Origin: Christensenella sp. UBA6094 | GTDB taxonomy: Bacteria > Bacillota > Clostridia > Christensenellales > UBA6094 | NCBI GenBank assembly: GCA_002435915.1 | Contig: DIWY01000002.1 | Coordinates: forward strand, 86,006 to 150,005 | Reading direction: 5' to 3' | Length of the DNA: 64,000 nt | Part shown: positions 1 to 64,000 of the stretch, one piece after another | How the letters are laid out: each line of letters begins with the position of its first letter | Position numbering within the stretch: position 1 is the first letter of the stretch | Notes under the pieces: model-generated | Told to the model about the DNA's origin: nothing | Databases searched by the model: none | Seen by the model: only the letters and a program-made list of their open reading frames with translations | Program-made: the position numbers and the translations under genes

Positions 1-50
1 TAAGAAAAGAAGTGGGAGTTTGAGGGCTAAGCCCTCATAATAAATAACTA

Positions 51-608
51 CTATAAGTTGTGCGGCCTGTTTTCAATTCTAAGCGCAATTTTACCTATAT
101 AGGTTATTAGAAAAACATCTAATGGGAATTGTATTAGATTTCTAATAAGACGCGTTTGTGTGTAGAACTGGCCAGCAGTCTGTCCGTACATCATTATCAT
201 CCAAATTGCATTAAGTCCAAGTGTTACGATAAAAACCACAAGCGCTCTTGATATAGCAACTCTTGCTAAAGTAAGTGGCCTTTTATAGAGGAACACGCCA
301 TAGATAAAATTTGCAACCATAGCGCTTATAGCATATCCCATAAAATACGGACCGCTTGGTCTTGCTATATATGTAGCAAAGTCGCTAACAAAACCAAAAG
401 CAAGCCCTGCAATAGGTCCATAAATAATAGATACTATTGCGCTTGGCAGATATATTATGCTAAAGAGTTTAAAGCTTGGAGTTATCCAGATATCAAAGGA
501 TGAGAGTATAATCGCAACGGCTATCATCAGCCCCATAACAACTATTTTTCTGGTATTGAATTTGTATGCCTCTTTGGGCAGCTTAAATGGATTATTAATT
601 TTTAACAT
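51..608 (-). CDS. folT: ECF transporter S component, folate-family-like (FolT)
   Basis: ORF 51..773 trimmed to the ATG at 606-608 (MLKINN...), which is preceded by GGAGG. About 185 aa with the multi-TM hydrophobic profile typical of ECF S components. A THF-type riboswitch lies directly upstream. Confidence 0.7.
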   Translation of the reverse strand: MLKINNPFKLPKEAYKFNTRKIVVMGLMIAVAIILSSFDIWITPSFKLFSIIYLPSAIVSIIYGPIAGLAFGFVSDFATYIARPSGPYFMGYAISAMVANFIYGVFLYKRPLTLARVAISRALVVFIVTLGLNAIWMIMMYGQTAGQFYTQTRLIRNLIQFPLDVFLITYIGKIALRIENRPHNL

Positions 609-619
609 AGAAAAACCTC

Positions 620-658
620 CAAAATATGTTACACATACTTGAATAAGCCGTGTAACAT
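620..658 (-). terminator. Intrinsic terminator-like hairpin forming the riboswitch expression platform
   Basis: On the minus strand AUGUUACAC (loop) GUGUAACAU is followed by AUUUU, then the GGAGG RBS of folT. Confidence 0.5.
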
Positions 659-689
659 ACGCAGAGGAATAAACTTCTAACGTTATGAA

Positions 690-786
690 ACAGCGGGATG
701 CGAACTCTGTACCGCAAGCAAAAGCTTTTCGTCCAAAAGGCAACTCCCCGTCCTTTTGACACTTGACGCACAAAATCCTACTCTGT
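690..786 (-). promoter_or_regulatory. THF (tetrahydrofolate) riboswitch aptamer
   Basis: The minus-strand RNA reads ACAGAGUAGGAUUUUGUGCGUCAAGUG..GGGGAG..ACGAAAAGC..GCGGUACAGAGUUCGCAUCCCGCUGU. It carries the THF-I strings as I recall them (AGAGUAG, GCGUnAAGUG, ACGAA, GCGG, GCAUCCnGCU) with a closing ACAG/CUGU helix. It sits upstream of a folT-like gene. A TATAAT is present at 808-813 on the minus strand. Confidence 0.7.
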
Positions 787-858
787 TTTGTATGTGATTG
801 TATATGTATTATATCAAACAGTTATTTGAAAGTAAAATACATATATTTGTTTAAAAAC

Positions 859-2457
859 TTAAATTCTGCCTTCTGCTTTTCTTTCCATATACTCATCATA
901 ACCCATTATTCTATCTATCATGCCATCATCCGTTATCTCAATAATTCTGTTTGCAATTGTCTGGATAAACTGATGATCCTGAGAAGTGAAAAGCGTAGTG
1001 CATTTTGTATCAACAAGCCCATTATTAAGAGCCGTTATAGATTCAAGATCTAAATGGTTTGTTGGCTCCTCGAGTATAATTACGTTTGCACCCGATAACA
1101 TCATTTTTGAGAGCATACAACGAACTTTTTCGCCTCCAGAAAGAACCTTAGCTAGTTTTAGTGAGTCCTCACCTGAAAACAACATTCTGCCTAAAAATCC
1201 ACGTATAAACGTCTCGCCTTTTTCTTCTGAATATTGTCTTAACCAATTTACTAGATTAAGATCAACATCATCGAAGTAGCTGTTGTTATCTCTTGGAAAA
1301 TAAGATTGTGTGGTGGACATGCCCCATTTAAACTCGCCACTGTCTGGCTCAATCTCACCCATAAGTATCTTAAATAGCATAGTTTTAGCTATATTATTCA
1401 GCCCTAAAAATGCTATTTTATCGCCATTATTTACTGTAAAGCTTATGTTCCTTAATAAATGCTCACCGTTTAAAGTATAGTTGATGTTAGTTACTTTTAG
1501 TATTTCATCTCCTGCTTCTGAAGTCGGTTTAAAGCTTACAAATGGATATTTTCTTGAAGAAGGTCTAATATCCTCAAACGTTATTTTCTCAAGTAGCTTT
1601 TTACGAGAGGTTGCCTGCTTAGATTTTGATGCGTTAGCACTAAACCTTGCAATGAACTCTTGCAGTTCTTTAACTTTCTCTTCGCTCTTTTTGTTAGCTT
1701 CTTTAGCTTGCTTAAGTGCTAGCTGGCTTGACTCATACCAAAAGTCGTAGTTACCCATGTAAAGCTGCATTTTATTATAATCGATATCTACGATATGAGT
1801 ACAAACTTGATTTAGAAAATGCCTATCATGAGAAACAACGATAACTGTGTTTTTAAAATCAGCTAAAAAGTTCTCAAGCCATGCAATTGCATCTATATCA
1901 AGATGGTTTGTAGGTTCGTCAAGAAGTAGTACATCTGGATCTTCGAATAATGCTTGTGCTAGTAGAACTTTTACTTTTAGCGCATCTTCAAGATCTTTCA
2001 TAAACATATCATGAAATTTATCCGATATACCAAGGCTGTTTAGTAGTATCGCTGCGTCACTTTCTGCGTTCCAGCCGTTAAGATCACCAAACTCTGCTTC
2101 TAAATCTCCAAGTCTCATGCCGTCTGCATCATTAAAGTCTTCTTTACAGTAGAGAGCTTCTTTCTCTTTCATTATCTTATACAGACGATCATATCCCATA
2201 ATAACAGTATCTAGTACTGTGAACTCGTCATATTCATAATGGTTCTGTTTTAAAACTGCTATTCTTTCTTTTGCAGGTGTTGAAATATTGCCTTTATTTG
2301 GCTCTATTTCTCCTGACAATATTTTTAGAAAAGTAGATTTTCCTGCTCCATTTGCGCCTATAAGCCCATAGCAATTACCTTGCGAGAATTTTATATTTAC
2401 ATTCTCAAATAGTGGTTTTTTGCCATATTGAAGCATAATATCCGTTGCTACAATCAT
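859..2457 (-). CDS. ABC-F family ATPase (two tandem ABC domains, no TM domain)
   Basis: 532 aa. NBD1 has GANGAGKST, LSGGE-type signature context and LLLDEPTNHLD. NBD2 has the LSGGEKVRC signature. A charged inter-domain linker (KQAKEANKKSEEKVKELQEF) is typical of ABC-F proteins. Confidence 0.85.
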   Translation of the reverse strand: MIVATDIMLQYGKKPLFENVNIKFSQGNCYGLIGANGAGKSTFLKILSGEIEPNKGNISTPAKERIAVLKQNHYEYDEFTVLDTVIMGYDRLYKIMKEKEALYCKEDFNDADGMRLGDLEAEFGDLNGWNAESDAAILLNSLGISDKFHDMFMKDLEDALKVKVLLAQALFEDPDVLLLDEPTNHLDIDAIAWLENFLADFKNTVIVVSHDRHFLNQVCTHIVDIDYNKMQLYMGNYDFWYESSQLALKQAKEANKKSEEKVKELQEFIARFSANASKSKQATSRKKLLEKITFEDIRPSSRKYPFVSFKPTSEAGDEILKVTNINYTLNGEHLLRNISFTVNNGDKIAFLGLNNIAKTMLFKILMGEIEPDSGEFKWGMSTTQSYFPRDNNSYFDDVDLNLVNWLRQYSEEKGETFIRGFLGRMLFSGEDSLKLAKVLSGGEKVRCMLSKMMLSGANVIILEEPTNHLDLESITALNNGLVDTKCTTLFTSQDHQFIQTIANRIIEITDDGMIDRIMGYDEYMERKAEGRI

Positions 2458-2657
2458 TTTTTATCCCCTTAAAACTATATTCATCTTTTCAGCTTGTTTT
2501 TTGTTTTGCTTTTTTAATTATCTAAATTGATGAAAAAAGAAGCATTTTAGTTGTAATCGTGCCAAAAGAGTAAATCTTATGGCCTAAGCTATTATTCTAA
2601 CATTAAAATAAAAAAGAGTATAGTGGAAAACTATACCCTTTTGAAAACTATTTACTA

Positions 2658-3758
2658 TTAGCCTACTATTCTAACAGGTAATATTAGTGATACAAATAAG
2701 TTACCGTCCACAGGTCTTATTAAGCACGGAGAGACATTTGTATTAAAGTCCATATAAACCGTCGCATCATCAATATTCTTTATTGCATCGAGAATATAAC
2801 GGGCATTGAAGGCTATATCAATAGCACTGCCTTCGATATAACATGGTACTTTTTCGTATACATTTCCTGTCTCAGCGTTAGATGTTATTTCTATTCTATC
2901 ATCAGCGATAGAAAGTTTTACAAGGTTCGTTCCGCCTTCTCTTGCCATAAGAGAAGCTAATTCAATTGCTTGTTTTAGTTTTATTACATCAACTTTAACA
3001 CGTGTTTTATATTCTTTAGGCAGTATTTGCTCATATTTTAAGTATTCGCCTTCAAGTAGCCTTGCAATAATTCTTGTCTTTTTATTCTCTAAGAATATCT
3101 GATTTTTAGTGAAAACGATATTAACAGGCTCATCTTCATCATCTAATATTTTTGCAATATCATTTATAGTTTTAGCTGGAACAACGACGTTATACTCCTG
3201 ATTATTAAAATCAATATTTGCCTTATTAATTGCAAGCCTATAGCCATCAAGACCAACCATATTTAGATATTCTTTTTTAAGCTCAATTAATATACCAGTT
3301 AGTATTGGTTTTGTTTCGTCAGTAGCAGCCGCATACGCTGTTTTTCTAATAAGATCTTTAAAAGTATTTTGAGCTATAGAAAAGCTTGGGCCATCTCCTG
3401 ATTGCGGCAGATTAGGAAAAGCTTCTTCGTCTAAAATCTGTATAGATGTTTTAGCATCGTCGGATAATAGTGTTGCACTTTTCTCGTTTAATATAAACGT
3501 CATCTCTTTGCCTGGTAATCTTTTAAGAAGCTCATATAATAATCTTCCTGGAATTAGGCATGCGCCTTCTTCAGCTACTGTTGCAGGAAGTAGTGTTTCT
3601 ATTTGAATATCAAGATTAGTACACTTAATTTTTAAGCCTTCTTGTGTTGTTTCTATGTGTACTCCTTCAAGTACAGAATCTACGTTTCTGATGCCTATTG
3701 CTTTTTGTGCTATAGATACGCATGAGAGAAATTCTTCTCTTAAACAATTAAATTTCAT
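2658..3758 (-). CDS. dnaN: DNA polymerase III beta subunit (sliding clamp)
   Basis: ORF trimmed to MKFNCLREEF with AAGGAG 7 nt upstream. Its length of about 366 aa, its position directly after dnaA and its beta-clamp-like sequence support the call. Confidence 0.9.
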   Translation of the reverse strand: MKFNCLREEFLSCVSIAQKAIGIRNVDSVLEGVHIETTQEGLKIKCTNLDIQIETLLPATVAEEGACLIPGRLLYELLKRLPGKEMTFILNEKSATLLSDDAKTSIQILDEEAFPNLPQSGDGPSFSIAQNTFKDLIRKTAYAAATDETKPILTGILIELKKEYLNMVGLDGYRLAINKANIDFNNQEYNVVVPAKTINDIAKILDDEDEPVNIVFTKNQIFLENKKTRIIARLLEGEYLKYEQILPKEYKTRVKVDVIKLKQAIELASLMAREGGTNLVKLSIADDRIEITSNAETGNVYEKVPCYIEGSAIDIAFNARYILDAIKNIDDATVYMDFNTNVSPCLIRPVDGNLFVSLILPVRIVG

Positions 3759-3779
3759 GGAAATCTCCTTTATTAACAT

Positions 3780-4227
3780 GTGGTTTTAGTATATATAATC
3801 TAGTAGTTAGTAGTAGGGGGTGTGGATTCTCTGTAAAACCGATTGAGGATGTCTAACGGTAGCGATTTTTACTGCACATTTGTATGTGTAAAATAGGGGT
3901 TAAACTACCATAGTTATCAACAGTCAGTCTTTTTGAAGAATTGTGCTGGTTTATGTAATACAGAACAATAAACAGCTTCTTCACACTTAATAAACAACCA
4001 ATAAACAATATATACACAGGGGTCTGTTAATATGTCTTTTATTTTAAATTTTCGTCGTTTTATTTTATATGTTCATTATACAATAAAATTGCTAATTATA
4101 TCTATTAATAACAATTATTTTTATAATAATAAACATTATTATTAGCTTTGGTAACTTTGAAAAATGAAACCGTATTGATAGTAAACTACTACTTTAGCAC
4201 AAATTTGAATAAAATGTGGCAAAACAT
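3780..4227. other. Candidate oriC part (dnaA-dnaN spacer) with DnaA-box-like sites and an AT-rich unwinding region
   Basis: TTATCAACA at 3914-3922 has 1 mismatch to TTATCCACA. TGTGGATTC lies at 3821-3829 and ATATACACA at 4010-4018. The stretch 4021-4145 is almost pure A/T. This is the same position as incC/DUE in Bacillus-type bipartite origins. Confidence 0.55.
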
Positions 4228-5571
4228 TTATTCTTTTATGCGCATCATAAGTTCTTCTACTATTTTTTTAAGATCATTATCAGTTTTAAGTTCTGTCTGT
4301 ATCTTATCAACAGCATGCAGAACTGTTGTATGATCTCTACCGCCAAAGTCGTTGCCTATCTTAGGTAGGGACATATCCGTTACGTCACGTATTAAGTACA
4401 TAGCTATTTGACGTGGATAGGATATTCCTCTAGAACGCTTTTTAGAGACCAACTCTTCTAAACTAATATTGTAATAGTCTGCGACTATTTTTTGTACATG
4501 TGCACAAGTTATCTTTTTCTTACGAGAAGATGGCAAAAAGTTTTTAAGTGCTTCTTCGGCAAGCTCAGCATCAACATCTCTACCTGTAAGTGATGCATAC
4601 GCTAGTACTCGCATAAGTGAACCTTCAAGCTCACGAATATTTGATTGTACCATAGAAGCTATATACAAAAATACATCGTCAGAAACACGTACGTTTTCTA
4701 TCTCAGCTTTTTTCCATAGTATAGCAACTCTTGTTTCAAGGTCCGGCGGAGAAATATCTACAGATAGCCCAGAGGAGAAACGAGACTGGAGCCTATCTTG
4801 TAATTTTGGTATATCTTGAGGCATTCTATCTGAGGATATAACGATTCGTTTATTTTTGGAGTACAGTTCATTAAACGTGTGGAAGAACTCTTCCTGTGTG
4901 CTTTCTTTATCGCCAATAAACTGTATATCATCTATTAATAGTACATCGACATCCCTGTATTTTCTTCTAAATGCTTCTCTTTGTGTAACGGATTTACCTG
5001 GCTGGAGTGACGAGATAAGTTCGTTTACAAATTGTTCGGAAGGCACATATAAAACTCTTGCAGAAGGAATATGGCTAATAACCTGATGACCAATTGCGTG
5101 CATTAGATGCGTTTTGCCAAGGCCTACACCACCGTAAATAAATAGTGGTGAAAAGTTCAAATTAGGATCCGTAGAGTAATTAAGTGCTGCCATGTGTGCT
5201 AGTTGGTTTGAGTTACCAACAACGTAATTATCAAATGTATATTTTGGGTTAAGGCCAATACCGTTTGGCACTTCAGCCACGCCAGTATTTTCAAGTTGCT
5301 TTATATAGATATCTTTTTCAGAGGGAGCTATAAGCTTTATATCGTACATGCCACTTGTAGCAGCACTAACGCACTGCCTTAGTAGGGATTCATATCTCAT
5401 ACGTATAATAGCTTTTTGGTCATCAGACGGCGCTTCGAGAAGTAGCTCTTTTCCGATAATGAGGAAAGGTTTGATGTCCTTAATATACGTAGAATAAGAA
5501 GCATCAGTCATCTCGTTTTTAATTATGCCTATTGATTTTGACCAGATATCTTTTAATAAAGCTGTTTCCAT
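4228..5571 (-). CDS. dnaA: Chromosomal replication initiator protein DnaA
   Basis: 447 aa with Walker A GGVGLGKTHL, an AAA+ core and a C-terminal DNA-binding domain (GGRDHTTVLHA). Confidence 0.95.
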   Translation of the reverse strand: METALLKDIWSKSIGIIKNEMTDASYSTYIKDIKPFLIIGKELLLEAPSDDQKAIIRMRYESLLRQCVSAATSGMYDIKLIAPSEKDIYIKQLENTGVAEVPNGIGLNPKYTFDNYVVGNSNQLAHMAALNYSTDPNLNFSPLFIYGGVGLGKTHLMHAIGHQVISHIPSARVLYVPSEQFVNELISSLQPGKSVTQREAFRRKYRDVDVLLIDDIQFIGDKESTQEEFFHTFNELYSKNKRIVISSDRMPQDIPKLQDRLQSRFSSGLSVDISPPDLETRVAILWKKAEIENVRVSDDVFLYIASMVQSNIRELEGSLMRVLAYASLTGRDVDAELAEEALKNFLPSSRKKKITCAHVQKIVADYYNISLEELVSKKRSRGISYPRQIAMYLIRDVTDMSLPKIGNDFGGRDHTTVLHAVDKIQTELKTDNDLKKIVEELMMRIKE

Positions 5572-6491
5572 TTAGTACCCTTTTCCCCAGGCTAGCCTGG
5601 TCTATGTTTGCGTGTATATGGATAGCACAAATATGCTAAAATTTTTCAAATTTATAAATTATTAATCTAAAAACGAGTTTAAAAAAATTTCTACAGAAAA
5701 GAAATTTTATTGATTATCTATAATAAATTAAGTTAGCTCGTTTAATAGTAAATAAAAATATTGCCCTTTTTTTGTTGTGTGATATAACTAATTAGAAGTT
5801 AAAAAGCACACTAAAAATTGTTCGTAACATTTTGTTAAAATAAAAATTAAAAAAACATTTTTAGTTTTTATTATGAGTTGTGATGAATTTTATTATTTTT
5901 ATTAATTGTAAGAGGTTAATAAAGTCCACATATAGTGGACGAAAAAATCTTGTGCACAATATGTACCATTTAGCCAGTAAACAAGGTGTTTGTATGTGTA
6001 TATGATAGCAAATATAACCATCTTAATCAATAAGTAAATACGTTCATAATACATTCAATTTTAATGTAATACCATAACAGTGAATGTATAATTTAAGCTA
6101 AGTCCATCTATTAGCGGATTACAGAACCATTTTAATAAAAGTAAAAGATTTTTAGTTATTTTTAACAGCATAAAAAAGCGTTAAATTTGCTTAAAATGCT
6201 GTAGTTTTGAAAATAACGTTAATATTGACAGTGCTAGTGCTTTAGCGTATAATACTAGATGCATTTCCCTAGAAATTAACAGGATAAGTCTGAGCTTTTA
6301 TCGGCTATTTTAACACAAAAATATTTTTAGAGAAATAGGCTTAAACAAAATGTGAAAAGCTAACGACTTACATAAACAAAGCAATTCAAAAAGATAATCC
6401 ATTTGCCTAACGAACAAGTTGAATGAGGCAGATATTTATAAAAAAAGTTCGGTTTATCCGTACAAATAATTAGATAGTATGAGGTGCTAAT
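5572..6491. other. Candidate oriC part (dnaA-rpmH spacer), long and AT-rich
   Basis: A 920-bp non-coding spacer lies between divergent dnaA and rpmH. Only degenerate DnaA-box-like sites are seen: the inverted pair GTCCACA-TAT-AGTGGAC at 5924-5940, TGTGCACAA at about 5951, and TTATCCGTA at about 6454. Gene orientation flips here. Confidence 0.5.
6225..6253 (+). promoter_or_regulatory. Consensus sigma-A-type promoter (TTGACA-17-TATAAT)
   Basis: TTGACA at 6225-6230, an exactly 17-nt spacer, and TATAAT at 6248-6253. It is oriented toward rpmH-rnpA, about 240 nt upstream of rpmH. Confidence 0.6.
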
Positions 6492-6626
6492 ATGTTACAA
6501 ACATACCAACCAAACAGAAGAAAAAGAAAAAAGGTACACGGCTTTAGAGAAAGAATGAGCACAAAAAACGGAAGATATGTTCTCTCTCGTAGAAGAAGAA
6601 AAGGCAGAAAAATAATCTCTGCATAG
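6492..6626 (+). CDS. rpmH: 50S ribosomal protein L34
   Basis: Not in the ORF track because it is under 60 aa. The 44 codons read [44 protein letters not shown], with GAGGTG upstream. The position before rnpA is classic. Confidence 0.9.
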
Positions 6627-6774
6627 CATGATGCAGTGCTTTAAACTAAATAAACGTTTTATTTAGTGGTTTCTGGCTACTTTCTTGTCAGAAACCATGC
6701 GTTTATTAGAGCATAAATTGCTATATTGCGCACTGTCGCAATCTAAAATCAACATACAGTGGAAAAGAGCTATT

Positions 6775-7158
6775 ATGGCATTAAACGGTCTTAAAAAAAA
6801 TGGACAGTTCGTATATGCATACAAAAAAGGTAAAGCAAAATCTACCAAGAGTATGACATTGATTTTTGTACGGGCTAGGACATATAATACAAAGGTAGGG
6901 TTTTCTGTATCCAAAAAGATAGGAAACGCCGTTGTTAGGAACAAAGTGAAGAGGCGATTGAAAGATAGCTTTGGCAGATATATGCCATTAGTTAAAAATG
7001 GTTATTACGTCGTTTTTGCCACCAGAAAACCTATAGCGGAAGCCACTTTTGCGCAGATACATAGTGATGTAGGATATCTGCTTAGCAAAGCAGGACTACT
7101 TAACACTGCTACCACTACACCTGTTGTAAAAGAAACTGCACAAACTAGCGAAAAATAA
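6775..7158 (+). CDS. rnpA: Ribonuclease P protein component
   Basis: ORF 6685..7158 trimmed to MALNGLKKNGQF. The basic RNase P protein motif (VVRNKVKRRLKD) is present and the gene follows rpmH. Confidence 0.85.
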   Translation: MALNGLKKNGQFVYAYKKGKAKSTKSMTLIFVRARTYNTKVGFSVSKKIGNAVVRNKVKRRLKDSFGRYMPLVKNGYYVVFATRKPIAEATFAQIHSDVGYLLSKAGLLNTATTTPVVKETAQTSEK

Positions 7159-7511
7159 ACGCGGTCAAAAGCTAGAAAACTCGAGATAGCATGCCGCGAC
7201 AGACTCACCGGCCAGCGGCCGGGAAAGTTTAATGACTAGCGATATAATGCACGCGGCTTTAAAAGTTAATTTACTATAATTGTATAACGCGTCGTCGATC
7301 CGGTCAGCGACCGGGGAAGATAAAAAATACACTTAACAATGGACGCGGACTAAAAAGTTAGTGAACTATAAAAACTATTCCGCGACAACCGGTCCAGCGG
7401 GACGCAGGGAAATTTAAAAACCCACTTCATAATGCACGCGGCTTTAAAAGTTAATTTACTATAATTGTATAACGCGTCGTCGGTCCAGCTGGAAGCTGGG
7501 GAAGAATAAAA
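7159..7511 (+). repeat. Four tandem units of about 92 bp filling the rnpA-yidD spacer
   Basis: Units start at 7159, 7251, 7343 and 7436, each beginning ACGCGG. Units 2 and 4 share a near-identical stretch of about 54 nt (ATAATGCACGCGGCTTTAAAAGTTAATTTACTATAATTGTATAACGCGTCGTCG). Each unit has an ACGCG(G)...(C)CGCG(T/A) stem around an AT-rich loop, then a GC hairpin (e.g. CCGGCC-AGC-GGCCGG), then GGGAA(A/G). Confidence 0.85.
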
Positions 7512-7721
7512 ATGAAACATGTAATCATATATATACTAAAAAAATATAAGAAATATATATCTCCTTTACTCGGGGACCACTGCAGATTCTATCCCACATG
7601 CAGCGAGTATATGGTAGAGGCGATAAATAAATACGGTACGCTAAAAGGAGTGTATTTGGGACTACGGCGCTTATTGAAGTGCCACCCGTTTCACAAAGGC
7701 GGGTATGACCCACTCCAGTAA
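7512..7721 (+). CDS. yidD: Membrane protein insertion efficiency factor YidD
   Basis: 69 aa with the conserved [10 protein letters not shown]...[10 protein letters not shown] motif. Confidence 0.9.
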
Positions 7722-7747
7722 ATTAGCACGAAAGAGAGAGGGAATAG

Positions 7748-8707
7748 ATGGATTTTCTTGGATCGATATTTTACGAATTGCTGTACGGCATATATTCAAT
7801 CGTTAATAACTATGTAGTAGCAATAATTATTTTCACTTTAATAATTAAGTTCCTTACTATACCTATTGACTACAAGCAAAGAAAACAAAGCGAAATGCTC
7901 AGAAAACTACAACCTCAAATGGAAAGCCTTAAAAAACGTTATGGGCATGACATGAAAAAATATCAGGTTAAGCTATCAGAACTGCAAAAAGGTGCAGGGT
8001 ACTCACCTCTTGGCGGTTGTTTGCCTTTGCTAATAATACTACCTATTTTCGCTGGACTTTTCGGTGCAGTTAATATTATGCAAAAAGAACAGACAGCACA
8101 GATGCTTGTTAGCATAAGCAATGGTGTAATAAACCCAGAACAGCTTATGACATCTTTCGGCTGGATACGTAATATATGGGCGCCAGATTCTATGCTATTA
8201 ACATCGTTGCCTTCTATGACTGATATTAATAACGTAGCTGCATTTGTAGGACCAAGCCATCTAACACCTGAAGTACTAGCTAGTGCTAAGGCAATAGCTT
8301 CTTCACTAAGCGGAAACGAAGCAGCATTGCAACAGTTCCTATATAATGTAGGCGCAGAGCCAACATGGGGTATAACAGGAACACTCACTTTAGCAAAAGC
8401 TAGCAACGGATTGTTTGTATTGCCAGTTATCGGTGGTTTAGCAGCGTTCTTCTCACAAAAGATTTCAATGAAGAACATGCCATCTTCAACAGAACAAACA
8501 GGACAAACAATGAAAATGATGCTATACATGATGCCACTTATAACAGTGTTTATCGGCGCTACATCCTCATCAGCCTTCTCGTTCTATTGGATAACATCAA
8601 TGGTATTTAGCTTCTTCGAACAGCTAGTATTCCAATCTTATTTTAAAAAGAAACGTGAGAAAGAAGAGGAGCTAGAGGTTGCCACGATTAGCGGAGGTAA
8701 AGAATAA
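7748..8707 (+). CDS. yidC: YidC/Oxa1-family membrane protein insertase (SpoIIIJ-like)
   Basis: 319 aa, multi-TM, with a basic C-terminal tail, in conserved rnpA-yidD-yidC-jag synteny. Confidence 0.85.
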   Translation: MDFLGSIFYELLYGIYSIVNNYVVAIIIFTLIIKFLTIPIDYKQRKQSEMLRKLQPQMESLKKRYGHDMKKYQVKLSELQKGAGYSPLGGCLPLLIILPIFAGLFGAVNIMQKEQTAQMLVSISNGVINPEQLMTSFGWIRNIWAPDSMLLTSLPSMTDINNVAAFVGPSHLTPEVLASAKAIASSLSGNEAALQQFLYNVGAEPTWGITGTLTLAKASNGLFVLPVIGGLAAFFSQKISMKNMPSSTEQTGQTMKMMLYMMPLITVFIGATSSSAFSFYWITSMVFSFFEQLVFQSYFKKKREKEEELEVATISGGKE

Positions 8708-9537
8708 TGGAAGAGCTAGGAATGATCGAGATCTCAGGGAAGTCTGTTGACGAAGCCGTTTTTCTCGGCATCACACAGATGGGCCTTGCTCTTGACGAGG
8801 TTTCTATAGAGATTGTTGAAGAGACATCCGGCTTTCTTGGAATGGGTAAAAAAGTTAAGGTGCGACTTATTAAAAAGAGCGCAGAGACTTTAGAAAAAGA
8901 ATACAGCAAGGTCGATGATAAACCTTCAAAACCAGCAGTAGCAGAAAGGCACTCTCAAAGTTATGACAGAGTGCATTCAGATAGAAAAGATTTTAGGTCT
9001 GACAAAAAAGAATACTTTGAAAAAAAGTATGCCGAAGAAGAGCCATTCGTTTCTAACATGGTTGAAACTCAAGGCGCTAAAGAAGACACGATAAAGGAAT
9101 TTTTAACAGAGCTAATTAGACTTATGGGCATTACAGCTACCGTTCATTGCCAGAAGAACGACGAAGGCATTATGAAAGTAGAGCTTAGAGGAGATTCTAA
9201 GCAAGTAGGAGCACTTATTGGCTACAGAGGCGATGTGCTTGATTCACTTCAGCATATTACATCACTTGCAGTAAACAAAGACGAAGAGACCTACAACCGT
9301 ATCGTTCTAGACGTCGAAGGTTACAGGCAAAAACGTGAACAGACGCTAGTCGTTTTAGCTAAGCGGATGGCACAAAAAGCACAGAAAAAAGGTAAGGTTG
9401 TTATGGAGCCCATGAACCCTTACGAAAGACGTATATTGCACGCTACACTACAAGATAACGAAAGCGTCACAACGTATAGCGAGGGTGAAGATCCCATGCG
9501 CCGAGTCATAATAGTTTCAAAAGACTACGTTAAATAA
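8707..9537 (+). CDS. jag: Jag/KhpB RNA-binding protein (Jag_N, KH, R3H domains)
   Basis: 276 aa. The start overlaps the yidC stop (TAATG). A C-terminal R3H-type motif (PMNPYERRILHATL) is present. Confidence 0.8.
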   Translation: MEELGMIEISGKSVDEAVFLGITQMGLALDEVSIEIVEETSGFLGMGKKVKVRLIKKSAETLEKEYSKVDDKPSKPAVAERHSQSYDRVHSDRKDFRSDKKEYFEKKYAEEEPFVSNMVETQGAKEDTIKEFLTELIRLMGITATVHCQKNDEGIMKVELRGDSKQVGALIGYRGDVLDSLQHITSLAVNKDEETYNRIVLDVEGYRQKREQTLVVLAKRMAQKAQKKGKVVMEPMNPYERRILHATLQDNESVTTYSEGEDPMRRVIIVSKDYVK

Positions 9538-9540
9538 AAA

Positions 9541-9563
9541 GGCGCCCAATAGGGCGCTTTTTC
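9541..9563 (+). terminator. Rho-independent terminator after jag
   Basis: GCGCCC-AATA-GGGCGC followed by TTTTT. Confidence 0.75.
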
Positions 9564-9618
9564 TTTGATAAAGTATTTATGGGGAGCTGAGCTCTTTTCT
9601 TGGGGCGCCGCGCTATTT

Positions 9619-9672
9619 TATGGGGCGCTGCCCCAAACCCTGTTACTTTTCTTAAAGAAAAGTAACAAAAGA
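9619..9672 (-). repeat. Family-1 multi-hairpin repeat, partial (modules D and C)
   Basis: TATGGGGCGCTGCCCCAAACC followed by a variant palindrome TTACTTTTCTT-A-AAGAAAAGTAA, whose arms changed in a compensatory way. Confidence 0.7.
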
Positions 9673-9951
9673 TAGATAAGAGAATGGCATAGAAAACTTT
9701 AGTTCTGTGAAATGGCTTTTTTGAAGAGAGAAAGTATACAAAATAATAGCATGGACGTAAAAGTGCCTGCAGGTGAACCCTGTCCAGCTCCTGCTGGACC
9801 CGTCCAACGTCCCGTTGGATCGTCTATCGCGTCAGAGAGACGGCTTGGAAAAACTTTAGTTCTGCGAATGGCTTTTTTGCGGAAATGTGTAAAAATAAAC
9901 AAAACTAGTCTTGAGAACAAAATAAATACTAACATTTATAATTTTCTAAAT

Positions 9952-10007
9952 ATCTTTTGCTTCTTTTCTTTAAGAAAAGAAGTGGAGGTATGGAGGCAAA
10001 GCCTCCA
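9952..10007 (+). repeat. Family-1 multi-hairpin repeat, partial (modules C and D)
   Basis: ATCTTTTG-CTTCTTTTCTTTAAGAAAAGAAG-TGGAGGTA-TGGAGGCAAAGCCTCCA, directly upstream of mnmE. Confidence 0.8.
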
Positions 10008-10045
10008 TAAAAACAACTTTTTCATACGCTTGGGAGGGATGAACC

Positions 10046-11386
10046 ATGTCCACAATATATGCACTTTCAACACCACCGGGCGAAGGTGGTATATCGATAG
10101 TAAGGCTGTCGGGAGAAGAAAGCCTATCTATTATAAAAAAACATATAGACAGAGAACTTAGCTTTGAGCCAAGGAAGATGCACTACTGCTTTTTTGTGGA
10201 CGATGGCGAGAAGATAGACGAAGTAATGGTCGTTTATTTGAAAGGCCCAAAAACGTATACAAGAGAAGACGTAGTCGAAATACATTGCCATGGATCCATG
10301 CTGTCCGCTTCGAGGATAATGACTGCGCTTAATAAAAGCGGTGCAGTGCCTGCTGAAGCTGGCGAGTTCACTAAACGTGCTTTTCTTGCAGGTAGGCTAG
10401 ACCTATCGCAAGCGGAAGCGATCATGGACTACATCGGCGCTATGACGGTGGCAACGCAAAAGGCTGCACTGGCAGGCATGGAAGGCACTATAAGCAAGGG
10501 CATTGAAGATGCGACAGAGCTGATGATCGATACACTAGCGCATCTGGAAGTGGCAATCGATTATCCTGAGGAGGACATTGAACCTCAGGCGTATATGGAA
10601 GTGCTCCAAACAATCGAAAATGTCGAGGGCATTATAAACCCTCTTATTGATACAAAAGACTCAGGAAAGATTCAGCGTGAAGGTTACAGAGTTGCTATTA
10701 TCGGCGTGCCGAACGTCGGCAAATCATCACTGCTTAATGCGCTACTCGGTCAGCAAAGAGCAATCGTAACGGATATAGCAGGCACAACACGCGATTATAT
10801 AAGAGAATACTACGCAATTGGCGGAATTCCGTTTGTTATAGTAGATACGGCAGGCATACACAATCCTGGTGATATTATCGAGGCAGAAGGCATTGATAGA
10901 TCTATTGCCGAGTCCGAGAACGCCGACTGTATACTGTTCATGGTTGATGCGTCAAAACCGCTTGGCGATGCGGACAAGCATATTAACGAACTGGTTTCGG
11001 GCAAGAATGTTCTGCTTGTAGTAAACAAGATTGATGTTAGTCAGACCAGTGATGAGATAAAAGCGCTGGGGCATGAGTACGCCGAGATAAGTGCTAAAAA
11101 TGGCATTGGAATCGAAGAACTTAAAAAAGCGTTATACGATAAAGCTATGCAGACTTTTAGGGGCGACAGCTCACAGGCGACTATTAACGCGCGTCAGGCG
11201 GACATGCTGCTCGGTTGCAAAAGAGCACTCGAGTCTGCAAAAGAGCAAGTTGAGCTGTGCAGTGATGCCGAGTGCATTTCAATCGACTTAAATGAAGCGC
11301 TGTTCTATCTTCTAAGCGTTGTAGGCAAAGCTCTCGACGAAAAAATTATCGATAGAATATTCGAAAAATTCTGCTTGGGGAAGTAA
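10046..11386 (+). CDS. mnmE: tRNA modification GTPase MnmE (TrmE/ThdF)
   Basis: 446 aa with G-domain motifs GVPNVGKSSL, DTAG and NKID, and the C-terminal CLGK motif. Confidence 0.95.
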   Translation: MSTIYALSTPPGEGGISIVRLSGEESLSIIKKHIDRELSFEPRKMHYCFFVDDGEKIDEVMVVYLKGPKTYTREDVVEIHCHGSMLSASRIMTALNKSGAVPAEAGEFTKRAFLAGRLDLSQAEAIMDYIGAMTVATQKAALAGMEGTISKGIEDATELMIDTLAHLEVAIDYPEEDIEPQAYMEVLQTIENVEGIINPLIDTKDSGKIQREGYRVAIIGVPNVGKSSLLNALLGQQRAIVTDIAGTTRDYIREYYAIGGIPFVIVDTAGIHNPGDIIEAEGIDRSIAESENADCILFMVDASKPLGDADKHINELVSGKNVLLVVNKIDVSQTSDEIKALGHEYAEISAKNGIGIEELKKALYDKAMQTFRGDSSQATINARQADMLLGCKRALESAKEQVELCSDAECISIDLNEALFYLLSVVGKALDEKIIDRIFEKFCLGK

Positions 11387-11399
11387 CAAAGAACATTTT

Positions 11400-11538
11400 G
11401 GAGACGCTGTCTCCAAGCCTCTGCCAAAGGGATGTATCCCTTTGGAATCCCAACGTAGAGTTATAATATTAATATATTCACGTTTCTTTTGCTTCTTTTC
11501 TTAAAGAAAAGAAGTGGGGGTATGGGGATGAAATCCCC
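11400..11538 (+). repeat. Family-1 multi-hairpin repeat, full copy (first of a tandem pair)
   Basis: Modules in order: A GGAGAC-GCT-GTCTCC; B CCAAAGGGATGTATCCCTTTGG; AT-rich spacer; C CTTCTTTTCTTAAAGAAAAGAAG; D GGGGAT-GAA-ATCCCC. Confidence 0.85.
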
Positions 11539-11546
11539 AAAAAAGA

Positions 11547-11667
11547 CCTCTGCCAAAGAGAAGCATCACTTTGGAAACCCAGCGCAGAGTTATAATATTA
11601 ATATTTTCGCGATTCTTTTGCTTCTTTTCTTAAAGAAAAGAAGTAGGGGCAAGGGGATGAAATCCCC
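11547..11667 (+). repeat. Family-1 multi-hairpin repeat, second tandem copy with degenerate module B
   Basis: CCTCTGCCAAAGAGAAGCATCACTTTGG, the same AT-rich spacer (GAGTTATAATATTAATAT), module C, then GGGGAT-GAA-ATCCCC. Confidence 0.8.
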
Positions 11668-11725
11668 ATAAACCCCCCCACCATTAGAAAGATTATAATT
11701 AGATTTAATATAAAGAGGGATACAT

Positions 11726-13624
11726 ATGCAGACATACAAATCTTATGACGTAGATGCCGTGGTAGTAGGCGCTGGTCATGCAGGGTGTGAGGCGGCACTA
11801 GCGCTTGCTAGGCTGGGACTAAAAACTATTATTATGACAGTTAATCTAGACGCGATTGCGCTTATGGCGTGCAACCCTGCTATAGGTGGCACGGCAAAAG
11901 GGCATCTCGTTCGTGAAATAGATGCGCTGGGTGGACAGATGGGTATCAACGCTGATGCGGCAATGCTCCAGATGAAAATGCTGAACCTGTCAAAAGGTCC
12001 AGCGGTTTATTCGCTGCGCGCGCAGGAAGACAAAAAGCTCTATACGCAGACAATGAAAGAAACGCTAGAGAACCAAGAAAATTTGATAGTACTGCAAGCA
12101 GAAGCTGCTAAGATTATTGTAGAGGACGGCAAAGTCTGTGGCGTTGAAACGGCTACAGGCGCTGTGATAAGCGCTAAAGCTGTCGTTCTTGCTACAGGCG
12201 TTTATCTAAAATCGCGTATAATTATTGGCGAATATATAAAGCATTCAGGTCCATCAGGGCTAGCTTCGGCAGATCTTCTAACGGAATCGCTAATAGAAAA
12301 TGGCCTAAAAGTATTAAGGTTCAAGACAGGTACGCCTGCAAGAGTGGATAGACGTTCTATCGATTTTAGCAAGATGACGATACAGGAAGGCGACGATCCA
12401 ATCGTTCCGTTCTCGTTCATGACTGACAACCTGGATTTCAAGCAGACACCGTGCTATCTTGCGTATACCAACGAAAGAACACATGCGATAATAAGAGCTA
12501 ACCTGCACAGATCACCGCTTTATGATGGCACGATACAGGGCAAAGGACCAAGATACTGTCCGTCTTTTGAAGGCAAAGTAGTTACGTTTGCGGACAAAGA
12601 AAGGCATCAACTTTTCGTTGAGCCGGAAGCTATGCACACTAACGAAGTGTATATGCAGGGCATGTCATCCTCATTGCCTGAAGAAGTACAGCTAGCATTT
12701 TTAAGAACGATAGAAGGTCTTGAAAACTGCGTTGTCATGAGGACAGGCTATGCGATTGAGTATGATCTTATAGATCCAAAACAGCTAAAACCGTCACTCG
12801 AAGTGAAGTTTATAGATTCGCTCTTTGCAGCGGGGCAGATAAACGGTTCATCCGGCTACGAAGAAGCAGCAGCGCAAGGCATTATTGCAGGCATAAACGC
12901 CGCTATGAAAATAAAAGGGCAAGATCCACTTGTGCTTTCAAGAGATGAAGCGTATATCGGCGTACTTATAGACGACCTTGTAACTAAGGATCTGGAAGAG
13001 CCGTATAGGATGATGACCTCAAGAGCTGAATACAGATTACTGCTAAGGCAGGACAATGCAGATCTAAGGCTTACAGAATACGGCAGACGTATAGGTCTTG
13101 TTAGCGATGAGAGATATGCTAGATACATTGCTAAAAAAGAAAAGACGGAAAGCGAACTAGCCAGATACTCAAAAACAGTACTTTCGCCAAAAGGACCTGT
13201 TGCTGATATTCTCACTTCTTTAGGCCAGAGCATACCGCAAACTGGTATTACTCTTGAAGAGCTGTTAAGAAGACAGGGAGTCACGTATGATGATGTAATA
13301 AAGCTTGACCCACAAAGTGCAGACAACGATCCGCAGGTTCGTGAGCAGATAGCAGTTTCTATTAAATATAAAGGATATATAGATAAGCAAATTGCTCAGG
13401 CTAAAAGACAAAAGTCTATGGAGAATATGAAACTACCAGAAGAAATTGATTATAAAGATATTGGCGGACTAAGACTTGAGGCGGCAGAAAAGCTTAATAT
13501 TGTTAAACCGCTAAACCTTGGACAAGCGTCTCGTATTTTAGGAGTTTCGCCAAGCGATATATCAGTACTTATGGTATATCTTGAAAAACAAAAAAGAGAA
13601 AAATCTTTTAGCAGAGCACAATAA
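11726..13624 (+). CDS. mnmG: tRNA uridine 5-carboxymethylaminomethyl modification enzyme MnmG (GidA)
   Basis: 632 aa with an N-terminal FAD-binding [10 protein letters not shown] motif. Classic partner of mnmE. Confidence 0.95.
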
Positions 13625-13958
13625 TAACAAAAACTTTTTGCGCAAAATAAGTTGTATGCAGGCTATGAACGGAATTTTTTGAAGAATAGCAAGCATACAA
13701 TTTTTGTGTCTAAAAACAATCAAAAATAAATACAAGAAAATAGCGATCTTGGATAAAATATTAGCAAGAAGTTGTTAAACTGTCCTCTAGTATGCTTAAA
13801 AACAAAAAAATACGTGTATAAAAGCCTTAATTAAGGTAATTTTAACTATAATAGGTAAAAGTGTGTTAAACTAAACATAGTATGTGAATTTTTATGTGAA
13901 CGCACTAGAGAGAATACGAAATAAAGGCAAAAGCTTTTAATATAAGAAAGAGGTAAAA

Positions 13959-15677
13959 ATGGAGAAAAAACAATTTTCAGAGTTAGGTATTTCACCGCAA
14001 ATACAACAGGCAGTCAACGATATGGGTTATGAGGAAGCTACAACGATCCAAGCACAGAGCATCCCAATAATCATGTCGGGCAAAGACGTAATAGGACAGG
14101 CACAAACAGGAACTGGTAAAACAGCTGCGTTTGGTATTCCTGCCATTGAACTGGTGGATACAAGGGTATCAAGACTAACGCAGGTACTTATACTGTGCCC
14201 AACACGTGAACTTGCAGTGCAAGCATGTGACGAAATAAGAAAATATGCCAAGTACACAGAAGGCATTAAAACAGTGCCTATCTATGGCGGACAGCCAATA
14301 GACAGACAGATAAAACTACTAAAAGCAGGAGCACCAATAGTCGTTGGTACACCTGGCCGTATCATGGATCTTATGAGAAGACATGTGCTTAAGCTAAACC
14401 ATCTGAAGATGATCGTATTAGACGAAGCAGACGAAATGCTTAACATGGGCTTTAAGGAAGACATTGAGACAATACTAACTGAAGTACCTGAAGAAAGGCA
14501 GACAATTCTATTTTCAGCTACGATGTCACCAGCGATTCTTAAAATCACAAAGCAGTTCTTAAAAGATCCAGAATTTATTAAAACTGTGCATCAACAACTT
14601 ACAGTATCATCAACAGAGCAGTACTACTTTGAAGTGCCAAAGGGCAAAAAGCTCGACGTGCTTTGTAACTCGCTGGACGTTTACAATCCAAAACGCTCTA
14701 TCGTTTTCTGCAACACCAAAAGACAGGTAGAAGAGCTTATTGGTGAAATGCAAACAAGAGGGTATTTAGTGGCAGGTCTGCATGGCGACATGAGGCAGGT
14801 AGCTAGAATGCAGGTGCTTAGTTCGTTTAAAGCAGGCAAGATAGACGTACTTATAGCTACAGACGTTGCAGCAAGAGGCATAGACGTTGAAGACGTTGAA
14901 GCGGTATTTAATTATGATATACCTCAAGACGAGGAGTATTATGTACATCGTATAGGCAGAACTGGCCGTGCAGGTAAAACTGGCACAGCGTATATGTTTG
15001 TAACCGGCAGAAGTCAGCTTATGGCTATTAACCAGATACAAAGATACACAGGCAAGAAGATAGCTCTAAAAGCACTGCCAACAAGCGCTGATATATTCGA
15101 AACAAAGCAGAACAAAATACTGCATGATATAAAGAAGGCACTTGAAGGCGAGCCAGTATCTGAGTACACAGAGATAATCAATTCGCTGATGGCAGAGGAC
15201 TACACATCTATTGATATCGCAAACGCTCTAATTAAAATATTATTTAAAGATAAGAAATCTAAAAAAGATAAAATTGAGAAGCTAGATAAAATAGAACGTT
15301 TTGACAGACCTGATAGGTTTGACAAAGGCGATAGATTCGATAAAGGCAGATTTGACAAGGGCACACCTTATGGCAAAAAAGATAAGCCGACTTTTAAGAG
15401 AAACAACAATGGTTCGCTTGATGACGTGCCAGCTGAAGAAGGCATGGCTAGATTCAAGATAAACGTTGGCAGACACCACAGCCTGCAAGTAAACATGGTA
15501 CTTGGTGCAGTTGCTGCTCAGACTGGGCTACCAGGCAAGTCAATAGGCAGGATAGACCTTGGTGAAAAAGCCAGTTATTTTGAAGTGCCACTAGAGGATG
15601 TTAAAACTGTAATTAACACAATGGATAGTTGCAGGATTAAAGGTATACCAGTTAAAACAGAATTATTAACAAAATAA
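13959..15677 (+). CDS. DEAD-box ATP-dependent RNA helicase with C-terminal RNA-binding extension
   Basis: 572 aa with the motifs AQTGTGKT, PTRELA, DEAD, SAT and HRIGRTGRAG. A low-complexity DRFDK-repeat linker precedes a DbpA-like C-terminal domain. Confidence 0.9.
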   Translation: MEKKQFSELGISPQIQQAVNDMGYEEATTIQAQSIPIIMSGKDVIGQAQTGTGKTAAFGIPAIELVDTRVSRLTQVLILCPTRELAVQACDEIRKYAKYTEGIKTVPIYGGQPIDRQIKLLKAGAPIVVGTPGRIMDLMRRHVLKLNHLKMIVLDEADEMLNMGFKEDIETILTEVPEERQTILFSATMSPAILKITKQFLKDPEFIKTVHQQLTVSSTEQYYFEVPKGKKLDVLCNSLDVYNPKRSIVFCNTKRQVEELIGEMQTRGYLVAGLHGDMRQVARMQVLSSFKAGKIDVLIATDVAARGIDVEDVEAVFNYDIPQDEEYYVHRIGRTGRAGKTGTAYMFVTGRSQLMAINQIQRYTGKKIALKALPTSADIFETKQNKILHDIKKALEGEPVSEYTEIINSLMAEDYTSIDIANALIKILFKDKKSKKDKIEKLDKIERFDRPDRFDKGDRFDKGRFDKGTPYGKKDKPTFKRNNNGSLDDVPAEEGMARFKINVGRHHSLQVNMVLGAVAAQTGLPGKSIGRIDLGEKASYFEVPLEDVKTVINTMDSCRIKGIPVKTELLTK

Positions 15678-15697
15678 TTTGTTAGGTAAGTAAAAAA

Positions 15698-15720
15698 GAG
15701 CGCAGTCTGCGCTTTTTTTA
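15698..15720 (+). terminator. Rho-independent terminator after the helicase gene
   Basis: AGCGC-AGTCT-GCGCT followed by a run of seven T. Confidence 0.75.
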
Positions 15721-15771
15721 TATAGAAAATTTGATTTAATATAGTATTATTATAGTAGGCTATTAAAATTT

Positions 15772-15922
15772 TATGGAGGCTCTGCCTCCAAACCTCCGCT
15801 TCTTTTCTTAAAGAAAAGAAGGAAAAGATGTGTTGAGAAATTATTAAATCAATTATATTCTATTGGAGGGGATTCCCAAGGGATACATCCCTTTGGTGAT
15901 GGTTTGGAGGCAAAGCCTCCAA
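15772..15922 (-). repeat. Family-1 multi-hairpin repeat, full copy in inverted orientation
   Basis: Read on the plus strand: GGAGGC-TCT-GCCTCC, module C, AT-rich spacer, CAAGGGATACATCCCTTTGG, GGAGGC-AAA-GCCTCC. Confidence 0.85.
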
Positions 15923-15965
15923 GGTAGATTAATTAAAATAAATAACCAGTTATGAAAGGGTTTAT

Positions 15966-16664
15966 ATGGAATTATTAAAAAATGAAGCACAAAAGCAAGG
16001 TGTTATGTTAACACAGGACATGCTAGGCAAATACGAAACGTATGCCAAAAAGCTTATAGAAGCTAACGAGGTTATGAACTTAACAACAGTCGTGGATATG
16101 GAAGGCATACAGCTACGGCATTTTTACGATTCGCTGTCGCCACTGTTTTTTGGCATTATTAAAAACGGAGCTAGTGTAATCGATGTTGGAACGGGTGCTG
16201 GCTTTCCTGGCTTGCCGCTTAAAATAGCTAGAGACGATATATCGCTTACGCTTTCGGATTCGCTTAATAAACGCTTAGAGTTTTTGAAGAGCGTCACAAA
16301 AGAAATCGGCATAAATTCTCAAATTGTGCACGCAAGAGCAGAAGATTTGGGTCAGGATAAAGCGCATAGAGAGCAGTATGATGTGTGTGTTTCACGTGCA
16401 GTTGCACCTCTAAATGTGCTTGCAGAGCTTACAATTCCGTTTGTAAAAATAGGAGGAATCTGCATATATTACAAAGGAAAAACAGCGGACGAAGAGCTTA
16501 ATTCTGCCAAAAAAGCTATAGAAGAGATGGGCGGACGCTATAAAGAGACAAAATGCTACGAAGCCCAAGGTACGGCATTTTATCTCATAATCTGCGAAAA
16601 AATTCGGCAAACACCGCAAAAATATCCAAGAAAAGCAGGTCTACCTAAAAAGTCTCCTTTATAA
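15966..16664 (+). CDS. rsmG: 16S rRNA (guanine527-N7)-methyltransferase RsmG (GidB)
   Basis: 232 aa with the SAM-binding motif VIDVGTGAGFPGLPL. Conserved origin-proximal synteny. Confidence 0.9.
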   Translation: MELLKNEAQKQGVMLTQDMLGKYETYAKKLIEANEVMNLTTVVDMEGIQLRHFYDSLSPLFFGIIKNGASVIDVGTGAGFPGLPLKIARDDISLTLSDSLNKRLEFLKSVTKEIGINSQIVHARAEDLGQDKAHREQYDVCVSRAVAPLNVLAELTIPFVKIGGICIYYKGKTADEELNSAKKAIEEMGGRYKETKCYEAQGTAFYLIICEKIRQTPQKYPRKAGLPKKSPL

Positions 16665-16835
16665 TTGCAAAACTAATTATAATACGGGATTTTGCATTTT
16701 CAAAAAAACTTTTTACAAATAAGCACGAATAAAGTCTAATATTCTGAACGAGGAAGGGAAATGGCATTAAATAAAGAATTAAGAGTTTATATTAAAGTTT
16801 ACAAAAAGAAAACTCGTTGTTTGGAGTGTAATGCA

Positions 16836-17708
16836 ATGTTTAACAAGAAACCTGACATATCTGATAAGTTTAACTCGGATAGAGAGATAATGGATTTGCC
16901 AATTGAAAATGTTATACCCAACCCGTATCAGCCCAGACGTGTTTTTGTTGAAGAAAAGATAGACGAGCTTGCAAAGTCTATTAACCAATATGGGCTCATT
17001 CAACCTATTGTTGTGCGCGAGCGTAAAGATGGATTGTTCGAGCTTGTGGCTGGTGAACGCAGGTTAAGAGCTAGCAAAAAGCTAGAGCATACTACCATAA
17101 AAGCGATAGTTATGTCTGCTGGCGAGGGTGATAGTGCTGTTATTGCCTTAATAGAAAACATACAGAGAGAAAACCTGCACTTTATGGAAGAGGCAGAAGC
17201 GTACGAAGCTCTTTTGAAGGATCACGGAATAACACAAGAGGAGCTGGCAGCAAGACTTGGTAAAAACCAGTCTACTATAGCCAACAAGCTACGTATACTG
17301 CGTTTGCCCGATTATGTAAAAGAGGCGGTTATCTCAAACAGGCTGACAGAGAGGCATGCAAGAGCACTGCTTAGGCTACATGACGAGCAGAGCCAGCTTA
17401 AGCTTGTTGATACGATAAGAAAAAAGAATTTGTCCGTTAAAGTGACAGAAGAGCTAGTTGAAAGACAGCTACAAACTTTATACGAAACGAAACCGAAAGC
17501 TCAGACGGGCAAGCTTATAAGAGTTCTAAGAGATTATCGAATATTTTTGAACTCTATAAAAACAGTCATAATGCAGATGAAAGAGGCCGATATCGATGCT
17601 CAGTTCAAGCAGTATGACGAAGAAGGATGCGTGCGTATAGAAATTATTATAAATAAGCCAGGTTCATCCCACCTGACAGCACAAGCGGAAGAGGTCAATT
17701 CCCTGTAA
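16836..17708 (+). CDS. noc: ParB/Noc-family nucleoid-associated protein (Noc-like)
   Basis: ORF 16761..17708; I prefer the ATG at 16836 (GGAG upstream), which gives about 290 aa. It has the ParB N-domain GERRLRA motif and an HTH (QSTIANKLRILRLP). The C-terminal layout resembles Bacillus Noc and the gene follows rsmG as noc does. Confidence 0.7.
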   Translation: MFNKKPDISDKFNSDREIMDLPIENVIPNPYQPRRVFVEEKIDELAKSINQYGLIQPIVVRERKDGLFELVAGERRLRASKKLEHTTIKAIVMSAGEGDSAVIALIENIQRENLHFMEEAEAYEALLKDHGITQEELAARLGKNQSTIANKLRILRLPDYVKEAVISNRLTERHARALLRLHDEQSQLKLVDTIRKKNLSVKVTEELVERQLQTLYETKPKAQTGKLIRVLRDYRIFLNSIKTVIMQMKEADIDAQFKQYDEEGCVRIEIIINKPGSSHLTAQAEEVNSL

Positions 17709-17730
17709 TCTTCCGAGAACCCCCTAATAA

Positions 17731-17760
17731 AAAGCCTGCCCCCTCAGGCTTTTTATTTTT
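17731..17760 (+). terminator. Rho-independent terminator after the noc-like gene
   Basis: AGCCTG-CCCCCT-CAGGCT followed by TTTT. Confidence 0.65.
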
Positions 17761-17768
17761 GCGCTTTT

Positions 17769-18008
17769 TAGGGACGCTGTTATTTGTGAGGGCTTTGCCC
17801 TCACACTCCCACTTCTTTTCTTAAAGAAAAGAAGCAAAAGATATGTAGAGATTATATTTATGCAAACATCGGTTCAACGGTCTGCTTGGTAGACTATATC
17901 CAAGCACTTTTACATAAAAGCAAAGATTACAAAAATATTAATAATTTTTAGATGGGATTCCAAAGGGATGCATCCCTTTGGCAGAGGTATGGAGACGGAG
18001 TCTCCATA
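17769..18008 (-). repeat. Family-1 multi-hairpin repeat, long-spacer full copy in inverted orientation
   Basis: TAGGGACGCTGTTATTT-GTGAGGGCTTTGCCCTCAC, module C, a spacer of about 120 nt, CCAAAGGGATGCATCCCTTTGG, then GGAGAC-GGA-GTCTCC. Confidence 0.8.
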
Positions 18009-18032
18009 GGCTTGTTTACGCGCTAAGGTTTT

Positions 18033-18306
18033 TAGGGACGCTGTCGTATTTGTGAGGGTTTCACCCTCACACTCCCACTTCTTTTCTTAAAGAAAAGAAG
18101 GAAAAGATATGTATAGTGTTTATTGTTGCTTGTTGAAAAATTCTCTAGCTTAAACAGGACTAAAGGCAAGTATACAGAAAGGACGAAACGGCTATTGATA
18201 TTATTTCTATTCATCGATCCAACAGGATGTTGGTCAATCCAACGGAACGTTGGCCGGTCCAGCAGGATGCTGGCCTTTTGCAGAGGTATGGAGACGGAGT
18301 CTCCAT
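18033..18306 (-). repeat. Family-1 multi-hairpin repeat, variant with alternative hairpin modules
   Basis: It has the same leader (TAGGGACGCTGTCGTATTT) as the preceding copy, then GTGAGGGTTTCACCCTCAC and module C. Module B is replaced by CCAACAGGATGTTGG (18219-18233), CCAACGGAACGTTGG (18239-18253) and a GGTCCAGC..GCTGGCC hairpin. It ends with GGAGAC-GGA-GTCTCC. Confidence 0.75.
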
Positions 18307-18508
18307 AGGCTTGCTTGTGACGGCTAAAGTGTTTTGGGGACGGAGCTCCCATATAATATAACAAACAAAAAAAGCAGCATGTTAGCCGCTCCTATCAAAT
18401 AACCATAAATATTAGGTGCTCAGAGTCTTTGTGAAAAGCATAAATAACAAACGCAGTAAGGAAAAAACCTCTGTGGATGCATTTTTATATTAAATTCTGT
18501 TAGTGCCC

Positions 18509-18712
18509 TTAATGTCGTCCACTTAAAACGCCGCTAATCCCAACCTCAAAGAATTCGCCCAATTTTTCAAGAGTTTCAATATCGGGTGTAGTTTTATTTC
18601 TTTCCCAATTTGAGATTGCTTGCCTTGTGACATGCAATTTATTGGCTAATTCTAATTGGGACCAGTTCTTGCTCTTTCTTAGACGAATTATGTTTTCGCC
18701 AAGTGTAGTCAT
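18509..18712 (-). CDS. XRE-family helix-turn-helix transcriptional regulator (small)
   Basis: ORF trimmed to MTTLGENIIRLRKSKNWSQLELA..., a typical HTH_3 domain of about 67 aa. Confidence 0.7.
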   Translation of the reverse strand: MTTLGENIIRLRKSKNWSQLELANKLHVTRQAISNWERNKTTPDIETLEKLGEFFEVGISGVLSGRH

Positions 18713-18928
18713 TTTAATAAAACACACCTCCCATATTTAAAGAATAACAAAACGGTAACAGGGTTTCCACATATAGTTAACATAACAGCGCAACAATTTG
18801 TTGCTTTTTTAGTTTGGTATTTAAACAATAAAGTTATACTAATAAAAAAAGTAGAAATGGCAAATAGCCACTTCTAATAAAATACTATATAAAAAATGAG
18901 ATTAACCAGTGAGAACGCTGGCTTTTTT

Positions 18929-19003
18929 TGGGATGCTGTTATTTGTGAGGGGTTTACCCTCACACTCACACTTCTTTTCTTAAAGAATAGAAGGAAAAGA
19001 TAT
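18929..19003 (-). repeat. Family-1 multi-hairpin repeat, partial and decayed (modules D and C)
   Basis: GGGATGCTGTTATTT-GTGAGGGGTTTACCCTCAC followed by CTTCTTTTCTTAAAGAATAGAAG, which has one arm mismatch. Confidence 0.7.
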
Positions 19004-19020
19004 ATATGGATTAATTGATA

Positions 19021-19086
19021 TTGACAAAACATATATGATAGAACATAATTATATCGTGGCACGATATTATCAGCACACGATATAAT
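19021..19086 (+). promoter_or_regulatory. Promoter with palindromic operator upstream of the MarR gene
   Basis: TTGACA at 19021-19026, a 17-nt spacer, and CATAAT at 19044-19049. A 17-bp palindrome ATATCGTG-G-CACGATAT follows at 19051-19067, with a third half-site CACGATAT at 19076-19083. Confidence 0.5.
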
Positions 19087-19100
19087 TTAGGAGGTGTCTT

Positions 19101-19598
19101 ATGAAAAATAAAGAAATAATTAAATTGATTATGGAAAATCAGAAAAAAGCAGACATGATAGTCCATGAAAATTATCATTCACTGACGCAAAAATATGACT
19201 TGAGTCTTGATCAGTTTCATCTATTATTAGAGCTCGATGAACTAATGCTAGATTTGGAAAACGAAACTCAAGCGCCTACGATAGGAGCTATTGCCAAAAA
19301 TGTAAATGTATCGCAAAATACAGTATCAGAGAGGATAACGAGGCTTGAAAAAAAAGAGCTTGTTCAACGTATTGAGGATAATAAGGATAGGCGAGTAAGC
19401 CACGTTGTTTTGACTAAAAAAGGCAAAGAGTTATTGAAGTCGATCAACAAAGAAGCTGAGACAGATTTTGTAAAAACTGCTCTTTCAAGAATGACAGTAG
19501 ATGAATTAAAAGATTTTCTTAGGTGCTATGAAAAATTAATTTATAATATGTCGTTTATTAATAAAACCGATAAGGGAGATGTTGAATGTGGAAAATGA
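19101..19598 (+). CDS. MarR-family transcriptional regulator
   Basis: 165 aa with a winged HTH (VSQNTVSERITRLEKKELVQRIEDNKDRRV). Confidence 0.85.
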   Translation: MKNKEIIKLIMENQKKADMIVHENYHSLTQKYDLSLDQFHLLLELDELMLDLENETQAPTIGAIAKNVNVSQNTVSERITRLEKKELVQRIEDNKDRRVSHVVLTKKGKELLKSINKEAETDFVKTALSRMTVDELKDFLRCYEKLIYNMSFINKTDKGDVECGK

Positions 19599-20217
19599 AA
19601 AAATTACAGATTATATAGATCAGCTATACGAAAAAAAAGCATTCGTAAAGAAAGAAAGCTTTACATCTTATATGCAGCTTAAGAAATATATACCTACAGT
19701 AAACGATCAGGAGGCTTGTTTTCTAAGGCTACTGATACGACTCATTAAGCCCCGAAAAATACTTGAAATAGGAACAAGCGTAGGGTTTTCCACTGCGTCG
19801 ATGGCTCTTGCTGCAAAAGAATACGGAGGAAGAATAACCACTATAGAATTTGATGATAAAGCGGCAGATCAGGCCGAAAGAAATTTTATAAAAACTGGAG
19901 TATCAGATTATATCAATATTTTAAAAGGAGATGCTGTAAAGATCCTACATGACCTTAATGATACTTATGATCTTATATTTCAGGACGTTGATAAAAGATT
20001 ATATCCTGTACTGCTTGATGATTGCATAAGACTGCTAAATAAAAATGGAGTGCTATTGTCTGACGATGTTTTATTCCCTGTCATAGAGCTTGATGAGATA
20101 TGGAACAATCAAATAGAACCGATAAGTGAGTATAATAAAAAAATCATTAGCCACTCTCAGCTTGAAAGCGTTCTTCTACCTATTGGTGACGGGATAATGA
20201 TGTCTGTCAAAAAATAA
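19579..20217 (+). CDS. Class I SAM-dependent O-methyltransferase (caffeoyl-CoA OMT / YrrM-like)
   Basis: 212 aa with the SAM motif ILEIGTSVGFS and a DVDK acidic motif. The start is uncertain; the GTG at 19588 has better spacing to AAGGGAG. Confidence 0.8.
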   Translation: MLNVENEKITDYIDQLYEKKAFVKKESFTSYMQLKKYIPTVNDQEACFLRLLIRLIKPRKILEIGTSVGFSTASMALAAKEYGGRITTIEFDDKAADQAERNFIKTGVSDYINILKGDAVKILHDLNDTYDLIFQDVDKRLYPVLLDDCIRLLNKNGVLLSDDVLFPVIELDEIWNNQIEPISEYNKKIISHSQLESVLLPIGDGIMMSVKK

Positions 20218-20280
20218 AACCACTTAATTCTGCAAAGAACTAAAGCGGTTTTCAATTAATTTTTTATCTATACAATTCGA

Positions 20281-20336
20281 ATCTTTTGTTTCTTTTCTTT
20301 AAGAAAAGAAACAGAGGTATGGAGACGGAGTCTCCA
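20281..20336 (+). repeat. Family-1 multi-hairpin repeat, partial (modules C and D)
   Basis: ATCTTTTG-TTTCTTTTCTTTAAGAAAAGAAA-CAGAGGTA-TGGAGACGGAGTCTCCA. The palindrome arms changed C>T and G>A together. It lies just downstream of the rsmA stop. Confidence 0.8.
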
Positions 20337-20344
20337 TGTAATCT

Positions 20345-21202
20345 TTATATAGTTTTACCTAAAACAATACTCAGATCTGCGAACTTTTGCGGTGGGAGAG
20401 CTTCGGCTCTTAGTTTTGGGTCTATGCCAGCCGCTTCGAGCACGGCTGTAGCGGATTCTCTATCTAACTGGAACGGTCCATTTGTTAGATTGTTCAGTAT
20501 CGTCTTGCGTCTCATGGCAAAGCAACAACGGACAGCTTTATCAAAATAGCGTTCGTCTATTTGAAACTCTGGCTTATCTAAAAGTGAAATACGGATAACA
20601 CTTGAATTGATTTTCGGCTGTGGGTAGAAGCAGGTTGGAGGAACATTGAACAGCTTTTCTACTTTCGCATAAAGACTGATTGCGATTGTTAGCGAGCCAT
20701 ACGCTTTTGTGCCTGGTTTAGCGCTCATTCTGTCCGCAACTTCTTCCTGCACCATAATGACGATATCATCTATACAGTCTTTCTGTTTAAGAAGCGACAT
20801 AATAATAGGCGTTGAGATGTAGTAGGGTAGGTTTGCACAGACACTGTATTTCTGCCCTTCAAAAAACGTCTTTTGCAGAGCCTCAAGGTCTGACTCTAAA
20901 ACATCCTCGTGCATAATCTGCACATTTTCATAGGTAGCAAGTAGCTCTTGCAGTAGCTTGACCATGCCACTGTCTATCTCTATAAGCGCAAGCTTATCTG
21001 CATGCTTGGCTAAATAAAGTGACATTGCACCAGCGCCAGGTCCTATTTCAAGTATGTTTTTCGTATCACCCGAAAGAGCCGAATCGGCAATGTTTTGCAC
21101 GACGTTATTATCTATAAGGAAATTCTGCCCGAGCCTTTTGTTCGGGCTAAGATTGTTTTTGCGTAGTGATTTTATAAGATCTGTAGGCGAAGTTGGTTGC
21201 AT
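20345..21202 (-). CDS. rsmA: 16S rRNA (adenine1518/1519-N6)-dimethyltransferase RsmA (KsgA)
   Basis: ORF 20345..21391 trimmed to MQPTSPTDLI... with AAGGAAG upstream. It contains LGQNFL and EIGPGAGA motifs. Confidence 0.9.
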   Translation of the reverse strand: MQPTSPTDLIKSLRKNNLSPNKRLGQNFLIDNNVVQNIADSALSGDTKNILEIGPGAGAMSLYLAKHADKLALIEIDSGMVKLLQELLATYENVQIMHEDVLESDLEALQKTFFEGQKYSVCANLPYYISTPIIMSLLKQKDCIDDIVIMVQEEVADRMSAKPGTKAYGSLTIAISLYAKVEKLFNVPPTCFYPQPKINSSVIRISLLDKPEFQIDERYFDKAVRCCFAMRRKTILNNLTNGPFQLDRESATAVLEAAGIDPKLRAEALPPQKFADLSIVLGKTI

Positions 21203-21498
21203 ATTTGTTTCTTCCTTTGCATGCGAATTTTGCTGCTTGTACCTAGTATACAGAAATACTGTGGTTTTTAAAAGGTAAAGTGTTTTACTTAAGAAATAAT
21301 GATGAAAATGGCGTGTGAAAAGAGCAAAATTAAGTCGAATATACTTAGTATAATCAAACACTGAAAATTTAATTATAAAAATACCGTCCAAAAGGCTTTA
21401 TTACCTGAGTAAAGTACTTATTTTTATTTTTTTCAAAAGATGCTATAATAAATTAAATATGTCTATCATAAAATACAAAAATTGAGTGTGGTGAAGTT

Positions 21499-22659
21499 AT
21501 GTACTACAGGCAGGACAAGAAGAGAAAACGCAAAAAAACACAAAGCTCATTTTATTTGCCATTTGATCTACCCAACATACCGTTTAAGCTGATAGGAATG
21601 GTTCTTTTAGCTTTGGTCGTTATTGCAGGTGGTTATTGGTATTTCACCAAGAACAAAACTTCAAGTCTTGATGGTAGTATTAAGTCAGCTCCTTTTGCCA
21701 GCTCTGATCTATATTCTGCTGGAGATAACAACGTATTTTATATTAAAGATGGCACATTACATGTTCTTGATTCGAATTTGTCCGAGAAGACTAGCGTTCA
21801 GCTAACCGTTAAGGGCGAGGATTTAGAAATCACAAGCGTTGAGAATGTCTGCATAGCTTACAACAGCTCATACGTTCAGGTGCTAAATACTGGCGGTTCT
21901 TCTTTGTTTTTAAAAGAATTTAATAGTGATGTTGACACAGTTCATGCTTCAAAAAGCTATGTTGGCGTACTAAGAAACTACGACTCAGAAAAGAAACAAA
22001 CGACAATAAATATATACGATTATACTGGCAAAGAAGTAGATAAAGTAACGCTTAGTAACCAGTATGTGTTCAATTTTGGATTCTCCGAAGAAGCAACGAA
22101 TATGTGGATACTTGCTATAGATACATCTAGCGCAACTCCGATATCTAAAATAACTAACTACAACATAAAAGATAAAACAACAACAGGCGTTGTGCCTGTA
22201 TCTGGGCAGATAATAAGCAATGTACGCCTAACAAGCAAAGAGTTTTATATGATAGGCCAGACGCACTCAATGTGCTATTCGTATATTGGTGATCAGGTTG
22301 AAAGCAAGACGTTCCTCATATACGGCTTTAAGTATTTGGATTCGGACTTTAGTAGCAAAGGCGCTTTTGCCGCTGTGTTTGCACCCAATACTAGCACGAC
22401 TTACTCTAATCTTAGGATTTTAAACGGGGCCGCTACGCCAGTGAACATTCAGCTTCCACCATCGGTAACGGATGCGTGCATATATGGCGATAATATATTT
22501 GTCTTTGCTGGCAAAACGATTTACAAATACAGTTTATCCGGCAGCAAGACTGCAACCTATGACATGAAATATGACATAACCAATGCAAAGAGAATTGGGG
22601 ATTCACCTTTTATACTTCTTGAAACATCAGAGGGAGTTAAGGTATTAAATGCGAAATAA
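21499..22659 (+). CDS. Hypothetical membrane-anchored protein
   Basis: 386 aa with a basic N-terminus, one TM segment (IGMVLLALVVIAGGYWYF) and a beta-rich extracytoplasmic body. I recognise no family. Confidence 0.6.
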   Translation: MYYRQDKKRKRKKTQSSFYLPFDLPNIPFKLIGMVLLALVVIAGGYWYFTKNKTSSLDGSIKSAPFASSDLYSAGDNNVFYIKDGTLHVLDSNLSEKTSVQLTVKGEDLEITSVENVCIAYNSSYVQVLNTGGSSLFLKEFNSDVDTVHASKSYVGVLRNYDSEKKQTTINIYDYTGKEVDKVTLSNQYVFNFGFSEEATNMWILAIDTSSATPISKITNYNIKDKTTTGVVPVSGQIISNVRLTSKEFYMIGQTHSMCYSYIGDQVESKTFLIYGFKYLDSDFSSKGAFAAVFAPNTSTTYSNLRILNGAATPVNIQLPPSVTDACIYGDNIFVFAGKTIYKYSLSGSKTATYDMKYDITNAKRIGDSPFILLETSEGVKVLNAK

Positions 22660-22685
22660 CGCAGATTTTACTCGGGGGGACTTAA

Positions 22686-23390
22686 ATGAACATAATTGAC
22701 ATTGCGATACTTGTAATACTGTTTGCTTTTGTAATAATGGGGCTCTATCAAGGGTTTACTGTTTCTATACTTAGCACTATTTCCTATATACTATCGTGGG
22801 TGCTGGCTTGGCTTTTCTACCCAGTACTTGCTGGGATATTCAAAAGCGGTGGAGTATATACAGCTATACTTAATCTTTCAGACGGCGCTCAAAGATTATC
22901 CAGCATAGATCTTTCCAAAACACCTATAGCAAGTCTTGATACATCGCAAATCACTCAGCTATTAAGTAGTGCTAAACTGCCTGAACCTTTTAACTCGGCG
23001 CTATCAAGTAATATACAGTCTGCGGCATTAAGCTCGCAGAACCTTACAACTGTTGGTGATTATTTCAACAGCACAATAGCAATGGTGCTAACAAACATAC
23101 TGTGCTTTATAATAATATTCATTGTGCTTCGCATAATATTTTCTATAATAATCAGTGCTACAAAGTACGTTGTAAGATTGCCAGTACTAAAGCAAACGGA
23201 TACATTGCTGGGCGGTGCTTTCGGGTTTGTCCGCGGTGCATTGTTCCTGTTTATAATATTTATGCTTGTACCTGTGTTCCTTGCAATGTTCCCAATCGAC
23301 AAGGTTCAAGTACTGGTGGACACGTCCGTTTTTGCAAAAATATTCTATAGTGGCAATTTGTTTTTATCGTTAATTCGACCAATTATCTAA
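22686..23390 (+). CDS. cvpA: CvpA-family membrane protein
   Basis: 234 aa. The N-terminal MNIIDIAILVILFAFVIMGLYQGF and the four-TM layout are typical of colicin V production protein family members. Confidence 0.7.
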   Translation: MNIIDIAILVILFAFVIMGLYQGFTVSILSTISYILSWVLAWLFYPVLAGIFKSGGVYTAILNLSDGAQRLSSIDLSKTPIASLDTSQITQLLSSAKLPEPFNSALSSNIQSAALSSQNLTTVGDYFNSTIAMVLTNILCFIIIFIVLRIIFSIIISATKYVVRLPVLKQTDTLLGGAFGFVRGALFLFIIFMLVPVFLAMFPIDKVQVLVDTSVFAKIFYSGNLFLSLIRPII

Positions 23391-23659
23391 AGAAAGGACA
23401 AATCCGCTTATTTTCTGGGAAATATAGCGCCTATACTTTATTATTTAGCAAATGCGTAATATAACAGCTAAATAATAGCAGTATCTGCGCTTTTGTTATT
23501 ATATATAAAAAAATATTAAGTTTTTTAATAGAAACACCAAAAATATTGAAAGTCACAACGAAATTGTATAATATAGACAACAGCTGAACACGTTCGCAGC
23601 ATGGTGAGCGTTATATTATATAAGCTGGTTAGGACCTTTACATAAGAAGAGGTAACATA

Positions 23660-24694
23660 ATGACCATAATAAAAAGGTATGATGAAAAAGACGCAATAGA
23701 GCAAGCTGCACAGATATTAAAAAGTGGTGGGCTTGTTGCTTTCCCGACAGAAACGGTTTACGGGCTGGGAGCTAATGCACTAGACGGATCTGCTTGCAAA
23801 AAGATATTTGTAGCAAAAGGCAGACCGCAGGATAATCCACTTATCGTTCATGTTAGCGATTACGACATGCTTAAGGACATAGTAAAGAGCATACCAAATG
23901 GCGCAAAAGAGTTAATGGATGCGTTTTGGCCAGGACCGCTTACAATCGTATTCGAAAAAAGCGAAACGATCGCAGACGCAGTAAGTGCAGGGCTTAGCAC
24001 TGTTGCAGTACGCATGCCGAGTGATCCAGTTGCTCTTGAAATCATAGCAAAAAGCGGAGTGCCGATAGCTGCACCTAGTGCAAACAGATCTAAAAGGCCG
24101 TCACCGACAAAAGCACAACATGTTGTACATGATCTTGATGGGCGTGTAGACATGATAGTTACTGGTGAAGATTGTCAAGTTGGGCTAGAATCCACGGTTA
24201 TTGCAATTGAGGGTAGGCAGGTTACGATACTAAGGCCTGGTGCCGTCACAAAAGAAGATATTGAGAGCATATTATCAAATGTTAAAGTAGATAGAGCTGT
24301 TTTACATGAATATAGTGGTGGCAAAGTGGCTTCACCTGGCATGAAGCACACACACTATGCACCAAACGCAGAGGTTTATGTCATAAGCTATGACAGTGAT
24401 GCAAGTGTTATGGCGCAAAAAGTTAGTAGGTATTTAAAACAATACAAAGAGTTTGGCAAGAAATGTGTTGCGCTTGTTTCAAAAGAAACGGCAGAGTATC
24501 TTGGAGGAGAAAAACTATATATTCTTGGCTCAAGAGAAGACGAAAACGAAATGGCGAAGGAATATTATTCGGCACTACTGGCTCTTGAGGGCAGTGCTGA
24601 TATCATACTCGTTGAAGCCATGCCAGAGAGTGGCATTGGTCTAGCGTATATGAACAGGGTACTACGTTCGGCATCGTTTAAGATATTAGATTAA
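23660..24694 (+). CDS. tsaC: L-threonylcarbamoyladenylate synthase (Sua5/YwlC type)
   Basis: 344 aa with YrdC-domain motifs (FPTETVYGLGANA, KGRPQDNPLIVH, SANRS) and a C-terminal Sua5 domain. Confidence 0.9.
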   Translation: MTIIKRYDEKDAIEQAAQILKSGGLVAFPTETVYGLGANALDGSACKKIFVAKGRPQDNPLIVHVSDYDMLKDIVKSIPNGAKELMDAFWPGPLTIVFEKSETIADAVSAGLSTVAVRMPSDPVALEIIAKSGVPIAAPSANRSKRPSPTKAQHVVHDLDGRVDMIVTGEDCQVGLESTVIAIEGRQVTILRPGAVTKEDIESILSNVKVDRAVLHEYSGGKVASPGMKHTHYAPNAEVYVISYDSDASVMAQKVSRYLKQYKEFGKKCVALVSKETAEYLGGEKLYILGSREDENEMAKEYYSALLALEGSADIILVEAMPESGIGLAYMNRVLRSASFKILD

Positions 24695-24833
24695 ACAAAC
24701 GAATGTTTGCGATATTGTACTAAGGGTATATTTTATGTATAGAAAAAATAATACATAACTATATAGGAGGTTCCCTTAACAAATACCAAACAAGCATTTG
24801 AATATTTGTTTGGCGTATTCAACGGAGGTTTTT

Positions 24834-25283
24834 ATGGAAGTATTATTTATCTGCACAGGAAATACGTGCAGAAGTCCGATGGCGCAAGCCCTTTTAAGGA
24901 AGGCACTAGCTGAAAACGATATAAAAGAAGTGAAAGTATATAGCGCAGGCACATTTGCAATTCACGGTGAAGAGGCTTTGGCAAACGGAATTACAGCTAT
25001 GAAAAAGAAAGGCATTAATAATAGCGAACATAGATCAAGACGTTTAAGTGAACAAGATCTATATAATGCTGATTATGTATTTGTCATGGATGAGCACAAC
25101 TATGAATACATAGAAGTGAAATATCCACAGTATCTTGGGAAAACGCATATGCTAAGTCAATATGCTGGGCTAGGTGATACTATACCGGATCCGTATCACA
25201 TGGAACAATCGGTATATGACAGCTGTGCAGACACGCTTGAGCAGTGTATTGATGTTATAGTAAAAAAACTAAAGAATAGATAA
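24834..25283 (+). CDS. Low-molecular-weight protein tyrosine/arginine phosphatase (YwlE-like)
   Basis: Trimmed to MEVLFICTGNTCRSPMA, which carries the CX5R P-loop, with GGAGG upstream. It follows tsaC as ywlE follows ywlC in Bacillus. Confidence 0.85.
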   Translation: MEVLFICTGNTCRSPMAQALLRKALAENDIKEVKVYSAGTFAIHGEEALANGITAMKKKGINNSEHRSRRLSEQDLYNADYVFVMDEHNYEYIEVKYPQYLGKTHMLSQYAGLGDTIPDPYHMEQSVYDSCADTLEQCIDVIVKKLKNR

Positions 25284-25353
25284 TTTGTGATGTGTAAACC
25301 TCCCAAAAATTGGACATACTGATTGTATAAATCCAAAATTGGGAGGTTTTATT

Positions 25354-25509
25354 ATGAACCTAAGTTACAGAAGTATTGTGGGGCCACTTATGGGAATGGC
25401 CTTGGCGAGCGTTATTGTTATTCTATTTCCTGTTGCCGTTCTTTATTTTTTCACGGCTATAGTGACACTATTAGTTCTTGTTGCGATGTATAACGAGAGT
25501 AGAAGATAA
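25354..25509 (+). CDS. Possible small hydrophobic protein (51 aa)
   Basis: Not in the ORF track. GGGAGG lies 7 nt before the ATG. The sequence MNLSYRSIVGPLMGMALASVIVILFPVAVLYFFTAIVTLLVLVAMYNESRR suggests two TM segments. No homology support. Confidence 0.35.
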   Translation: MNLSYRSIVGPLMGMALASVIVILFPVAVLYFFTAIVTLLVLVAMYNESRR

Positions 25510-25574
25510 TAATTGCTTGTATTAGGGCTTGCAGGGCACATTTGAGGGGGAATAGTGCGTTGCAAGCTTTTTTA

Positions 25575-26040
25575 TTTGTGAAGGTTTTTGTGGCTGGAGT
25601 TAGGGGTTGGCTCCGCAAGCGTCGCTGAAGTGTCTCTGTAAGTGAATTTAGAGCGTCCCTGTGAGAGCCGTTGGAGGCAGTGCATAAGCGTTGTGCGTTT
25701 ACTTGATGCTGCGTATCTAAGTTCGCTCTCTTCGTACTTTTTTAGAAAAAGTACCAAAAATCGCCGACCACGCTACATCCGAAAAATGCAATTCCAAACG
25801 CTCGCGCTGGTTTTATAAATCGCCTTTAAGTTTGCTACAGCTCGGCTTATAAGTTTGCAAAAAGCAAAGCTTGTTGTTTTCTTCCATGCTACAGTTTTTA
25901 ACAGGAGACTTAAAGGCTCTATAAAACATTTTATCGCTCGCGTAGGCAGGTCGCATTTTTCTTCTTCCGCTTGAGGTCGGCTTCTTTTTTGGGTAGAGCT
26001 TTGGAGTGGAATTTGAGGAGCAGGAAACAAGGCTTTAAGG
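25575..26040 (+). repeat. Family-2 composite repeat, copy A (short arrays plus a core of about 310 bp at 25682-25992)
   Basis: The core aligns by eye along its length with 30881-31192 and 45255-45566. Short G/T-rich CTTTG-type units flank it on both sides. Confidence 0.85.
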
Positions 26041-26044
26041 GTAT

Positions 26045-26072
26045 TAAAAAAGCCAAGAGGTGGTCTTGGCTT
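26045..26072 (-). terminator. Rho-independent terminator after the dnaI-like gene
   Basis: On the minus strand GCCAAGA-CCACC-TCTTGGC is followed by a run of six T. Confidence 0.7.
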
Positions 26073-26131
26073 TTGCTAGAGTATATTTAGTTATTTATTA
26101 AGATGCCAAAGGAGTATTTGTAAAAAACAAG

Positions 26132-27088
26132 CTATGCTTGGTGGCGGAGGTCTTGACCTCTTAGTTCGAGAATATAAGTGCTTTTTTGATCGGTTAGGCG
26201 TGAAAAGATTCTGTCGCCATAGCGCTCTTGCAGTTCATTTAGCCCGAGGTTAGTCGAGTAGAGCGTGTGCATATTGTTTGCAGTGCGCTCATTTATAATC
26301 GAAAACAGATGCTCAACTGTAACGTTTTTAATAAACGGCTCGCTACCAAGATCGTCTATTATAAGAAGATCAGCAGTGAAAAACTGTTCTTTGTCGTTTG
26401 TTTTGGCTTGGTTTTTAAATGATGCTAAAAGTCTATCGACCATATTATACGCAGTAGTTTTCAAAACGGTATAACGATTATTCAGCACTTCTTTAGCGAC
26501 TGAATTTAGCAAAAATGATTTACCAAGACCAGTTTTGCCTATAAGCAGAATGTTTCGTTTTTCAGTGTTTGGGAACGACTCTGCGTATTTTTTGCAGACG
26601 TTTTTGATTTTCACGGTGTGCTGGCGCTGGTTTGTTTTCCCTATAGGTGTTTTGGGGATGATTTGCTCGTTAAACGTTTCAAAGCTTTCGCCCGTGTCTT
26701 TCATACCACTACGTTCTATCAGCGCTTCTATGTATTTTTGCTTTAGGCACGAACACATTTGACCGTTTATATAGCCTGTATCGCCGCAAGCGTCGCAGTC
26801 AAAGTGAGGAGCTATTGCATCTGGGTAGATGTTTTTTTCTTTTTGGAGTGCGTTGATTTTATTTTCAAGAGCATCTATCTCGCTTTCAAGGCGAGCCTGC
26901 TCGGGTGCATTACCATTAAGCTGAGCGAACCCGTGCGCAAAGAAAAGCTCTGTTTGAGCGTCGCATAGTTTAAACAGCTCATCATCAGAAACTATTAAAT
27001 CAGACCGCATTTTTTCTGCGTCTTTTATAGCGGCCTCTCGTTTGAGTCTATATTCAACAAGTAGCGCATTTAATATATCTCGGTTCAT
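26132..27088 (-). CDS. dnaI: DnaI/DnaC-like helicase loader ATPase
   Basis: 318 aa with an N-terminal Zn-ribbon-like CDACGDTGY..C motif and an AAA+ Walker A GKTGLGKSFL and Walker B LLIIDDLG. It sits directly downstream of a DnaD/DnaB-domain gene. Confidence 0.8.
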   Translation of the reverse strand: MNRDILNALLVEYRLKREAAIKDAEKMRSDLIVSDDELFKLCDAQTELFFAHGFAQLNGNAPEQARLESEIDALENKINALQKEKNIYPDAIAPHFDCDACGDTGYINGQMCSCLKQKYIEALIERSGMKDTGESFETFNEQIIPKTPIGKTNQRQHTVKIKNVCKKYAESFPNTEKRNILLIGKTGLGKSFLLNSVAKEVLNNRYTVLKTTAYNMVDRLLASFKNQAKTNDKEQFFTADLLIIDDLGSEPFIKNVTVEHLFSIINERTANNMHTLYSTNLGLNELQERYGDRIFSRLTDQKSTYILELRGQDLRHQA

Positions 27089-27091
27089 CTA

Positions 27092-28627
27092 TTAGTCCTC
27101 ATCATCAAAATCATGGATAAGCTTTGCAAAGTCTGTCTCGCTATAACTGTGCTGATCGTAGGATTTTGTTGTAGTAGTGCGTGCAGGCGAGCTGTGTTCT
27201 TTTTTTAGAGCATTTTTTGCAAGTGAAACGCTATTGATACCGCTAATACGCCAGTTTTGCAGTATGCCGTCAATCTTTTGCAGTTTGTTGTTTTGAGTAA
27301 CAACCTGTTCTGCCGCAAGTAATATTAATTCTATTGGAAGCTTCCAAAGAGTTGTCCATTTAGTGTACAGTGTGCGAGCTGAAGGTGAGATGCTTGTGTC
27401 AAGCCCTGCTCTTTCGTAGACAACTTGCAAGTCGTCGTTTAAAATATCTTTCTGTTTCATCTGCGCTTTTATAAGTTCTGGCGAAACTAAGCCACTTGTA
27501 AGATAATCTTTTAGCTTAGTATCAAGAGCTCTAATTGCCTTGTTGCCCTCGAGTATGCACTGCGAGGTGGCAAGCAATACTGCATCATGCGAAAATTTCC
27601 ATTCGGTAGTCCATTTATCGTACATGTCTTTGTACGTTTTGTTTGGGGTGGATCTAATGCCAAGCTCAAAAAGAACTTCACTAAGACCTTCTTTATATTT
27701 GCTATCGCCACTTCTGGAAGCGCTTATATCGTTCTTGGTAAAAAGCCCTTTTTTGTAGTAGCCGTGCAGTATTGTATCAAGATAGGCAAAAGAGGGAGAA
27801 GTCGTTTTTGCGGTGTCAAAGCAGGCTTCAAGTATTGCGTCTTTGCTAAAGCCCCACTGATTTATCCATTTTTCATACAGTGCTTTTTCCGCTTCGGATG
27901 GCATTTTGTATACGCCGATAGCTTTTAGCACTTCTCTCGCTTCGGATTTTTTTGCGTTTTGAAACTCTGCGTATTCCTGAGCTTCTTCGATCGTCGTAAG
28001 ACCCATTTCAGACCAGGACTGAGCTACTTTGCTGATATAGGCGAATGATATCTTTTCGCCTTTTGAACTAACCATATAAGAGGCTAGATATATTGCTGTT
28101 TCCACAGGTAGACCATATACTTCGATCCACTCATCAGCTTTTTCGTAGTCGCTACGCGAAAGCTCTTTTGTGGAAAAGATCGCTTGAAGCTCACTATGAT
28201 AATGCTTATATTCGGACAGCTCTTTTGGCAGATTGTCTTCATCATAATCCGAGTCTTCGTAATCCAAGTCTTCTTCGTATTCTTTAACAGGCTCTTTTTT
28301 GGCAGTACGGACGGACAACCTTCTTACTTTTGACTGCTTTTTTGCGGACTCTTTACTGTACTGATCGTCCATATTAAATGAAAGCGCAGAGTTGCTCATA
28401 GCTTCGAAATAGCCTAGAGCTTTTAGTACGGTATCTTTGTTTATATTTATTGCGTCTGCAATTTCATCTAGCGTAAAAGCAGAGCCGATGGAAGTTTGCT
28501 TGAGAAAGAGCATATAGACGTAGATTTTCACATAATCGCCAGGGATTTTCTTGATTTCGTTCTCAATAAATGACATAGAAATAGGTACTGTTCTATTATC
28601 CTTTTCATTGTTAAAGCGTATAACCAC
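27092..28627 (-). CDS. DnaD/DnaB(Bacillus-type) domain replication initiation protein
   Basis: 511 aa with a GTG start and AAGGAG upstream. It has a winged-helix N-terminus and at least three repeats of the DnaD-like C-terminal module (YEKWINQWGF / YDKWTTEWKF / YTKWTTLWKL). The pairing with dnaI matches the Bacillus dnaB-dnaI operon. Confidence 0.75.
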   Translation of the reverse strand: MVIRFNNEKDNRTVPISMSFIENEIKKIPGDYVKIYVYMLFLKQTSIGSAFTLDEIADAININKDTVLKALGYFEAMSNSALSFNMDDQYSKESAKKQSKVRRLSVRTAKKEPVKEYEEDLDYEDSDYDEDNLPKELSEYKHYHSELQAIFSTKELSRSDYEKADEWIEVYGLPVETAIYLASYMVSSKGEKISFAYISKVAQSWSEMGLTTIEEAQEYAEFQNAKKSEAREVLKAIGVYKMPSEAEKALYEKWINQWGFSKDAILEACFDTAKTTSPSFAYLDTILHGYYKKGLFTKNDISASRSGDSKYKEGLSEVLFELGIRSTPNKTYKDMYDKWTTEWKFSHDAVLLATSQCILEGNKAIRALDTKLKDYLTSGLVSPELIKAQMKQKDILNDDLQVVYERAGLDTSISPSARTLYTKWTTLWKLPIELILLAAEQVVTQNNKLQKIDGILQNWRISGINSVSLAKNALKKEHSSPARTTTTKSYDQHSYSETDFAKLIHDFDDED

Positions 28628-28897
28628 CGTGCACCCACTCCTTGAATTTCACATTATTCGTGTACTTACTAATATACCATAAATTGCTCATATAAAAAAT
28701 GACAAATTAATATGATTTATCATTTAAAAAACGTATCTATTGCAAAAACACTTATTCAAATGGCGCAGAGAAAGAAATGAACGTGACATCAAAAAATGCA
28801 TGAGAAGGCAAATAGAATTAGCAAGAGTAAAGGCGAATAATAAATTGGCTGAATTAACCATATACTAATACAGTAATAAAATAGCGGAGGAAAGATT

Positions 28898-30583
28898 ATG
28901 CAATACGCTACAAAGATAAGGCGAATAGTAGCCGGAACATTAGCCGCTACGCTAATGTTTGTTTCTGGTTGTACGGCATCTAACAATTCAGCCACAACTA
29001 AGCCAACAGCAAGCGCAGCTACGGAAGCAAAATCGCTTATCAGCCAAGGCAAGATAGATTTAAACGGAACCGCTACGGCTACTGTTGATTTGACCAAAGA
29101 CTCGCAAAAGAGAAATAAATACGTGCTGGAGCTAAGCCTCGATGTTAACCAAAAGACAATTACGGGCAAGCAGAGCGTATCGTATATAAATAATACGGAC
29201 ATATCATTAAGCGAAGTGTGTTTTCATTTATACCCAAACTCATTTAAGACAGAAGAAAAAGTGCCAGTAGCTAGCAGTGAGAAGAAGCAGGCGTATCCTA
29301 ACGGATTTTCGTCCGGGTATATTACGCTGACATCACTAAAAGCTGGCGGCCAGAAAGCTAGTTTTACAATAACGGGAGAAGACTCCAGTGTACTAAAAGT
29401 TAAACTGCCTACTGCGCTTAAAAAAGCAGAGCGTGTAACATTTGAGTTTGAATACACGGTTAAACTGCCAAATTATCTTGGAAGATTTGGGTATGGAGAA
29501 AAGTCGTATAATCTATGCAACTTCTATCCAATAGCATCTGTATACGATGAGCGTGGCTTTAACAACGACCCGTACTACGAAGTAGGTGATCCGTTCTACA
29601 GCGATGTTGCTGACTATAGCGTTAAGCTTACTGTGCCATCAGGATTTACGGTAGCTACTAGCGGTGTGATAAAAAACGAAGAAAAATCGGGCAACAATAA
29701 AGTGCTAACAATCGAAGCTAATGCGGTTAGGGACTATGCAGCCGTTGTGAGCAATCAGTTTAAGTGTATAGAAAAAAAGGTAAATAATACAACCGTATAC
29801 TCGTACTACTATGACTCTACGGACGATGCGTATGGAAAACTTGCGCTAACAACTGGAGCTCAGTCTATTGAGCTATACGAAAAGCTTTATGGAGATTACC
29901 CGTATAGCACGTTTTGTGTTGTGCAGACGGACTTTTACATAGGCGGTATGGAATACCCAAATATCATACTGATAGATCAGTCCTTATATGAAGGCGGAAC
30001 GTATGGCGAAATGATACTAAAATACGTTATTGCGCATGAGACTGCGCATCAATGGTGGTACGCAATGGTTGGTAATAACGAAGTGCTTGAACCGTGGCTT
30101 GATGAAGCGCTCACGGACTTTACAACGCAGCTCTATTTCAGATACTATGAAACGGCGAAATACGCCGATGCGGTTTATGATGCGCAAGTAACATATCCAT
30201 ATACCTACTACAAAACGTATCTGAATGAGACACTTGCTAAAGTTGACAATACAACGAAACACTTTGGGCAAATGTATGTGGATATGCCAACATACTGGTA
30301 CTATGATAATACTATTTACTCGATATTGGTTTATAGCAAAGGTGTTAAGATATTTGATGCAATACGTGCTGAGATGGGCGATCAAGCGTTTTTCACAGCG
30401 CTGCGTAAATACTACAGTGATAATGCACTTGGAAACGTGAGCAAGGATGATTTAATAAGCGCTTTTTCAAAAGCAAGTGGTAAAAACATGGCTGACTTTA
30501 TAAACGGGATGCTCAGAGGAGATTTGCCTAGTGAGAAAGTAAAGACTATAAATACAACTTACATATATAAAATAGCAGCATAG
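28898..30583 (+). CDS. M1-family zinc metallopeptidase, lipoprotein
   Basis: 561 aa with a lipobox (FVSGC), the gluzincin motif HETAHQWW and a downstream WLDEA glutamate. Confidence 0.85.
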   Translation: MQYATKIRRIVAGTLAATLMFVSGCTASNNSATTKPTASAATEAKSLISQGKIDLNGTATATVDLTKDSQKRNKYVLELSLDVNQKTITGKQSVSYINNTDISLSEVCFHLYPNSFKTEEKVPVASSEKKQAYPNGFSSGYITLTSLKAGGQKASFTITGEDSSVLKVKLPTALKKAERVTFEFEYTVKLPNYLGRFGYGEKSYNLCNFYPIASVYDERGFNNDPYYEVGDPFYSDVADYSVKLTVPSGFTVATSGVIKNEEKSGNNKVLTIEANAVRDYAAVVSNQFKCIEKKVNNTTVYSYYYDSTDDAYGKLALTTGAQSIELYEKLYGDYPYSTFCVVQTDFYIGGMEYPNIILIDQSLYEGGTYGEMILKYVIAHETAHQWWYAMVGNNEVLEPWLDEALTDFTTQLYFRYYETAKYADAVYDAQVTYPYTYYKTYLNETLAKVDNTTKHFGQMYVDMPTYWYYDNTIYSILVYSKGVKIFDAIRAEMGDQAFFTALRKYYSDNALGNVSKDDLISAFSKASGKNMADFINGMLRGDLPSEKVKTINTTYIYKIAA

Positions 30584-30610
30584 AAGCTACAAGCTAATAT
30601 ATTTTAAAAG

Positions 30611-30633
30611 ACTACCTTAGGGTAGTTTTTTTA
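30611..30633 (+). terminator. Rho-independent terminator after the M1 peptidase gene
   Basis: ACTACC-TTAG-GGTAGT followed by a run of seven T. Confidence 0.75.
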
Positions 30634-30658
30634 TTGTGGATAAGATGGGATTTTTAGA

Positions 30659-31545
30659 GCGACTCTGTAAGCGACTCTGTAGTCGTCTCTGGGAGCGTCT
30701 TTGAAGTGCTTTTGCAAGTGCCTTTGGGAGAGTCTCTGGGAGCGTCTTTGCCGGTCGGCTCTGTAGTCGGCTCTGTAAGCGACTCTGTAAGCGACTCTGT
30801 AAGCGACTCTGCAAGTGCCTTTGGGAGAGTTTCTGAGAGCGTCTTTGCAAACGACTTTGTGAGTGGCTTCGGAGGCTAGCGCATAAGCGTTGCGCATTTA
30901 TTTTTTCTTGCGTATCTAAGTTCGCTTTCACTGTACTTTTTTAGAAAAAGTACCAAAAATCGCCGACTGTGCTCCATCCGAAAAATGCAATTCCACACGC
31001 TCGCGCAGGTTTTATAAATCGCCTTTAAGTTTGCTACAGAGCTATTTATTAGTTTGCAAAAAATAGAGCTTATGTTTTCTTCTCATGCTACAGTTTTTAA
31101 TAGGTGACTTAAAGGCTCTATAAAACATTCTGCACGCTCGCGTAGGCAGGTTGCATTTTTCTCCTTCCGCTTAAGGTCGGCTTCTTTTTTGTTGGGGCTG
31201 GTCTTTGAGGGCGATGGATAGGTTAGGGTTGGGCGATGAATAGGTTAGGGTTGGGCTTTGAGGGTGGCTTTTGGGGTGATGGATAGATTAGGGCAGGGCT
31301 TTGGGGTGGCTTCGGGGTGATGAATAGATTAGAGCTGGTCGTTGAAGGTGGCTACGGGGTGAAGAATAGGTTAGGGTTGGGCGTTGCGGGTGGATTTGGG
31401 GGAGAATGTTGGGTGGGCTTTATGGAAGCCTTTGCAAATTCTTTGTAGCGTTTTTGTGAGCTTCGTTGTGAGCGCCTTTGAAGGTGCTGTTGGAGTGGCG
31501 TTGCGAGCGAAGTTGGGATGGTAAAGCTAAGGGATGATGCAAACT
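30659..31545 (+). repeat. Family-2 composite repeat, copy B (left array 30659-30880, core 30881-31192, right array 31193-31545)
   Basis: The left array holds 18 units in strict 12-nt phase, including GCGACTCTGTAA three times in a row. The core has three nested stems. The right array holds units of about 11 nt of the GGGCTTTGAGGG / GGTTAGGGTTGG type. Confidence 0.9.
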
Positions 31546-31786
31546 GTTATAGTGAAGTTCGTTAACATTTTAAAAAGAGGCGGGCATGGCAGAGATGCTT
31601 AAAAATGCTGTGTTGTTATCAATCTTATCTAGCGAAAACGCTAAAATGCTAGCTTGCTTAAGAAGTATGTCAGATGATAAGATAATGATAATAACTATTG
31701 ATTTTATTTGTAGAAAAAGACAAAATAAAGTAAGCAAAATAGAGAAGCGAGGTTGCTATCTCTTTAATGGCTTAGGAGCTATTGCT

Positions 31787-33841
31787 ATGGATTATATTAA
31801 AAGTCATAAAATACTTTCTGGAGCAGTCATCTTTATGGTGCTTCTTTCTGCGCTCTATTATTTTAGACTTACGCCACTTTCGAGCGATAGCAATCCTGCA
31901 AATGTAATAACTAAATATTATGAGAATTTATCTTACTTAAAGTATAGTGACAGCTACGAGCTTCTTTCTGCTTCTTCTCAAAAGAAAATTACTAAAGAAA
32001 ATTATATGGAAAGATATAAGAATGTATACGATGCCATTGAGCTTAAGGGCATCACGTATTTAGATATCGTAAAAACAGGCGAGACGGATACGACGGCTGT
32101 CTACACCATGAAATATAAATACGCAACAGGAAAAGCTGGCGATATTGAAAACGAAATAAAAATCACTTTAGTTAAAGAAGGCTCAGTCTGGCGGATAACA
32201 TATGCTCCCAACCTGATTTTTTCGGGTATGGAGGATAACGATACTGTTTCTGTATACTCAACTCAAGGCGTAAGAGGCGATATTATAACTCAAGATAAAA
32301 CGGTGCTAGCTACAAACGTAAAAGGATATTCGCTATATGTTAACCCAAAAGAAATCACTAACAAAGAAGCGGCTGCGGCTGCAATAGCCAAAGTTACTAA
32401 CACAAACGAAAGCAATCTATTAAAAAAGCTGCAATCGGACACTAGTTATATTGAAATAAAACTTTTAACGCCACAACAAGCAGTAACGGCAGAGGCAATC
32501 AATGCTGCAAAAATTACAGGCGTCTATATTAAACAGGTGGATACGCTAATAAGAAACTATCCACAGGGCGAGCTTATGGCGCACGTAATAGGCTATGTTG
32601 GTTCGCTGAGTACAGAGGAATATGAGAGCCTTAAGGACAAAGGATATTCGCAAACTGACGTTATTGGAAAATCGGGTCTTGAAAAAGAATACGAGGATAC
32701 TCTCAAAGGAAGCCAAGGTTTTGTTGTAGCAATTTATGGCGATAACGGCAAAGTGAAAAAGATAGTTTATAAACATGAAGCGCAACCGGGTAAAGATGTT
32801 TGGCTGACTATCAACGGCAATTTGCAAAAGCGCGCGCATGATATACTAAAAACCAAACTTGGCGGCACTAATATAAAAGGGTCTGTCATAGTTATAAACC
32901 CTAAAACAGGTGAAGTGCTGGCGATAGAGTCTTACCCAACTTTCGATGCGAATGTTTTTTTGGGTAGCATTTCTGATGCGCAGTGGAAAGCACTCACTGC
33001 AAACAACTCTCTTTTCTCGATAGCTACACAGGCATTGTATCCACCTGGGTCTACTGTAAAGCCGTTTATTGCTGATGCTGCACTAAAAGCAGGAACAATT
33101 ACTGTAAATTCTGTTTTCAATGGAAAGATCGTAAGCAACAAATGGACTCCAGATAGGTCTGACTGGGTTTATCCTGCCATAACAAGAGTAAAAACTCCGG
33201 CGACAGTCAACAATCTTACAAACGCACTTATATATTCGGACAACATTTATTTTGCATGGGTGGCAATGAATCTTGACTTGCAAAAGCTTTTATCTGAATA
33301 CGAAACTATGGGCTTTTCTAAGGCATTTGATTTTGATGTGCCTGTTGCTACCTCACGGTTAAAGAACGATGAAACAGTAATAAATATAAAAATACAGGCA
33401 GATATGGGTTATGGACAAGGCGAGCTACTTGTAACTCCGATACAGCTTTCTTCGATGTTTGGTGCTTTTGCAAACAATGGCACTATCATGAAACCATATA
33501 TGCTCAAAGCCGTTAAGCAAAAAGATGGCATTACCTACAATACGGTAAGCACAACTGAGCCAAGTATACTGCAAGAAAACGTAATAGCTCAGGATAGCTT
33601 AGCTGTTTTAAGACCAATATTAAAGCAGGTAATAACTCAAGGTACAGGCGTTGGCGCAAATATTTCGTCAATATCAATTCTTGGTAAAACGGGAACAGCG
33701 CAGATATCAAAAACGAGAGAAATAGGCTGGTTTGCGGCATACTATGAGAGTGGAGATAGACTCGTGCTTGTTACGCTTGATGGTACACCGGACGAAGTAA
33801 AGGTAAAAGGTTCTATAGCAAGAGAAATGCTGCAACCTTAG
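31787..33841 (+). CDS. Penicillin-binding protein (class B transpeptidase with NTF2-like MecA_N domain)
   Basis: ORF 31586..33841 trimmed to MDYIKSHKIL with AGGAG upstream. It has a TM anchor, an NTF2-like N-domain, and the transpeptidase motifs STVKP, a SDN-like YSDN and KTGTA. Confidence 0.85.
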   Translation: MDYIKSHKILSGAVIFMVLLSALYYFRLTPLSSDSNPANVITKYYENLSYLKYSDSYELLSASSQKKITKENYMERYKNVYDAIELKGITYLDIVKTGETDTTAVYTMKYKYATGKAGDIENEIKITLVKEGSVWRITYAPNLIFSGMEDNDTVSVYSTQGVRGDIITQDKTVLATNVKGYSLYVNPKEITNKEAAAAAIAKVTNTNESNLLKKLQSDTSYIEIKLLTPQQAVTAEAINAAKITGVYIKQVDTLIRNYPQGELMAHVIGYVGSLSTEEYESLKDKGYSQTDVIGKSGLEKEYEDTLKGSQGFVVAIYGDNGKVKKIVYKHEAQPGKDVWLTINGNLQKRAHDILKTKLGGTNIKGSVIVINPKTGEVLAIESYPTFDANVFLGSISDAQWKALTANNSLFSIATQALYPPGSTVKPFIADAALKAGTITVNSVFNGKIVSNKWTPDRSDWVYPAITRVKTPATVNNLTNALIYSDNIYFAWVAMNLDLQKLLSEYETMGFSKAFDFDVPVATSRLKNDETVINIKIQADMGYGQGELLVTPIQLSSMFGAFANNGTIMKPYMLKAVKQKDGITYNTVSTTEPSILQENVIAQDSLAVLRPILKQVITQGTGVGANISSISILGKTGTAQISKTREIGWFAAYYESGDRLVLVTLDGTPDEVKVKGSIAREMLQP

Positions 33842-33866
33842 GCATAAATTTCAGGAGGATATCAAT

Positions 33867-34736
33867 ATGGATGGGTCATATAATCTTTTTCAGACAGGGT
33901 TTACTTGGGCAGCGATGTCTGCTTTGCTCTTTGTAATTCTCAAAGTTGCAGTCATTATAGGTTTAGGAGTGCTGGCTATAAGAATCGCTGATAAGTTTGT
34001 CGATTTGTTTGTAAAGAAAAGGAACGCAAATAAAGATGACGCGATACTAAAAAAATCTATTACACTAGCAAATATATTCAAGAGCATAATAAAATGGTTT
34101 GTGTATTTTATAATTATTATGTCCGTGCTGAGCGAGTTTGGCATGGGTACAGCCGCTTCCTCTATTCTAGCTACAGCTGGAGTTGGTGGTTTAGCATTAA
34201 CATTTGGTGCGCAGAACCTCGTTAAAGATATGGTAACTGGCGGATTTTTACTCTATGAAGATCAGTACAAGATTGGCGACTATGTTAAGGTATCTGGTGT
34301 TGAAGGGTATGTTGAGCATGTTTCGCTTAGAGTAACAAAAATACGTTCACCAAAAGGCGAGTTGTTTTTCGTGCCTAACGGGCAGGTTACGATCGTGACA
34401 AACTTATCTCGTGGCAACTATAATGCTTCGGTTGAAGTTGGTGTTTCCTACAGCACGCCTATTAATAAAGCGATTGAGTCTATGGAAAGAGCAGGCAAAG
34501 TTTTTGTTGAGCAGGTAGATTATTCTGCAGGTGAGCCTAAAATTCTGGGAGTTACAAAGCTTGGCGATTATTACGTAGCTATTAAAATGCTATGCCCAGT
34601 TAAGCCTATGCATCAATTCGAAGCTGAAAGAACACTGCTTAAGCTAATAAAAGAGCAGTTTGATAAAGACGGCATAGAGATACCTTTCCCAACATACCTG
34701 ATTAAGGAAGAAGCGAAGGAAGAGAAAAATGGATGA
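33867..34736 (+). CDS. mscS: Mechanosensitive ion channel protein (MscS family)
   Basis: 289 aa with three TM segments and the conserved pore-helix/beta-domain region (GAQNLVKDMVTGGFLLYEDQYKIGDYV). Confidence 0.85.
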   Translation: MDGSYNLFQTGFTWAAMSALLFVILKVAVIIGLGVLAIRIADKFVDLFVKKRNANKDDAILKKSITLANIFKSIIKWFVYFIIIMSVLSEFGMGTAASSILATAGVGGLALTFGAQNLVKDMVTGGFLLYEDQYKIGDYVKVSGVEGYVEHVSLRVTKIRSPKGELFFVPNGQVTIVTNLSRGNYNASVEVGVSYSTPINKAIESMERAGKVFVEQVDYSAGEPKILGVTKLGDYYVAIKMLCPVKPMHQFEAERTLLKLIKEQFDKDGIEIPFPTYLIKEEAKEEKNG

Positions 34737-34923
34737 GTTTGAAGTTGGCGATGTAGTCATAATGAAAAAAGGGCATCCGTGCGGCGAGAACAGATGGCAC
34801 ATAATTAGAACGGGTGCTGATGTTAAAATCAAGTGTTTGGGCTGCGGACGAATTATCATGCTACCACGCCAAGAGTTTGTCAAAAAGCTAAAAAAAGTAG
34901 AGCAAAAGATGAACGAAGCATAA
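34729..34923 (+). CDS. DUF951-family small protein
   Basis: 64 aa. MKKGHPCGENRWHIIRTGADVKIKCLGCGRIIMLPR matches the DUF951 pattern as I recall it. Confidence 0.7.
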   Translation: MDEFEVGDVVIMKKGHPCGENRWHIIRTGADVKIKCLGCGRIIMLPRQEFVKKLKKVEQKMNEA

Positions 34924-34947
34924 CTAAAATAAAAAAATGAATTAAAG

Positions 34948-34988
34948 CAAGATTATTACACTATTTATTTAATAATCTTGTTTTTTTT
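34948..34988 (+). terminator. Rho-independent terminator
   Basis: CAAGATTATT (loop) AATAATCTTG followed by a run of eight T. Confidence 0.7.
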
Positions 34989-35034
34989 ATAGTATAATAT
35001 ATCCAAATATAAGCAAATGTATTTGGAGAAAAGA

Positions 35035-35733
35035 ATGAATATTAACGAAAAAAATGTGTGGCTTGATACTCTTACACAGAAACTTATAGAGTGCTTTGGA
35101 AAAAGGCTTCTTTTGATTGCGCATGTTGGGAGCTGGGCGCGCGATGATGCAAATATAAACAGCGATATCGACGTAAACGTTATACTCGATACGGTTACGC
35201 CTATGGATCTACTAAAATACCGACAGATAGTAAGCGCTATGCCTAACAGTGAGCTGGCGTGTGGCTTTTTGGGAAGTAAAGCCGAAATGGACATCTGGCC
35301 AAAGTATGATCTTATGGCTTTTTACTACGGATGTGAGGTTCTCTACGGAAGCGTTTCGGGAGTTATCCCAATGGTATCCAAGACGGATATATTTGATAAC
35401 GTCATGATTGTGCTTTCTGGCATAAATCATGAAGCAAGACACAGCATTATCTACGATAAAGATCTAAAAGAAGCTGCCGACGCCGCTAAAGGACTGTTTA
35501 AAGCGGCTTTTTTCGTAATACAGGGCTGGTATTTGCTAAAACAGGGTAAATACATCGGCAAAAGAAGCGAACTGCTTAAAAAGGAAATAACGAGCGAAGA
35601 TGCGCTTGTGCTCGCTAAGTATATTAGTTGGGACGAAGCTGAAAGTGATCCAATGGAAACGCTTGACGCTCTAGAGCGCTGGAGTAGTCTGATGTTTAAT
35701 CGTATGGAAAAACTTAATTTACAAATTAAGTAG
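35035..35733 (+). CDS. Nucleotidyltransferase-domain protein (aminoglycoside/streptogramin NTase-like fold)
   Basis: It carries the GSWARDDANINSDIDVNV signature (GS...DxD) of Pol-beta-type NTases. Start chosen at MNINEK with GGAGAA upstream. Confidence 0.65.
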   Translation: MNINEKNVWLDTLTQKLIECFGKRLLLIAHVGSWARDDANINSDIDVNVILDTVTPMDLLKYRQIVSAMPNSELACGFLGSKAEMDIWPKYDLMAFYYGCEVLYGSVSGVIPMVSKTDIFDNVMIVLSGINHEARHSIIYDKDLKEAADAAKGLFKAAFFVIQGWYLLKQGKYIGKRSELLKKEITSEDALVLAKYISWDEAESDPMETLDALERWSSLMFNRMEKLNLQIK

Positions 35734-35744
35734 GGAGAATGATA

Positions 35745-36338
35745 ATGAACAGCATAATAATTTTATTTGATGATTTTGAAACGCTGGATGTATTTGGCCC
35801 AGTTGAAGTTCTTGGCAGACTGCCACAGGACTACAAGCTCGGTTTTTACTCGATGCATGGAGGAATCGTAAAAAGCAAGCAGAATGTAGAAGTACAGACG
35901 CTTTCATTTGATCAAATAGATTCAGATAAAGAGTATCTAATATTGTTGCCTGGCGGACAGGGCACAAGACCGATTGTAAACGATGCTGAATATATCGAAA
36001 AAATTAAGAGCATTGCAGAAAAAGCAAAATACGTTTTAACCGTTTGCACAGGCTCTGCGGTGCTAGCTAAAACAGGACTATTAAAAGGCAAAAACGCCAC
36101 TTCAAACAAAATTGCGTTTGACTGGGTTACGGCACAAGATGCTGATGTGAACTGGAAACGTAAAGCACGCTGGGTAAACGATGGCAAATACTACAGCTCT
36201 TCCGGAGTCTCTGCTGGGATAGATATGACACTAGGCTTTATCGCAGATATGCACGGCAAAGAAATTGCAGTAGATACCGCTAAAAATATAGAATATATCT
36301 GGAACAAGGATAAAGATAACGATCCTTTTGCTGTGTAA
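35745..36338 (+). CDS. DJ-1/PfpI-family protein (class I glutamine amidotransferase-like)
   Basis: About 197 aa with the nucleophile-elbow motif VCTGSAVLA. Confidence 0.8.
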   Translation: MNSIIILFDDFETLDVFGPVEVLGRLPQDYKLGFYSMHGGIVKSKQNVEVQTLSFDQIDSDKEYLILLPGGQGTRPIVNDAEYIEKIKSIAEKAKYVLTVCTGSAVLAKTGLLKGKNATSNKIAFDWVTAQDADVNWKRKARWVNDGKYYSSSGVSAGIDMTLGFIADMHGKEIAVDTAKNIEYIWNKDKDNDPFAV

Positions 36339-36372
36339 TAATGTGTAGCATAAATAAAAATTGAGGTAACTT

Positions 36373-36939
36373 ATGAAAAATGTTTCTGTAAGGTTTGCAG
36401 TAAAAAGCGATAGGGAGTGTCTTTTGCAGATATATGCAGTGTATGTTAAAAAAGGCATAGCAAGAGACCGCGTTGTGCCAAGTGCTTTCGAATTCGAAGA
36501 TAGAATCCAAAGAACAGCAAATGGATTTCCGTTTGTTGTGTGTCAGATTGATGGGCAGATCGTTGGTTATGCTTATGTATCCGTGCATGAGGATAATGCT
36601 GACAATATTTGGACGACAATCTATATTTCGGATTTATATCACCGCAATAAAATAGGCAAGGCACTTTACACTTGCATCTTAGATTTTATTAAGCTTCAAG
36701 GGTATGAGAGAATTCATGCTATTGCAATGGCTTCAAATGAAGGCAGTATAAGATTTCATGAGTCTTTTGGATTTAAGCAAGTGGGAGAGTACCCAAATGC
36801 AATTATCATGGAAAAGAAGTTTGAGGATTGCACAGATGCTCCAAATAAAACAATTAGCATACAAGAAATTGATAGCGAAACCAGTGCAAAGTTATTTGCA
36901 AATGCACAGAAGATTATCGAAGATACTTTTAGAGTCTAG
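36373..36939 (+). CDS. GNAT N-acetyltransferase (phosphinothricin/MnaT-like)
   Basis: 188 aa with a YHRNKIGKALY acetyl-CoA-binding region. It is a paralogue of the next gene. Confidence 0.8.
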   Translation: MKNVSVRFAVKSDRECLLQIYAVYVKKGIARDRVVPSAFEFEDRIQRTANGFPFVVCQIDGQIVGYAYVSVHEDNADNIWTTIYISDLYHRNKIGKALYTCILDFIKLQGYERIHAIAMASNEGSIRFHESFGFKQVGEYPNAIIMEKKFEDCTDAPNKTISIQEIDSETSAKLFANAQKIIEDTFRV

Positions 36940-37008
36940 ATATTAGTGGCTCAGCATATATTAGTATATTAAGTAATTAATATTATCAAAACTTGAGGAG
37001 GATGTCTT

Positions 37009-37617
37009 ATGAAAAAAGTTTCTGTCAGATTTGTGCAGAACAACGATGCAAAAGGCCTAATTGAGATTTATGCACCATATGTAACCGAAACACCCATAAC
37101 ATGCGAATGCGAAGTGCCAAGTGTGCAAGAATTCCAAGACAGGATCCAAAAAATTTCTAAGACATTCCCATATGTCGTATGCGAAATTGACGGAGAGCTG
37201 GTTGGGTACTCGTATGCATCTTTGCACAAAGAAAGAGCAGCGTATCGGTGGGACAGCGATGCAACAGTCTACGTTTCGAGCAATTATCATCGCAATAAAA
37301 TAGGCACAGCACTGTATAACTGCATGCTAGAACTAAATAAGCTACAGGGATTCTACAACATATATGCAGTAGTAACTACGGCAAACGAAGGAAGTATAAA
37401 ATTCCACGAAGCGTTTGGATTTGTGCCCATGGGCACGTACACAAACACAGCTTTTAAATTAGGTAAATGGCACAATATAACCGTAATGGAAAAGAAGCTA
37501 AAAGAGTATGATCTTGAACCAAAAGAAACGCTTAGCATAAAAGATATCGACAGCAAAATCATAGAAAAGCTATTTACAGAAGCGGAAGAGATTGTTGCTG
37601 AAACTTTTGTGGATTGA
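37009..37617 (+). CDS. GNAT N-acetyltransferase (phosphinothricin/MnaT-like), tandem paralogue
   Basis: 202 aa, colinear with 36373..36939 (VRF..IYA.YV.., YHRNKIGTALY, NEGSIKFHEAFGF). Confidence 0.8.
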   Translation: MKKVSVRFVQNNDAKGLIEIYAPYVTETPITCECEVPSVQEFQDRIQKISKTFPYVVCEIDGELVGYSYASLHKERAAYRWDSDATVYVSSNYHRNKIGTALYNCMLELNKLQGFYNIYAVVTTANEGSIKFHEAFGFVPMGTYTNTAFKLGKWHNITVMEKKLKEYDLEPKETLSIKDIDSKIIEKLFTEAEEIVAETFVD

Positions 37618-37626
37618 GGAGAAGAC

Positions 37627-38154
37627 ATGGCAGCAGCAATACGCTTGGCTAAAAAGAGCGAACTAAATAAGGTCGTTGCGCTCTACGATACGCTTAATGA
37701 TTATCTACAGAGCTCAATAAATTATCCACGCTGGAAAAAAGGACAATACCCGAGCGAAATTACTGCGACTGAGGGTTTTGAGGCTAACGGTCTTTATATC
37801 ATGGAAGTAAATGGCGAAATAGCTGGAACCATTATTCTGATTTCCGACCAACCGAAGCAATATGAAAAGCTTAGTTGGGGCAAAAGAAGCGAAGCAGAAA
37901 AAACGTTAGTAATTCATGCGCTGGCTGTGCACCCAAAATTCTTAAAAAGAGGAGTAGCATCACAGCTACTGGATTTTGCACAGCAGCTTGCAGTAAGCGA
38001 AGGAATGGAAACGATAAGGCTGGACGTTTTTGAAGAAAATTATCCTGCACAAAATCTTTATACAAAAAAGGGATATAAGTGTGTTGGGACAGTAGATCTT
38101 GAACTTAACATACCAGATCTTGTTATGTTTAAATGCTTCGAGAAAATACTTTAG
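37627..38154 (+). CDS. GNAT N-acetyltransferase
   Basis: 175 aa with LAVHPKFLKRGVASQLL (motif A). Confidence 0.8.
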   Translation: MAAAIRLAKKSELNKVVALYDTLNDYLQSSINYPRWKKGQYPSEITATEGFEANGLYIMEVNGEIAGTIILISDQPKQYEKLSWGKRSEAEKTLVIHALAVHPKFLKRGVASQLLDFAQQLAVSEGMETIRLDVFEENYPAQNLYTKKGYKCVGTVDLELNIPDLVMFKCFEKIL

Positions 38155-38173
38155 AAGAAGAGAGGAAACGCAA

Positions 38174-38605
38174 ATGAACATTAGAACAATGAGCATCGAT
38201 GATTATAAAGGAGCGTACCAAATATGGACATCCACAGAGGGAGTGGGACTGCGCAGTTTAGATGATTCGCATAATGGCATAAAAAAGTTTATTGACAGAA
38301 ACCCTAATACGAACTTTGTCGCGGTTGATGGTGATAAAATAGTTGGAGTTATACTGAGCGGGCATGATGGGCGAAGGGCTTACATTTACCACACATGCGT
38401 GGATACAGACTATCGCGGGCAGGGCATAGGTAAAATGCTAGTTGACGCTTCTCTTGATGCGCTAAAAGCTGAAGGAATAAACAAAGCTGCGCTAGTAGTT
38501 TTTACAGATAATCAGATAGGCAATCCGTTTTGGAGTGCTATCGGATGGGAAAGACGGCTTGACCTTAATTATTATAATAAAAGCCTTAATAGAAAGAATG
38601 TGTAG
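38174..38605 (+). CDS. GNAT N-acetyltransferase
   Basis: ORF 38099..38605 trimmed to MNIRTMSIDDY. It contains VDTDYRGQGIGKMLV (motif A). Confidence 0.8.
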   Translation: MNIRTMSIDDYKGAYQIWTSTEGVGLRSLDDSHNGIKKFIDRNPNTNFVAVDGDKIVGVILSGHDGRRAYIYHTCVDTDYRGQGIGKMLVDASLDALKAEGINKAALVVFTDNQIGNPFWSAIGWERRLDLNYYNKSLNRKNV

Positions 38606-38637
38606 TAAAGTTTCAGTTGAGTAGTAAGGAGATCATC

Positions 38638-38994
38638 ATGAAATACAAATGGATGGACGAATATTTTCTAGCGAAAAAAAGTGTCCAGAAAGATTTTAAA
38701 GTAGAATGGAATGCTACAAGATACTTTATTGGTGGCAAAATGTTTGCAATGCAAGGTGGCGACAAATATAATAAACCTATAATAACGCTTAAATGCGAGC
38801 CGATGTTTGGCAGGATGCTCAGAGAAACGTACAAAGATATTATTCCTGGGTATTATATGAACAAAGAGCATTGGAACTCAGTATATCTTGAAGGCGATGT
38901 GCCGGATGATATACTAAAGCAGATGATAGATATGTCGTATTCGCTTGTGCTTGGTTCTCTTAGCAAAAAAGCGCAAGCTGAGATAAACGGATAA
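38638..38994 (+). CDS. MmcQ/YjbR-family protein
   Basis: Trimmed to MKYKWMDEYF with AAGGAG upstream. The sequence KCEP...PGYYMNKEHWNSV is typical of the YjbR family. Confidence 0.7.
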   Translation: MKYKWMDEYFLAKKSVQKDFKVEWNATRYFIGGKMFAMQGGDKYNKPIITLKCEPMFGRMLRETYKDIIPGYYMNKEHWNSVYLEGDVPDDILKQMIDMSYSLVLGSLSKKAQAEING

Positions 38995-39021
38995 AAATAA
39001 ACACAAGCAGGAGGTAGATGA

Positions 39022-39426
39022 ATGGGTATTAAGTACAAAACCACTAAGAAATTTGCTCCAGAAGATTTGCAAGAGCTGTTTTTATCAGTAGAATGGTCGT
39101 CAGGGCACTACCCAGACAAACTAGTTATCGCTATGAAAAACTCCGGCTCGGTTTTCTCGGCATGGGAAGGCGATAAACTTATTGGGCTTGTTAATGTGCT
39201 GGATGATGGCGTTATGACTGCATATGTCCATTACCTGCTTATTAATCCAAACTATCATGGTCAAGGCATAGGTAAAAAGCTTGTGAGCTTAGTGAGCGAT
39301 AAATACAAAGACTATTTGCGAATTGTGCTAATTGCCTATGATAAAGAAATCGGATTCTACGAGAACTGCGGATTTGAAAAAGGCGAAGATAAAACACCTA
39401 TGTTTATAACCTCTCTTTGGACATAA
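39022..39426 (+). CDS. GNAT N-acetyltransferase
   Basis: 134 aa with INPNYHGQGIGKKLV (motif A). Confidence 0.8.
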   Translation: MGIKYKTTKKFAPEDLQELFLSVEWSSGHYPDKLVIAMKNSGSVFSAWEGDKLIGLVNVLDDGVMTAYVHYLLINPNYHGQGIGKKLVSLVSDKYKDYLRIVLIAYDKEIGFYENCGFEKGEDKTPMFITSLWT

Positions 39427-39447
39427 AATATTTGTGAGGTGCTGAAA

Positions 39448-39813
39448 ATGGAACTAAAGATAATTGATGGAGAATTCTCAATATGCCAAATTAAAGATAT
39501 GTCAAAAGTGAATTTTGAGGATGAATTCGTGTTCTTTTCCAAAACTGACGATGAACTCTCGCTTGTATGCAGAGAAGAATATGTTCCAGCTGATCATGTA
39601 ATAGTCGATAGTGGATTTAGCGTTTTTAGGATGGCAGGTGTTCTGGATTTTTCGCTTATAGGTATACTATCAAGAATATCTACAATTTTGGCAGCAGAGA
39701 AAATAAGCATATTTGCAGTATCAACGTATAACACGGACTATATCTTTGTTAAAACAGCGCAGCTAGAAAAGGCAAAGAAGGCACTGCAACAGAACGGATA
39801 TACACTGATTTAA
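39448..39813 (+). CDS. ACT-domain protein (ACT_7-like)
   Basis: About 121 aa. The pattern FSICQI...VFRMAGVLDFSLIGILSRISTILAAEKISIFAVSTYNTDYIFV fits a small-molecule-binding ACT fold. Confidence 0.65.
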   Translation: MELKIIDGEFSICQIKDMSKVNFEDEFVFFSKTDDELSLVCREEYVPADHVIVDSGFSVFRMAGVLDFSLIGILSRISTILAAEKISIFAVSTYNTDYIFVKTAQLEKAKKALQQNGYTLI

Positions 39814-39960
39814 ACTGAAAATGTAGTATAACAATAAATTTTAGCAAAAGCGTTTACTATCGCTCGAAAAAACTGCTGCTAATAAAAATATCACCCAAAC
39901 GGGTGGTATTGCACATAGTCTTTATAATGCATAATTAGTGTTATAAAGGGAGGCGTTTAT

Positions 39961-40722
39961 ATGAACAATGAAAAGAGCAAAAATAACAACAAAAGGATAA
40001 TAATAGTAGTTAGTTTACTGCTGGTAATTTTACTGATCCTTTTTCTTTTTAACAGCTGTGGAAAAGGAACTCAGACTGCTGGTAGCGAAAACAAAAGCAC
40101 AGCAAGCCAAACTAGTACTGCAAGCACAACTAGCACGTCGAGTGTTAGCGCGCAAACTAATGCATCAAATAATGTTGTAGCAGATTTTTATAGCAAAAAA
40201 ATCAAGCATGGCAAGATAACATTTTCAAGCGGTACCAGCAAAGATCAGCAAGTTGAATATTGGTTTGATAATAACAAATATCGCTTAACGTGGTATAATG
40301 AAGATGGATCAATTAGGCTACATATGATAAGTCCTGATGGAGTGAAACTGTATTATTGCTATGTAGCAGATAAAGTTTCTAAAATTGCTTATGTTCTTCC
40401 TGAGAAGCATCAATGGCTATTCGTCGGACCGCCGGGCTGGACTCTTGATGCAGGAGTAAAAGAGGGCGACTTAACAGCATACACGTATACAGCAAAAAAA
40501 CTATGGGATATAGCAGGCTCTAGCCAACAGTTTTATTTAGAAGATATGGTTGTCTACTCTGACGGCAAAAAGATAGTTAAAGTTGTGACGCGCACAACTA
40601 GCCACTTGCCTAAAACTGAAGCTGATCTTGTAAGCAGCACATATCAAATAGACTCTATAGAATATTTAGATAGTATACCTGCTGATATATTTACCATCCC
40701 GTATCCTATTAAAACAGAATAA
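39961..40722 (+). CDS. Hypothetical secreted/lipoprotein-like protein
   Basis: 253 aa with a signal anchor plus Cys (LFNSCG) and a Ser/Thr-rich linker. No family recognised. Confidence 0.6.
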   Translation: MNNEKSKNNNKRIIIVVSLLLVILLILFLFNSCGKGTQTAGSENKSTASQTSTASTTSTSSVSAQTNASNNVVADFYSKKIKHGKITFSSGTSKDQQVEYWFDNNKYRLTWYNEDGSIRLHMISPDGVKLYYCYVADKVSKIAYVLPEKHQWLFVGPPGWTLDAGVKEGDLTAYTYTAKKLWDIAGSSQQFYLEDMVVYSDGKKIVKVVTRTTSHLPKTEADLVSSTYQIDSIEYLDSIPADIFTIPYPIKTE

Positions 40723-40742
40723 ACGCACGAAAGACTGATTTA

Positions 40743-41375
40743 ATGAACAATATCTTATTTCAGACAGAAAATTTAAATTATAATAATATGATTGATTTTG
40801 CCGATCTTAAAATTGAGAAAGGGAAAGTCAATTTTATTATTGGCGAATCAGGATGCGGTAAAAGCACACTGCTTAGGCTGTTTAACGCTTTTTTATCGCC
40901 CGCTAGAGGCAGCGTGCGCTATAACGGTCAGCTTTTGGAGGAGTTTGATACTCTGAAACTTCGCAAAGAGGTTTCGCTTGTAGCGCAAGAAGTGTTTTTG
41001 TTTGATGCTTCTATCTCGGATAATTTTAAGCAGTTTTATGAATACAGAGAGCTTGATGTTCCAAGTGATGAAATAATTAGCAAAATGCTAAAAGTGTGTT
41101 GCTTAGACTTTCCACTGGATAAGGACTGCACCTCAATGTCTGGAGGAGAACGCCAAAGAGTTTATACAGCTATCTTTTTATCGTTTAACCCAAAAGTTAT
41201 TATGCTGGACGAGCCTACATCAGCGCTTGACGAAAAGAACTCCATCTCGGTTATTTCAAACATATTAGAGTATTGCAAAGAAAACAACATCGAAGTAATA
41301 ATTGTCACGCATGACATGGCAGTTAGACAGCAGTTTGATGGAAATATAATATCGCTTGAAAGGTGCGTGCAGTGA
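40743..41375 (+). CDS. ABC transporter ATP-binding protein (FetA/YbbL-like)
   Basis: 210 aa with GESGCGKSTL, MSGGERQR and IMLDEPTSALD. Confidence 0.85.
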   Translation: MNNILFQTENLNYNNMIDFADLKIEKGKVNFIIGESGCGKSTLLRLFNAFLSPARGSVRYNGQLLEEFDTLKLRKEVSLVAQEVFLFDASISDNFKQFYEYRELDVPSDEIISKMLKVCCLDFPLDKDCTSMSGGERQRVYTAIFLSFNPKVIMLDEPTSALDEKNSISVISNILEYCKENNIEVIIVTHDMAVRQQFDGNIISLERCVQ

Positions 41376-42148
41376 TGGAAGGAGCAACAACGCTTTCGAT
41401 AGCTCAGTTTTCGCTTATATATCTGCTTTTATTAATAGTGCTTTTTATTATGAAACGCTCCAAGATCGATAAAACAAAACTACTGATCATTGCAAGCGTA
41501 AGAATGACGGTTCAGTTAGTACTAATAGGGTTTATCTTGCAGTACATTTTTGCAAACCCAAATCCACTTATTACAACGCTTTTTCTGGCGGTCATGTTAT
41601 CTTTTTCAATTCACAGAGTGTTTTCAACCAGAAAAGATCTTAATAAAAAGTTTAAAGTTATTATTGCGATATCGCTGTCTATTTCTGGATTAGCTGTTCT
41701 GATGTACTTTGTGGGCGTAGTTGTAGGTAAAAATATATTTAACCCGCAGTACACGATTCCTCTTGCAGGTATGATAATCGGCAACGCGATGACGGGGCTG
41801 ACGATCGGACTTAAGACGTTTATGGAGAGCATAAAACTTCAACGCAGAAAAATTGACACGCTGACTAATCTAGGCGTTTCGCCAAAGAACATACTAAAGC
41901 CGTTTGTTAATAATGCTCTTGAAGCTTCATTGCTGCCTACGCTTAATTCTATGCTGGGCATGGGAATAATTTTTCTGCCAGGAATGATGACTGGTCAGAT
42001 ATTAGCCGGCACATTACCCACAACGGCTATCATGTATCAAATAGCTATATATATCGCGATCTGCACATCCGTTTGCCTATCTGTGTTCTGCTCGCTAAAT
42101 TTTGGCTACAGAACTTTATATAACGAAAAGAACCAGTTTATAGGATGA
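41375..42148 (+). CDS. ABC transporter permease, UPF0014/FetB (YbbM)-like
   Basis: The ATG overlaps the upstream stop (TGATG). About 257 aa, multi-TM, and paired with a FetA-like ATPase. Confidence 0.75.
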   Translation: MEGATTLSIAQFSLIYLLLLIVLFIMKRSKIDKTKLLIIASVRMTVQLVLIGFILQYIFANPNPLITTLFLAVMLSFSIHRVFSTRKDLNKKFKVIIAISLSISGLAVLMYFVGVVVGKNIFNPQYTIPLAGMIIGNAMTGLTIGLKTFMESIKLQRRKIDTLTNLGVSPKNILKPFVNNALEASLLPTLNSMLGMGIIFLPGMMTGQILAGTLPTTAIMYQIAIYIAICTSVCLSVFCSLNFGYRTLYNEKNQFIG

Positions 42149-42289
42149 TAATCTTAAATAACTCTAAGGCTTATCAGCCAGAGTTTTACAGAAATCTTTG
42201 TTAATAACTAGACCAAATGAGCTATTTGGGGTAATATTAATAGCACAGATGTTAAAGCTTAATTTGAGGAATAGAGGTGAGTAGTGAAT

Positions 42290-42955
42290 ATGGAAAACGA
42301 CAATGAAGTTGAAGGCACGCCAGAAGTAGAAATTAACAGTAAAAGCGTAGCTGGTGTTGAAATAGATGAGCAATCAGATCAAAAAATAAAGGCTGATATC
42401 CAAAAACTGCAAAGCGAAGAGGAAGAGAAAGCCAGAATAAAGAAAGAAAAACGCAAAGAGCGTAAATCTTTTTTTCTGACATTATTAACTGCTTTTATAA
42501 TTGCGCTCAGCTTAAGGATTTTCGTTTTTGAGTTCGTAGGCATTGACGGACCGTCCATGGAACCTACTCTGGTTAAAGGCGAATCAGTTGTTATAAATAA
42601 ACTTGTCTATAAATATTCCACGCCAAGTAGAGGCGACGTGGTTGTTGTGTTATTCCCTGACGTTACTGAGCATTATGTTAAGCGCGTAATCGGTCTTCCA
42701 GGCGAAACGATACAGATTAAAAACGGTGTAGTGTATATAAATGGGCAGGCACTCTCAACCGATTATTATAATAAAGAAGAAGTGCCAGCTGGCGACTTTG
42801 GACCGATTGTTGTTGAGCAAGGCAGTGTATTCCTTATGGGCGATAACAGAAACCATTCACAGGACTCAAGAGCTTTGGGTACGCTAAAAATATCGGACAT
42901 AACGGGTAAAGTTGAGTTTATTGTTTGGCCATTTAATAGAATTAAAAAGCTATAG
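42290..42955 (+). CDS. lepB: Signal peptidase I
   Basis: It has the GPSMEPTL catalytic Ser box, the KRVIGLPGE Lys box and GDNRNHSQDSR. It also has an acidic/basic N-terminal extension. The alternative GTG start is at 42284. Confidence 0.85.
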   Translation: MENDNEVEGTPEVEINSKSVAGVEIDEQSDQKIKADIQKLQSEEEEKARIKKEKRKERKSFFLTLLTAFIIALSLRIFVFEFVGIDGPSMEPTLVKGESVVINKLVYKYSTPSRGDVVVVLFPDVTEHYVKRVIGLPGETIQIKNGVVYINGQALSTDYYNKEEVPAGDFGPIVVEQGSVFLMGDNRNHSQDSRALGTLKISDITGKVEFIVWPFNRIKKL

Positions 42956-42975
42956 TCTTTTTTACGGAGACTTTT

Positions 42976-43143
42976 ATGGAGGCTATACTCTTTTGGAGAC
43001 TTTGCCTCCAAACCACCACCAAAGGGATGCATCCCTTTGGAATCCCATCCAAAAGAATATTCTAAATATTAAATTAACTCTATACATATCTTTTCCTTCT
43101 TTTCTTTAAGAAAAGAAGTGGGAGTATGAGGGCGACGCCCTCA
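42976..43143 (+). repeat. Family-1 multi-hairpin repeat, full copy
   Basis: GGAGAC-TTT-GCCTCC (imperfect), CCAAAGGGATGCATCCCTTTGG, AT-rich spacer, module C, then TGAGGGC-GAC-GCCCTCA. An extra half-arm CGACGCCCTCA lies at 43153-43163. Confidence 0.85.
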
Positions 43144-43263
43144 TAACATAACCGACGCCCTCATGATACAAACAAAACGATAAATCAAAACCGAGCATAA
43201 GCTCGGTTTTTGTGTTGTAATAACTCTTTTTTTATAAACATACTCTTATAAAAGAGAAAAGGG

Positions 43264-44118
43264 GTGGATGCTATCAAGAGTAAGAAGCTGATATTAAAAC
43301 TAATTGCTTTATTTGCTGTATTACTTTGCGGGCTGTATTATTATTGCACTATATACAATTGCGGTGAATACCAGACAAGTTTTTCGGACGTGGACACAGA
43401 GTTATTGCAACTGTGCGTAGATAAGCAGGAAACACACGCGCCGTATTACGCTCTTTATGCGCTTTGCGTAACTTATAAAATATTGCCAGATAAGGCAGTT
43501 AATATGATGTGTATTGGAGAAAGCAGGAGCGCTTTTTATATAGATAGATGGCCAGTAAAAGATGATATAATTCAGACGTTTATAAATATAGACGCTAAAA
43601 ATTCGGGTAGCGCAAAGGACGAAACCAGGGCAAAAAAAGCCGCTGAAATATGCATCTCCCTTAAGAAAATAAACAATATTATTGAAGGTGCTTTCCCATT
43701 AGACATAAATGCTAAATACAGCTATAGTAATACGTTTGGCGCGAAAAGAACGTATGGCGGAGAGAGATTGCACGAAGGTCTTGATATTATTTGCAAAAGC
43801 GGTACGCCTGTGTATTCTGTTACTGATGGCACAGTTGTCAAAAAAGGTTGGATCACACTTGGCGGCTGGCGGATACTTATAAAAGATAGTTTTGGAATCG
43901 AATATTATTATGCGCATCTAAGCAAATACGTCAGCGGAATAAGTGTGGGTGATACAGTAAAAAGTGGTCAGCTTATTGGCTATAGTGGCGATAGCGGATA
44001 CGGCAAAATTGGCACAGTCGGTCAGTTTGTAGCACATCTGCACTTTGGCATATACGAAAACAATGTTGCGATAAACCCATACGTATTCATTAAATTATGC
44101 CAGAAGAACAAGCGCTGA
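43264..44118 (+). CDS. M23-family metallopeptidase (LytM domain)
   Basis: 284 aa with a GTG start and a signal anchor. It has the HEGLDI and HLHFG zinc-binding motifs. Confidence 0.8.
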   Translation: MDAIKSKKLILKLIALFAVLLCGLYYYCTIYNCGEYQTSFSDVDTELLQLCVDKQETHAPYYALYALCVTYKILPDKAVNMMCIGESRSAFYIDRWPVKDDIIQTFINIDAKNSGSAKDETRAKKAAEICISLKKINNIIEGAFPLDINAKYSYSNTFGAKRTYGGERLHEGLDIICKSGTPVYSVTDGTVVKKGWITLGGWRILIKDSFGIEYYYAHLSKYVSGISVGDTVKSGQLIGYSGDSGYGKIGTVGQFVAHLHFGIYENNVAINPYVFIKLCQKNKR

Positions 44119-44140
44119 GTATCCAAAAAACTACACAAAA

Positions 44141-44165
44141 AAAAGTGCCCTTTAAAGGCACTTTA
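44141..44165. terminator. Palindromic terminator between convergent genes
   Basis: AAAAGTGCCCTTTAAAGGCACTTT. The A-run on the plus side gives a U-run for the minus-strand gene. Confidence 0.6.
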
Positions 44166-44169
44166 ATAG

Positions 44170-44829
44170 TTACTGGTGTTTCATTGAGCACATTTCGCTT
44201 ATTTCATACTTTGATGCAAAATGCTTTAAATCATCATAAAAGCTTTGTGTCTGAACTTCATCATCCTCGACTCTAAAAACAAAGGGCTTTATCTCGCCAC
44301 TAACACTAACGTAATTTAGTATTAGATACGAATGTTTAATTTTTTTCTTTGAAGTAGCTACATGATCCATTTGCCATGAGTTACCCATAACGAGTTTGTT
44401 TTCAGTAAAAGTTGCTACTTTGATTACACTATCAACGATTACGCCATCTTTAACAAGACCAATGGCTGTTATTTCATCGTAATTTAATACGTCTAAGCGC
44501 TGTGCAAGATCAGGATCCAAAGGATCAACAAAATCAAAATATAATTTCTTAGGAGAAAGCAGTATGGAGCATTTCACAGCTATTGGAAGTCTAGTTCCTT
44601 CTACAGGATAAACATTTATAGAGTTTATTGCTCTTACTTTTTGTGCGAAAGTTTGAGTGCTAAGTGAGCTACTTACTCGCATGTACACACCCATACCTAA
44701 AGCCATGTTTATTGCTGCATAAATTACGTTTGTAATTACGTCAGAAAGAGCAACGCCACCTAATACACTTAGAAGTGCAGCTCCCATGTATAGCGCGCCT
44801 ATTATAAATATTATAAGTCCAATTATCAT
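44170..44829 (-). CDS. Hypothetical membrane protein
   Basis: 219 aa with two N-terminal TM helices and a soluble C-terminal domain. No family recognised. Confidence 0.55.
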   Translation of the reverse strand: MIIGLIIFIIGALYMGAALLSVLGGVALSDVITNVIYAAINMALGMGVYMRVSSSLSTQTFAQKVRAINSINVYPVEGTRLPIAVKCSILLSPKKLYFDFVDPLDPDLAQRLDVLNYDEITAIGLVKDGVIVDSVIKVATFTENKLVMGNSWQMDHVATSKKKIKHSYLILNYVSVSGEIKPFVFRVEDDEVQTQSFYDDLKHFASKYEISEMCSMKHQ

Positions 44830-45062
44830 ATTGCACCTCCCGTTACGTATATTTTGCGTTTAAATATTCACAATGTCAAGATATATTATCTATACACTGA
44901 TTATAGTGATTATACTCTATTTTCTGTTAAATATATATTAAAAATAGGGTAACAGCTTGTATCTTTTATTAATAGATTTGCAGCTATTTTTGTTTCTATA
45001 TACATTTAATATCCTCTTTTGATCCGTACTTACGAAAGCTTTCTTCGTGATTTGTTAAAAAA

Positions 45063-46040
45063 AGCTTTTGGAGCGTCTTTGGAGCGCTTTTGCGAGTGTC
45101 TTTGCAAGAATCTCTGGAGAGCCTCTGGAGCGTCAGGTGTCTTTGCGAGCGCCTCTGGAGAGCCTCTGGAGAGCCTCTGTTGGTGTTTTGTTGGCGTTTA
45201 TGTTAGTGTCTTGTGGGCGCCTTTGGAGATACAATGTAAGCATCTTTGGAGACTAGCTCATAAATTTTCAGCGTATATTAATTTATTCGTATCTAAGTTC
45301 CTGTTTCGTTGTACTTTTTTAGAAAAAGTACCAAAAATCGCCGACTGCGCTCCATTCAAAAATGCAATTTTATACGCTCACGTTGGTTTTATAAATCGCC
45401 TTTAAGTTTGCTCCAGCTATTCTTATTAGTGTGCATGAAGTACAGCTTTTTTCTTTCGTGCTCCAGTTTGAAATAGGAGACTTAAAGGCTCTATAAAACA
45501 TTTTTATCGCTCGCGTAGGCAGGTTGCATTTTTTTCATTTACGCTAAGGTCGGCGTTTGTTTTTGCTTGGGTGGGTCTTTGAGGGGTGGTTGGGGTGAGG
45601 CTTTGAGGGGGTGGTTTGGAGTGGGGTTTTGAGGGATGGTTTGGAGTGGGGCTTTGAGGGATGGGGTTTTGGACGAGCTTTTTTGAGTGGAGTTAAGTTA
45701 GAGATTTCTGATAAAGTTTTGTTGCTTTTTTAGGTCGGGCGTTGTAGGTGCCTTTGTAGTTGATTTTGAAGTGTTTTTGTTAGTGTCACTGTTAGCCTTT
45801 GTAGGTGTCTTTGTGATCGCCTTTGAGGGAGGGTTTGGGCGGGACTTTGAGGGAAGGTTTGGAGTGGGTCTTTGAGGGGTGTTTTGTGTCAGGCTTTGAG
45901 GGAAGGTTTGGAGTGGGTCTTTGAGGGGTGTTTTGTGTCAGGCTTTGAGGGAAGGTTGGGGGGCTTTGAGGGACGGTTTGGGGTGGGAATTAAGGGGCGG
46001 TTTGAAGTGGGGATCTGAGGGACGGTCTGGGTGGGGCGTA
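45063..46040 (+). repeat. Family-2 composite repeat, copy C (left array 45063-45254, core 45255-45566, right array 45567-46040)
   Basis: The left array has units of the GCCTCTGGAGA / GTCTTTGCGAG type. The core is the most diverged of the three but keeps all three nested stems. The right array includes a near-exact tandem duplication of about 49 bp at 45842-45940. Confidence 0.9.
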
Positions 46041-46071
46041 GATAGATTAATAAAACTCGTGCTATTTTGGG

Positions 46072-46098
46072 GAAAAAAAAGAGGTGCGTTTGCACCTC
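46072..46098 (-). terminator. Rho-independent terminator after leuD
   Basis: On the minus strand GAGGTGC-AAAC-GCACCTC is followed by a run of eight T. Confidence 0.8.
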
Positions 46099-46114
46099 TT
46101 AATTTAATGCTGGC

Positions 46115-46603
46115 TTAATCTTGCTTTTGAATATAGCTTAGTAGTCCACCAGCATTTACTATATTCTGTATAAATTCAGGGAATGGCTGTATATCAAATG
46201 TTTGACCTGAAGTATGGTTGATTATTACGCCTTTTGTAAGATCAATTTCTACATCGTCGCCACTCTTAATATTCTTTGCAGCTTCTGGGCACTCAATTAT
46301 TGGTAGACCTATATTTAATGCGTTTCTGTAGAAGATACGAGCGAAAGTGCAAGCGATTATGCAAGAAACGCCGCTTTCTTTAATAACAGCTGGTGCATGC
46401 TCTCTAGATGAGCCACAACCAAAGTTCTCTTCGCCGACCATAATATCGCCAGGTTTTACTGTTTTGATAAATTCTTTATCTATATCTTCCATGCAATGAG
46501 CGGATAGCTCTTTCATGTTTGTGATGTTTAGGTATCTTGCAGGTATAATTACGTCTGTATCGACATTATCGCCATATTTATATACTTTTGATCTGAAATT
46601 CAT
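46115..46603 (-). CDS. leuD: 3-isopropylmalate/citramalate isomerase small subunit
   Basis: 162 aa, short LeuD type, with [14 protein letters not shown]. Confidence 0.9.
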
Positions 46604-46620
46604 GTTCTTTCTCCTCTATC

Positions 46621-47883
46621 TTAAAGTTTGTTTGGGTCTGTCAGTACGCCTGTTATAGCTGTAGCAGCTGCAACGGCTGGAGATGCTAAAATTACTTTAG
46701 AATCTACGTGACCCATACGACCTACAAAGTTACGGTTTGTTGTTGATACAGCTAGTTCGCCGTCTGCTAAAACGCCCATGTGTCCGCCAAGGCATGGTCC
46801 ACAAGTAGGAGTTGAAACAACCGCGCCACACTCGATAAATGTTTGGAAGATACCTTCTTGGATGCACTCCATAACGATTTTCTGTGTGCCAGGAAGAACG
46901 ATAACACGAACGCCCTTAGCAACTTTTTTGCCTCTCATGATATCAGCAGCTTCTCTTAGATCTTCCATACGACCGTTTGTGCAAGAGCCGATAACAACCT
47001 GATCAACTTTTATGCCGGCTACTTCGCTAACAGGTTTTGCATTTTCAGGAAGATGAGGCATAGCTACTGTTGATTCTAGTTTAGAAAGATCGATATCAAT
47101 TACTCTTTTGTAAACTGCATCAGCATCAGGAGTGTATGCGGTCCATTCTCTGTTTTTAACATGATCATTAACGTAAGCGAGAGTTATATCATCTACTTCG
47201 AAGATGCCATTTTTAGCACCTGCTTCAATAGCCATGTTAGCTACTGTGAATCTTGAATCCATTGATACGTTTTTAAGGCCTTCTCCACCAAACTCCATAG
47301 AGCAGTAAAGAGCGCCGTCAACACCGATAAGTCCTATTATATAGAGGATCAGGTCTTTACCTGAAACGTATTTGTTAAATTTGCCTGTTAAGTTAAATCT
47401 TATAGCCTCAGGAACTTTAAACCAGCCTTTGCCTGTCATCATGCCTGCTGCCATATCTGTTGAGCCTACGCCTGTTGAGAAAGCTCCAACAGCACCATAT
47501 GTGCAAGTGTGTGAGTCAGCGCCGATTATTAGTTCGCCAGGAGCGCATAGTCCTTTTTCAGGAAGTAAGCAATGCTCAATACCCATTTCGCCTAATTCAA
47601 AATAGTTTGTTATATCATGTTTGTTTGCAAATACACGTATTTGTTTTGCGTTTTGAGCAGATTTAATATCTTTGTTAGGCGTGAAATGGTCAGATACTAG
47701 CATTATTTTGTCTTTGTTAAAAACTTTATCTGCACCGATCTTATCCATTTCGTTAATTGCTACAGGTGCCGTTACGTCGTTACCTAGTACGAGGTCTAAA
47801 TTTGCCTCGATTAATTGTCCAGCAACTACTGAATCTAGGCCTGCGTGTGCCGCAAGAATTTTTTGTGTCATGGTCATCCCCAT
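46621..47883 (-). CDS. leuC: 3-isopropylmalate/citramalate isomerase large subunit
   Basis: Aconitase-family, with Fe-S cysteines (GSCTNGR, TCGPCLG). Start chosen at MGMTMTQKI with AAGGAG 8 nt upstream. Confidence 0.9.
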
Positions 47884-47900
47884 AATGTGCACTCCTTTTT

Positions 47901-49460
47901 CTATTTTATAAGTTTATATATATAAGAATCAACTAGCGCTGCGCAGGAAGCCTCAATGATATCTTTGCTCACGCCAATCGTATTCCATGTTTTGTGTGAA
48001 TCCGAGGTTTCTATAAGAACTCTTACGCTTGCGGCAGCAGCGCTCTTTGAATCAAGAACACGTACTTTGTAGTCCGTAAGGTGCATATCCTGTATTTGAG
48101 GGTAGAAGAACGTTAGTGCTTTTCTAAGTGCTTGGTCAAGCGCATTTACTGGGCCATAGGCTTCTGCTGCACTTATCTCTTCCTTGCCGTTTGCACGTAA
48201 TTTTATAAAAGCGAAAGAGGTCAGCTTATTTTCTTCCGGCTTAAGCTCTTCTATTATCTTAAACTCGACAAGCTCAAACGGATCGGCTATTCTGCCTAAA
48301 TGTCTTAGCACAAGAAGTTCGAATGTAGCATCAGCACCTTCAGTATAAAAGCCTTCGTTTTCGAGATTCTTAATGATGCGTGTTATTTCACTTACTTCTT
48401 TTGAATCCCTGCTTAGCTCTGGGCAGATCTTGCGGATTTTGGAATATATCGTGCTTCTGCCTGCTACTTCGCTCATTAGTATGCGGCGCGAGTTGCCGAC
48501 TATCTCCGGGTCTATATGCTCAAATGTATCCGGCGATTTCAGCACTGCGTCAACATGCATGCCACCTTTATGAGAGAAGGCACTTGCGCCAACGTATGGT
48601 GCATTTCCAGGGATACCTATGTTTGAAATTTCAGCAATTTCTCTTGCAGCTACTGTTAAGTTTACCATATTTTCTTTAGGGATACATTCATAACCTTTTT
48701 TAAGCTGAAGGTTTGCAATAACTGTGCTCAAATTGGCGTTACCACAACGCTCGCCATACCCTAAAAACGTACCTTGCACATGCGTTGCGCCTGCTGCTAC
48801 TGCCATTATTGCGTTGGCTACTGCCATACCACCATCATTGTGCGAGTGTATGCCTATTTCAGCTTTGCAGGATAATGCCGCTGCACGCGTCATCTCGGCT
48901 ATTTCGCTTGGGAACGTACCTCCGTTTGTATCGCAAAGGCAAAGGCATTTCGCACCTGCATGCTCTGCTGCACGTATCGCTTCCAGTGCGTATGTACGGT
49001 TGTGCTTATACCCATCAAAGAAATGCTCTGCGTCGTATATAACGTTTCTACCTTCTTTAGTTAAAAAAGATATTGTGTCATAGATCATCTTTAGGTTTTC
49101 TTCAAGTGTGGTCATAAGAACATCCGTAACGTGATAATCCCAAGCCTTGCCAAAGATGGCAACGTTATTTGCGCCACTCTCAAGTATCTTCAATAGATTT
49201 TCATCATCGCAAGCAGCAATATTTTTACGTCTAGTGCTGCCAAAGGCAACAAGCTGCGATGTCTTTAGATTCATTTCTTTAGCTAAAGCGAACAGCTGCC
49301 GATCTTTTTCGTTTGAGCTGGGGTTTCCTGCTTCAACAAAAGGAATGCCGAGTTCGTCTAGCGATGTAAGGATGCGTACTTTGTCTTGCAGAGAAAACGC
49401 TATGCCCTCTGCTTGAGCGCCATCTCTAAGAGAGGAATCGAGGATATCAATTTTCTGCAT
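47901..49460 (-). CDS. cimA: Citramalate synthase (CimA-type, LeuA-dimer C-terminal domain)
   Basis: 519 aa. The N-terminus [42 protein letters not shown] resembles the CimA subgroup rather than the long LeuA. Confidence 0.75.
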
Positions 49461-49527
49461 CTACTCACCTCTTTCTCTTGTAATAAAAAAAGCCCTGGCG
49501 CTTTACCGCCAAGGCTTAAGTTCTGTG

Positions 49528-49740
49528 TTAACTCAAAGCTCTTGCAAGTGCGCCCAGTAATTTGCCTATAATTATTAGACCGAATATAAGTCCGCCTATA
49601 ATAATGAATATAAGGAGTGGGCATAAAATAAATGAAAGGGCGCCAAGAAACAAAGTACCAACTACTAGTACTAAGCTAATTGCTATTTTTAGCATTAACG
49701 CTATCATGCCTATTGCAAATAATGTAGTTAAAACAAACAT
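49528..49740 (-). CDS. Possible small hydrophobic membrane protein
   Basis: 70 aa, almost entirely hydrophobic, with a weak RBS. It is followed by a terminator hairpin (GCCTTGGCG-GTAAAG-CGCCAGGGC then a T-run) before cimA. Confidence 0.3.
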   Translation of the reverse strand: MFVLTTLFAIGMIALMLKIAISLVLVVGTLFLGALSFILCPLLIFIIIGGLIFGLIIIGKLLGALARALS

Positions 49741-50204
49741 TGCGTATCATCCCATCAATTTATTATACATACTTTAGTATATTACATTATACAAGAAGAG
49801 GTGTTGCGTGTCAATAATGCTCCAAGAATTAATGTATGCAGCGATTATGTGCGTATTTATTGTATGTATTTTTATTAAATCATATGTAAAGACAATCTTT
49901 TTCATGCAGACACTTCAAACTAATTTTAGCAGACAGAAGGCAAACATATTATTATATGCATAAAAAATAATAAAATTATATTTCTGCAATAATAGTTTTT
50001 TTTCTCCATGCCAAAAAAAGATATAAAGCACACAGTTTTTTTGGCAGTTTTATAGCACGGATGTAAAAACGCAACTAGTTTTGAGTTTAATGAAAAAGTT
50101 AATGCGTTTATTGCGTAAAAAAATCGTGTTTGTTAGACAATCGCATGGGCCAAGCACTGCTATAATCGAAACACTAGCCGATTAAAAGTAGAGGGGTGGG
50201 CAAC

Positions 50205-52646
50205 ATGCTTAGGCAGAGGAGCCATAATATTACAGGAATTATTCCAAAAAAAGATACGAAGACGTATGCTTGGTATTTTTTTGTTGTGTTTATCATGTGC
50301 AGAGTGAGTATTTTAAAAGATGTAGCGCCGTTTGGGCTTGCTATGATAGCCGCAACTTGGACATGCGTTAATCCAGTCGTGCTGATATGTGCTGGGTTTT
50401 TTGGAGCGATGTCTTTCTACCCAGCTATTCAATATGACACTCTACTTGGGCTTTTGGTTTTTGCGATACTGTATCCGGTGCTTGAAAAAAAGCTGAAGAA
50501 AAAGAGGATAGAAGATATTGGACTTATCTGTTTACTAGTCAGCTATTTTGTACCGATGCTGCTTTTCAAGCTAGATACATTGCAGCTTCTTTTGACTGGG
50601 CTTATGAGCACTGCACTTGGAGTGCTATACTACAGCACTTTTAAAAAGATAATCGCGCTAAAGCGATCAATAAAAAAACGAACGATACTAACAGAAGAGG
50701 AGATAGTGGCGCTAACGCTAACGCTGTGCCTATTTATCTCTGCTTTTAGTTATATGAATGTGTATACGATAAATGTCGGCAATGTCGTTTCCTCCTACTT
50801 GGCTATGCTGGCGGGCCTTATACTTGGAGCGGGGCCTGCTGCCTGCCTTGCCGTGGCTTTTGGCCTGGCAATGGGTACTAAAGCAAGCATATCACTGGTG
50901 CTTGTGGGTAGTTTAGCTGTTTGCGCTCTGCTGGGTGGTGTATTTAGATCACTTAAAAAACCGGGAACCATCTTTGGCTTTATGATAGGCAATGTGCTGT
51001 TAACGCTTTACGCGGATAATTTCGTGGGATCGGGGCTGCTGGTTATAGAGGGGATAATAGCAGCTGGTCTATTTGCGTCTACACCAAAAAGCTTTATTGC
51101 TCGCTTAAACAAATATACAGTTTCTAAGCAGGGGATAAAGCAAGTGCACGCCACAAGGCTAAAAGAGGAAACGACAAACAGGCTGACAGATTTTGCTCAT
51201 ATGTTACAATCGCTCTCTAGTACTCTTACTCCAGCTAAAGAAAGGGGAAGCAGTACCGAACAACAGATGAGCGATATATGTGGTGAGGTAAAGAAAGCGG
51301 CATGCAAAAACTGCATGCGGGCAAGGCAGTGTTGGGAAGAAGAAGTGCTGGAGACATATACAAGCATGATCACGCTACTTTCGATATATTCCATGGAAAG
51401 ATGTGTGCAGGCAAAGGACATACCGTATTCTATGCTCAGAAAATGCAACAGAACAGATACGCTCATAACTGCGCTTAATAACGTTTTTGAGGATGCAATA
51501 CTGGAGAAGAAGCTACAACAGAAGCTTTACAACTGCCGTATGCTGGTTAAAACTCAGATAGAGGGCGTTTCAAACGTCATTGAATCTATGGCAAAGCAAA
51601 TTGATAGCAGACCGGTTTTCTCGGGCGAAATCGAAGAAGAGCTTATGCTAAAGCTTGATGCAGCTGGAGTTCGCGCTAAAGAGGTTATGGTTGAAAGAAC
51701 GTACAAAGATAAACTGCGTGTGCAGTTGCAGGTAAAAGCATGTGGAGGCAATTCAGTCTGTGATAATAAGATTAAGAATATTGTTTCAAGAAGTGTAGGC
51801 AAAAAGATGAAGCTCCAAAGAGACTTATGCGTTATGGAAGGTAGTAAACGAAGGCTTTGCACACTTACGTTTATAGAAGCATCCATATTTGAACCAGTCA
51901 TTGGCGTAGCTAAAACTTCAAAAGCAGGTAGCTCAATAAGTGGAGATTGCGTCAGTGTAATGCCACTTGACGATACGACGTATCTGTTTATTATGTCAGA
52001 CGGAATGGGCAGTGGAGTGGAAGCGCATCAGGAATCTAAAACGACTGTGGATCTGGTTTCGCTATTCTTTAGGACAGGATTTAACAGAGATACAGTTTTT
52101 GAAACGATAAACGATATACTGCTTTTAAGGGGTGAAGACGAAATATTCTCAACACTTGATGTGTGCATACTGGATCTTGCAGCAGGCATTATTGAGCTAA
52201 CTAAAATAGGCTCGTCACCATCATATATAATAAAGGATGGTCAGCTTGAAAAGATAACGTCTACTAATTTGCCTATTGGGATACTTGAGAGCGTTACTCC
52301 GGCTGCTTTTAGGCGGACAATGCACATAGAGGATTGCCTTATTATGATGACGGATGGCGTATACGATGCGCTAAATGATAAAATGACTGCTAGAGAACTT
52401 GGGCAGTACATGGACTACTTACAGCATAGTGGTAAAGACGCTAATGCCATGGCTAAGCATATACTGAAAACGGCAGTGGGAGATGATCAGCCGTTTGACG
52501 ATATGTCGGTACTGTGCATGTATCTGAAAGAGTCGACACCATTAGCGCCAAATGTAAATATAAGAAATAAAATGACAAATGTATTGCATATAGACAGAGC
52601 CAAAAGAAGACCTGTGCAGTCAGATGATATGGGAGTTAGCGAATAA
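50205..52646 (+). CDS. spoIIE: Stage II sporulation protein E (PP2C phosphatase with polytopic N-terminal domain)
   Basis: About 813 aa with about 10 N-terminal TM segments, a central regulatory region and a C-terminal PP2C domain (SGDCVSV...MSDGMGSG...MMTDGVYD...DDMSVL). Confidence 0.9.
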   Translation: MLRQRSHNITGIIPKKDTKTYAWYFFVVFIMCRVSILKDVAPFGLAMIAATWTCVNPVVLICAGFFGAMSFYPAIQYDTLLGLLVFAILYPVLEKKLKKKRIEDIGLICLLVSYFVPMLLFKLDTLQLLLTGLMSTALGVLYYSTFKKIIALKRSIKKRTILTEEEIVALTLTLCLFISAFSYMNVYTINVGNVVSSYLAMLAGLILGAGPAACLAVAFGLAMGTKASISLVLVGSLAVCALLGGVFRSLKKPGTIFGFMIGNVLLTLYADNFVGSGLLVIEGIIAAGLFASTPKSFIARLNKYTVSKQGIKQVHATRLKEETTNRLTDFAHMLQSLSSTLTPAKERGSSTEQQMSDICGEVKKAACKNCMRARQCWEEEVLETYTSMITLLSIYSMERCVQAKDIPYSMLRKCNRTDTLITALNNVFEDAILEKKLQQKLYNCRMLVKTQIEGVSNVIESMAKQIDSRPVFSGEIEEELMLKLDAAGVRAKEVMVERTYKDKLRVQLQVKACGGNSVCDNKIKNIVSRSVGKKMKLQRDLCVMEGSKRRLCTLTFIEASIFEPVIGVAKTSKAGSSISGDCVSVMPLDDTTYLFIMSDGMGSGVEAHQESKTTVDLVSLFFRTGFNRDTVFETINDILLLRGEDEIFSTLDVCILDLAAGIIELTKIGSSPSYIIKDGQLEKITSTNLPIGILESVTPAAFRRTMHIEDCLIMMTDGVYDALNDKMTARELGQYMDYLQHSGKDANAMAKHILKTAVGDDQPFDDMSVLCMYLKESTPLAPNVNIRNKMTNVLHIDRAKRRPVQSDDMGVSE

Positions 52647-52654
52647 AATTAAAC

Positions 52655-52682
52655 AAAAAAGAGCAGCTAGGCTGCTCTTAAA
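52655..52682. terminator. Hairpin between convergent spoIIE and the deacetylase gene
   Basis: GAGCAGC-TAG-GCTGCTC, with the A-run upstream giving a U-run on the minus strand. Confidence 0.6.
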
Positions 52683-52690
52683 AAACTTAT

Positions 52691-53545
52691 TTATGGTCTG
52701 GTAATAACATCGAAAGAATAACCTTTGGCTCTTAGCTGATCTATCATTACTGCTAAAGCCTGCACAGAAGTGTCTTTGTTTGCTGCGTCATGCATTAGTA
52801 TTACAGGATGTTTCATTGAACCTAACTGGGAATTAAACTTGGCAACAAGTGCTTCAGTAGTTGACTTTGAACCGCCAGAATCCTTAGGATCAATATTCCA
52901 AGCATAGAAGTCCATGCCTAAGTCGGTTACAACCTGAACGTAAGCAGGATCGGACTGCTTTAAACCACCAGGAAAGCGGAAGAGTGTAACTTGGTAATCT
53001 TGCCCTAAAATGTTTTTTATTACGTTGTTTGTATGTACTATTTCTTCTCTTAATGTGTCTGGAGAAGCATATATTTGTTTGTATACGTGCGAGTAAGAGT
53101 GATTACCTATTACATGCCCGTCAGCGGCAATATCTTTAATATACTGTGGGTGAGCTTCTGCATTTCTTCCTAATACAAAGAAAGTAACTTTAACGTTTTT
53201 CCCTCTAAGCATTGCAAGTAGCGCAGGAGTGTTTCTGGAAGGACCATCATCTATCGTAATATAGGCGACCTTGCCTGCTCTTTGTTCGGCCGTCATTTTA
53301 ATTTTGTTAATAAGCGGTACTGGCGGAGCTGGAGTAGGAGTAGGTGGTGGCGGAACAGGTGTTTCAGTAGGCTCAACGGGAGGTGGAGTAACCTCTGGCG
53401 TTTGTTCGGGTGTAGCAGTAGGCAAACTCATAGTTGGGCTTTCTGTAATCATTTGAGGGGAAGCATTTGGATCGATATTATTGCACCCAAAAAGTAATAG
53501 TGCAGTAAATAGACCAATTGTAAAAATCAGTAGTAGTTTTTTCAT
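52691..53545 (-). CDS. Polysaccharide deacetylase (NodB homology) lipoprotein
   Basis: 284 aa with a lipobox (LFGC), a Pro/Thr-rich linker, and NodB motifs (TIDDGP, HSYSH). Confidence 0.85.
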   Translation of the reverse strand: MKKLLLIFTIGLFTALLLFGCNNIDPNASPQMITESPTMSLPTATPEQTPEVTPPPVEPTETPVPPPPTPTPAPPVPLINKIKMTAEQRAGKVAYITIDDGPSRNTPALLAMLRGKNVKVTFFVLGRNAEAHPQYIKDIAADGHVIGNHSYSHVYKQIYASPDTLREEIVHTNNVIKNILGQDYQVTLFRFPGGLKQSDPAYVQVVTDLGMDFYAWNIDPKDSGGSKSTTEALVAKFNSQLGSMKHPVILMHDAANKDTSVQALAVMIDQLRAKGYSFDVITRP

Positions 53546-53743
53546 ATAGACATCCTTCTTTTAAGTCTATAATTATTATAGTACAAATATTCAAGAATAT
53601 GTTTTAATTATTTCTTAACAATATGCGTTTAATATTACAATTAATTACAGATGCGTTAAGAAGATATAGAAATACAAGTAAAAAACTATCTGTAATTACA
53701 TACCAGATAGTTTTTTATTCTTTATAATACAGATGAAATAGAG

Positions 53744-54385
53744 TTATCCTAAAAAGTGAGAGAAAATATTGAATGTTGAAAATACTAAACCATGAGCAAG
53801 TGCAAGTGAAAAAATCTTGGCATTAAATTTCTGCTTGAATATTGATAGCACTATACCAAAGTATGTAAACATAAGAATTAGTCTTGCGTCATGCGTAATT
53901 GGATATTGGGATATGCCGAATATAAATGAACAAATTACTATTGCTTTAAGATCGCTACCGAGCAGCTGCTTTAAGCGCTCCAGAATTAGACCTCTAAATA
54001 GCATTTCTTCAGCAAGAGCTACTATACATATATTTATTATAGTGTTGACGATAAGACTATTTAGAACAATTTTTGATGAGCCGCCTAGACCAAAAAGTAA
54101 ATAATACGGCAGAACGTAGACGACAAGAAGAACAAGATAAATAATTATGCCCTTATAAATTTGGGTAAATATATTTTGAAACGTTAAGCCTATCATGGCA
54201 ATTTTTTCGCGATCTATGACCTTCACCATAAAGACAACGAAGGCAATATCAAATATATACAGTGCTGTTTTTGCAGTTAAATAGAGCTCGCTTTCACTCG
54301 GGGGTAGAAGCGCTCTAAAAATAAACAGAATTAAAAATTCTACAAATACAAGGAATATTACCTCTTCTAATTTTTTCGCATTCAT
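53744..54385 (-). CDS. CPBP-family intramembrane glutamic endopeptidase (CAAX protease/Abi family)
   Basis: Trimmed to MNAKKLEE with AAGGAG upstream. It has the EEMLFRG motif and a downstream H-containing motif in a polytopic protein. Confidence 0.8.
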   Translation of the reverse strand: MNAKKLEEVIFLVFVEFLILFIFRALLPPSESELYLTAKTALYIFDIAFVVFMVKVIDREKIAMIGLTFQNIFTQIYKGIIIYLVLLVVYVLPYYLLFGLGGSSKIVLNSLIVNTIINICIVALAEEMLFRGLILERLKQLLGSDLKAIVICSFIFGISQYPITHDARLILMFTYFGIVLSIFKQKFNAKIFSLALAHGLVFSTFNIFSHFLG

Positions 54386-54770
54386 CTTCTTTCTCCTTAA
54401 AAATTTTTGCACCAGCATATATTATATTATGTTGAATTATTTCAATGGATACTAATAAAGTAAACACATATGTTTAGGCTGAAACAAGCGCTATTAGCCA
54501 AATATCATTAATTTGGCTCAAATGTAGTAAGAATCTAAACCCAAGTTCGAATATTGAAAGATATTGACTGCTCTCTAGCTGTTGCTCGTGTTTAGTATAT
54601 CATATGTGGGCTGAGTTGGGAATATTAATTATATTTGCAATATTGTAAATGTAAGGTAACTGCTATTTATATTGAGGCTAGCAGGCATATCTTTTATATA
54701 AAAATACAACATTAATCGCTCAATTGTGGTAAAATATGAACTAGAATTAAATTGATATGGAGAAATTATT

Positions 54771-55304
54771 ATGAAAAAGAAAGTAGCTGCATGTGTGGCA
54801 TTAGGACTTATGCTAACTGGCTGCACACAAACGACGCCAACAGCGACACAAACACAGACAAGCACTCCAGTAGCTAGCCAGGCAAACACAAACGCAAAGA
54901 AGACTGATACAGCTGAGATAACACTAAAAGACGGTAGCAAAATCAAAGTAACGATAAACAAGGTTACGTCAACAGAAGAAAGAAATGATAGCGACACAAC
55001 AGATCCGAATCAGGTTATCATGCTTGATTTTGGATATGAAAACGTTAGCTCTTCTGAGGATATAATAGTAGATAGTAGTAAATTCAGAGTGTATGATGGA
55101 AGCAACGTACTTGCAACCAGCTATAATCTGACGACAGGGCGCAATTACGGATATATTAAAAAGGGCACAAAACTTGCAAACGCTGATTTATTCTATGCAC
55201 TCATTAATGAGTCCACTTTCGTAACTGTGGATTTTAGGTATAATGGCGGAACAGCAGGCGACCCTGATGCAACATTTGTAATTGAAATTCAGCAACCAGA
55301 ATAA
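54771..55304 (+). CDS. Hypothetical lipoprotein
   Basis: 177 aa with a lipobox (LTGC), a Thr/Gln-rich linker and a beta-rich domain. Confidence 0.65.
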   Translation: MKKKVAACVALGLMLTGCTQTTPTATQTQTSTPVASQANTNAKKTDTAEITLKDGSKIKVTINKVTSTEERNDSDTTDPNQVIMLDFGYENVSSSEDIIVDSSKFRVYDGSNVLATSYNLTTGRNYGYIKKGTKLANADLFYALINESTFVTVDFRYNGGTAGDPDATFVIEIQQPE

Positions 55305-55360
55305 CGAGCATAGCAAAATATAATAGCTAGTTATTAGTTACAAGAGAGCATGAACAAATT

Positions 55361-55384
55361 AAGAGGCTTAGCCTCTTTTTTTTA
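55361..55384 (+). terminator. Rho-independent terminator
   Basis: AGAGGC-TTA-GCCTCT followed by a run of eight T. Confidence 0.8.
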
Positions 55385-55703
55385 TACTTGTTTAGTTCTT
55401 TGCTGAATAAAAAGACTTTAGGAGAATTGATCATGCTGAAAACAGTAGAGAAAAGTTAAAAACAATACAACTAATACTTCGTATAATACTGATAATTTTT
55501 CTCAGTGTACTTTTTTTAAAAAAGTACGAAGAGAAAAAGCATTTGGAACTTGCAAATTATTATATAGTAGAAAATTCATGAAATAGGCTACAAAGACACT
55601 TAAAAAGCTATGCCATAAAATCCAAAGATCATCCACAGAGAAAGCATGTAAAAAAAAGAGCCCTGCTAAAAGCAGGGCAAAATGCAAAATAAAAGGGGAT
55701 CGA

Positions 55704-56201
55704 TTACTTGTTATACTTTTTATCGCTATCTTCATTGACGAAAAGTGGTGCCTGAGGTTGCACACGCGTAAAATTCTTATAAAAGGCGACATCGTCACTA
55801 GGCGCACCTTTCTCAAACTGTTTAGAATTAAACATAGAAAGATAAGCATATAGCATTCGATATATAGCTTCCTGGTTCTCAGGGCTTACATCTGCTAAGC
55901 TTAGCATTTCGTTATATAGCGCTCTGTGTGTGGCTTTCAGCTTTTCCAGCTGCCGCAACTCTGTTGTTTGGAAAGATCCATATTGGTCTTGATCTGCATT
56001 TGCACTTAATAAGTAATCCGTTGATACACCCAAAATGTCAGCTAATTTTAATAAAGTCTCGAACTTTGGGGCGCGCTTGTTCTTTTCGTATTGCGAGAGT
56101 GTAGTGTTACAAATGTCCAGCATTGCAGCCAAGTCTTTTTGCGATAAATCTTTCTTGATACGTAGTTGCTTGATCGTTTCTCCAAAAGTAGAATTTGACA
56201 T
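55704..56201 (-). CDS. XRE-family repressor (phage cI-like)
   Basis: 165 aa with an N-terminal HTH_3 (IKQLRIKKDLSQKDLAAMLDICNTTLSQYEKNKR) and a C-terminal extension. It is divergent from the phage late genes. Confidence 0.8.
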   Translation of the reverse strand: MSNSTFGETIKQLRIKKDLSQKDLAAMLDICNTTLSQYEKNKRAPKFETLLKLADILGVSTDYLLSANADQDQYGSFQTTELRQLEKLKATHRALYNEMLSLADVSPENQEAIYRMLYAYLSMFNSKQFEKGAPSDDVAFYKNFTRVQPQAPLFVNEDSDKKYNK

Positions 56202-56599
56202 ACGCTTCTCTCCCTACATCAATAGTACTATTTTAAGTATGAACGGTAAGAAGTTATTCATTTTTATTTTCAACAAAATTCACGTAACGAGCATAAAATA
56301 TGTAGACATTTGCAATCGGTGAACATATAATGAAAATATATAGAATATTTTGTTTATAATAATTCGACATATAAATATAAATACCTACACTTGAGCTAAA
56401 AAAACTGTCCGAAGATTATATAAAGACTAATATATTTGATAGGTTGACACTAATATAATAGTTTATTGGCATAATGTAAACATAATAGAGCATGTATAAT
56501 AAAAATGTGAAAGATGTGAACTTTGTTTTAACAAAGGAAACACTTTTATATAATCGTACGAGAATAAAGCCGGCTAAAAAAGTATTTTGGAGGTTTATT

Positions 56600-57100
56600 A
56601 TGGATCGAGTATGTTATATAGAATATTTACTTAAAAACTATCATCGCTTTATGAGGGATATAAATCAACTTAAACTAGAGCTGGAATTTTTTGAATATGA
56701 ACAAAAAGAACGTACTATTGAGTCTATGGCTTTAAAACCAAGGACACAGGAGTGCACAGGAACAAAAGGAACAGCCGATTCGACAGGACATATTGCCCTT
56801 ATCTATAGAGAAGTAAATAGCAGACTAAACCAAACATCCAAACGTGACCTTGCTCATATTGTGAAAATTAGTGAGATGGAGATGAAAAAACTACTTGTAG
56901 CAATCGACGCACTCGACAAAAATATTGGTGATGTATTAAAAGATTTATACATTGGAAGACGTACATGGGATCAGATTTGTAATAAATATTTTATTACACC
57001 ATCAACACTAAACAGATACAGAAAGCGTGCAATAGGTGAGATTGCAGAGTCGTTTGACACAAAATACATGCTGTCGGATTTGTCGATGTTTACATACTAA
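56600..57100 (+). CDS. Putative phage late-gene transcriptional activator (sigma-70 region 4 / RinA-ArpU-like)
   Basis: ORF 56492..57100 trimmed to MDRVCYIEY with GGAGG upstream. It has a C-terminal HTH (RRTWDQICNKYFITPSTLNRYRKRAIGEI). Its position just before terS matches that of Xpf in PBSX. Confidence 0.6.
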   Translation: MDRVCYIEYLLKNYHRFMRDINQLKLELEFFEYEQKERTIESMALKPRTQECTGTKGTADSTGHIALIYREVNSRLNQTSKRDLAHIVKISEMEMKKLLVAIDALDKNIGDVLKDLYIGRRTWDQICNKYFITPSTLNRYRKRAIGEIAESFDTKYMLSDLSMFTY

Positions 57101-57192
57101 AAGTGTAGGCAAAATAATGGCATAAAGCTGATAGGCTACTGGCAGGCAAAATGATTTATTATTATAATAGATAAAAGCCATGGAGGTAGCAT

Positions 57193-57732
57193 ATGGATAA
57201 AACAAAGGACAAACTGGCAGAGCTTAAATTAACAAAAAGGCAGATTTTATTCTGCCTTTTTTATTTGAGAGATTTTGATGTGAGGAAGGCAGCATATCGG
57301 GCAGGAATTGCAAAAAAAGATAATGCTGCATACGTAGGAACATTACTACTTGGACGAAAGAACATAAAAGAAGCATTAGAATATTTAAAAGGCGAAGCAG
57401 GAAATAGAACCCATGTAGAGCTTACTAGCATAGTGGATCTGTACACCCGCATTGCGTTTGCAGACTATAGCGAATACGTAAAATACTACAAGAACGAAAA
57501 AGAAGAATGGGTAAGCGATATAGATTTTGAAGAAGTCGATGGACAGCTTATTGACGAGATATCGGCAAGCAAAACGGGAGTCAAAATAAAATTCTTGGAT
57601 AGATTTAAGGCGCTGGAAAAGCTCGAAAAGCTGATGGGTAATTCAGAGGAGATGGCGGAAGACAGTAACAACATAACGGTTATTACAGCGGTGCAAAGAC
57701 CAGAAAGGCAGGATACATATGAAACAGATTAA
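57193..57732 (+). CDS. Terminase small subunit
   Basis: 179 aa. The N-terminal LTKRQILFCLFYLRDFDVRKAAYRAGI is typical of the Terminase_2 family. Confidence 0.8.
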   Translation: MDKTKDKLAELKLTKRQILFCLFYLRDFDVRKAAYRAGIAKKDNAAYVGTLLLGRKNIKEALEYLKGEAGNRTHVELTSIVDLYTRIAFADYSEYVKYYKNEKEEWVSDIDFEEVDGQLIDEISASKTGVKIKFLDRFKALEKLEKLMGNSEEMAEDSNNITVITAVQRPERQDTYETD

Positions 57733-57798
57733 AAGAGCAACAAATGCATTGGTCTATTATCTACGGTTATGCTATGTGCGATTTAGGAATGAGATTGT

Positions 57799-59235
57799 AT
57801 GTATATAGAAAACGCTAGCGCGAAAAACAAGAAAAAGCTCGAGCTAAAGTACGTGCCTACGGAAAAACAGCAGATGTTTCATTTATCTGATGCTGACGAA
57901 GTACTTTATGGTGGTGCGGCTGGTGGCGGCAAGTCTATGGCGATAACTATGGAAGCGCTACTAAGAGCCATGGAAACACCTGGCGTAAATTGTTACGTGT
58001 TTAGGCGCACTTACCCTGAGCTAAAAGACGTAATAATTACGCTTGCTAGGCGGTACTATCCTGAGGATGTGGGCGAGTTCACTAACAGTGGCAAAGATTT
58101 TAAACTGATTAACGGTTCATCGGTGCGCTTTAGACACTGCTTTAAGGATAGTGACGTCTACAGATACCAAGGTGCTGAAATTCACTATCTGTTTATTGAC
58201 GAGCTGACGCACTTTCCGCTTTCTGTCTACGACTATCTAAAATCTCGGCTTAGAGCGCCAAAAGAACTTAACATTACGCCATGCGTTAGAGCTACGTCAA
58301 ACCCTGGAGGCATCGGACACGCTTGGGTTAAGCAGTATTTTATTGACAGAGGTACTCCATATGAAAAAAACGAGGTGCGAATATATTCTAGCGTGCTTAA
58401 GCAAGAGAAAACGGTAAGCGTGCAGTACATTCCTGCGCTTGTAACGGATAATCCGCATATGCCTAAGGATTATATATACGAACTGGAGAAAAAGCCTAAG
58501 GCGCTTAAAAATGCACTTCTACACGGATTGTGGACAGCATTTGAGGGACAGGCGTTCATGGAGTTCACTGACGATAGCACTCATTACAAAGATGGGTGCT
58601 ATACGCATGTTATAGCGCCTTTTAGTGTGCCAGAGGATTGGCCACGCTATAGGTCGTTTGACTTTGGTTACTCTCGACCGTTTGCTGTGCAGTGGTGGGC
58701 TGTAGCTCCAGATGACACCGTGTATATGTACAGAGAATGGTACGGCAGCAAGGATGGCGACAACAAAGGGCTAAAGCTTACAGCACGTGAGATAGCACAG
58801 CGCATAACCGAAATAGAAAATGAGGCAGCCGAGAAACCAATTGGAATAGCTGACCCATCTATATGGGATGCAAGCAGAGGTGAGTGCATAGCTGAGCAGA
58901 TGGCTGTCTGTGGCGTTCAGTTTTCGCCCGCGGATAACGCGCGTCTTTCGGGCAAAATGCAGATGCACTATAGGCTGGCTTTTGATGAAAAAGGCAAGCC
59001 TGCAATGCAAGTGTTCTACACATGCAAAAATTTTATTAGAACGATAGCGTCGCTGACAACAGATCCGCTAAAGGTTGAGGACGTAGACACAAGAGCAGAG
59101 GATCACAGCTACGATGCGGCAAGGTATTTTCTTATGGCAAGACCAATAGGCAAAAAACAAGAGCCTATTAAGAAACGAAACTATAATCCGCTTGAGGTGT
59201 ATGAGCCGGAAAGTAATGGATTTTTAGAATATTAA
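57799..59235 (+). CDS. Terminase large subunit
   Basis: 478 aa with Walker A GGAAGGGKS, Walker B LFIDELTH and a C-terminal nuclease domain. Confidence 0.9.
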   Translation: MYIENASAKNKKKLELKYVPTEKQQMFHLSDADEVLYGGAAGGGKSMAITMEALLRAMETPGVNCYVFRRTYPELKDVIITLARRYYPEDVGEFTNSGKDFKLINGSSVRFRHCFKDSDVYRYQGAEIHYLFIDELTHFPLSVYDYLKSRLRAPKELNITPCVRATSNPGGIGHAWVKQYFIDRGTPYEKNEVRIYSSVLKQEKTVSVQYIPALVTDNPHMPKDYIYELEKKPKALKNALLHGLWTAFEGQAFMEFTDDSTHYKDGCYTHVIAPFSVPEDWPRYRSFDFGYSRPFAVQWWAVAPDDTVYMYREWYGSKDGDNKGLKLTAREIAQRITEIENEAAEKPIGIADPSIWDASRGECIAEQMAVCGVQFSPADNARLSGKMQMHYRLAFDEKGKPAMQVFYTCKNFIRTIASLTTDPLKVEDVDTRAEDHSYDAARYFLMARPIGKKQEPIKKRNYNPLEVYEPESNGFLEY

Positions 59236-59248
59236 GGAGGTAAAATTA

Positions 59249-60844
59249 ATGCAAAAAAAGCAAAAGCAAAACGAAGAGCTAATTAAAAAAGCTTATGATC
59301 TGTTTGATGAGTTTTATTCAGGAACGCTGGAATTTAGAAGAAAGTGCATAGATAACGAAGAATTTTACAGGGCAAACCACTGGGCAAATATACCGTCCAA
59401 GGCTGGCGAGCCACAGCCTGTCACTCCTGTACTGTTCTCTACTATCGAAAGTATTTTGGGCGACATAATGGATAGTTATCCTGAGCCTGTGATATTAGGT
59501 GAAGAGGAGCAGGACGAAAAAGTGGCCAGTGATGTGAACGACATAGTCAATTACATTATAAAAAGACGCCGATATAAAAGCATATACAGAGATAAGTGTA
59601 GGCAGGCACTGAAAAAAGGCGTGAGCGTGCAGGAGGTATTCTGGGATAAGACACTCTATAATGGACTTGGGGATATAAACATACGGCAATGGGATATATT
59701 AAACTTTTTGTGGGACCCAAAATCAGAGACGCTGCAAGAAGGCAGAGCAGTTTTTAAGTTCGGCTTCTACACTAAAGAATACATATGCGAGCGCTATCCT
59801 TTCTCTAAAGACATGTTAAAAACAGACACATACTCTCGGCTTTCGTATCTTGGCGACACGGCACCTGATGAAGATGTGATGATAATGGATTACTGGTACA
59901 AAGAGTATGACGAAAACGGCAAAGCGCATGTGCACATGGCAAAGCTTGCTGGGCATGTACTGCTTGAAGATAGCAAAGAAGAGTGTCCATATGGCATGCA
60001 GATAAGCGGTCAATACCCGTTCGTTATGGAAAGCCCGTATCCGCTTGAAGGTCAGCCGGTCGGAATAGGCATAATAGATATATTTAAAAACCTACAGATT
60101 TATGCTGATAAGCTTGACCAGATCATACTGAAAAATGCGCTTATGTCTTCTAAACTTAAGCTACTTGTGAACAGGAACTCGGACATTGACGAAAGTGCGC
60201 TGAACGATTGGAGCAAGGAAATAATCAAGGCAAACAGGATAGATGATGGAGCTATAAGATGGTTTCAACCTGCTTCGCTTAACCCGTACGTTTTAACGCA
60301 CTATAACAGCAAGCTGGAATCTATAAAAGAAGAGAGTGGTCAGTCACAATTCACAAGAGGTGAAGGAGGTAAGGGCATTACAGCGGCATCTGCAATCTTA
60401 GCACTACAAGAGGCGGGCTCTAAAAGATCAAGAACGCTTGTGGATCAGCTATATGATGGGTTTGAGAATGTTGTGAGGCTAATCATTGATCTTATTTGCG
60501 AGAATTACACAGAGGAAAGACGCTTTAGGATAATAAACGAAAAAGGTGCTAAAACGATCAGCTTTAAAAACAGTGATGTAAAAAAAGGCACGAAAGATCT
60601 TTCTCGGTTTATTGATTTTGATATCAGCATTGCTGTGCAAAAGCAGACGCCGTATAAGACGCTGTATCAAAATGAACTGGCGTTGGAGCTTTTAAAAGCG
60701 GGCGTTATTGTGCCTGACGAAGCACTGTCGATGATGACTTTTACAGGCAAAGACACACTGCTAGAATCCGTGAAAAAGAGAAATGAAAAAGAGCAGATGG
60801 AAAAGGCGCTACAGCTAAATTCTAAGGAGCTGATTGCGCCATGA
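59249..60844 (+). CDS. Phage portal protein
   Basis: 531 aa. Size and position after TerL support the call, and the layout is SPP1 gp6-like. Confidence 0.8.
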   Translation: MQKKQKQNEELIKKAYDLFDEFYSGTLEFRRKCIDNEEFYRANHWANIPSKAGEPQPVTPVLFSTIESILGDIMDSYPEPVILGEEEQDEKVASDVNDIVNYIIKRRRYKSIYRDKCRQALKKGVSVQEVFWDKTLYNGLGDINIRQWDILNFLWDPKSETLQEGRAVFKFGFYTKEYICERYPFSKDMLKTDTYSRLSYLGDTAPDEDVMIMDYWYKEYDENGKAHVHMAKLAGHVLLEDSKEECPYGMQISGQYPFVMESPYPLEGQPVGIGIIDIFKNLQIYADKLDQIILKNALMSSKLKLLVNRNSDIDESALNDWSKEIIKANRIDDGAIRWFQPASLNPYVLTHYNSKLESIKEESGQSQFTRGEGGKGITAASAILALQEAGSKRSRTLVDQLYDGFENVVRLIIDLICENYTEERRFRIINEKGAKTISFKNSDVKKGTKDLSRFIDFDISIAVQKQTPYKTLYQNELALELLKAGVIVPDEALSMMTFTGKDTLLESVKKRNEKEQMEKALQLNSKELIAP

Positions 60845-60980
60845 TAATAATAAGCATATACATCACATTTTGCGCCGTTGGAATGGTACTTAGCCATTGC
60901 AATATGACGCATTTTTTATAACCGTTAAGAGGCGGAAACGCTTTTTATAAACCTACAGTACACAAAAGGAGGAAAAGTTA

Positions 60981-61676
60981 ATGGAAGAAACGGTCGAAAA
61001 TGTAATAGAGCAGGACGACGCTGCAATGGACGCCGATATGGGCGGTAATACTGATTATTATAGGAGCCAAGAGGAAGTAGACAGGGCGTTTAAAAAGCGT
61101 CTTGAGCGCGAACGCAGGAAATGGGAGGCTTCGCTTAAGGAACGATCGGGCGAAAAGGCAGAAGCATTGGAAGACAAAAGAGCTGGCGATGAACAGCAAG
61201 CTAAATCTAGCGAAGACATCGTAAACGAACAGCTTGGAGAAATAGAGAGTGAGCTTGAGCCGTATCTGAAAAACATTGAAGCCGAAGGGGAAATGCCAAG
61301 CGAGCAGGAAGAGGACGACTATGAAACAGAAGCGTTTGTTGAATCTGTGCTAAAGGAAGTCAGTGAGCTAGAGCAGTTATATGAAGACTTAGACCTCACG
61401 GAAGAGCTTAGCAATCCATTATTCACGCACATGCTAAAAGAAGGGCAGCCACTCAAGAAAGTCTACGATTATTTTAAACCGCAAAAATCTAGAGATGCGG
61501 TCTATAAAGAAGTAGAAAGAGAAGTAACAGAGCACATAAGAGCCAGAAACGCTAAGCCAAGCTCAATAGCCTATGCAAACGCAAGCAGTGCTTCCTATGA
61601 TATATCGCGGCTTAGCCAAAGAGATATAGAAGAGATTGACAGGCGCGTAAAGCGCGGCGAACGTGTTGTGCTGTAG
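60981..61676 (+). CDS. Phage scaffolding-like protein
   Basis: 231 aa, highly charged and coiled-coil-like, located between the portal and capsid genes. Confidence 0.6.
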   Translation: MEETVENVIEQDDAAMDADMGGNTDYYRSQEEVDRAFKKRLERERRKWEASLKERSGEKAEALEDKRAGDEQQAKSSEDIVNEQLGEIESELEPYLKNIEAEGEMPSEQEEDDYETEAFVESVLKEVSELEQLYEDLDLTEELSNPLFTHMLKEGQPLKKVYDYFKPQKSRDAVYKEVEREVTEHIRARNAKPSSIAYANASSASYDISRLSQRDIEEIDRRVKRGERVVL

Positions 61677-61701
61677 GAAATAATTTAGGAGATGAAGAAA
61701 G

Positions 61702-62661
61702 ATGACACAAAATACAAACTTAACAACAGCTACTGGGATATCAGCAACCATGCAAACATACTACGACAGAAAGCTACTGATAAACGCAAAACCAAATCTA
61801 GTGCACCATAAATTTGGGCAACAGGTCATGCTACCTAAAAACAGTGGCAAGACCATACAATTCAGAAAATGGACACCTTTTGCAGCTGTAAGTACACCAC
61901 TAACAGAAGGCGTAGTTCCAGACGGACAAACACTTGAAATGACAACCGTATCCGGTCAGATCGAGCAATATGGCGGGTACGTAGCAGTGTCTGACATGCT
62001 TGACCTAACTGCTCTTGATCCTGTAATAAACGATTCAGTTGAGCTGATGGGAGATCAAGGAGGGTTAACAGTCGACACTATTGTAAGAGATGCTATCTCA
62101 AACGTAGCAAACGTTCAATACGCAGGCGGCAAAACTACAAGAGCAGAGCTAGTTTGGACAACAGAGACTCAGGATAAGCTAACAATTAATGAAATCAGAA
62201 AAGCTGTTAGGACACTTAAAAAGAACAGAGCGCCACAGTTTGTTAGAGGCGGAAAAGGCTACTATGTTGCTATCGTTGGACCGGAAACTACATACGATTT
62301 GCAGTCTGACGCTATCTGGCAGGACGTATCCAAGTATTCGGCAGCTGAGCAGATATTCGATGGCGAAATCGGCAAGCTCTTTGGTGTAATATTCGTTGAG
62401 ACGACTCAAGCAAAGATATTTACTGGTGCAGGAACAGAAGGCAGGGATGTTGGAGCAACTCTTGTATTTGGTAAAAATGCATATGGCGTAATCGATGTTG
62501 AGGGCAATAACCTTAGATCGATTATCAAACCAAAAGGGTCAGCAGGAACAGCAGATCCACTAGACCAAATATCCACAATCGGTTGGAAGGTCGGCGGATT
62601 CTCTGCTAAAATACTACAACCGCTATGGATAGTAAGAATAGAACATCTATTTAGCAACTAA
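61702..62661 (+). CDS. Phage major capsid protein (HK97-fold)
   Basis: 319 aa, positioned after the scaffold. The N-terminus MQTYYDRKLLINAKPNLVH resembles the N4-gp56-type capsid family as I recall it. Confidence 0.75.
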   Translation: MTQNTNLTTATGISATMQTYYDRKLLINAKPNLVHHKFGQQVMLPKNSGKTIQFRKWTPFAAVSTPLTEGVVPDGQTLEMTTVSGQIEQYGGYVAVSDMLDLTALDPVINDSVELMGDQGGLTVDTIVRDAISNVANVQYAGGKTTRAELVWTTETQDKLTINEIRKAVRTLKKNRAPQFVRGGKGYYVAIVGPETTYDLQSDAIWQDVSKYSAAEQIFDGEIGKLFGVIFVETTQAKIFTGAGTEGRDVGATLVFGKNAYGVIDVEGNNLRSIIKPKGSAGTADPLDQISTIGWKVGGFSAKILQPLWIVRIEHLFSN

Positions 62662-62673
62662 TTGATGGGTTTT

Positions 62674-62850
62674 TTGAGGGCTTTGCCTTCGTAATAGGAG
62701 GCTCTGCCTCAAAACCTCCGCCAAAGGAACAAGTCCCTTTGGAATCCCGTACATAAAAAAATTTATTTTAGTATCTTTTGCTTCTTTTCTTTAAGAAAAG
62801 AAGTGGGTGCTCGAGGGCAACGCCCTCGTAACATGGAGGCAGAGCCTACA
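62674..62850 (+). repeat. Family-1 multi-hairpin repeat, full copy inside the phage head module
   Basis: TGAGGGCTTTGCCTTCG, GGAGGC-TCT-GCCTC, CCAAAGGAACAAGTCCCTTTGG, spacer, module C, CGAGGGC-AAC-GCCCTCG, plus an extra TGGAGGCAGAGCCTACA. Confidence 0.85.
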
Positions 62851-62941
62851 TAATAGCAAATAACTAACAAAAGGCGCTTAAGGAGGAGCTGGAAGATTGG
62901 CTTCTCCTTTTCTGCGTCCTTAAATAAAAGGAGGATTCATT

Positions 62942-63199
62942 ATGGCAACAGTTAATACCACAAAGTCAGCATCAAAAGGCATCTCGCAACAGCAGATAGA
63001 CGAGATAGCAAAAGTTACAGGCAAGTACCTTGGTGATGAAGCGAAGGTGCTAGTTAGAATACCGGCAGTACCAGGCGCACAGGATGACGCATACGTAGAG
63101 TGCTGCATAAACGGCTACAACTACATAATCAAAAGAGGTGAAAGCGTCAAAGTTCCCGTTTCCATCGCCGAGCTTCTTCAAAACGCTGGGATCGTTTAA
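62942..63199 (+). CDS. Hypothetical phage head-associated protein
   Basis: 85 aa with a strong RBS (AAAGGAGG), located between the capsid and connector genes. Confidence 0.6.
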   Translation: MATVNTTKSASKGISQQQIDEIAKVTGKYLGDEAKVLVRIPAVPGAQDDAYVECCINGYNYIIKRGESVKVPVSIAELLQNAGIV

Positions 63200-63210
63200 C
63201 GAGGGGTTAA

Positions 63211-63343
63211 TTGGAGGCGCTGCCTCCAAACCACCGCAAAGGGATGTATCCCTTTGGAATCCCAACTATAAATATATTTATACTAAGTATCTTTTCCCTC
63301 TTTTCTTTAAGAAAAGAGGTGGGAGCTCGAGGGCAAAGCCCTC
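63211..63343 (+). repeat. Family-1 multi-hairpin repeat, full copy (reference architecture)
   Basis: Modules in order: A TTGGAGGC-GCT-GCCTCCAA then ACCACCG; B CAAAGGGATGTATCCCTTTGG then AATCCC; AT-rich spacer; ATCTTTTCC; C CTCTTTTCTTTAAGAAAAGAG; GTGGGAGCT; D CGAGGGC-AAA-GCCCTCG. Confidence 0.9.
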
Positions 63344-63372
63344 GTATAATAACTCAAAATGAGGTGATATAG

Positions 63373-63909
63373 ATGACACTGAAAGAGATAATGGAACTAT
63401 CGCTACGGCTTATGATGGAGGACGTAGACGAAGAAACGCTTGGTGAGTTTTCGCCACTACTCAAAAGCGTAATAAACGATGCGTATATAGACATATGCAG
63501 ATTCAAGTACGTACCGATAAAGAGCGAGGTAGTGACGCTAAGCGATGGCGCGTTTAATACATCGATCCTAAGTGAAAAGCTAAACAACATAATCACTATA
63601 AAGAGCGGCGATAAAGAGCTACTGTATCATGTTGAAGATGGAGTATGCACGGTACTTACTAAAGAAAATGAGAGCGTTACAGTAAGATACTCGTATGTTC
63701 CGCAAATGCTCGCGGCGGATACCGACAGCCCGATATTTCCGCAAGAGTACCATAGCTGTCTTGCTGACTATGCAGTATATAGAGTGCTGGGTACAGGCTC
63801 AGGCGCTAGGCAGGCACGAGCGCTTTTCTTTTTTGATACGTACGTACGGCAGGCAAATAAGATTGAACGGATGGAGCAAAACGAAACTATTGGGAAAAAG
63901 TATGAGTGA
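63373..63909 (+). CDS. Phage head-tail connector/head-completion protein
   Basis: 178 aa. The call rests on position downstream of the capsid module; sequence support is weak. Confidence 0.5.
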   Translation: MTLKEIMELSLRLMMEDVDEETLGEFSPLLKSVINDAYIDICRFKYVPIKSEVVTLSDGAFNTSILSEKLNNIITIKSGDKELLYHVEDGVCTVLTKENESVTVRYSYVPQMLAADTDSPIFPQEYHSCLADYAVYRVLGTGSGARQARALFFFDTYVRQANKIERMEQNETIGKKYE

Positions 63910-63920
63910 GGAGGTAAGCT

Positions 63921-64000
63921 ATGTCAGAAGTATTATTGAAAATGGGCCCGTTTTTGGGCATAGATCAGTCGACAAATGAAGGCGATATTTCGGTTTTCTC
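63921..64000 (+). CDS. Phage protein, 5-prime fragment (runs off the window)
   Basis: The ATG at 63921 is preceded by GAGGAGG, and the frame (MSEVLLKMGPFLGIDQSTNEGD...) stays open to the window end. Confidence 0.4.
   Translation, partial: MSEVLLKMGPFLGIDQSTNEGDISVF

Follow-up and report, generated by a model that had tools for sequence, protein, structure and literature searches.

A previously undescribed hairpin-forming, gene-less interspersed repeat in an uncultured Clostridia lineage

REPIN-RAYT systems have been described mainly in Proteobacteria, whereas the repeat reported here resides in a Clostridia lineage. REP, REPIN and BIME sequences are extragenic palindromic repeats mobilised by RAYT (Y1 HUH) transposases (PMC3116915, PMC3337134). 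Like them, our element, present in three copies (A, B and C) in the window (the whole 64-kb stretch of DNA that was analysed), is extragenic, ORF-less and multi-copy, and it combines long vertical persistence with local turnover. It also shares with REPINs two highly conserved inverted blocks of ~22 nt, a poorly conserved spacer and a hairpin fold (PMC3116915, PMC3337134), and with BIMEs the mosaic combination with other small hairpin modules. In contrast to the REPIN doublet of 60-110 nt, however, the hairpin measures ~215-220 nt with four to five nested helices and is preceded by an extra AT-rich hairpin of 21 nt, and the flanking 12-nt arrays have no REPIN counterpart. While RAYT genes are typically single-copy and repeat-flanked, no RAYT was seen in ~82 kb around the window or at any locus fetched from relatives. 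A genome that carries REPINs has tens to hundreds of them outside genes; here three copies lie in ~82 kb, and five copies plus fragments lie within 20 kb at one relative's locus (L023), all of them extragenic. In the literature no described equivalent was found beyond the REPIN/RAYT papers, and the hairpin-forming, gene-less interspersed repeat of this uncultured lineage is previously undescribed.

BOX (boxA-boxB(n)-boxC) of Streptococcus pneumoniae and other MITE-like repeats such as Correia, ERIC, RUP and bcr1 are modular, non-coding, intergenic sequences of Firmicutes or other bacteria, which form stable stem-loops, carry a variable number of tandem sub-units and can terminate or alter the expression of neighbours. 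The present element is likewise modular, non-coding, intergenic and stem-loop-forming, with tandem sub-units, but its tandem unit is 12 nt long, sits beyond the core at either flank and is confined to one genome; neither inverted repeats at the very ends nor a target duplication are seen. Sequence similarity to BOX-, Correia-, ERIC-, RUP- or bcr1-type repeats was not detectable in the collections searched. A MITE derived from a DDE-type IS is not supported, the inverted repeats being internal, with an unpaired leader and the small hairpin on the 5' side and an A/T run and the tail on the 3' side.

IS200/IS605 elements reportedly transpose as single strands ("peel and paste") in a manner coupled to replication, as Ton-Hoang and colleagues are said to have described in 2010. 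These elements and their ORF-less derivatives (PATEs) resemble ours in a sub-terminal 5' hairpin that is conserved, in what looks like repeated insertion immediately 3' of a fixed short motif (here CATAAAAG), no duplication being obvious, and in a strong bias of one strand for the lagging-strand template (here 10 of 12 copies, in one origin-proximal neighbourhood). In contrast, the small hairpin is found on the 5' side only and has no 3' counterpart, the sequence covered contains neither TnpA nor TnpB, and IS200/IS605 ends lack such a long internal hairpin. Class C group II introns, according to work attributed to Robart and colleagues (2007), reportedly insert after terminator hairpins and leave 5'-truncated copies; our element resembles them in that it appears to insert a few nucleotides past a DNA stem-loop, with one orientation with respect to replication, and in fragments that keep the 3' end. 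A group II intron itself is rejected, as there is no intron signature, no Rfam intron match and no RT, and ~300 nt is too small. A retron msr-msd is equally rejected: no RT lies downstream, and the neighbouring genes encode a dnaC-like protein, a PBP, leuD and a membrane protein.

Organisation and structural constraint of the core

A preliminary description made from the sequence alone had proposed three co-oriented loci alignable over their whole length, with A and B close and C more diverged. Full-length alignment of A (25682-25992), B (30881-31192) and C (45255-45566) on the + strand, with a mean column identity of 89%, bears this out: without the leader, the cores of A and B are 87% identical, and A/C and B/C reach 82-84%. 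Conserved 24-25-mers have three exact matches each in the window versus 0.00 expected from shuffles. The layout common to all three copies is a 21-nt AT-rich hairpin followed by a long hairpin of ~220 nt (Table 1). The long-leader subtype of copy A is common to B, C and copy D of locus L003; in several other copies the upstream leader is missing. Stems and hairpins lie where they had been placed, apart from the GTCGGC partner, which starts at 31176 and not at 31177. As for the proposed direct repeats, TGCTACAG does occur twice in A and B, while CACGCTCGCG is exactly doubled in B only and represents a quasi-palindrome that is simply part of the long hairpin. The conserved unit also extends ~20 nt further 3' than originally drawn, through a tail of 15-17 nt, GGnnGGnCTTTGnGG, that follows an A/T-rich run. 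The copy B tail nearly equals the tail (GGCTGGTCTTTGTGG) of a 5'-truncated core fragment in L023, and the downstream arrays of copy C are interrupted at ~45732 by a fragment that resembles a second core 3' end (AGGTCGGGCGTTG); truncated fragments at both places keep the 3' end.

Table 1. Features of the three copies and of the solitary module, in window coordinates
Feature	Position	Strand	Description
Copy A upstream array	25575..25681	+	Short, degenerate, ~4-8 units, directly after the terminator of the 51-aa gene
Copy A leader	25682..25733	+	GCATAAG, junction, CGTTG...CGTATCTAAGTTC...
Copy A small AT-rich hairpin	25734..25754	+	GTACTTTTTTAGAAAAAGTAC
Copy A long imperfect hairpin	25763..25981	+	Variable apical loop
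Copy A helices			Outer GCCGAC/GTCGGC, middle AAAAATGC/GCATTTTT, CGC..GCG, GTTTTATA/TATAAAAC, inner GCCTTTAAGT/ACTTAAAGGC
Copy A tail	25991..26041	+	GGGTAGAGCTTTGGAG and ~3 more units
Copy B upstream array	30659..30880	+	17 units of 12 nt, TCTGTAAGCGAC type
Copy B leader	30881..30932	+	
Copy B small hairpin	30933..30953	+	GTACTTTTTTAGAAAAAGTAC
Copy B outer stem	30955/31176		AAAAATCGCCGAC paired with GTCGGC
Copy B middle stem	30981/31151		
Copy B inner stem	31021/31107		
Copy B long hairpin	30962..31181	+	Followed by a T-run, 31182-31192
Copy B tail and downstream array	31196..31545	+	GGCTGGTCTTTGAGG, running into a G/T-rich array; 2 of the 6 G-quadruplex motifs of the window
Copy C upstream array	45067..45254	+	14 units, TCTGGAGAGCC / TTTGGAGCGTC type
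Copy C leader	45255..45310	+	
Copy C small hairpin	45311..45331	+	GTACTTTTTTAGAAAAAGTAC
Copy C long hairpin	45340..45554	+	
Copy C tail and downstream arrays	45567..46045	+	~33 units; 4 G-quadruplex motifs
Solitary small-hairpin module	55507..55527	+	GTACTTTTTTTAAAAAAGTAC, preceded by leader-like TTCGTATAAT; no long hairpin

These repeats form a multi-copy, non-coding family under structural constraint. On both strands the core of copy B folds better than its own shuffles (z = -4.6 and -3.9). Across nine full copies, pairing is maintained in 95.5% of 464 cells versus 36-52% with partners slid, and the stems are kept with compensatory changes, as had been claimed: six pairs (14 cells) show two-sided change, a level reached by 0 of 500 shuffles, and the covariation score is 0.102 versus 0.053 (again 0/500 shuffles), with 33 of the 52 stem pairs never varying. 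Read by eye, the outer stem of copy E has the sequence TGCTGCTT/AAGCGGCA and not GCCGAC/GTCGGC. The arms of the long hairpin consist of highly conserved inverted blocks of 22-24 nt that flank a freely evolving loop; between genera the arms are 70-80% identical, the apical loop or spacer only 33-47%, and the blocks GGTTTTAWAAATCGCCTTTAAGT ... RCTTAAAGGCTCWWTAAAAC are invariant or nearly so across the nine copies. Conservation includes unpaired blocks (the CCAAAAA linker, bulges, and AGGAG before the 3' inner arm), and the twin repeats in the loop change together between copies. Loop polarity is identical in all nine copies, with AGGAG beside the 3' inner arm, which does not support an invertible promoter switch (inverton). 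The small hairpin is perfectly symmetric (9+3+9) and is also found alone. Conservation is strongest inside the unit and not at its termini, and the 3' side has no small hairpin of its own; such an arrangement does not agree with IS200/IS605 ends and counts against the mobile reading. Neither folding energy nor counts of G-U versus A-C gave a consistent strand preference.

The short minus-strand ORFs (MFYRAFKSP... and MQPAYAS...) do not stay open in copies D and E of L003, a relative, in agreement with the earlier view that no ORF is conserved; MQPAYAS... has a good SD in some copies, but the interruption of both mini-ORFs in D and E led us to reject a coding reading. A chimeric protein query built from six-frame ORF pieces of five copies had no match at E<=10. 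No transposase, RT or integrase is annotated from 9 kb before to 9 kb after the window (~82 kb), likewise as first described; Pfam calls over this span and at every fetched relative locus include no Y1_Tnp-type gene, and no mobilising enzyme was seen in either set. The covariance-model search agreed that no Rfam family is represented: nothing reached the gathering threshold, the best values over the loci in a search opened to E<=10 (E 0.5-7) were far below it, and the families without a match include group II intron, retron-type, 6S, OLE, ROOL, GOLLD and HEARO. The sole Rfam match in the window, a THF riboswitch, lies elsewhere than the copies, and L003, L012, L021 and L022 had no match. Distant-mode blastn against plasmids and phages found nothing, and exact-pattern scans with conserved 20-21-mers in genome, metagenome and viral contigs returned nothing or chance 20-mers without wider homology; the same scans and plasmid/phage searches revealed no autonomous relative or full-length parent IS with the same ends. 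Scans for sigma-70-type promoters and intrinsic terminators gave nothing consistent in the cores.

Distribution, insertion context and flanking arrays

Family members reach into genomes with protein identities of only 72-83%. Copies D and E were found at L003, D2 and E2 at L022, and F and G at L012, one at each end. Occupancy varies among genomes that are 86-95% identical: L012 is 94-95% identical to L003, yet it is without D and E and carries G reversed, both of these sites are empty in L021, and the A and B sites are empty in L004 and L013. D/D2 and E/E2 are stable orthologues (80-89% identity), in place across ~12% genomic divergence, so that a resident functional element would fit these sites as well. 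The family is old, with two subfamilies common to two genera, yet its occupancy is variable between close relatives. Because of this age and of the two subfamilies across genera, the loci are not strain-specific recent duplications devoid of structure-preserving variation.

In most copies the 5' junction directly follows CATAAAAG or CATAAG, and the unoccupied site in L021 carries the same (GGAGGCAGAGCCTCCATAAAG, then the junction and CTGCC). The recurrent 5' context is CC(C)CATAAAAG, then a leader of either 11-13 nt or ~37-48 nt, and several copies start directly after a small host hairpin module ending in CATAAAAG. The G and E junctions show no target duplication, and neither a filled/empty pair with both junctions nor the right-hand junction of a clean insertion was recovered. 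Since a tail-like motif is already present at the empty E site of L021, the tail may belong to the target and not to the element.

Judged by GC skew, about 10 of the 12 copies in this neighbourhood agree in which of their strands coincides with the G-rich replication strand (A, B, C, D, E and the five L023 copies), the opposite orientation being that of G and of a hairpin-only fragment (L026, 1-37). Copies at the leu site keep their orientation though both flanking genes run the other way. The window holds oriC (dnaN, dnaA, rnpA, yidC, jag, mnmE, mnmG); A, B and C lie 20, 25 and 40 kb to its right, all co-oriented with replication, the 15 kb to its left contain no copy, and the syntenic neighbourhood in relatives is dense in copies. 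All copies are intergenic, usually just past an ordinary terminator. Copy A lies downstream of the minus-strand dnaD-dnaC operon and copy C downstream of minus-strand leuA-C-D, whereas B is without such an operon. A DnaA-box idea was dropped, the one perfect box (at 30635) being at chance level; no parS-like site was found, and the site type of the ParB-family gene nearby is a different, unrelated one.

The flanking arrays have a period of 11-12 nt (close to one helical turn), a G+T content of 62-79% and a C content of 7-20%, and are indeed G/T-rich on the plus strand. Within the window they occur solely beside the three copies, with 14-33 units per array at B and C and ~3-8 at A; the "tens of units" per flank reported earlier thus hold for B and C and not for A. 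In relatives each core has one GGnCTTTGnGG tail and no arrays (a single-copy tail in L003 and L023), for which reason the arrays find no support as an intrinsic, conserved part of the element. The tail motif is found in the window only where it adjoins cores or arrays, and the arrays are probably a genome-specific secondary product that arose by local amplification of the element's own tail unit. All six canonical G-quadruplex (G4) motifs of the window lie on the + strand in the downstream arrays of B and C. For a minus-strand transcript these downstream arrays hold the most extreme excess of C over G in the window (0.45-0.55 versus a 99th percentile of 0.27). A giant hairpin formed by the arrays is rejected: the + strand folds at -295 kcal/mol versus -183 for the - strand, but array shuffles behave alike (z = -0.3 and -2.2), and the advantage is therefore a composition effect only. 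Descent of the arrays from a second, REP-like module family was also discarded; its modules occur at at least 10 other loci, blastn-short finds none in the arrays, and the link is therefore a loose resemblance only, the tail motif apart. Complementarity between array units and loop repeats (CTGTAG/CTGTAA rich in B, CTGGAG in C) concerns two loci only and was judged too weak.

A non-autonomous mobile repeat and its rivals

Among the three options initially offered (an ncRNA family, an ORF-less mobile module, a protein-binding array) the mobile module fits best, because occupancy is variable, the insertion context recurs, orientation is biased and truncated copies exist. The element most probably belongs to the non-autonomous mobile elements of the REP/REPIN/MITE type, and we give roughly even odds (about 0.5) to the loci being a lineage-restricted, ORF-less, mosaic extragenic repeat that is mobilised in trans in a structure-dependent manner. 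Each unit comprises a short leader, the 21-nt AT-rich hairpin, the REPIN-like hairpin of ~220 nt, the A/T-rich run and the tail GGnnGGnCTTTGnGG. A gene at another locus would supply the enzyme that copies it in trans; this enzyme would recognise the single strand in its folded form, in the most plausible case on the lagging-strand template of the replication fork, much as HUH/Y1 transposases act on IS200/IS605 ends and on REP/REPINs. Insertion would take place directly after a hairpin module ending in CATAAAAG; arrays might then form from the tail unit, and upstream from module-like units, growing by slippage or by stacking of abortive or truncated self-targeted copies. A more specific version, which we regard as quite doubtful, sees the element as the cis-acting half of an undescribed mobilisation system of Clostridia, recognised by an unlinked enzyme and inserted one-way after a host hairpin by copying that starts at the 3' tail. 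The folded strand would be lagging-template DNA or an RNA copy, abortive events would stack 12-nt tail units into arrays and leave 5'-truncated fragments, and the twin covarying repeats of the apical loop would be candidates for recognition or guide sequences. The element may plausibly affect its host as well: a hairpin between an A-run and a T-run could act as a two-way terminator, and the arrays could be G4-prone or, on the other strand, extremely C-rich and G-poor.

If the mobile reading is true, a REPIN/BIME-like mosaic repeat system, essentially undescribed in the class, exists in an uncultured, spore-forming Clostridia lineage of methanogenic hydrocarbon-degrading and other anaerobic communities. 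It would offer a compact case for vertical persistence versus local turnover of structure-dependent ORF-less elements, for the choice of hairpin-adjacent targets and of one replication strand, and for a short terminal motif that seeds G4-prone minisatellites in a low-GC genome.

Conserved pairing with compensatory changes would also be expected of a structured ncRNA gene family, here a putative + strand RNA of ~290 nt acting in trans or cis, with a 5' stem-loop, a long rod and a U-rich end; its paralogues would differ by the apical loop, the twin direct repeats serving as recognition sequences. The conserved unpaired blocks, the joint change of the twin repeats, the U-run after the closing stem of A-C and the retention of D/D2 and E/E2 as orthologues agree with this, as do TTGnGC-N17-TATCTA in the A-C leader and a TATAAT before the solitary hairpin at 55507. 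However, TATCTA is without the invariant final T, the sigma-70-type scans place no promoter in any core, E, F, G, H1, H4 and H5 have another leader or none, and conservation of the U-run does not extend to D, E or the L023 copies. Together with the lack of a strand preference in folding energies, the many stem pairs that never vary, the variable occupancy between near-identical genomes and the existence of tandem and truncated copies, this makes an ncRNA family unlikely. A DNA-level chromosomal site near oriC, bound by a host protein or acting through G4/R-loops in organisation, segregation, replication or recombination, would use the palindromic modules in the form of a duplex, a cruciform or a hairpin on the lagging template, next to helically phased G-rich arrays. 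The symmetric hairpin does resemble a dimer operator that also stands alone, and the co-oriented placing of A, B and C to the right of oriC, the density of copies in the relatives' syntenic neighbourhood, the helical period and the confinement of all G4 motifs to two downstream arrays point the same way. Such a site is nevertheless improbable, given relatives with cores but no arrays, gain and loss between close relatives, the empty 15 kb left of oriC (only origin-proximal sequence being covered) and the failure to find a candidate binding protein, the ParB-family gene included.

The position of copies just past ordinary terminators, with A and C downstream of minus-strand operons, could equally suggest a host-maintained transcriptional insulator, in which hairpin, A-run and T-run would form a two-way intrinsic terminator and the arrays would load Rho (rut-like). 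The minus-strand array RNA would be extremely C-rich, G-poor and 12-nt-phased, as the C-over-G extremes indicate, and would stop head-on or antisense transcription. Yet arrays are confined to a single genome, the T-run is not kept across copies and no minus-strand operon runs into B; insulation could be a side effect compatible with any other reading and leaves the spread of the family unexplained, so we hold it to be a poor prospect as the primary role. By far the least probable are functionless recent segmental duplications or assembly artefacts. This reading could appeal to the 87-91% identity of A and B and to short-read Logan contigs that break inside copies, but an independent JGI assembly as well as Logan assemblies contain the same loci, these share only the 300-nt unit and not their flanks, and conserved blocks with compensatory changes recur in the genomes with diverged proteins; this scenario is already contradicted by cross-genus conservation. 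In practice the element does break short-read assemblies, its arrays yield spurious ORF calls, and it marks rearrangement-prone sites near the origin.

Architecture and setting of the window copies

The window is part of the 523-kb contig TOLCLC_10000540 (JGI metagenome 3300002498) and contains the chromosomal origin region (2658-13624). GC skew changes sign at ~4-6 kb, which makes the plus strand beyond ~6 kb leading-strand sequence and hence lagging-strand template. Copies A, B and C of the element, at distances of ~20, 25 and 40 kb rightward from oriC, are all intergenic (3/3) and are all oriented with the plus strand as lagging-strand template. The nearest named relatives of the window LeuD are found in Acutalibacteraceae and [Clostridium] methylpentosum (68-71% identity), which places the host among uncultured Clostridia, probably close to Oscillospirales.

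Coordinates and composition of the element and of its surroundings in the window
Feature	Position or length	Strand	Sequence or setting
Copy A	25682-25992	+	between terminators of a 51-aa gene and a dnaD/dnaC-like operon
Copy B	30881-31192	+	between M1 peptidase gene and PBP gene
Copy C	45255-45566	+	flanked by opposite-strand genes (leuD and a membrane-protein gene)
Leader	~50 nt		5'-most part of each window copy
Small AT-rich hairpin	21 nt		GTACTTTTTTAGAAAAAGTAC; 3' of leader
Linker			CCAAAAA; between small and long hairpin
Long imperfect hairpin	~220 nt		3' of linker; five helices and apical loop
Long-hairpin helix			GCCGAC/GTCGGC
Long-hairpin helix			AAAAATGC/GCATTTTT
Long-hairpin helix			CGC..GCG
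Long-hairpin helix			GTTTTATA/TATAAAAC
Long-hairpin helix			GCCTTTAAGT/ACTTAAAGGC
Apical loop	~75 nt		long hairpin
G-quadruplex motifs	31291-31402 and 45569-46036	+	downstream arrays of B and C
Second module family	1-37, 9646-10013, 11399-11672, 15769-15922, 17770-18313		
Second module family, further loci	18930-18993, 20290-20337, 42961-43143, 62675-62853, 63212-63343		
129-nt tandem repeat	11418-11672		part of second module family
dnaN	2658-3779	-	
dnaA	4228-5571	-	
rpmH/rnpA, yidC, jag, mnmE, mnmG		+	origin region

The preliminary description had aligned the three copies by eye along their full length, and our analysis bears this out with a mean column identity of 89%; 24-25-mers conserved in A-C occur exactly three times in comparison with 0.00 expected. 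All structural features claimed for the copies were recovered to within one base of where they had been placed, and the direct repeat 'CACGCTCGCG' is explained by the CGC..GCG helix, because CACGCTCGCG is quasi-palindromic. On either strand, the core of copy B is more stably folded than its own shuffles (z = -4.6 and -3.9). As had been described, no ORF is conserved, those over the copies disagreeing in strand and frame, and the annotation of the window together with 9 kb on each side shows no transposase, RT, integrase or recombinase; this span also holds no further copies. Two short minus-strand ORFs, seemingly conserved in A-C, are broken in the copies of another genome.

The copies had not been recognised as any Rfam family, and a gathering-threshold scan of the window likewise matched only a THF riboswitch elsewhere. 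Permissive Rfam scans of B and C gave matches at chance level only, and scans of four related loci gave none. Neither blastn of the element against PLSDB plasmids and INPHARED phages nor exact-pattern scans of public collections retrieved a family member.

Relatives, structural conservation and occupancy

Members outside the window were located by walking through homologues of the neighbouring proteins. Locus L003 (Logan SRR22019787; peptidase 72% identical) carries two full copies, D and E. L012 (SRR28968166) is 94-95% identical to L003 in its DNA, and both its ends fall inside copies (F and G); L022 carries D2 and E2, orthologues of D and E. L023, 20 kb of a 441-kb ENA contig (LeuD 83% identical), has five copies plus fragments on a single strand. 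The copy-bearing strand in L003, L012 and L023 is again the G-rich strand as judged by GC skew. No core was present at the sites examined in the more distant relatives L004, L013 (peptidase identity 69-71%) and L026, the last of which starts with the small hairpin fused to a different sequence.

The structure was tested on an alignment of nine full copies (A4), for which RNAalifold again gives both the small hairpin and the set of nested helices. Standard pairs fill 95.5% of 464 cells versus 36-52% with partners slid by 1-3 columns. Changes on both sides affect 6 pairs (14 cells), a level reached by 0/500 shuffles, and the covariation score is 0.102 versus 0.053 (0/500). Among the clear compensatory changes, the L023 copies replace C-G by U-A and A-U by U-A in the CGC..GCG helix, and they share with D and E a switch from U-A to A-U in the GTTTTATA helix. 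The outer stem of E has a wholly different sequence (TGCTGCTT/AAGCGGCA); it was misaligned by MAFFT and was read from the sequence and a single-sequence fold. Since 33 of the 52 stem positions are invariant, the support for the structure comes in large part from conserved sequence in the two arms. Identity between genera is 70-80% in the arms but no more than 33-47% in the apical loop. As judged from these aligned sequences, the structure of the element is under selection. Folding energies and counts of G-U versus A-C do not favour either strand; the structure could therefore be recognised as RNA, as a cruciform, or as single-stranded DNA from the one strand or the other.

The apical loop also contains twin direct repeats (25833/25887, 31032/31086, 45409/45459; D and E of L003), identical within a copy and different between copies (TGCTACAG x2, TGCTCCAG x2, GCTGTT x2, ATGTGT x2). 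They may have arisen through selection, or because a ~25-nt unit was duplicated locally in tandem.

The distribution of the element suggests mobility, or at any rate instability. L012 lacks D and E; L021, with 86-88% identity to L003 and to L012, is empty at both sites; and L004 and L013 have no copy where A and B stand in the window. Copy G of L012 is located ~95 nt past the peptidase stop, in opposite orientation to D. D/D2 and E/E2 are positional orthologues, 80-89% identical versus ~88% in neighbouring coding DNA. The arms of D match those of A-C (~76-80%) more closely than those of E from the same genome (72%), and D shares its leader type with A-C; at least two subfamilies are thus older than the split of the two genera.

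The recurrent 5' junction, CC(C)CATAAAAG, is the tail end of a short GC-rich hairpin module (e.g. GGAGGCAGAGCCTCC). Between it and the small hairpin lies a leader, 11-13 nt long in E, F, G, H1, H3 and H4 and ~37-48 nt long in A-D and H2. The empty G site in L021 reads GGAGGCAGAGCCTCCATAAAG|CTGCC. At the leu site of L023 two units stand in tandem, and at 17.3-17.6 kb of this locus 5'-truncated fragments with the 3' end kept form a stack; a fragment at window position 45732 resembles the core 3' end. Orientation relative to replication is the same in 10 of 12 copies, the leu-site copies, with flanking genes that run oppositely, included; the exceptions are copy G and the hairpin-only fragment of L026.

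A 3.1-kb segment with a Flg_new/Big_2 surface-protein gene and copy E is present in L003 and missing from L012 (L003 6120-9215 versus L012 6212-6328; 94% identical), and the peptidase gene in the L003 lineage is inverted relative to the window.

Arrays and hairpin modules

Degenerate 11-12-nt units (TYTGnnRGnnnC; G+T 62-79%, C 7-20%) form arrays flanking the cores and nowhere else in the window. Tens of units per flank had been described, which holds at B and C (14-33 units per array) and fails at A, where there are only a few. Downstream of the core, all copies in all genomes have an A/T-rich run and then the tail GGnnGGnCTTTGnGG; the tail of B, GGCTGGTCTTTGAGG, nearly equals GGCTGGTCTTTGTGG, that of a 5'-truncated core fragment in L023. 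The tail in L003 and L023 is a single unit, followed by a spacer and hairpin modules, whereas in the window genome it is repeated 3-33 times downstream of the cores; the arrays are thus a genome-specific amplification. Upstream of the window cores, related units resembling half of a GGAGGC..GCCTCC module are repeated. The amplified motif is part either of the element itself or of the target that it prefers, and a tail-like motif is already there at the empty E site of L021. Tail motifs without a core (GGGCAGGGCTTTGTGG / GGGCGGGACTTTATAG; L003 ~75-90 (-), L023 ~19555-19570 (-)) were also seen directly 3' of a 'ctttaagaaagcagc' module, on the same strand as the cores; each represents a vacant target or else what remains after loss of a core.

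The arrays show no extra RNA structure against their own shuffles. All six canonical G-quadruplex motifs (G3+N1-7 x4) on both strands of the 64-kb window fall in downstream arrays, and on the opposite strand no part of the window is as extremely C-rich and G-poor as the arrays. The host could be affected by the one or the other, but relatives share neither.

A second, commoner family of small hairpin modules (gagggc...gccctc; aaagggatgcatcccttt; ggagac...gtctcc; cttcttttcttaaagaaaagaag; also gagggctttgccctc and ggagacggagtctcc, in mosaic combinations) occupies at least ten intergenic window loci and occurs in L003, L012 and L023; in the relatives its modules stand immediately before and after cores. 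The solitary palindrome GTACTTTTTTTAAAAAAGTAC (55507-55527), with TTCGTATAAT on its 5' side, is like the leader and small hairpin of the element but is without the long hairpin. It is located at the border of a phage-like cluster, where the genes on its two sides converge. By analogy with BIMEs, likewise mosaics of extragenic palindromic modules, the whole can be described as such a mosaic, in which the long hairpin is the largest part and resembles a REPIN.

Candidate mechanisms and further window features

ORF-less hairpin repeats are a well-known class. No described family matches the element: the combination of small hairpin, 220-nt nested hairpin and tail is unlike any named repeat, as are the self-related 12-nt arrays and the home in a module mosaic in Clostridia. 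A simple recent duplication or an assembly artefact is ruled out by cross-genus conservation. We favour, at a probability of about 0.5, a non-autonomous, structure-dependent interspersed repeat mobilised in trans. Insertion next to hairpins, the lack of an obvious duplication, the bias of orientation to the lagging-strand template and the internal inverted blocks are all features that HUH/Y1-type single-strand systems generate. The 3' end of the element is not a mirror of the 5' hairpin, however, and no enzyme for such mobilisation was found in the sequence covered; for these two reasons this particular mechanism is an inference, possible but rather doubtful. A more novel possibility, decidedly unlikely, is a hitherto undescribed system of trans-mobilisation in which copying would start at the 3' end and self-targeting would build the arrays.

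Among the rival readings, a structured RNA gene family is unlikely. Little credit is given to a DNA-level origin-proximal site, and equally little to a host insulator function, which would be compatible with the other readings.

Several further features of the window were recorded. Its only perfect DnaA box (TGTGGATAA, 30635-30643) lies at the start of the upstream array of B and is at chance level. A ParB-family gene (ParB_N + HTH_ParB; 16761-17708, +) follows rsmG without an adjacent ParA, and no parS-consensus site (<=2 mismatches) occurs in the whole window. The THF riboswitch (689-787, -; 94 bits) is upstream of an ECF-type S-component gene (51-608, -). Just downstream of rnpA, a 93-nt tandem repeat (2.6 copies, 7246-7486) includes a CGCG..GGTCCAGC motif also present in intergenic repeats of L004 and L026. 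The compact phage-like cluster (55704-64000, continuing to ~+4 kb past the window; L017 to 16379) comprises genes for an XRE repressor, small and large terminase, portal, major capsid, adaptor and a PG-binding protein, with no integrase in the part examined, and is inserted before dnaB-rplI-gdpP. At least six small GNAT acetyltransferase genes stand in tandem at 36373-39426 (+) and are conserved in L003, L012 and L023.

Follow-up and report, generated by a model that had tools for sequence, protein, structure and literature searches.

The window, a stretch of 64,000 nucleotides from Christensenella sp. UBA6094, is chromosomal DNA surrounding the replication origin. The gene dnaA lies at 4228-5571 on the minus strand, and the plus strand carries, in this order, yidC, jag, mnmE, mnmG, a DEAD-box helicase gene, rsmG and a noc-like gene of the parB family; the annotated ORFs of the window are housekeeping or phage structural genes. 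Few relatives of the host are on record: four or five metagenomic proteins match its MnmE at 78-94% identity, and all others, those of Christensenellaceae included, at only about 45%.

A phage-like head and tail module occupies about 55.7-64 kb of the window. With the ~4 kb that follow 55704-64000 beyond the window (L146:2332-14708), it forms a compact block of ~12.5 kb that adjoins dnaB and rplI. Its genes encode an HTH repressor, the small and large terminase, a P22/SU10-type portal, the capsid, a protein of 85 aa, an SU10-type adaptor, two large proteins and a lysin, and integrase and replication genes are absent; a defective podovirus and a gene-transfer-agent-like element are both possible identities. 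The module has a relative in L084, an IMG/VR contig of 6.9 kb, whose capsid is 90% identical.

Several other features accompany these genes. A THF riboswitch stands at 689-787 on the minus strand, ahead of an ECF-transporter S-component gene (94 bits, for a gathering score of 36). Between rnpA and yidC, a 93-nt tandem repeat (7246-7486; 2.6 copies, 68% matches) has a GGTCCAGCGGAC-type hairpin inside. A second repeat family, unrelated to the hairpin units described below, is present at 25659-26030, 30858-31190 and 45235-45563 (~250-330 nt, 82-86% identity); no Rfam match was found for it. Every copy is near G/T-rich tandem arrays with a period of 12, 24, 25 or 42 nt, which lie at 30645-30872, 31209-31405, 45065-45171 and 45567-46049.

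The subject of this work is a hairpin-forming repeat found between the genes. The preliminary description gave it a modular reference architecture of four successive hairpins, A to D. Modular it is, but the four-hairpin reference is an inverted pair of two homologous units with two hairpins each, and the part-copies noted alongside it, while real sites, are single C-units and not fragments of a four-hairpin element. The building block, 60-70 nt long, is a unit in which a linker joins hairpin 1 to hairpin 2 and a tail follows. In hairpin 1 (19-21 nt), a GC-rich stem of 8 bp carries a triloop closed by C-G; the two strands of the linker (CCNCC/GGNGG) read AACCNCCGC and GCGGGAGTT. Hairpin 2 sets the two unit types, B and C. 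In B-units it is CCAAAGGGA-N4-TCCCTTTGG, with the tail GAAWCCC, and in some of them the loop is GNRA-like (GAAA, CGAAG); in C-units it is the palindrome (G)CTTCTTTTCTT-W-AAGAAAAGAAG(C), called palindrome C here, with the tail GCAAAAGAT. A full element consists of a B-unit, a variable spacer and an inverted C-unit, for which reason its ends form a terminal inverted repeat of ~26 nt. The elements of the window are the following:

1-42, plus strand: right end of a full element (half of palindrome C and hairpin 1), cut at the window edge.
9576-9679, minus strand: C-unit variant with palindrome C arms TTAC/GTAA and hairpin 1 GGGGC/GCCCC; a run of degenerate hairpin-1 copies with a 21-nt period (9576-9628) precedes the unit.
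9690-9880, no strand: accessory modules between two facing C-units, GAAAACTTTAGTTCTGYGAAATGGCTTTTTT twice and a hairpin train at 9785-9832; the GAAAACTTTAGTTCTGYGAAATGGCTTTTTT module is also present, reversed, at about 20228-20255.
9942-10015, plus strand: single C-unit, upstream of mnmE.
11395-11547, plus strand: full element, between mnmE and mnmG.
11544-11677, plus strand: tandem second copy, made of a B hairpin and a C-unit without hairpin A, 88-89% identical to its neighbour.
15766-15926, minus strand: full element, between the DEAD-box helicase gene and rsmG; its ~26-nt terminal inverted repeat is plain because both hairpin-1 copies are GGAGGC.
17779-18010, minus strand: full element with a 108-nt spacer, directly after the terminator of the noc-like gene.
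18045-18311, minus strand: full element with a long spacer, a hairpin train at 18217-18275 (20-nt period), a degenerate B hairpin and hairpin 1 at about 18283-18303.
18938-19007, minus strand: single C-unit whose palindrome C has one mismatch, directly after a terminator-like hairpin.
20275-20344, plus strand: single C-unit with arms TTTC/GAAA and hairpin 1 GGAGAC/GTCTCC, between convergent genes.
42989-43153, plus strand: full element, with a signal peptidase gene on one side and an M23 peptidase gene on the other.
62674-62856, plus strand: full element with a degenerate hairpin-1 copy on each side (62677-62691 and 62838-62854), between the phage capsid gene and the 85-aa gene.
63208-63352, plus strand: full element used as the reference, a B-unit and an inverted C-unit.

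The reference element divides as follows:

63211-63229: hairpin 1 (A).
63230-63236: linker.
63237-63256: hairpin B.
63257-63263: tail GAATCCC.
63264-63288: AT-rich spacer.
63289-63296: tail ATCTTTTC.
63297-63319: palindrome C.
63320-63327: linker TGGGAGCT.
63328-63344: hairpin 1 (D).

Units are arranged as single C-units, as B and C pairs, as tandem copies and, in relatives, as inverted pairs of B-units (L060:211-349, L049:4875-5012). Inverted pairs occur most often, yet many units stand alone, and the arms differ in type. In both unit types the triloop of hairpin 1 is 90% purine on the strand where the G-rich linker comes first (192 of 213 bases in C-units, with B-units as the mirror image), and the two arms within one element have opposite polarity. 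The mosaic includes extra modules as well: hairpin trains with a 20-nt period and the GAAAACTTTAGTTCTG motif, joined in relatives by a GAAATGCC-N-GGCATTTC hairpin and by arrays of GGGGAAC heptads. The trains at 9785-9832 and 18217-18275, inside two composite elements, consist of mini-hairpins of the forms CCAGCxxCCTGCTGG and CCAACGTYCCGTTGG. A long-range helix between the B tail (CCCN) and the C linker (NGGG) was considered and rejected: it can pair in about half of 52 elements, follows lineage and does not covary.

All 13 copies and part-copies listed beforehand were recovered, and no others, with an nhmmer profile of six full copies (E<1e-6, with reverse-strand self-matches of the palindromes set aside). 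The hits cover 1-42, 9611-9676, 9942-10012, 11395-11545, 11544-11677, 15768-15926, 17783-18006, 18049-18306, 18942-19007, 20275-20340, 42989-43153, 62692-62836 and 63207-63354. Palindrome C, with two mismatches allowed, has 12 sites in the window where chance would give 0.01, and hairpin B with its tail has seven where chance would give 0.00. The stem variants quoted at the outset were all found again: the palindrome C arms CCTC/GAGG (63297), TTAC/GTAA (9643) and TTTC/GAAA (20289), and the stems GGAGGC, GGAGAC, GAGGGC, GGGGAT and GGGGC. Copies occur on both strands and, as had been claimed, always between genes: every one falls between ORFs with Pfam domains. The reference copy folds as DNA with -35.1 kcal/mol (z = -8.0 against shuffles) and as RNA with z = -6.0 on the plus strand and -5.0 on the minus strand.

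The family continues outside the window. At 1-42 only the right end of a full element falls inside the edge, six more copies lie within 9 kb to the left on the same contig, and to the right a cluster of B-units follows the last phage-like gene. In 84 kb of this DNA, 17 of 20 copies sit no farther than about 20 kb from dnaA. The most similar pair in the window, the tandem one, is 89% identical; since no two window copies are identical, there is no sign of a recent burst.

Covariation was measured on 52 B-units and 71 C-units, drawn from at least 17 species as well as the window, in counts that include related, non-independent copies. Among the B-units, 96.8% of stem cells form standard pairs, compared with 34-58% for slid partner columns, and 119 two-sided changes occur where column shuffles give 32.5. 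The C-units behave alike, with 97.2% of stem cells paired and 120 two-sided changes against 35.9 in shuffles; for both sets together, 97% of cells are paired, versus 34-60% in slid controls. In hairpin D, compensatory changes affect seven of eight pairs. The compensatory stem changes first read from the window copies are thus borne out, as hairpins A, B and D stay paired through many two-sided changes, also between orthologous copies of sister species. Some orthologous copies differ in such a way, for instance CCAAAGGGAT versus CTTAAGGGGT in L043 and L037, that their "compensatory" differences look like the exchange of a whole subfamily variant, through conversion or replacement, and not like stepwise co-substitution. 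Even so, the variant population keeps its pairing.

Selection for structure rather than for sequence, as initially proposed, describes hairpins A, B and D but not palindrome C, whose core sequence is conserved. Palindrome C is a perfect 23-bp dyad with an odd central base. Its inner 15 nt are invariant in 11 of the 12 window copies, and its inner pairs depart from consensus in only one or two of the 71 C-units, in hosts of 38-64% G+C; covariation is confined to the outer 4 bp. The C-unit set was seeded with the exact palindrome C pattern and so understates variation in C, and its alignment also takes in copies that this pattern did not select.

Over the four helices, in about 2,200 cells, mismatches include 32 G·T and 32 A·C, so that G·U makes up about 1.4% of cells. 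A selected RNA helix should tolerate G·U far better than A·C, and the equal counts therefore favour a constraint at the level of DNA. The same is favoured by the mixed orientation of copies among genes that lie mostly on the plus strand, by the opposite polarity of the arms and by hairpins that lack T-tracts. RNA or single-stranded DNA had been offered originally; of these, a constraint on DNA is preferred to a single functional transcript. The argument carries the caveat that palindromes fold on the transcript of either strand. Wobble pairs were also read for the strand of function: hairpin B by itself is skewed, with one G·T and 11 A·C, and hairpins A and D and palindrome C show no such lean.

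The family reaches well beyond this genome. A scan of species-representative genomes for exact palindrome C returned at least 80 loci, from at least 19 assemblies among the matches listed; these 19 are labelled Christensenellaceae, Oscillospiraceae, Clostridia or Bacillota, and two of them look mis-binned. The palindrome C loci of relatives have 42-64% G+C, compared with 38% in the window. Overall, no fewer than 17 species-level genomes and about 40 metagenome contigs carry the family. Scanning metagenomes with the B hairpin added 46 further contigs, mostly GC-rich, many of which have B-units and no C-units. Many contigs begin or end within a repeat. BLAST found no similar sequence in curated phage and plasmid collections, exact palindrome C had no hit in IMG/VR, and of the 11 IMG/VR hits to the B-unit pattern two are real units, the others lying in coding sequence. 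Common carriage by phages was rejected on these IMG/VR counts.

Two observations in relatives concern sequences that accompany the units. In several of them, palindrome C or hairpin 1 is directly adjoined by arrays of GGGGAAC/GAGGAAC heptads (L005:325-398, L005:4045-4117, L007:7790-7847, L053:5950-5986, L028:880-930, L049:440-500), which in one lineage replace hairpin 1 entirely. At L036:7091-7966, a B-unit and a C-unit stand around an AT-rich ORF of 196 aa without a Pfam hit, in a host genome of 57% G+C. This ORF may be cargo or a later insertion into the element; a larger autonomous version of the repeat was rejected, as this is the sole gene-enclosing unit pair and its ORF has no Pfam hit.

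Comparison of orthologous sites shows how the units behave over time. In species whose flanks are 85-93% identical, the same intergenic sites are occupied, with hairpin variants swapped and modules inserted. The spacer between mnmE and mnmG was compared across four related species, that of the window and those of L086, L087 and L088. It holds 1.9 tandem copies in the window and one copy in the same orientation in L086. In L087 this copy is inverted in place (L086:9225-9397 and L087:2379-2526): the two are 88% identical as reverse complements and 51% directly, their flanks are colinear, and the breakpoints are the outer feet of both hairpin-1 stems. L088 has a decayed copy, oriented as in L087. 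In L086 and L087, dnaA, yidC, jag, mnmG and helicase genes are split into pieces; from the split gene calls and the contig names we infer frameshift errors of long-read assembly, because of which small indels in these two should not be over-read.

At another site, L034 and L051 are filled with differing unit combinations and the distant L063 is empty. The phage-like module has its own record: between the capsid gene and the 85-aa gene, the window has an element where the related L084 has only a plain hairpin, the next spacer holds three units in L084 and one full element in the window, and the more distant phage L085 has no units. The units have thus been swapped, duplicated, lost, inserted into a phage-like element and, once, flipped exactly.

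The repeat was not recognised when it was first described, and it has no match in Rfam, in phage or plasmid collections, or in the literature searched. No Rfam family matches the units at gathering thresholds or at permissive E-values, the best scores being 17.6-18.5 bits for Clostridiales-2 (gathering 58.6) and 15.7 for IS605-orfB-II (gathering 88); the sole hit above threshold in the window is the THF riboswitch, away from the elements. The exact repeat strings appear in no paper of the searched literature, which also gave nothing relevant on repeats of Christensenellaceae. It is a genuine, uncatalogued family of modular palindromic-unit repeats.

Searches for a partner or a parent of the family were negative. 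The 150 flanking ORFs fall into 142 different Pfam families with no recurrent partner, and clustering of ORFs across 80 loci found none either. No Y1 (HUH) transposase is present in the annotated ORFs of the window or among the families that have at least two of the 150 flanking ORFs, and about 1 Mb of DNA revealed no full-length parent insertion sequence whose ends match. Target-site duplication is not detectable in 21 full elements, where the mean length of the best direct repeat at the flanks is 1.67 nt, compared with 1.35 ± 0.27 for shuffled pairs, values with which a 2-bp duplication is compatible.

Known signals were sought too. A terminator scan gave marginal hits with weak T-runs at the element hairpins, which are followed by no T-tract, and placed genuine terminators beside the elements and not inside them; a promoter scan gave 30 sites in the elements and 27.5 in shuffled sequence. 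As neither scan was enriched inside elements, identity as terminators or promoters was rejected. No match to canonical parS was found in about 1 Mb of window and related DNA. A parS or Noc site is an even palindrome of 14-16 bp, TGTTNCACGTGAAACA or ATTTCCCGGGAAAT, and palindrome C, with 23 nt, is odd. The parB-family gene, which lies at 16761-17708 on the plus strand after rsmG, with the soj/spo0J pair absent downstream, is a Noc orthologue (312.8 bits for a cut-off of 315). Noc proteins of solved structure have the identical recognition helix, QSTIANKLR, and because of this the orthologue should bind an ordinary Noc site and not palindrome C. A role of palindrome C as parS or Noc site was rejected in view of its odd central base and the standard recognition helix of this protein. 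At two other places in the window, 6263 and 23410, the sequence resembles a Noc site. Integron attC identity was rejected as well: inspection of the copies showed no RYYYAAC/GTTRRRY core sites, there is no integrase gene, and copies lie in both orientations among housekeeping genes.

The modules of BOX are not known to resemble the hairpin units in sequence. In other respects BOX (boxA, boxB and boxC of Streptococcus pneumoniae) is close: it too has a Firmicute host, a variable number of modules with mutually complementary end modules, intergenic copies in both orientations, no coding capacity and no known transposase. It differs in that the modules here are hairpins with heavy covariation, and that the present family spans many genera and a wide range of G+C.

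With REP/BIME of enterobacteria and REPIN of pseudomonads, the family shares short, GC-rich, imperfect palindromes in high copy number between genes, in which structure is kept and sequence varies. Like them it forms singles, inverted doublets and mosaics with other motifs, leaves no target duplication and persists vertically at its sites. Hairpin 1, with 19-21 nt and 13 copies per 64 kb, is within the size, abundance and extragenic position of REPs (20-40 nt, many, extragenic). REP palindromes are described as having a conserved GTAG or CGTC tetranucleotide at their foot (PMC3733652). Hairpin 1 has no such tag: its flanks are TT/AA, ACGT or the linker (G)CGGGAG / AACCNCC, and GTAG appears in two or three copies only. 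The units here also differ from REP and REPIN in having two hairpins, several stem variants per genome and no identical copies. Finally, the hosts are uncultured Clostridia and not Proteobacteria, and no RAYT gene was found in the window or among the flanking ORFs.

The Correia elements of Neisseria and the MITEs RUP, bcr1 and Nezha resemble the full element in their size of ~150 nt, their ~26-nt terminal inverted repeats, their intergenic position and their co-transcription, and pairing of their ends can give RNA hairpins. Whereas Correia elements have terminal repeats of conserved sequence and a TA duplication, the terminal repeats here vary, each forms its own hairpin, and no duplication is detectable; within one genome the end stems are GGAGGC, GAGGGC, GGGGAT, GGAGAC and others. 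The IS200/IS605-derived PATEs are alike in their subterminal hairpins, the absence of target duplication and a probable single-strand DNA chemistry. However, IS200/IS605 ends are not inverted repeats and insert 3' of a fixed target of 4-5 nt, while the present units have no conserved flanking motif and neither tnpA nor tnpB nearby. The comparison with BOX, REP/BIME or Correia-type elements drawn at first thus stands in part: in behaviour the family is closest to REP/BIME, REPIN and BOX, but it lacks the REP tag as well as the duplication and the conserved ends of a MITE.

The explanation we favour, at about even confidence, is that of a non-coding, non-autonomous mosaic of palindromic units, similar to REP/BIME and BOX and maintained through DNA hairpins by a mechanism that we infer. 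On this view the DNA itself would have to pair, forming hairpins or a cruciform on either strand, and this would serve copying, rearrangement or repair by a factor encoded elsewhere. The factor would recognise structure, as an HUH/Y1-type or another hairpin-binding enzyme might, and would make its sequence-specific contacts with the invariant, AT-rich core of palindrome C and with the B hairpin, which is conserved; effects on transcripts, as mRNA stem-loops, would be secondary. Against this explanation, no candidate enzyme was found among window and flanking ORFs, and, in contrast to typical REPIN populations, the window has no identical copies that would betray a recent burst. A host function is also compatible with the long retention at orthologous sites and with a palindrome C core kept exactly across G+C contents. 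More tentatively, we can imagine a long-lived partnership between a hairpin-specific DNA enzyme and the two-hairpin units, across a wide range of uncultured Clostridia and phages. It would span hosts of 38-64% G+C whose MnmE proteins are only ~45% identical, and an enzyme that cuts the feet of the hairpin-1 stems would produce precise flips and unit shuffling with no target duplication.

Long retention at orthologous sites would also suit host-selected RNA elements acting in cis, co-transcribed with the genes beside them, be it as stabilisers of upstream mRNA, as RNase III/Y processing sites or as partial attenuators of read-through, for instance behind the capsid gene. The units are always intergenic, often in 3' regions adjoining terminators; their RNA structure is strong and significant, some B hairpins have GNRA-like loops, and the capsid gene, which is highly expressed, is followed by a unit at the place of a plain hairpin in the related phage. 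We nevertheless regard this role as rather unlikely, given hairpins without T-tracts and with only marginal terminator hits, both orientations relative to transcription, opposite polarity of the two arms in one element, G·U no commoner than A·C, which is unusual for a selected RNA helix, and no Rfam threshold reached. That the units are genes for small independent RNAs appears highly improbable: they contain no consistent promoter-like site (30 against 27.5 in shuffled sequence), and their two orientations, variable spacers, common part-copies and lack of an Rfam family all disagree with it, although in some genomes GGGGAAC heptads are followed by palindrome C with its tail and then by a GC hairpin with a T-run.

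Two further accounts rest on double-stranded DNA or on transposition. Palindrome C, and perhaps hairpin B, could be bound by a host protein that acts as a dimer (nucleoid-associated, regulatory or chromosome-organising, for instance), with sites scattered especially around the origin. The perfect 23-bp dyad, an inner 15 nt that hardly varies even at 64% G+C, the concentration of 17 of 20 copies near dnaA, the position of both recorded sites of genome OY771363 beside mnmG and rsmG, and the lack of canonical parS in about 1 Mb all agree with such a site. We consider it unlikely, as the only ParB-family gene nearby is the Noc orthologue with its standard recognition helix, the odd central base is unlike parS and the Noc site, and the covarying stems of hairpins 1 and B, the units without palindrome C and the copies in the phage-like element would all be left unexplained. 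More doubtful still is an ordinary MITE, in which the full element would descend from a DDE-type insertion sequence and its ~26-nt terminal inverted repeats would be recognised by a transposase. Mutually inverted ends, a length of 135-160 nt, intergenic position, contig breaks and a DDE_Tnp_1 domain in two of 150 flanking ORFs would suit it. But target-site duplication is not above chance, the terminal repeats vary between copies of one genome and between the two ends while each stays self-complementary, single units and mixed combinations are common, and no parent element was seen in about 1 Mb of DNA.

The repeats break assemblies of poorly known anaerobic Clostridia and mark intergenic regions in many MAGs, and two viral contigs or more contain them too. 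Annotation and binning would gain from a model of the unit. How palindromic repeats persist can be studied here in a clean case, with near wobble-free pairing, a core that resists G+C drift, shuffling at fixed sites and exact inversion. If a cognate enzyme exists, REPIN-like systems would be extended beyond Proteobacteria, and it could give a new hairpin-specific DNA tool; should the partnership hold true, it would be a Firmicute counterpart of REPIN-RAYT with a different unit design. If there is no such enzyme, the units would still be a resource for the effects of intergenic hairpins on mRNA or the nucleoid in Firmicutes.
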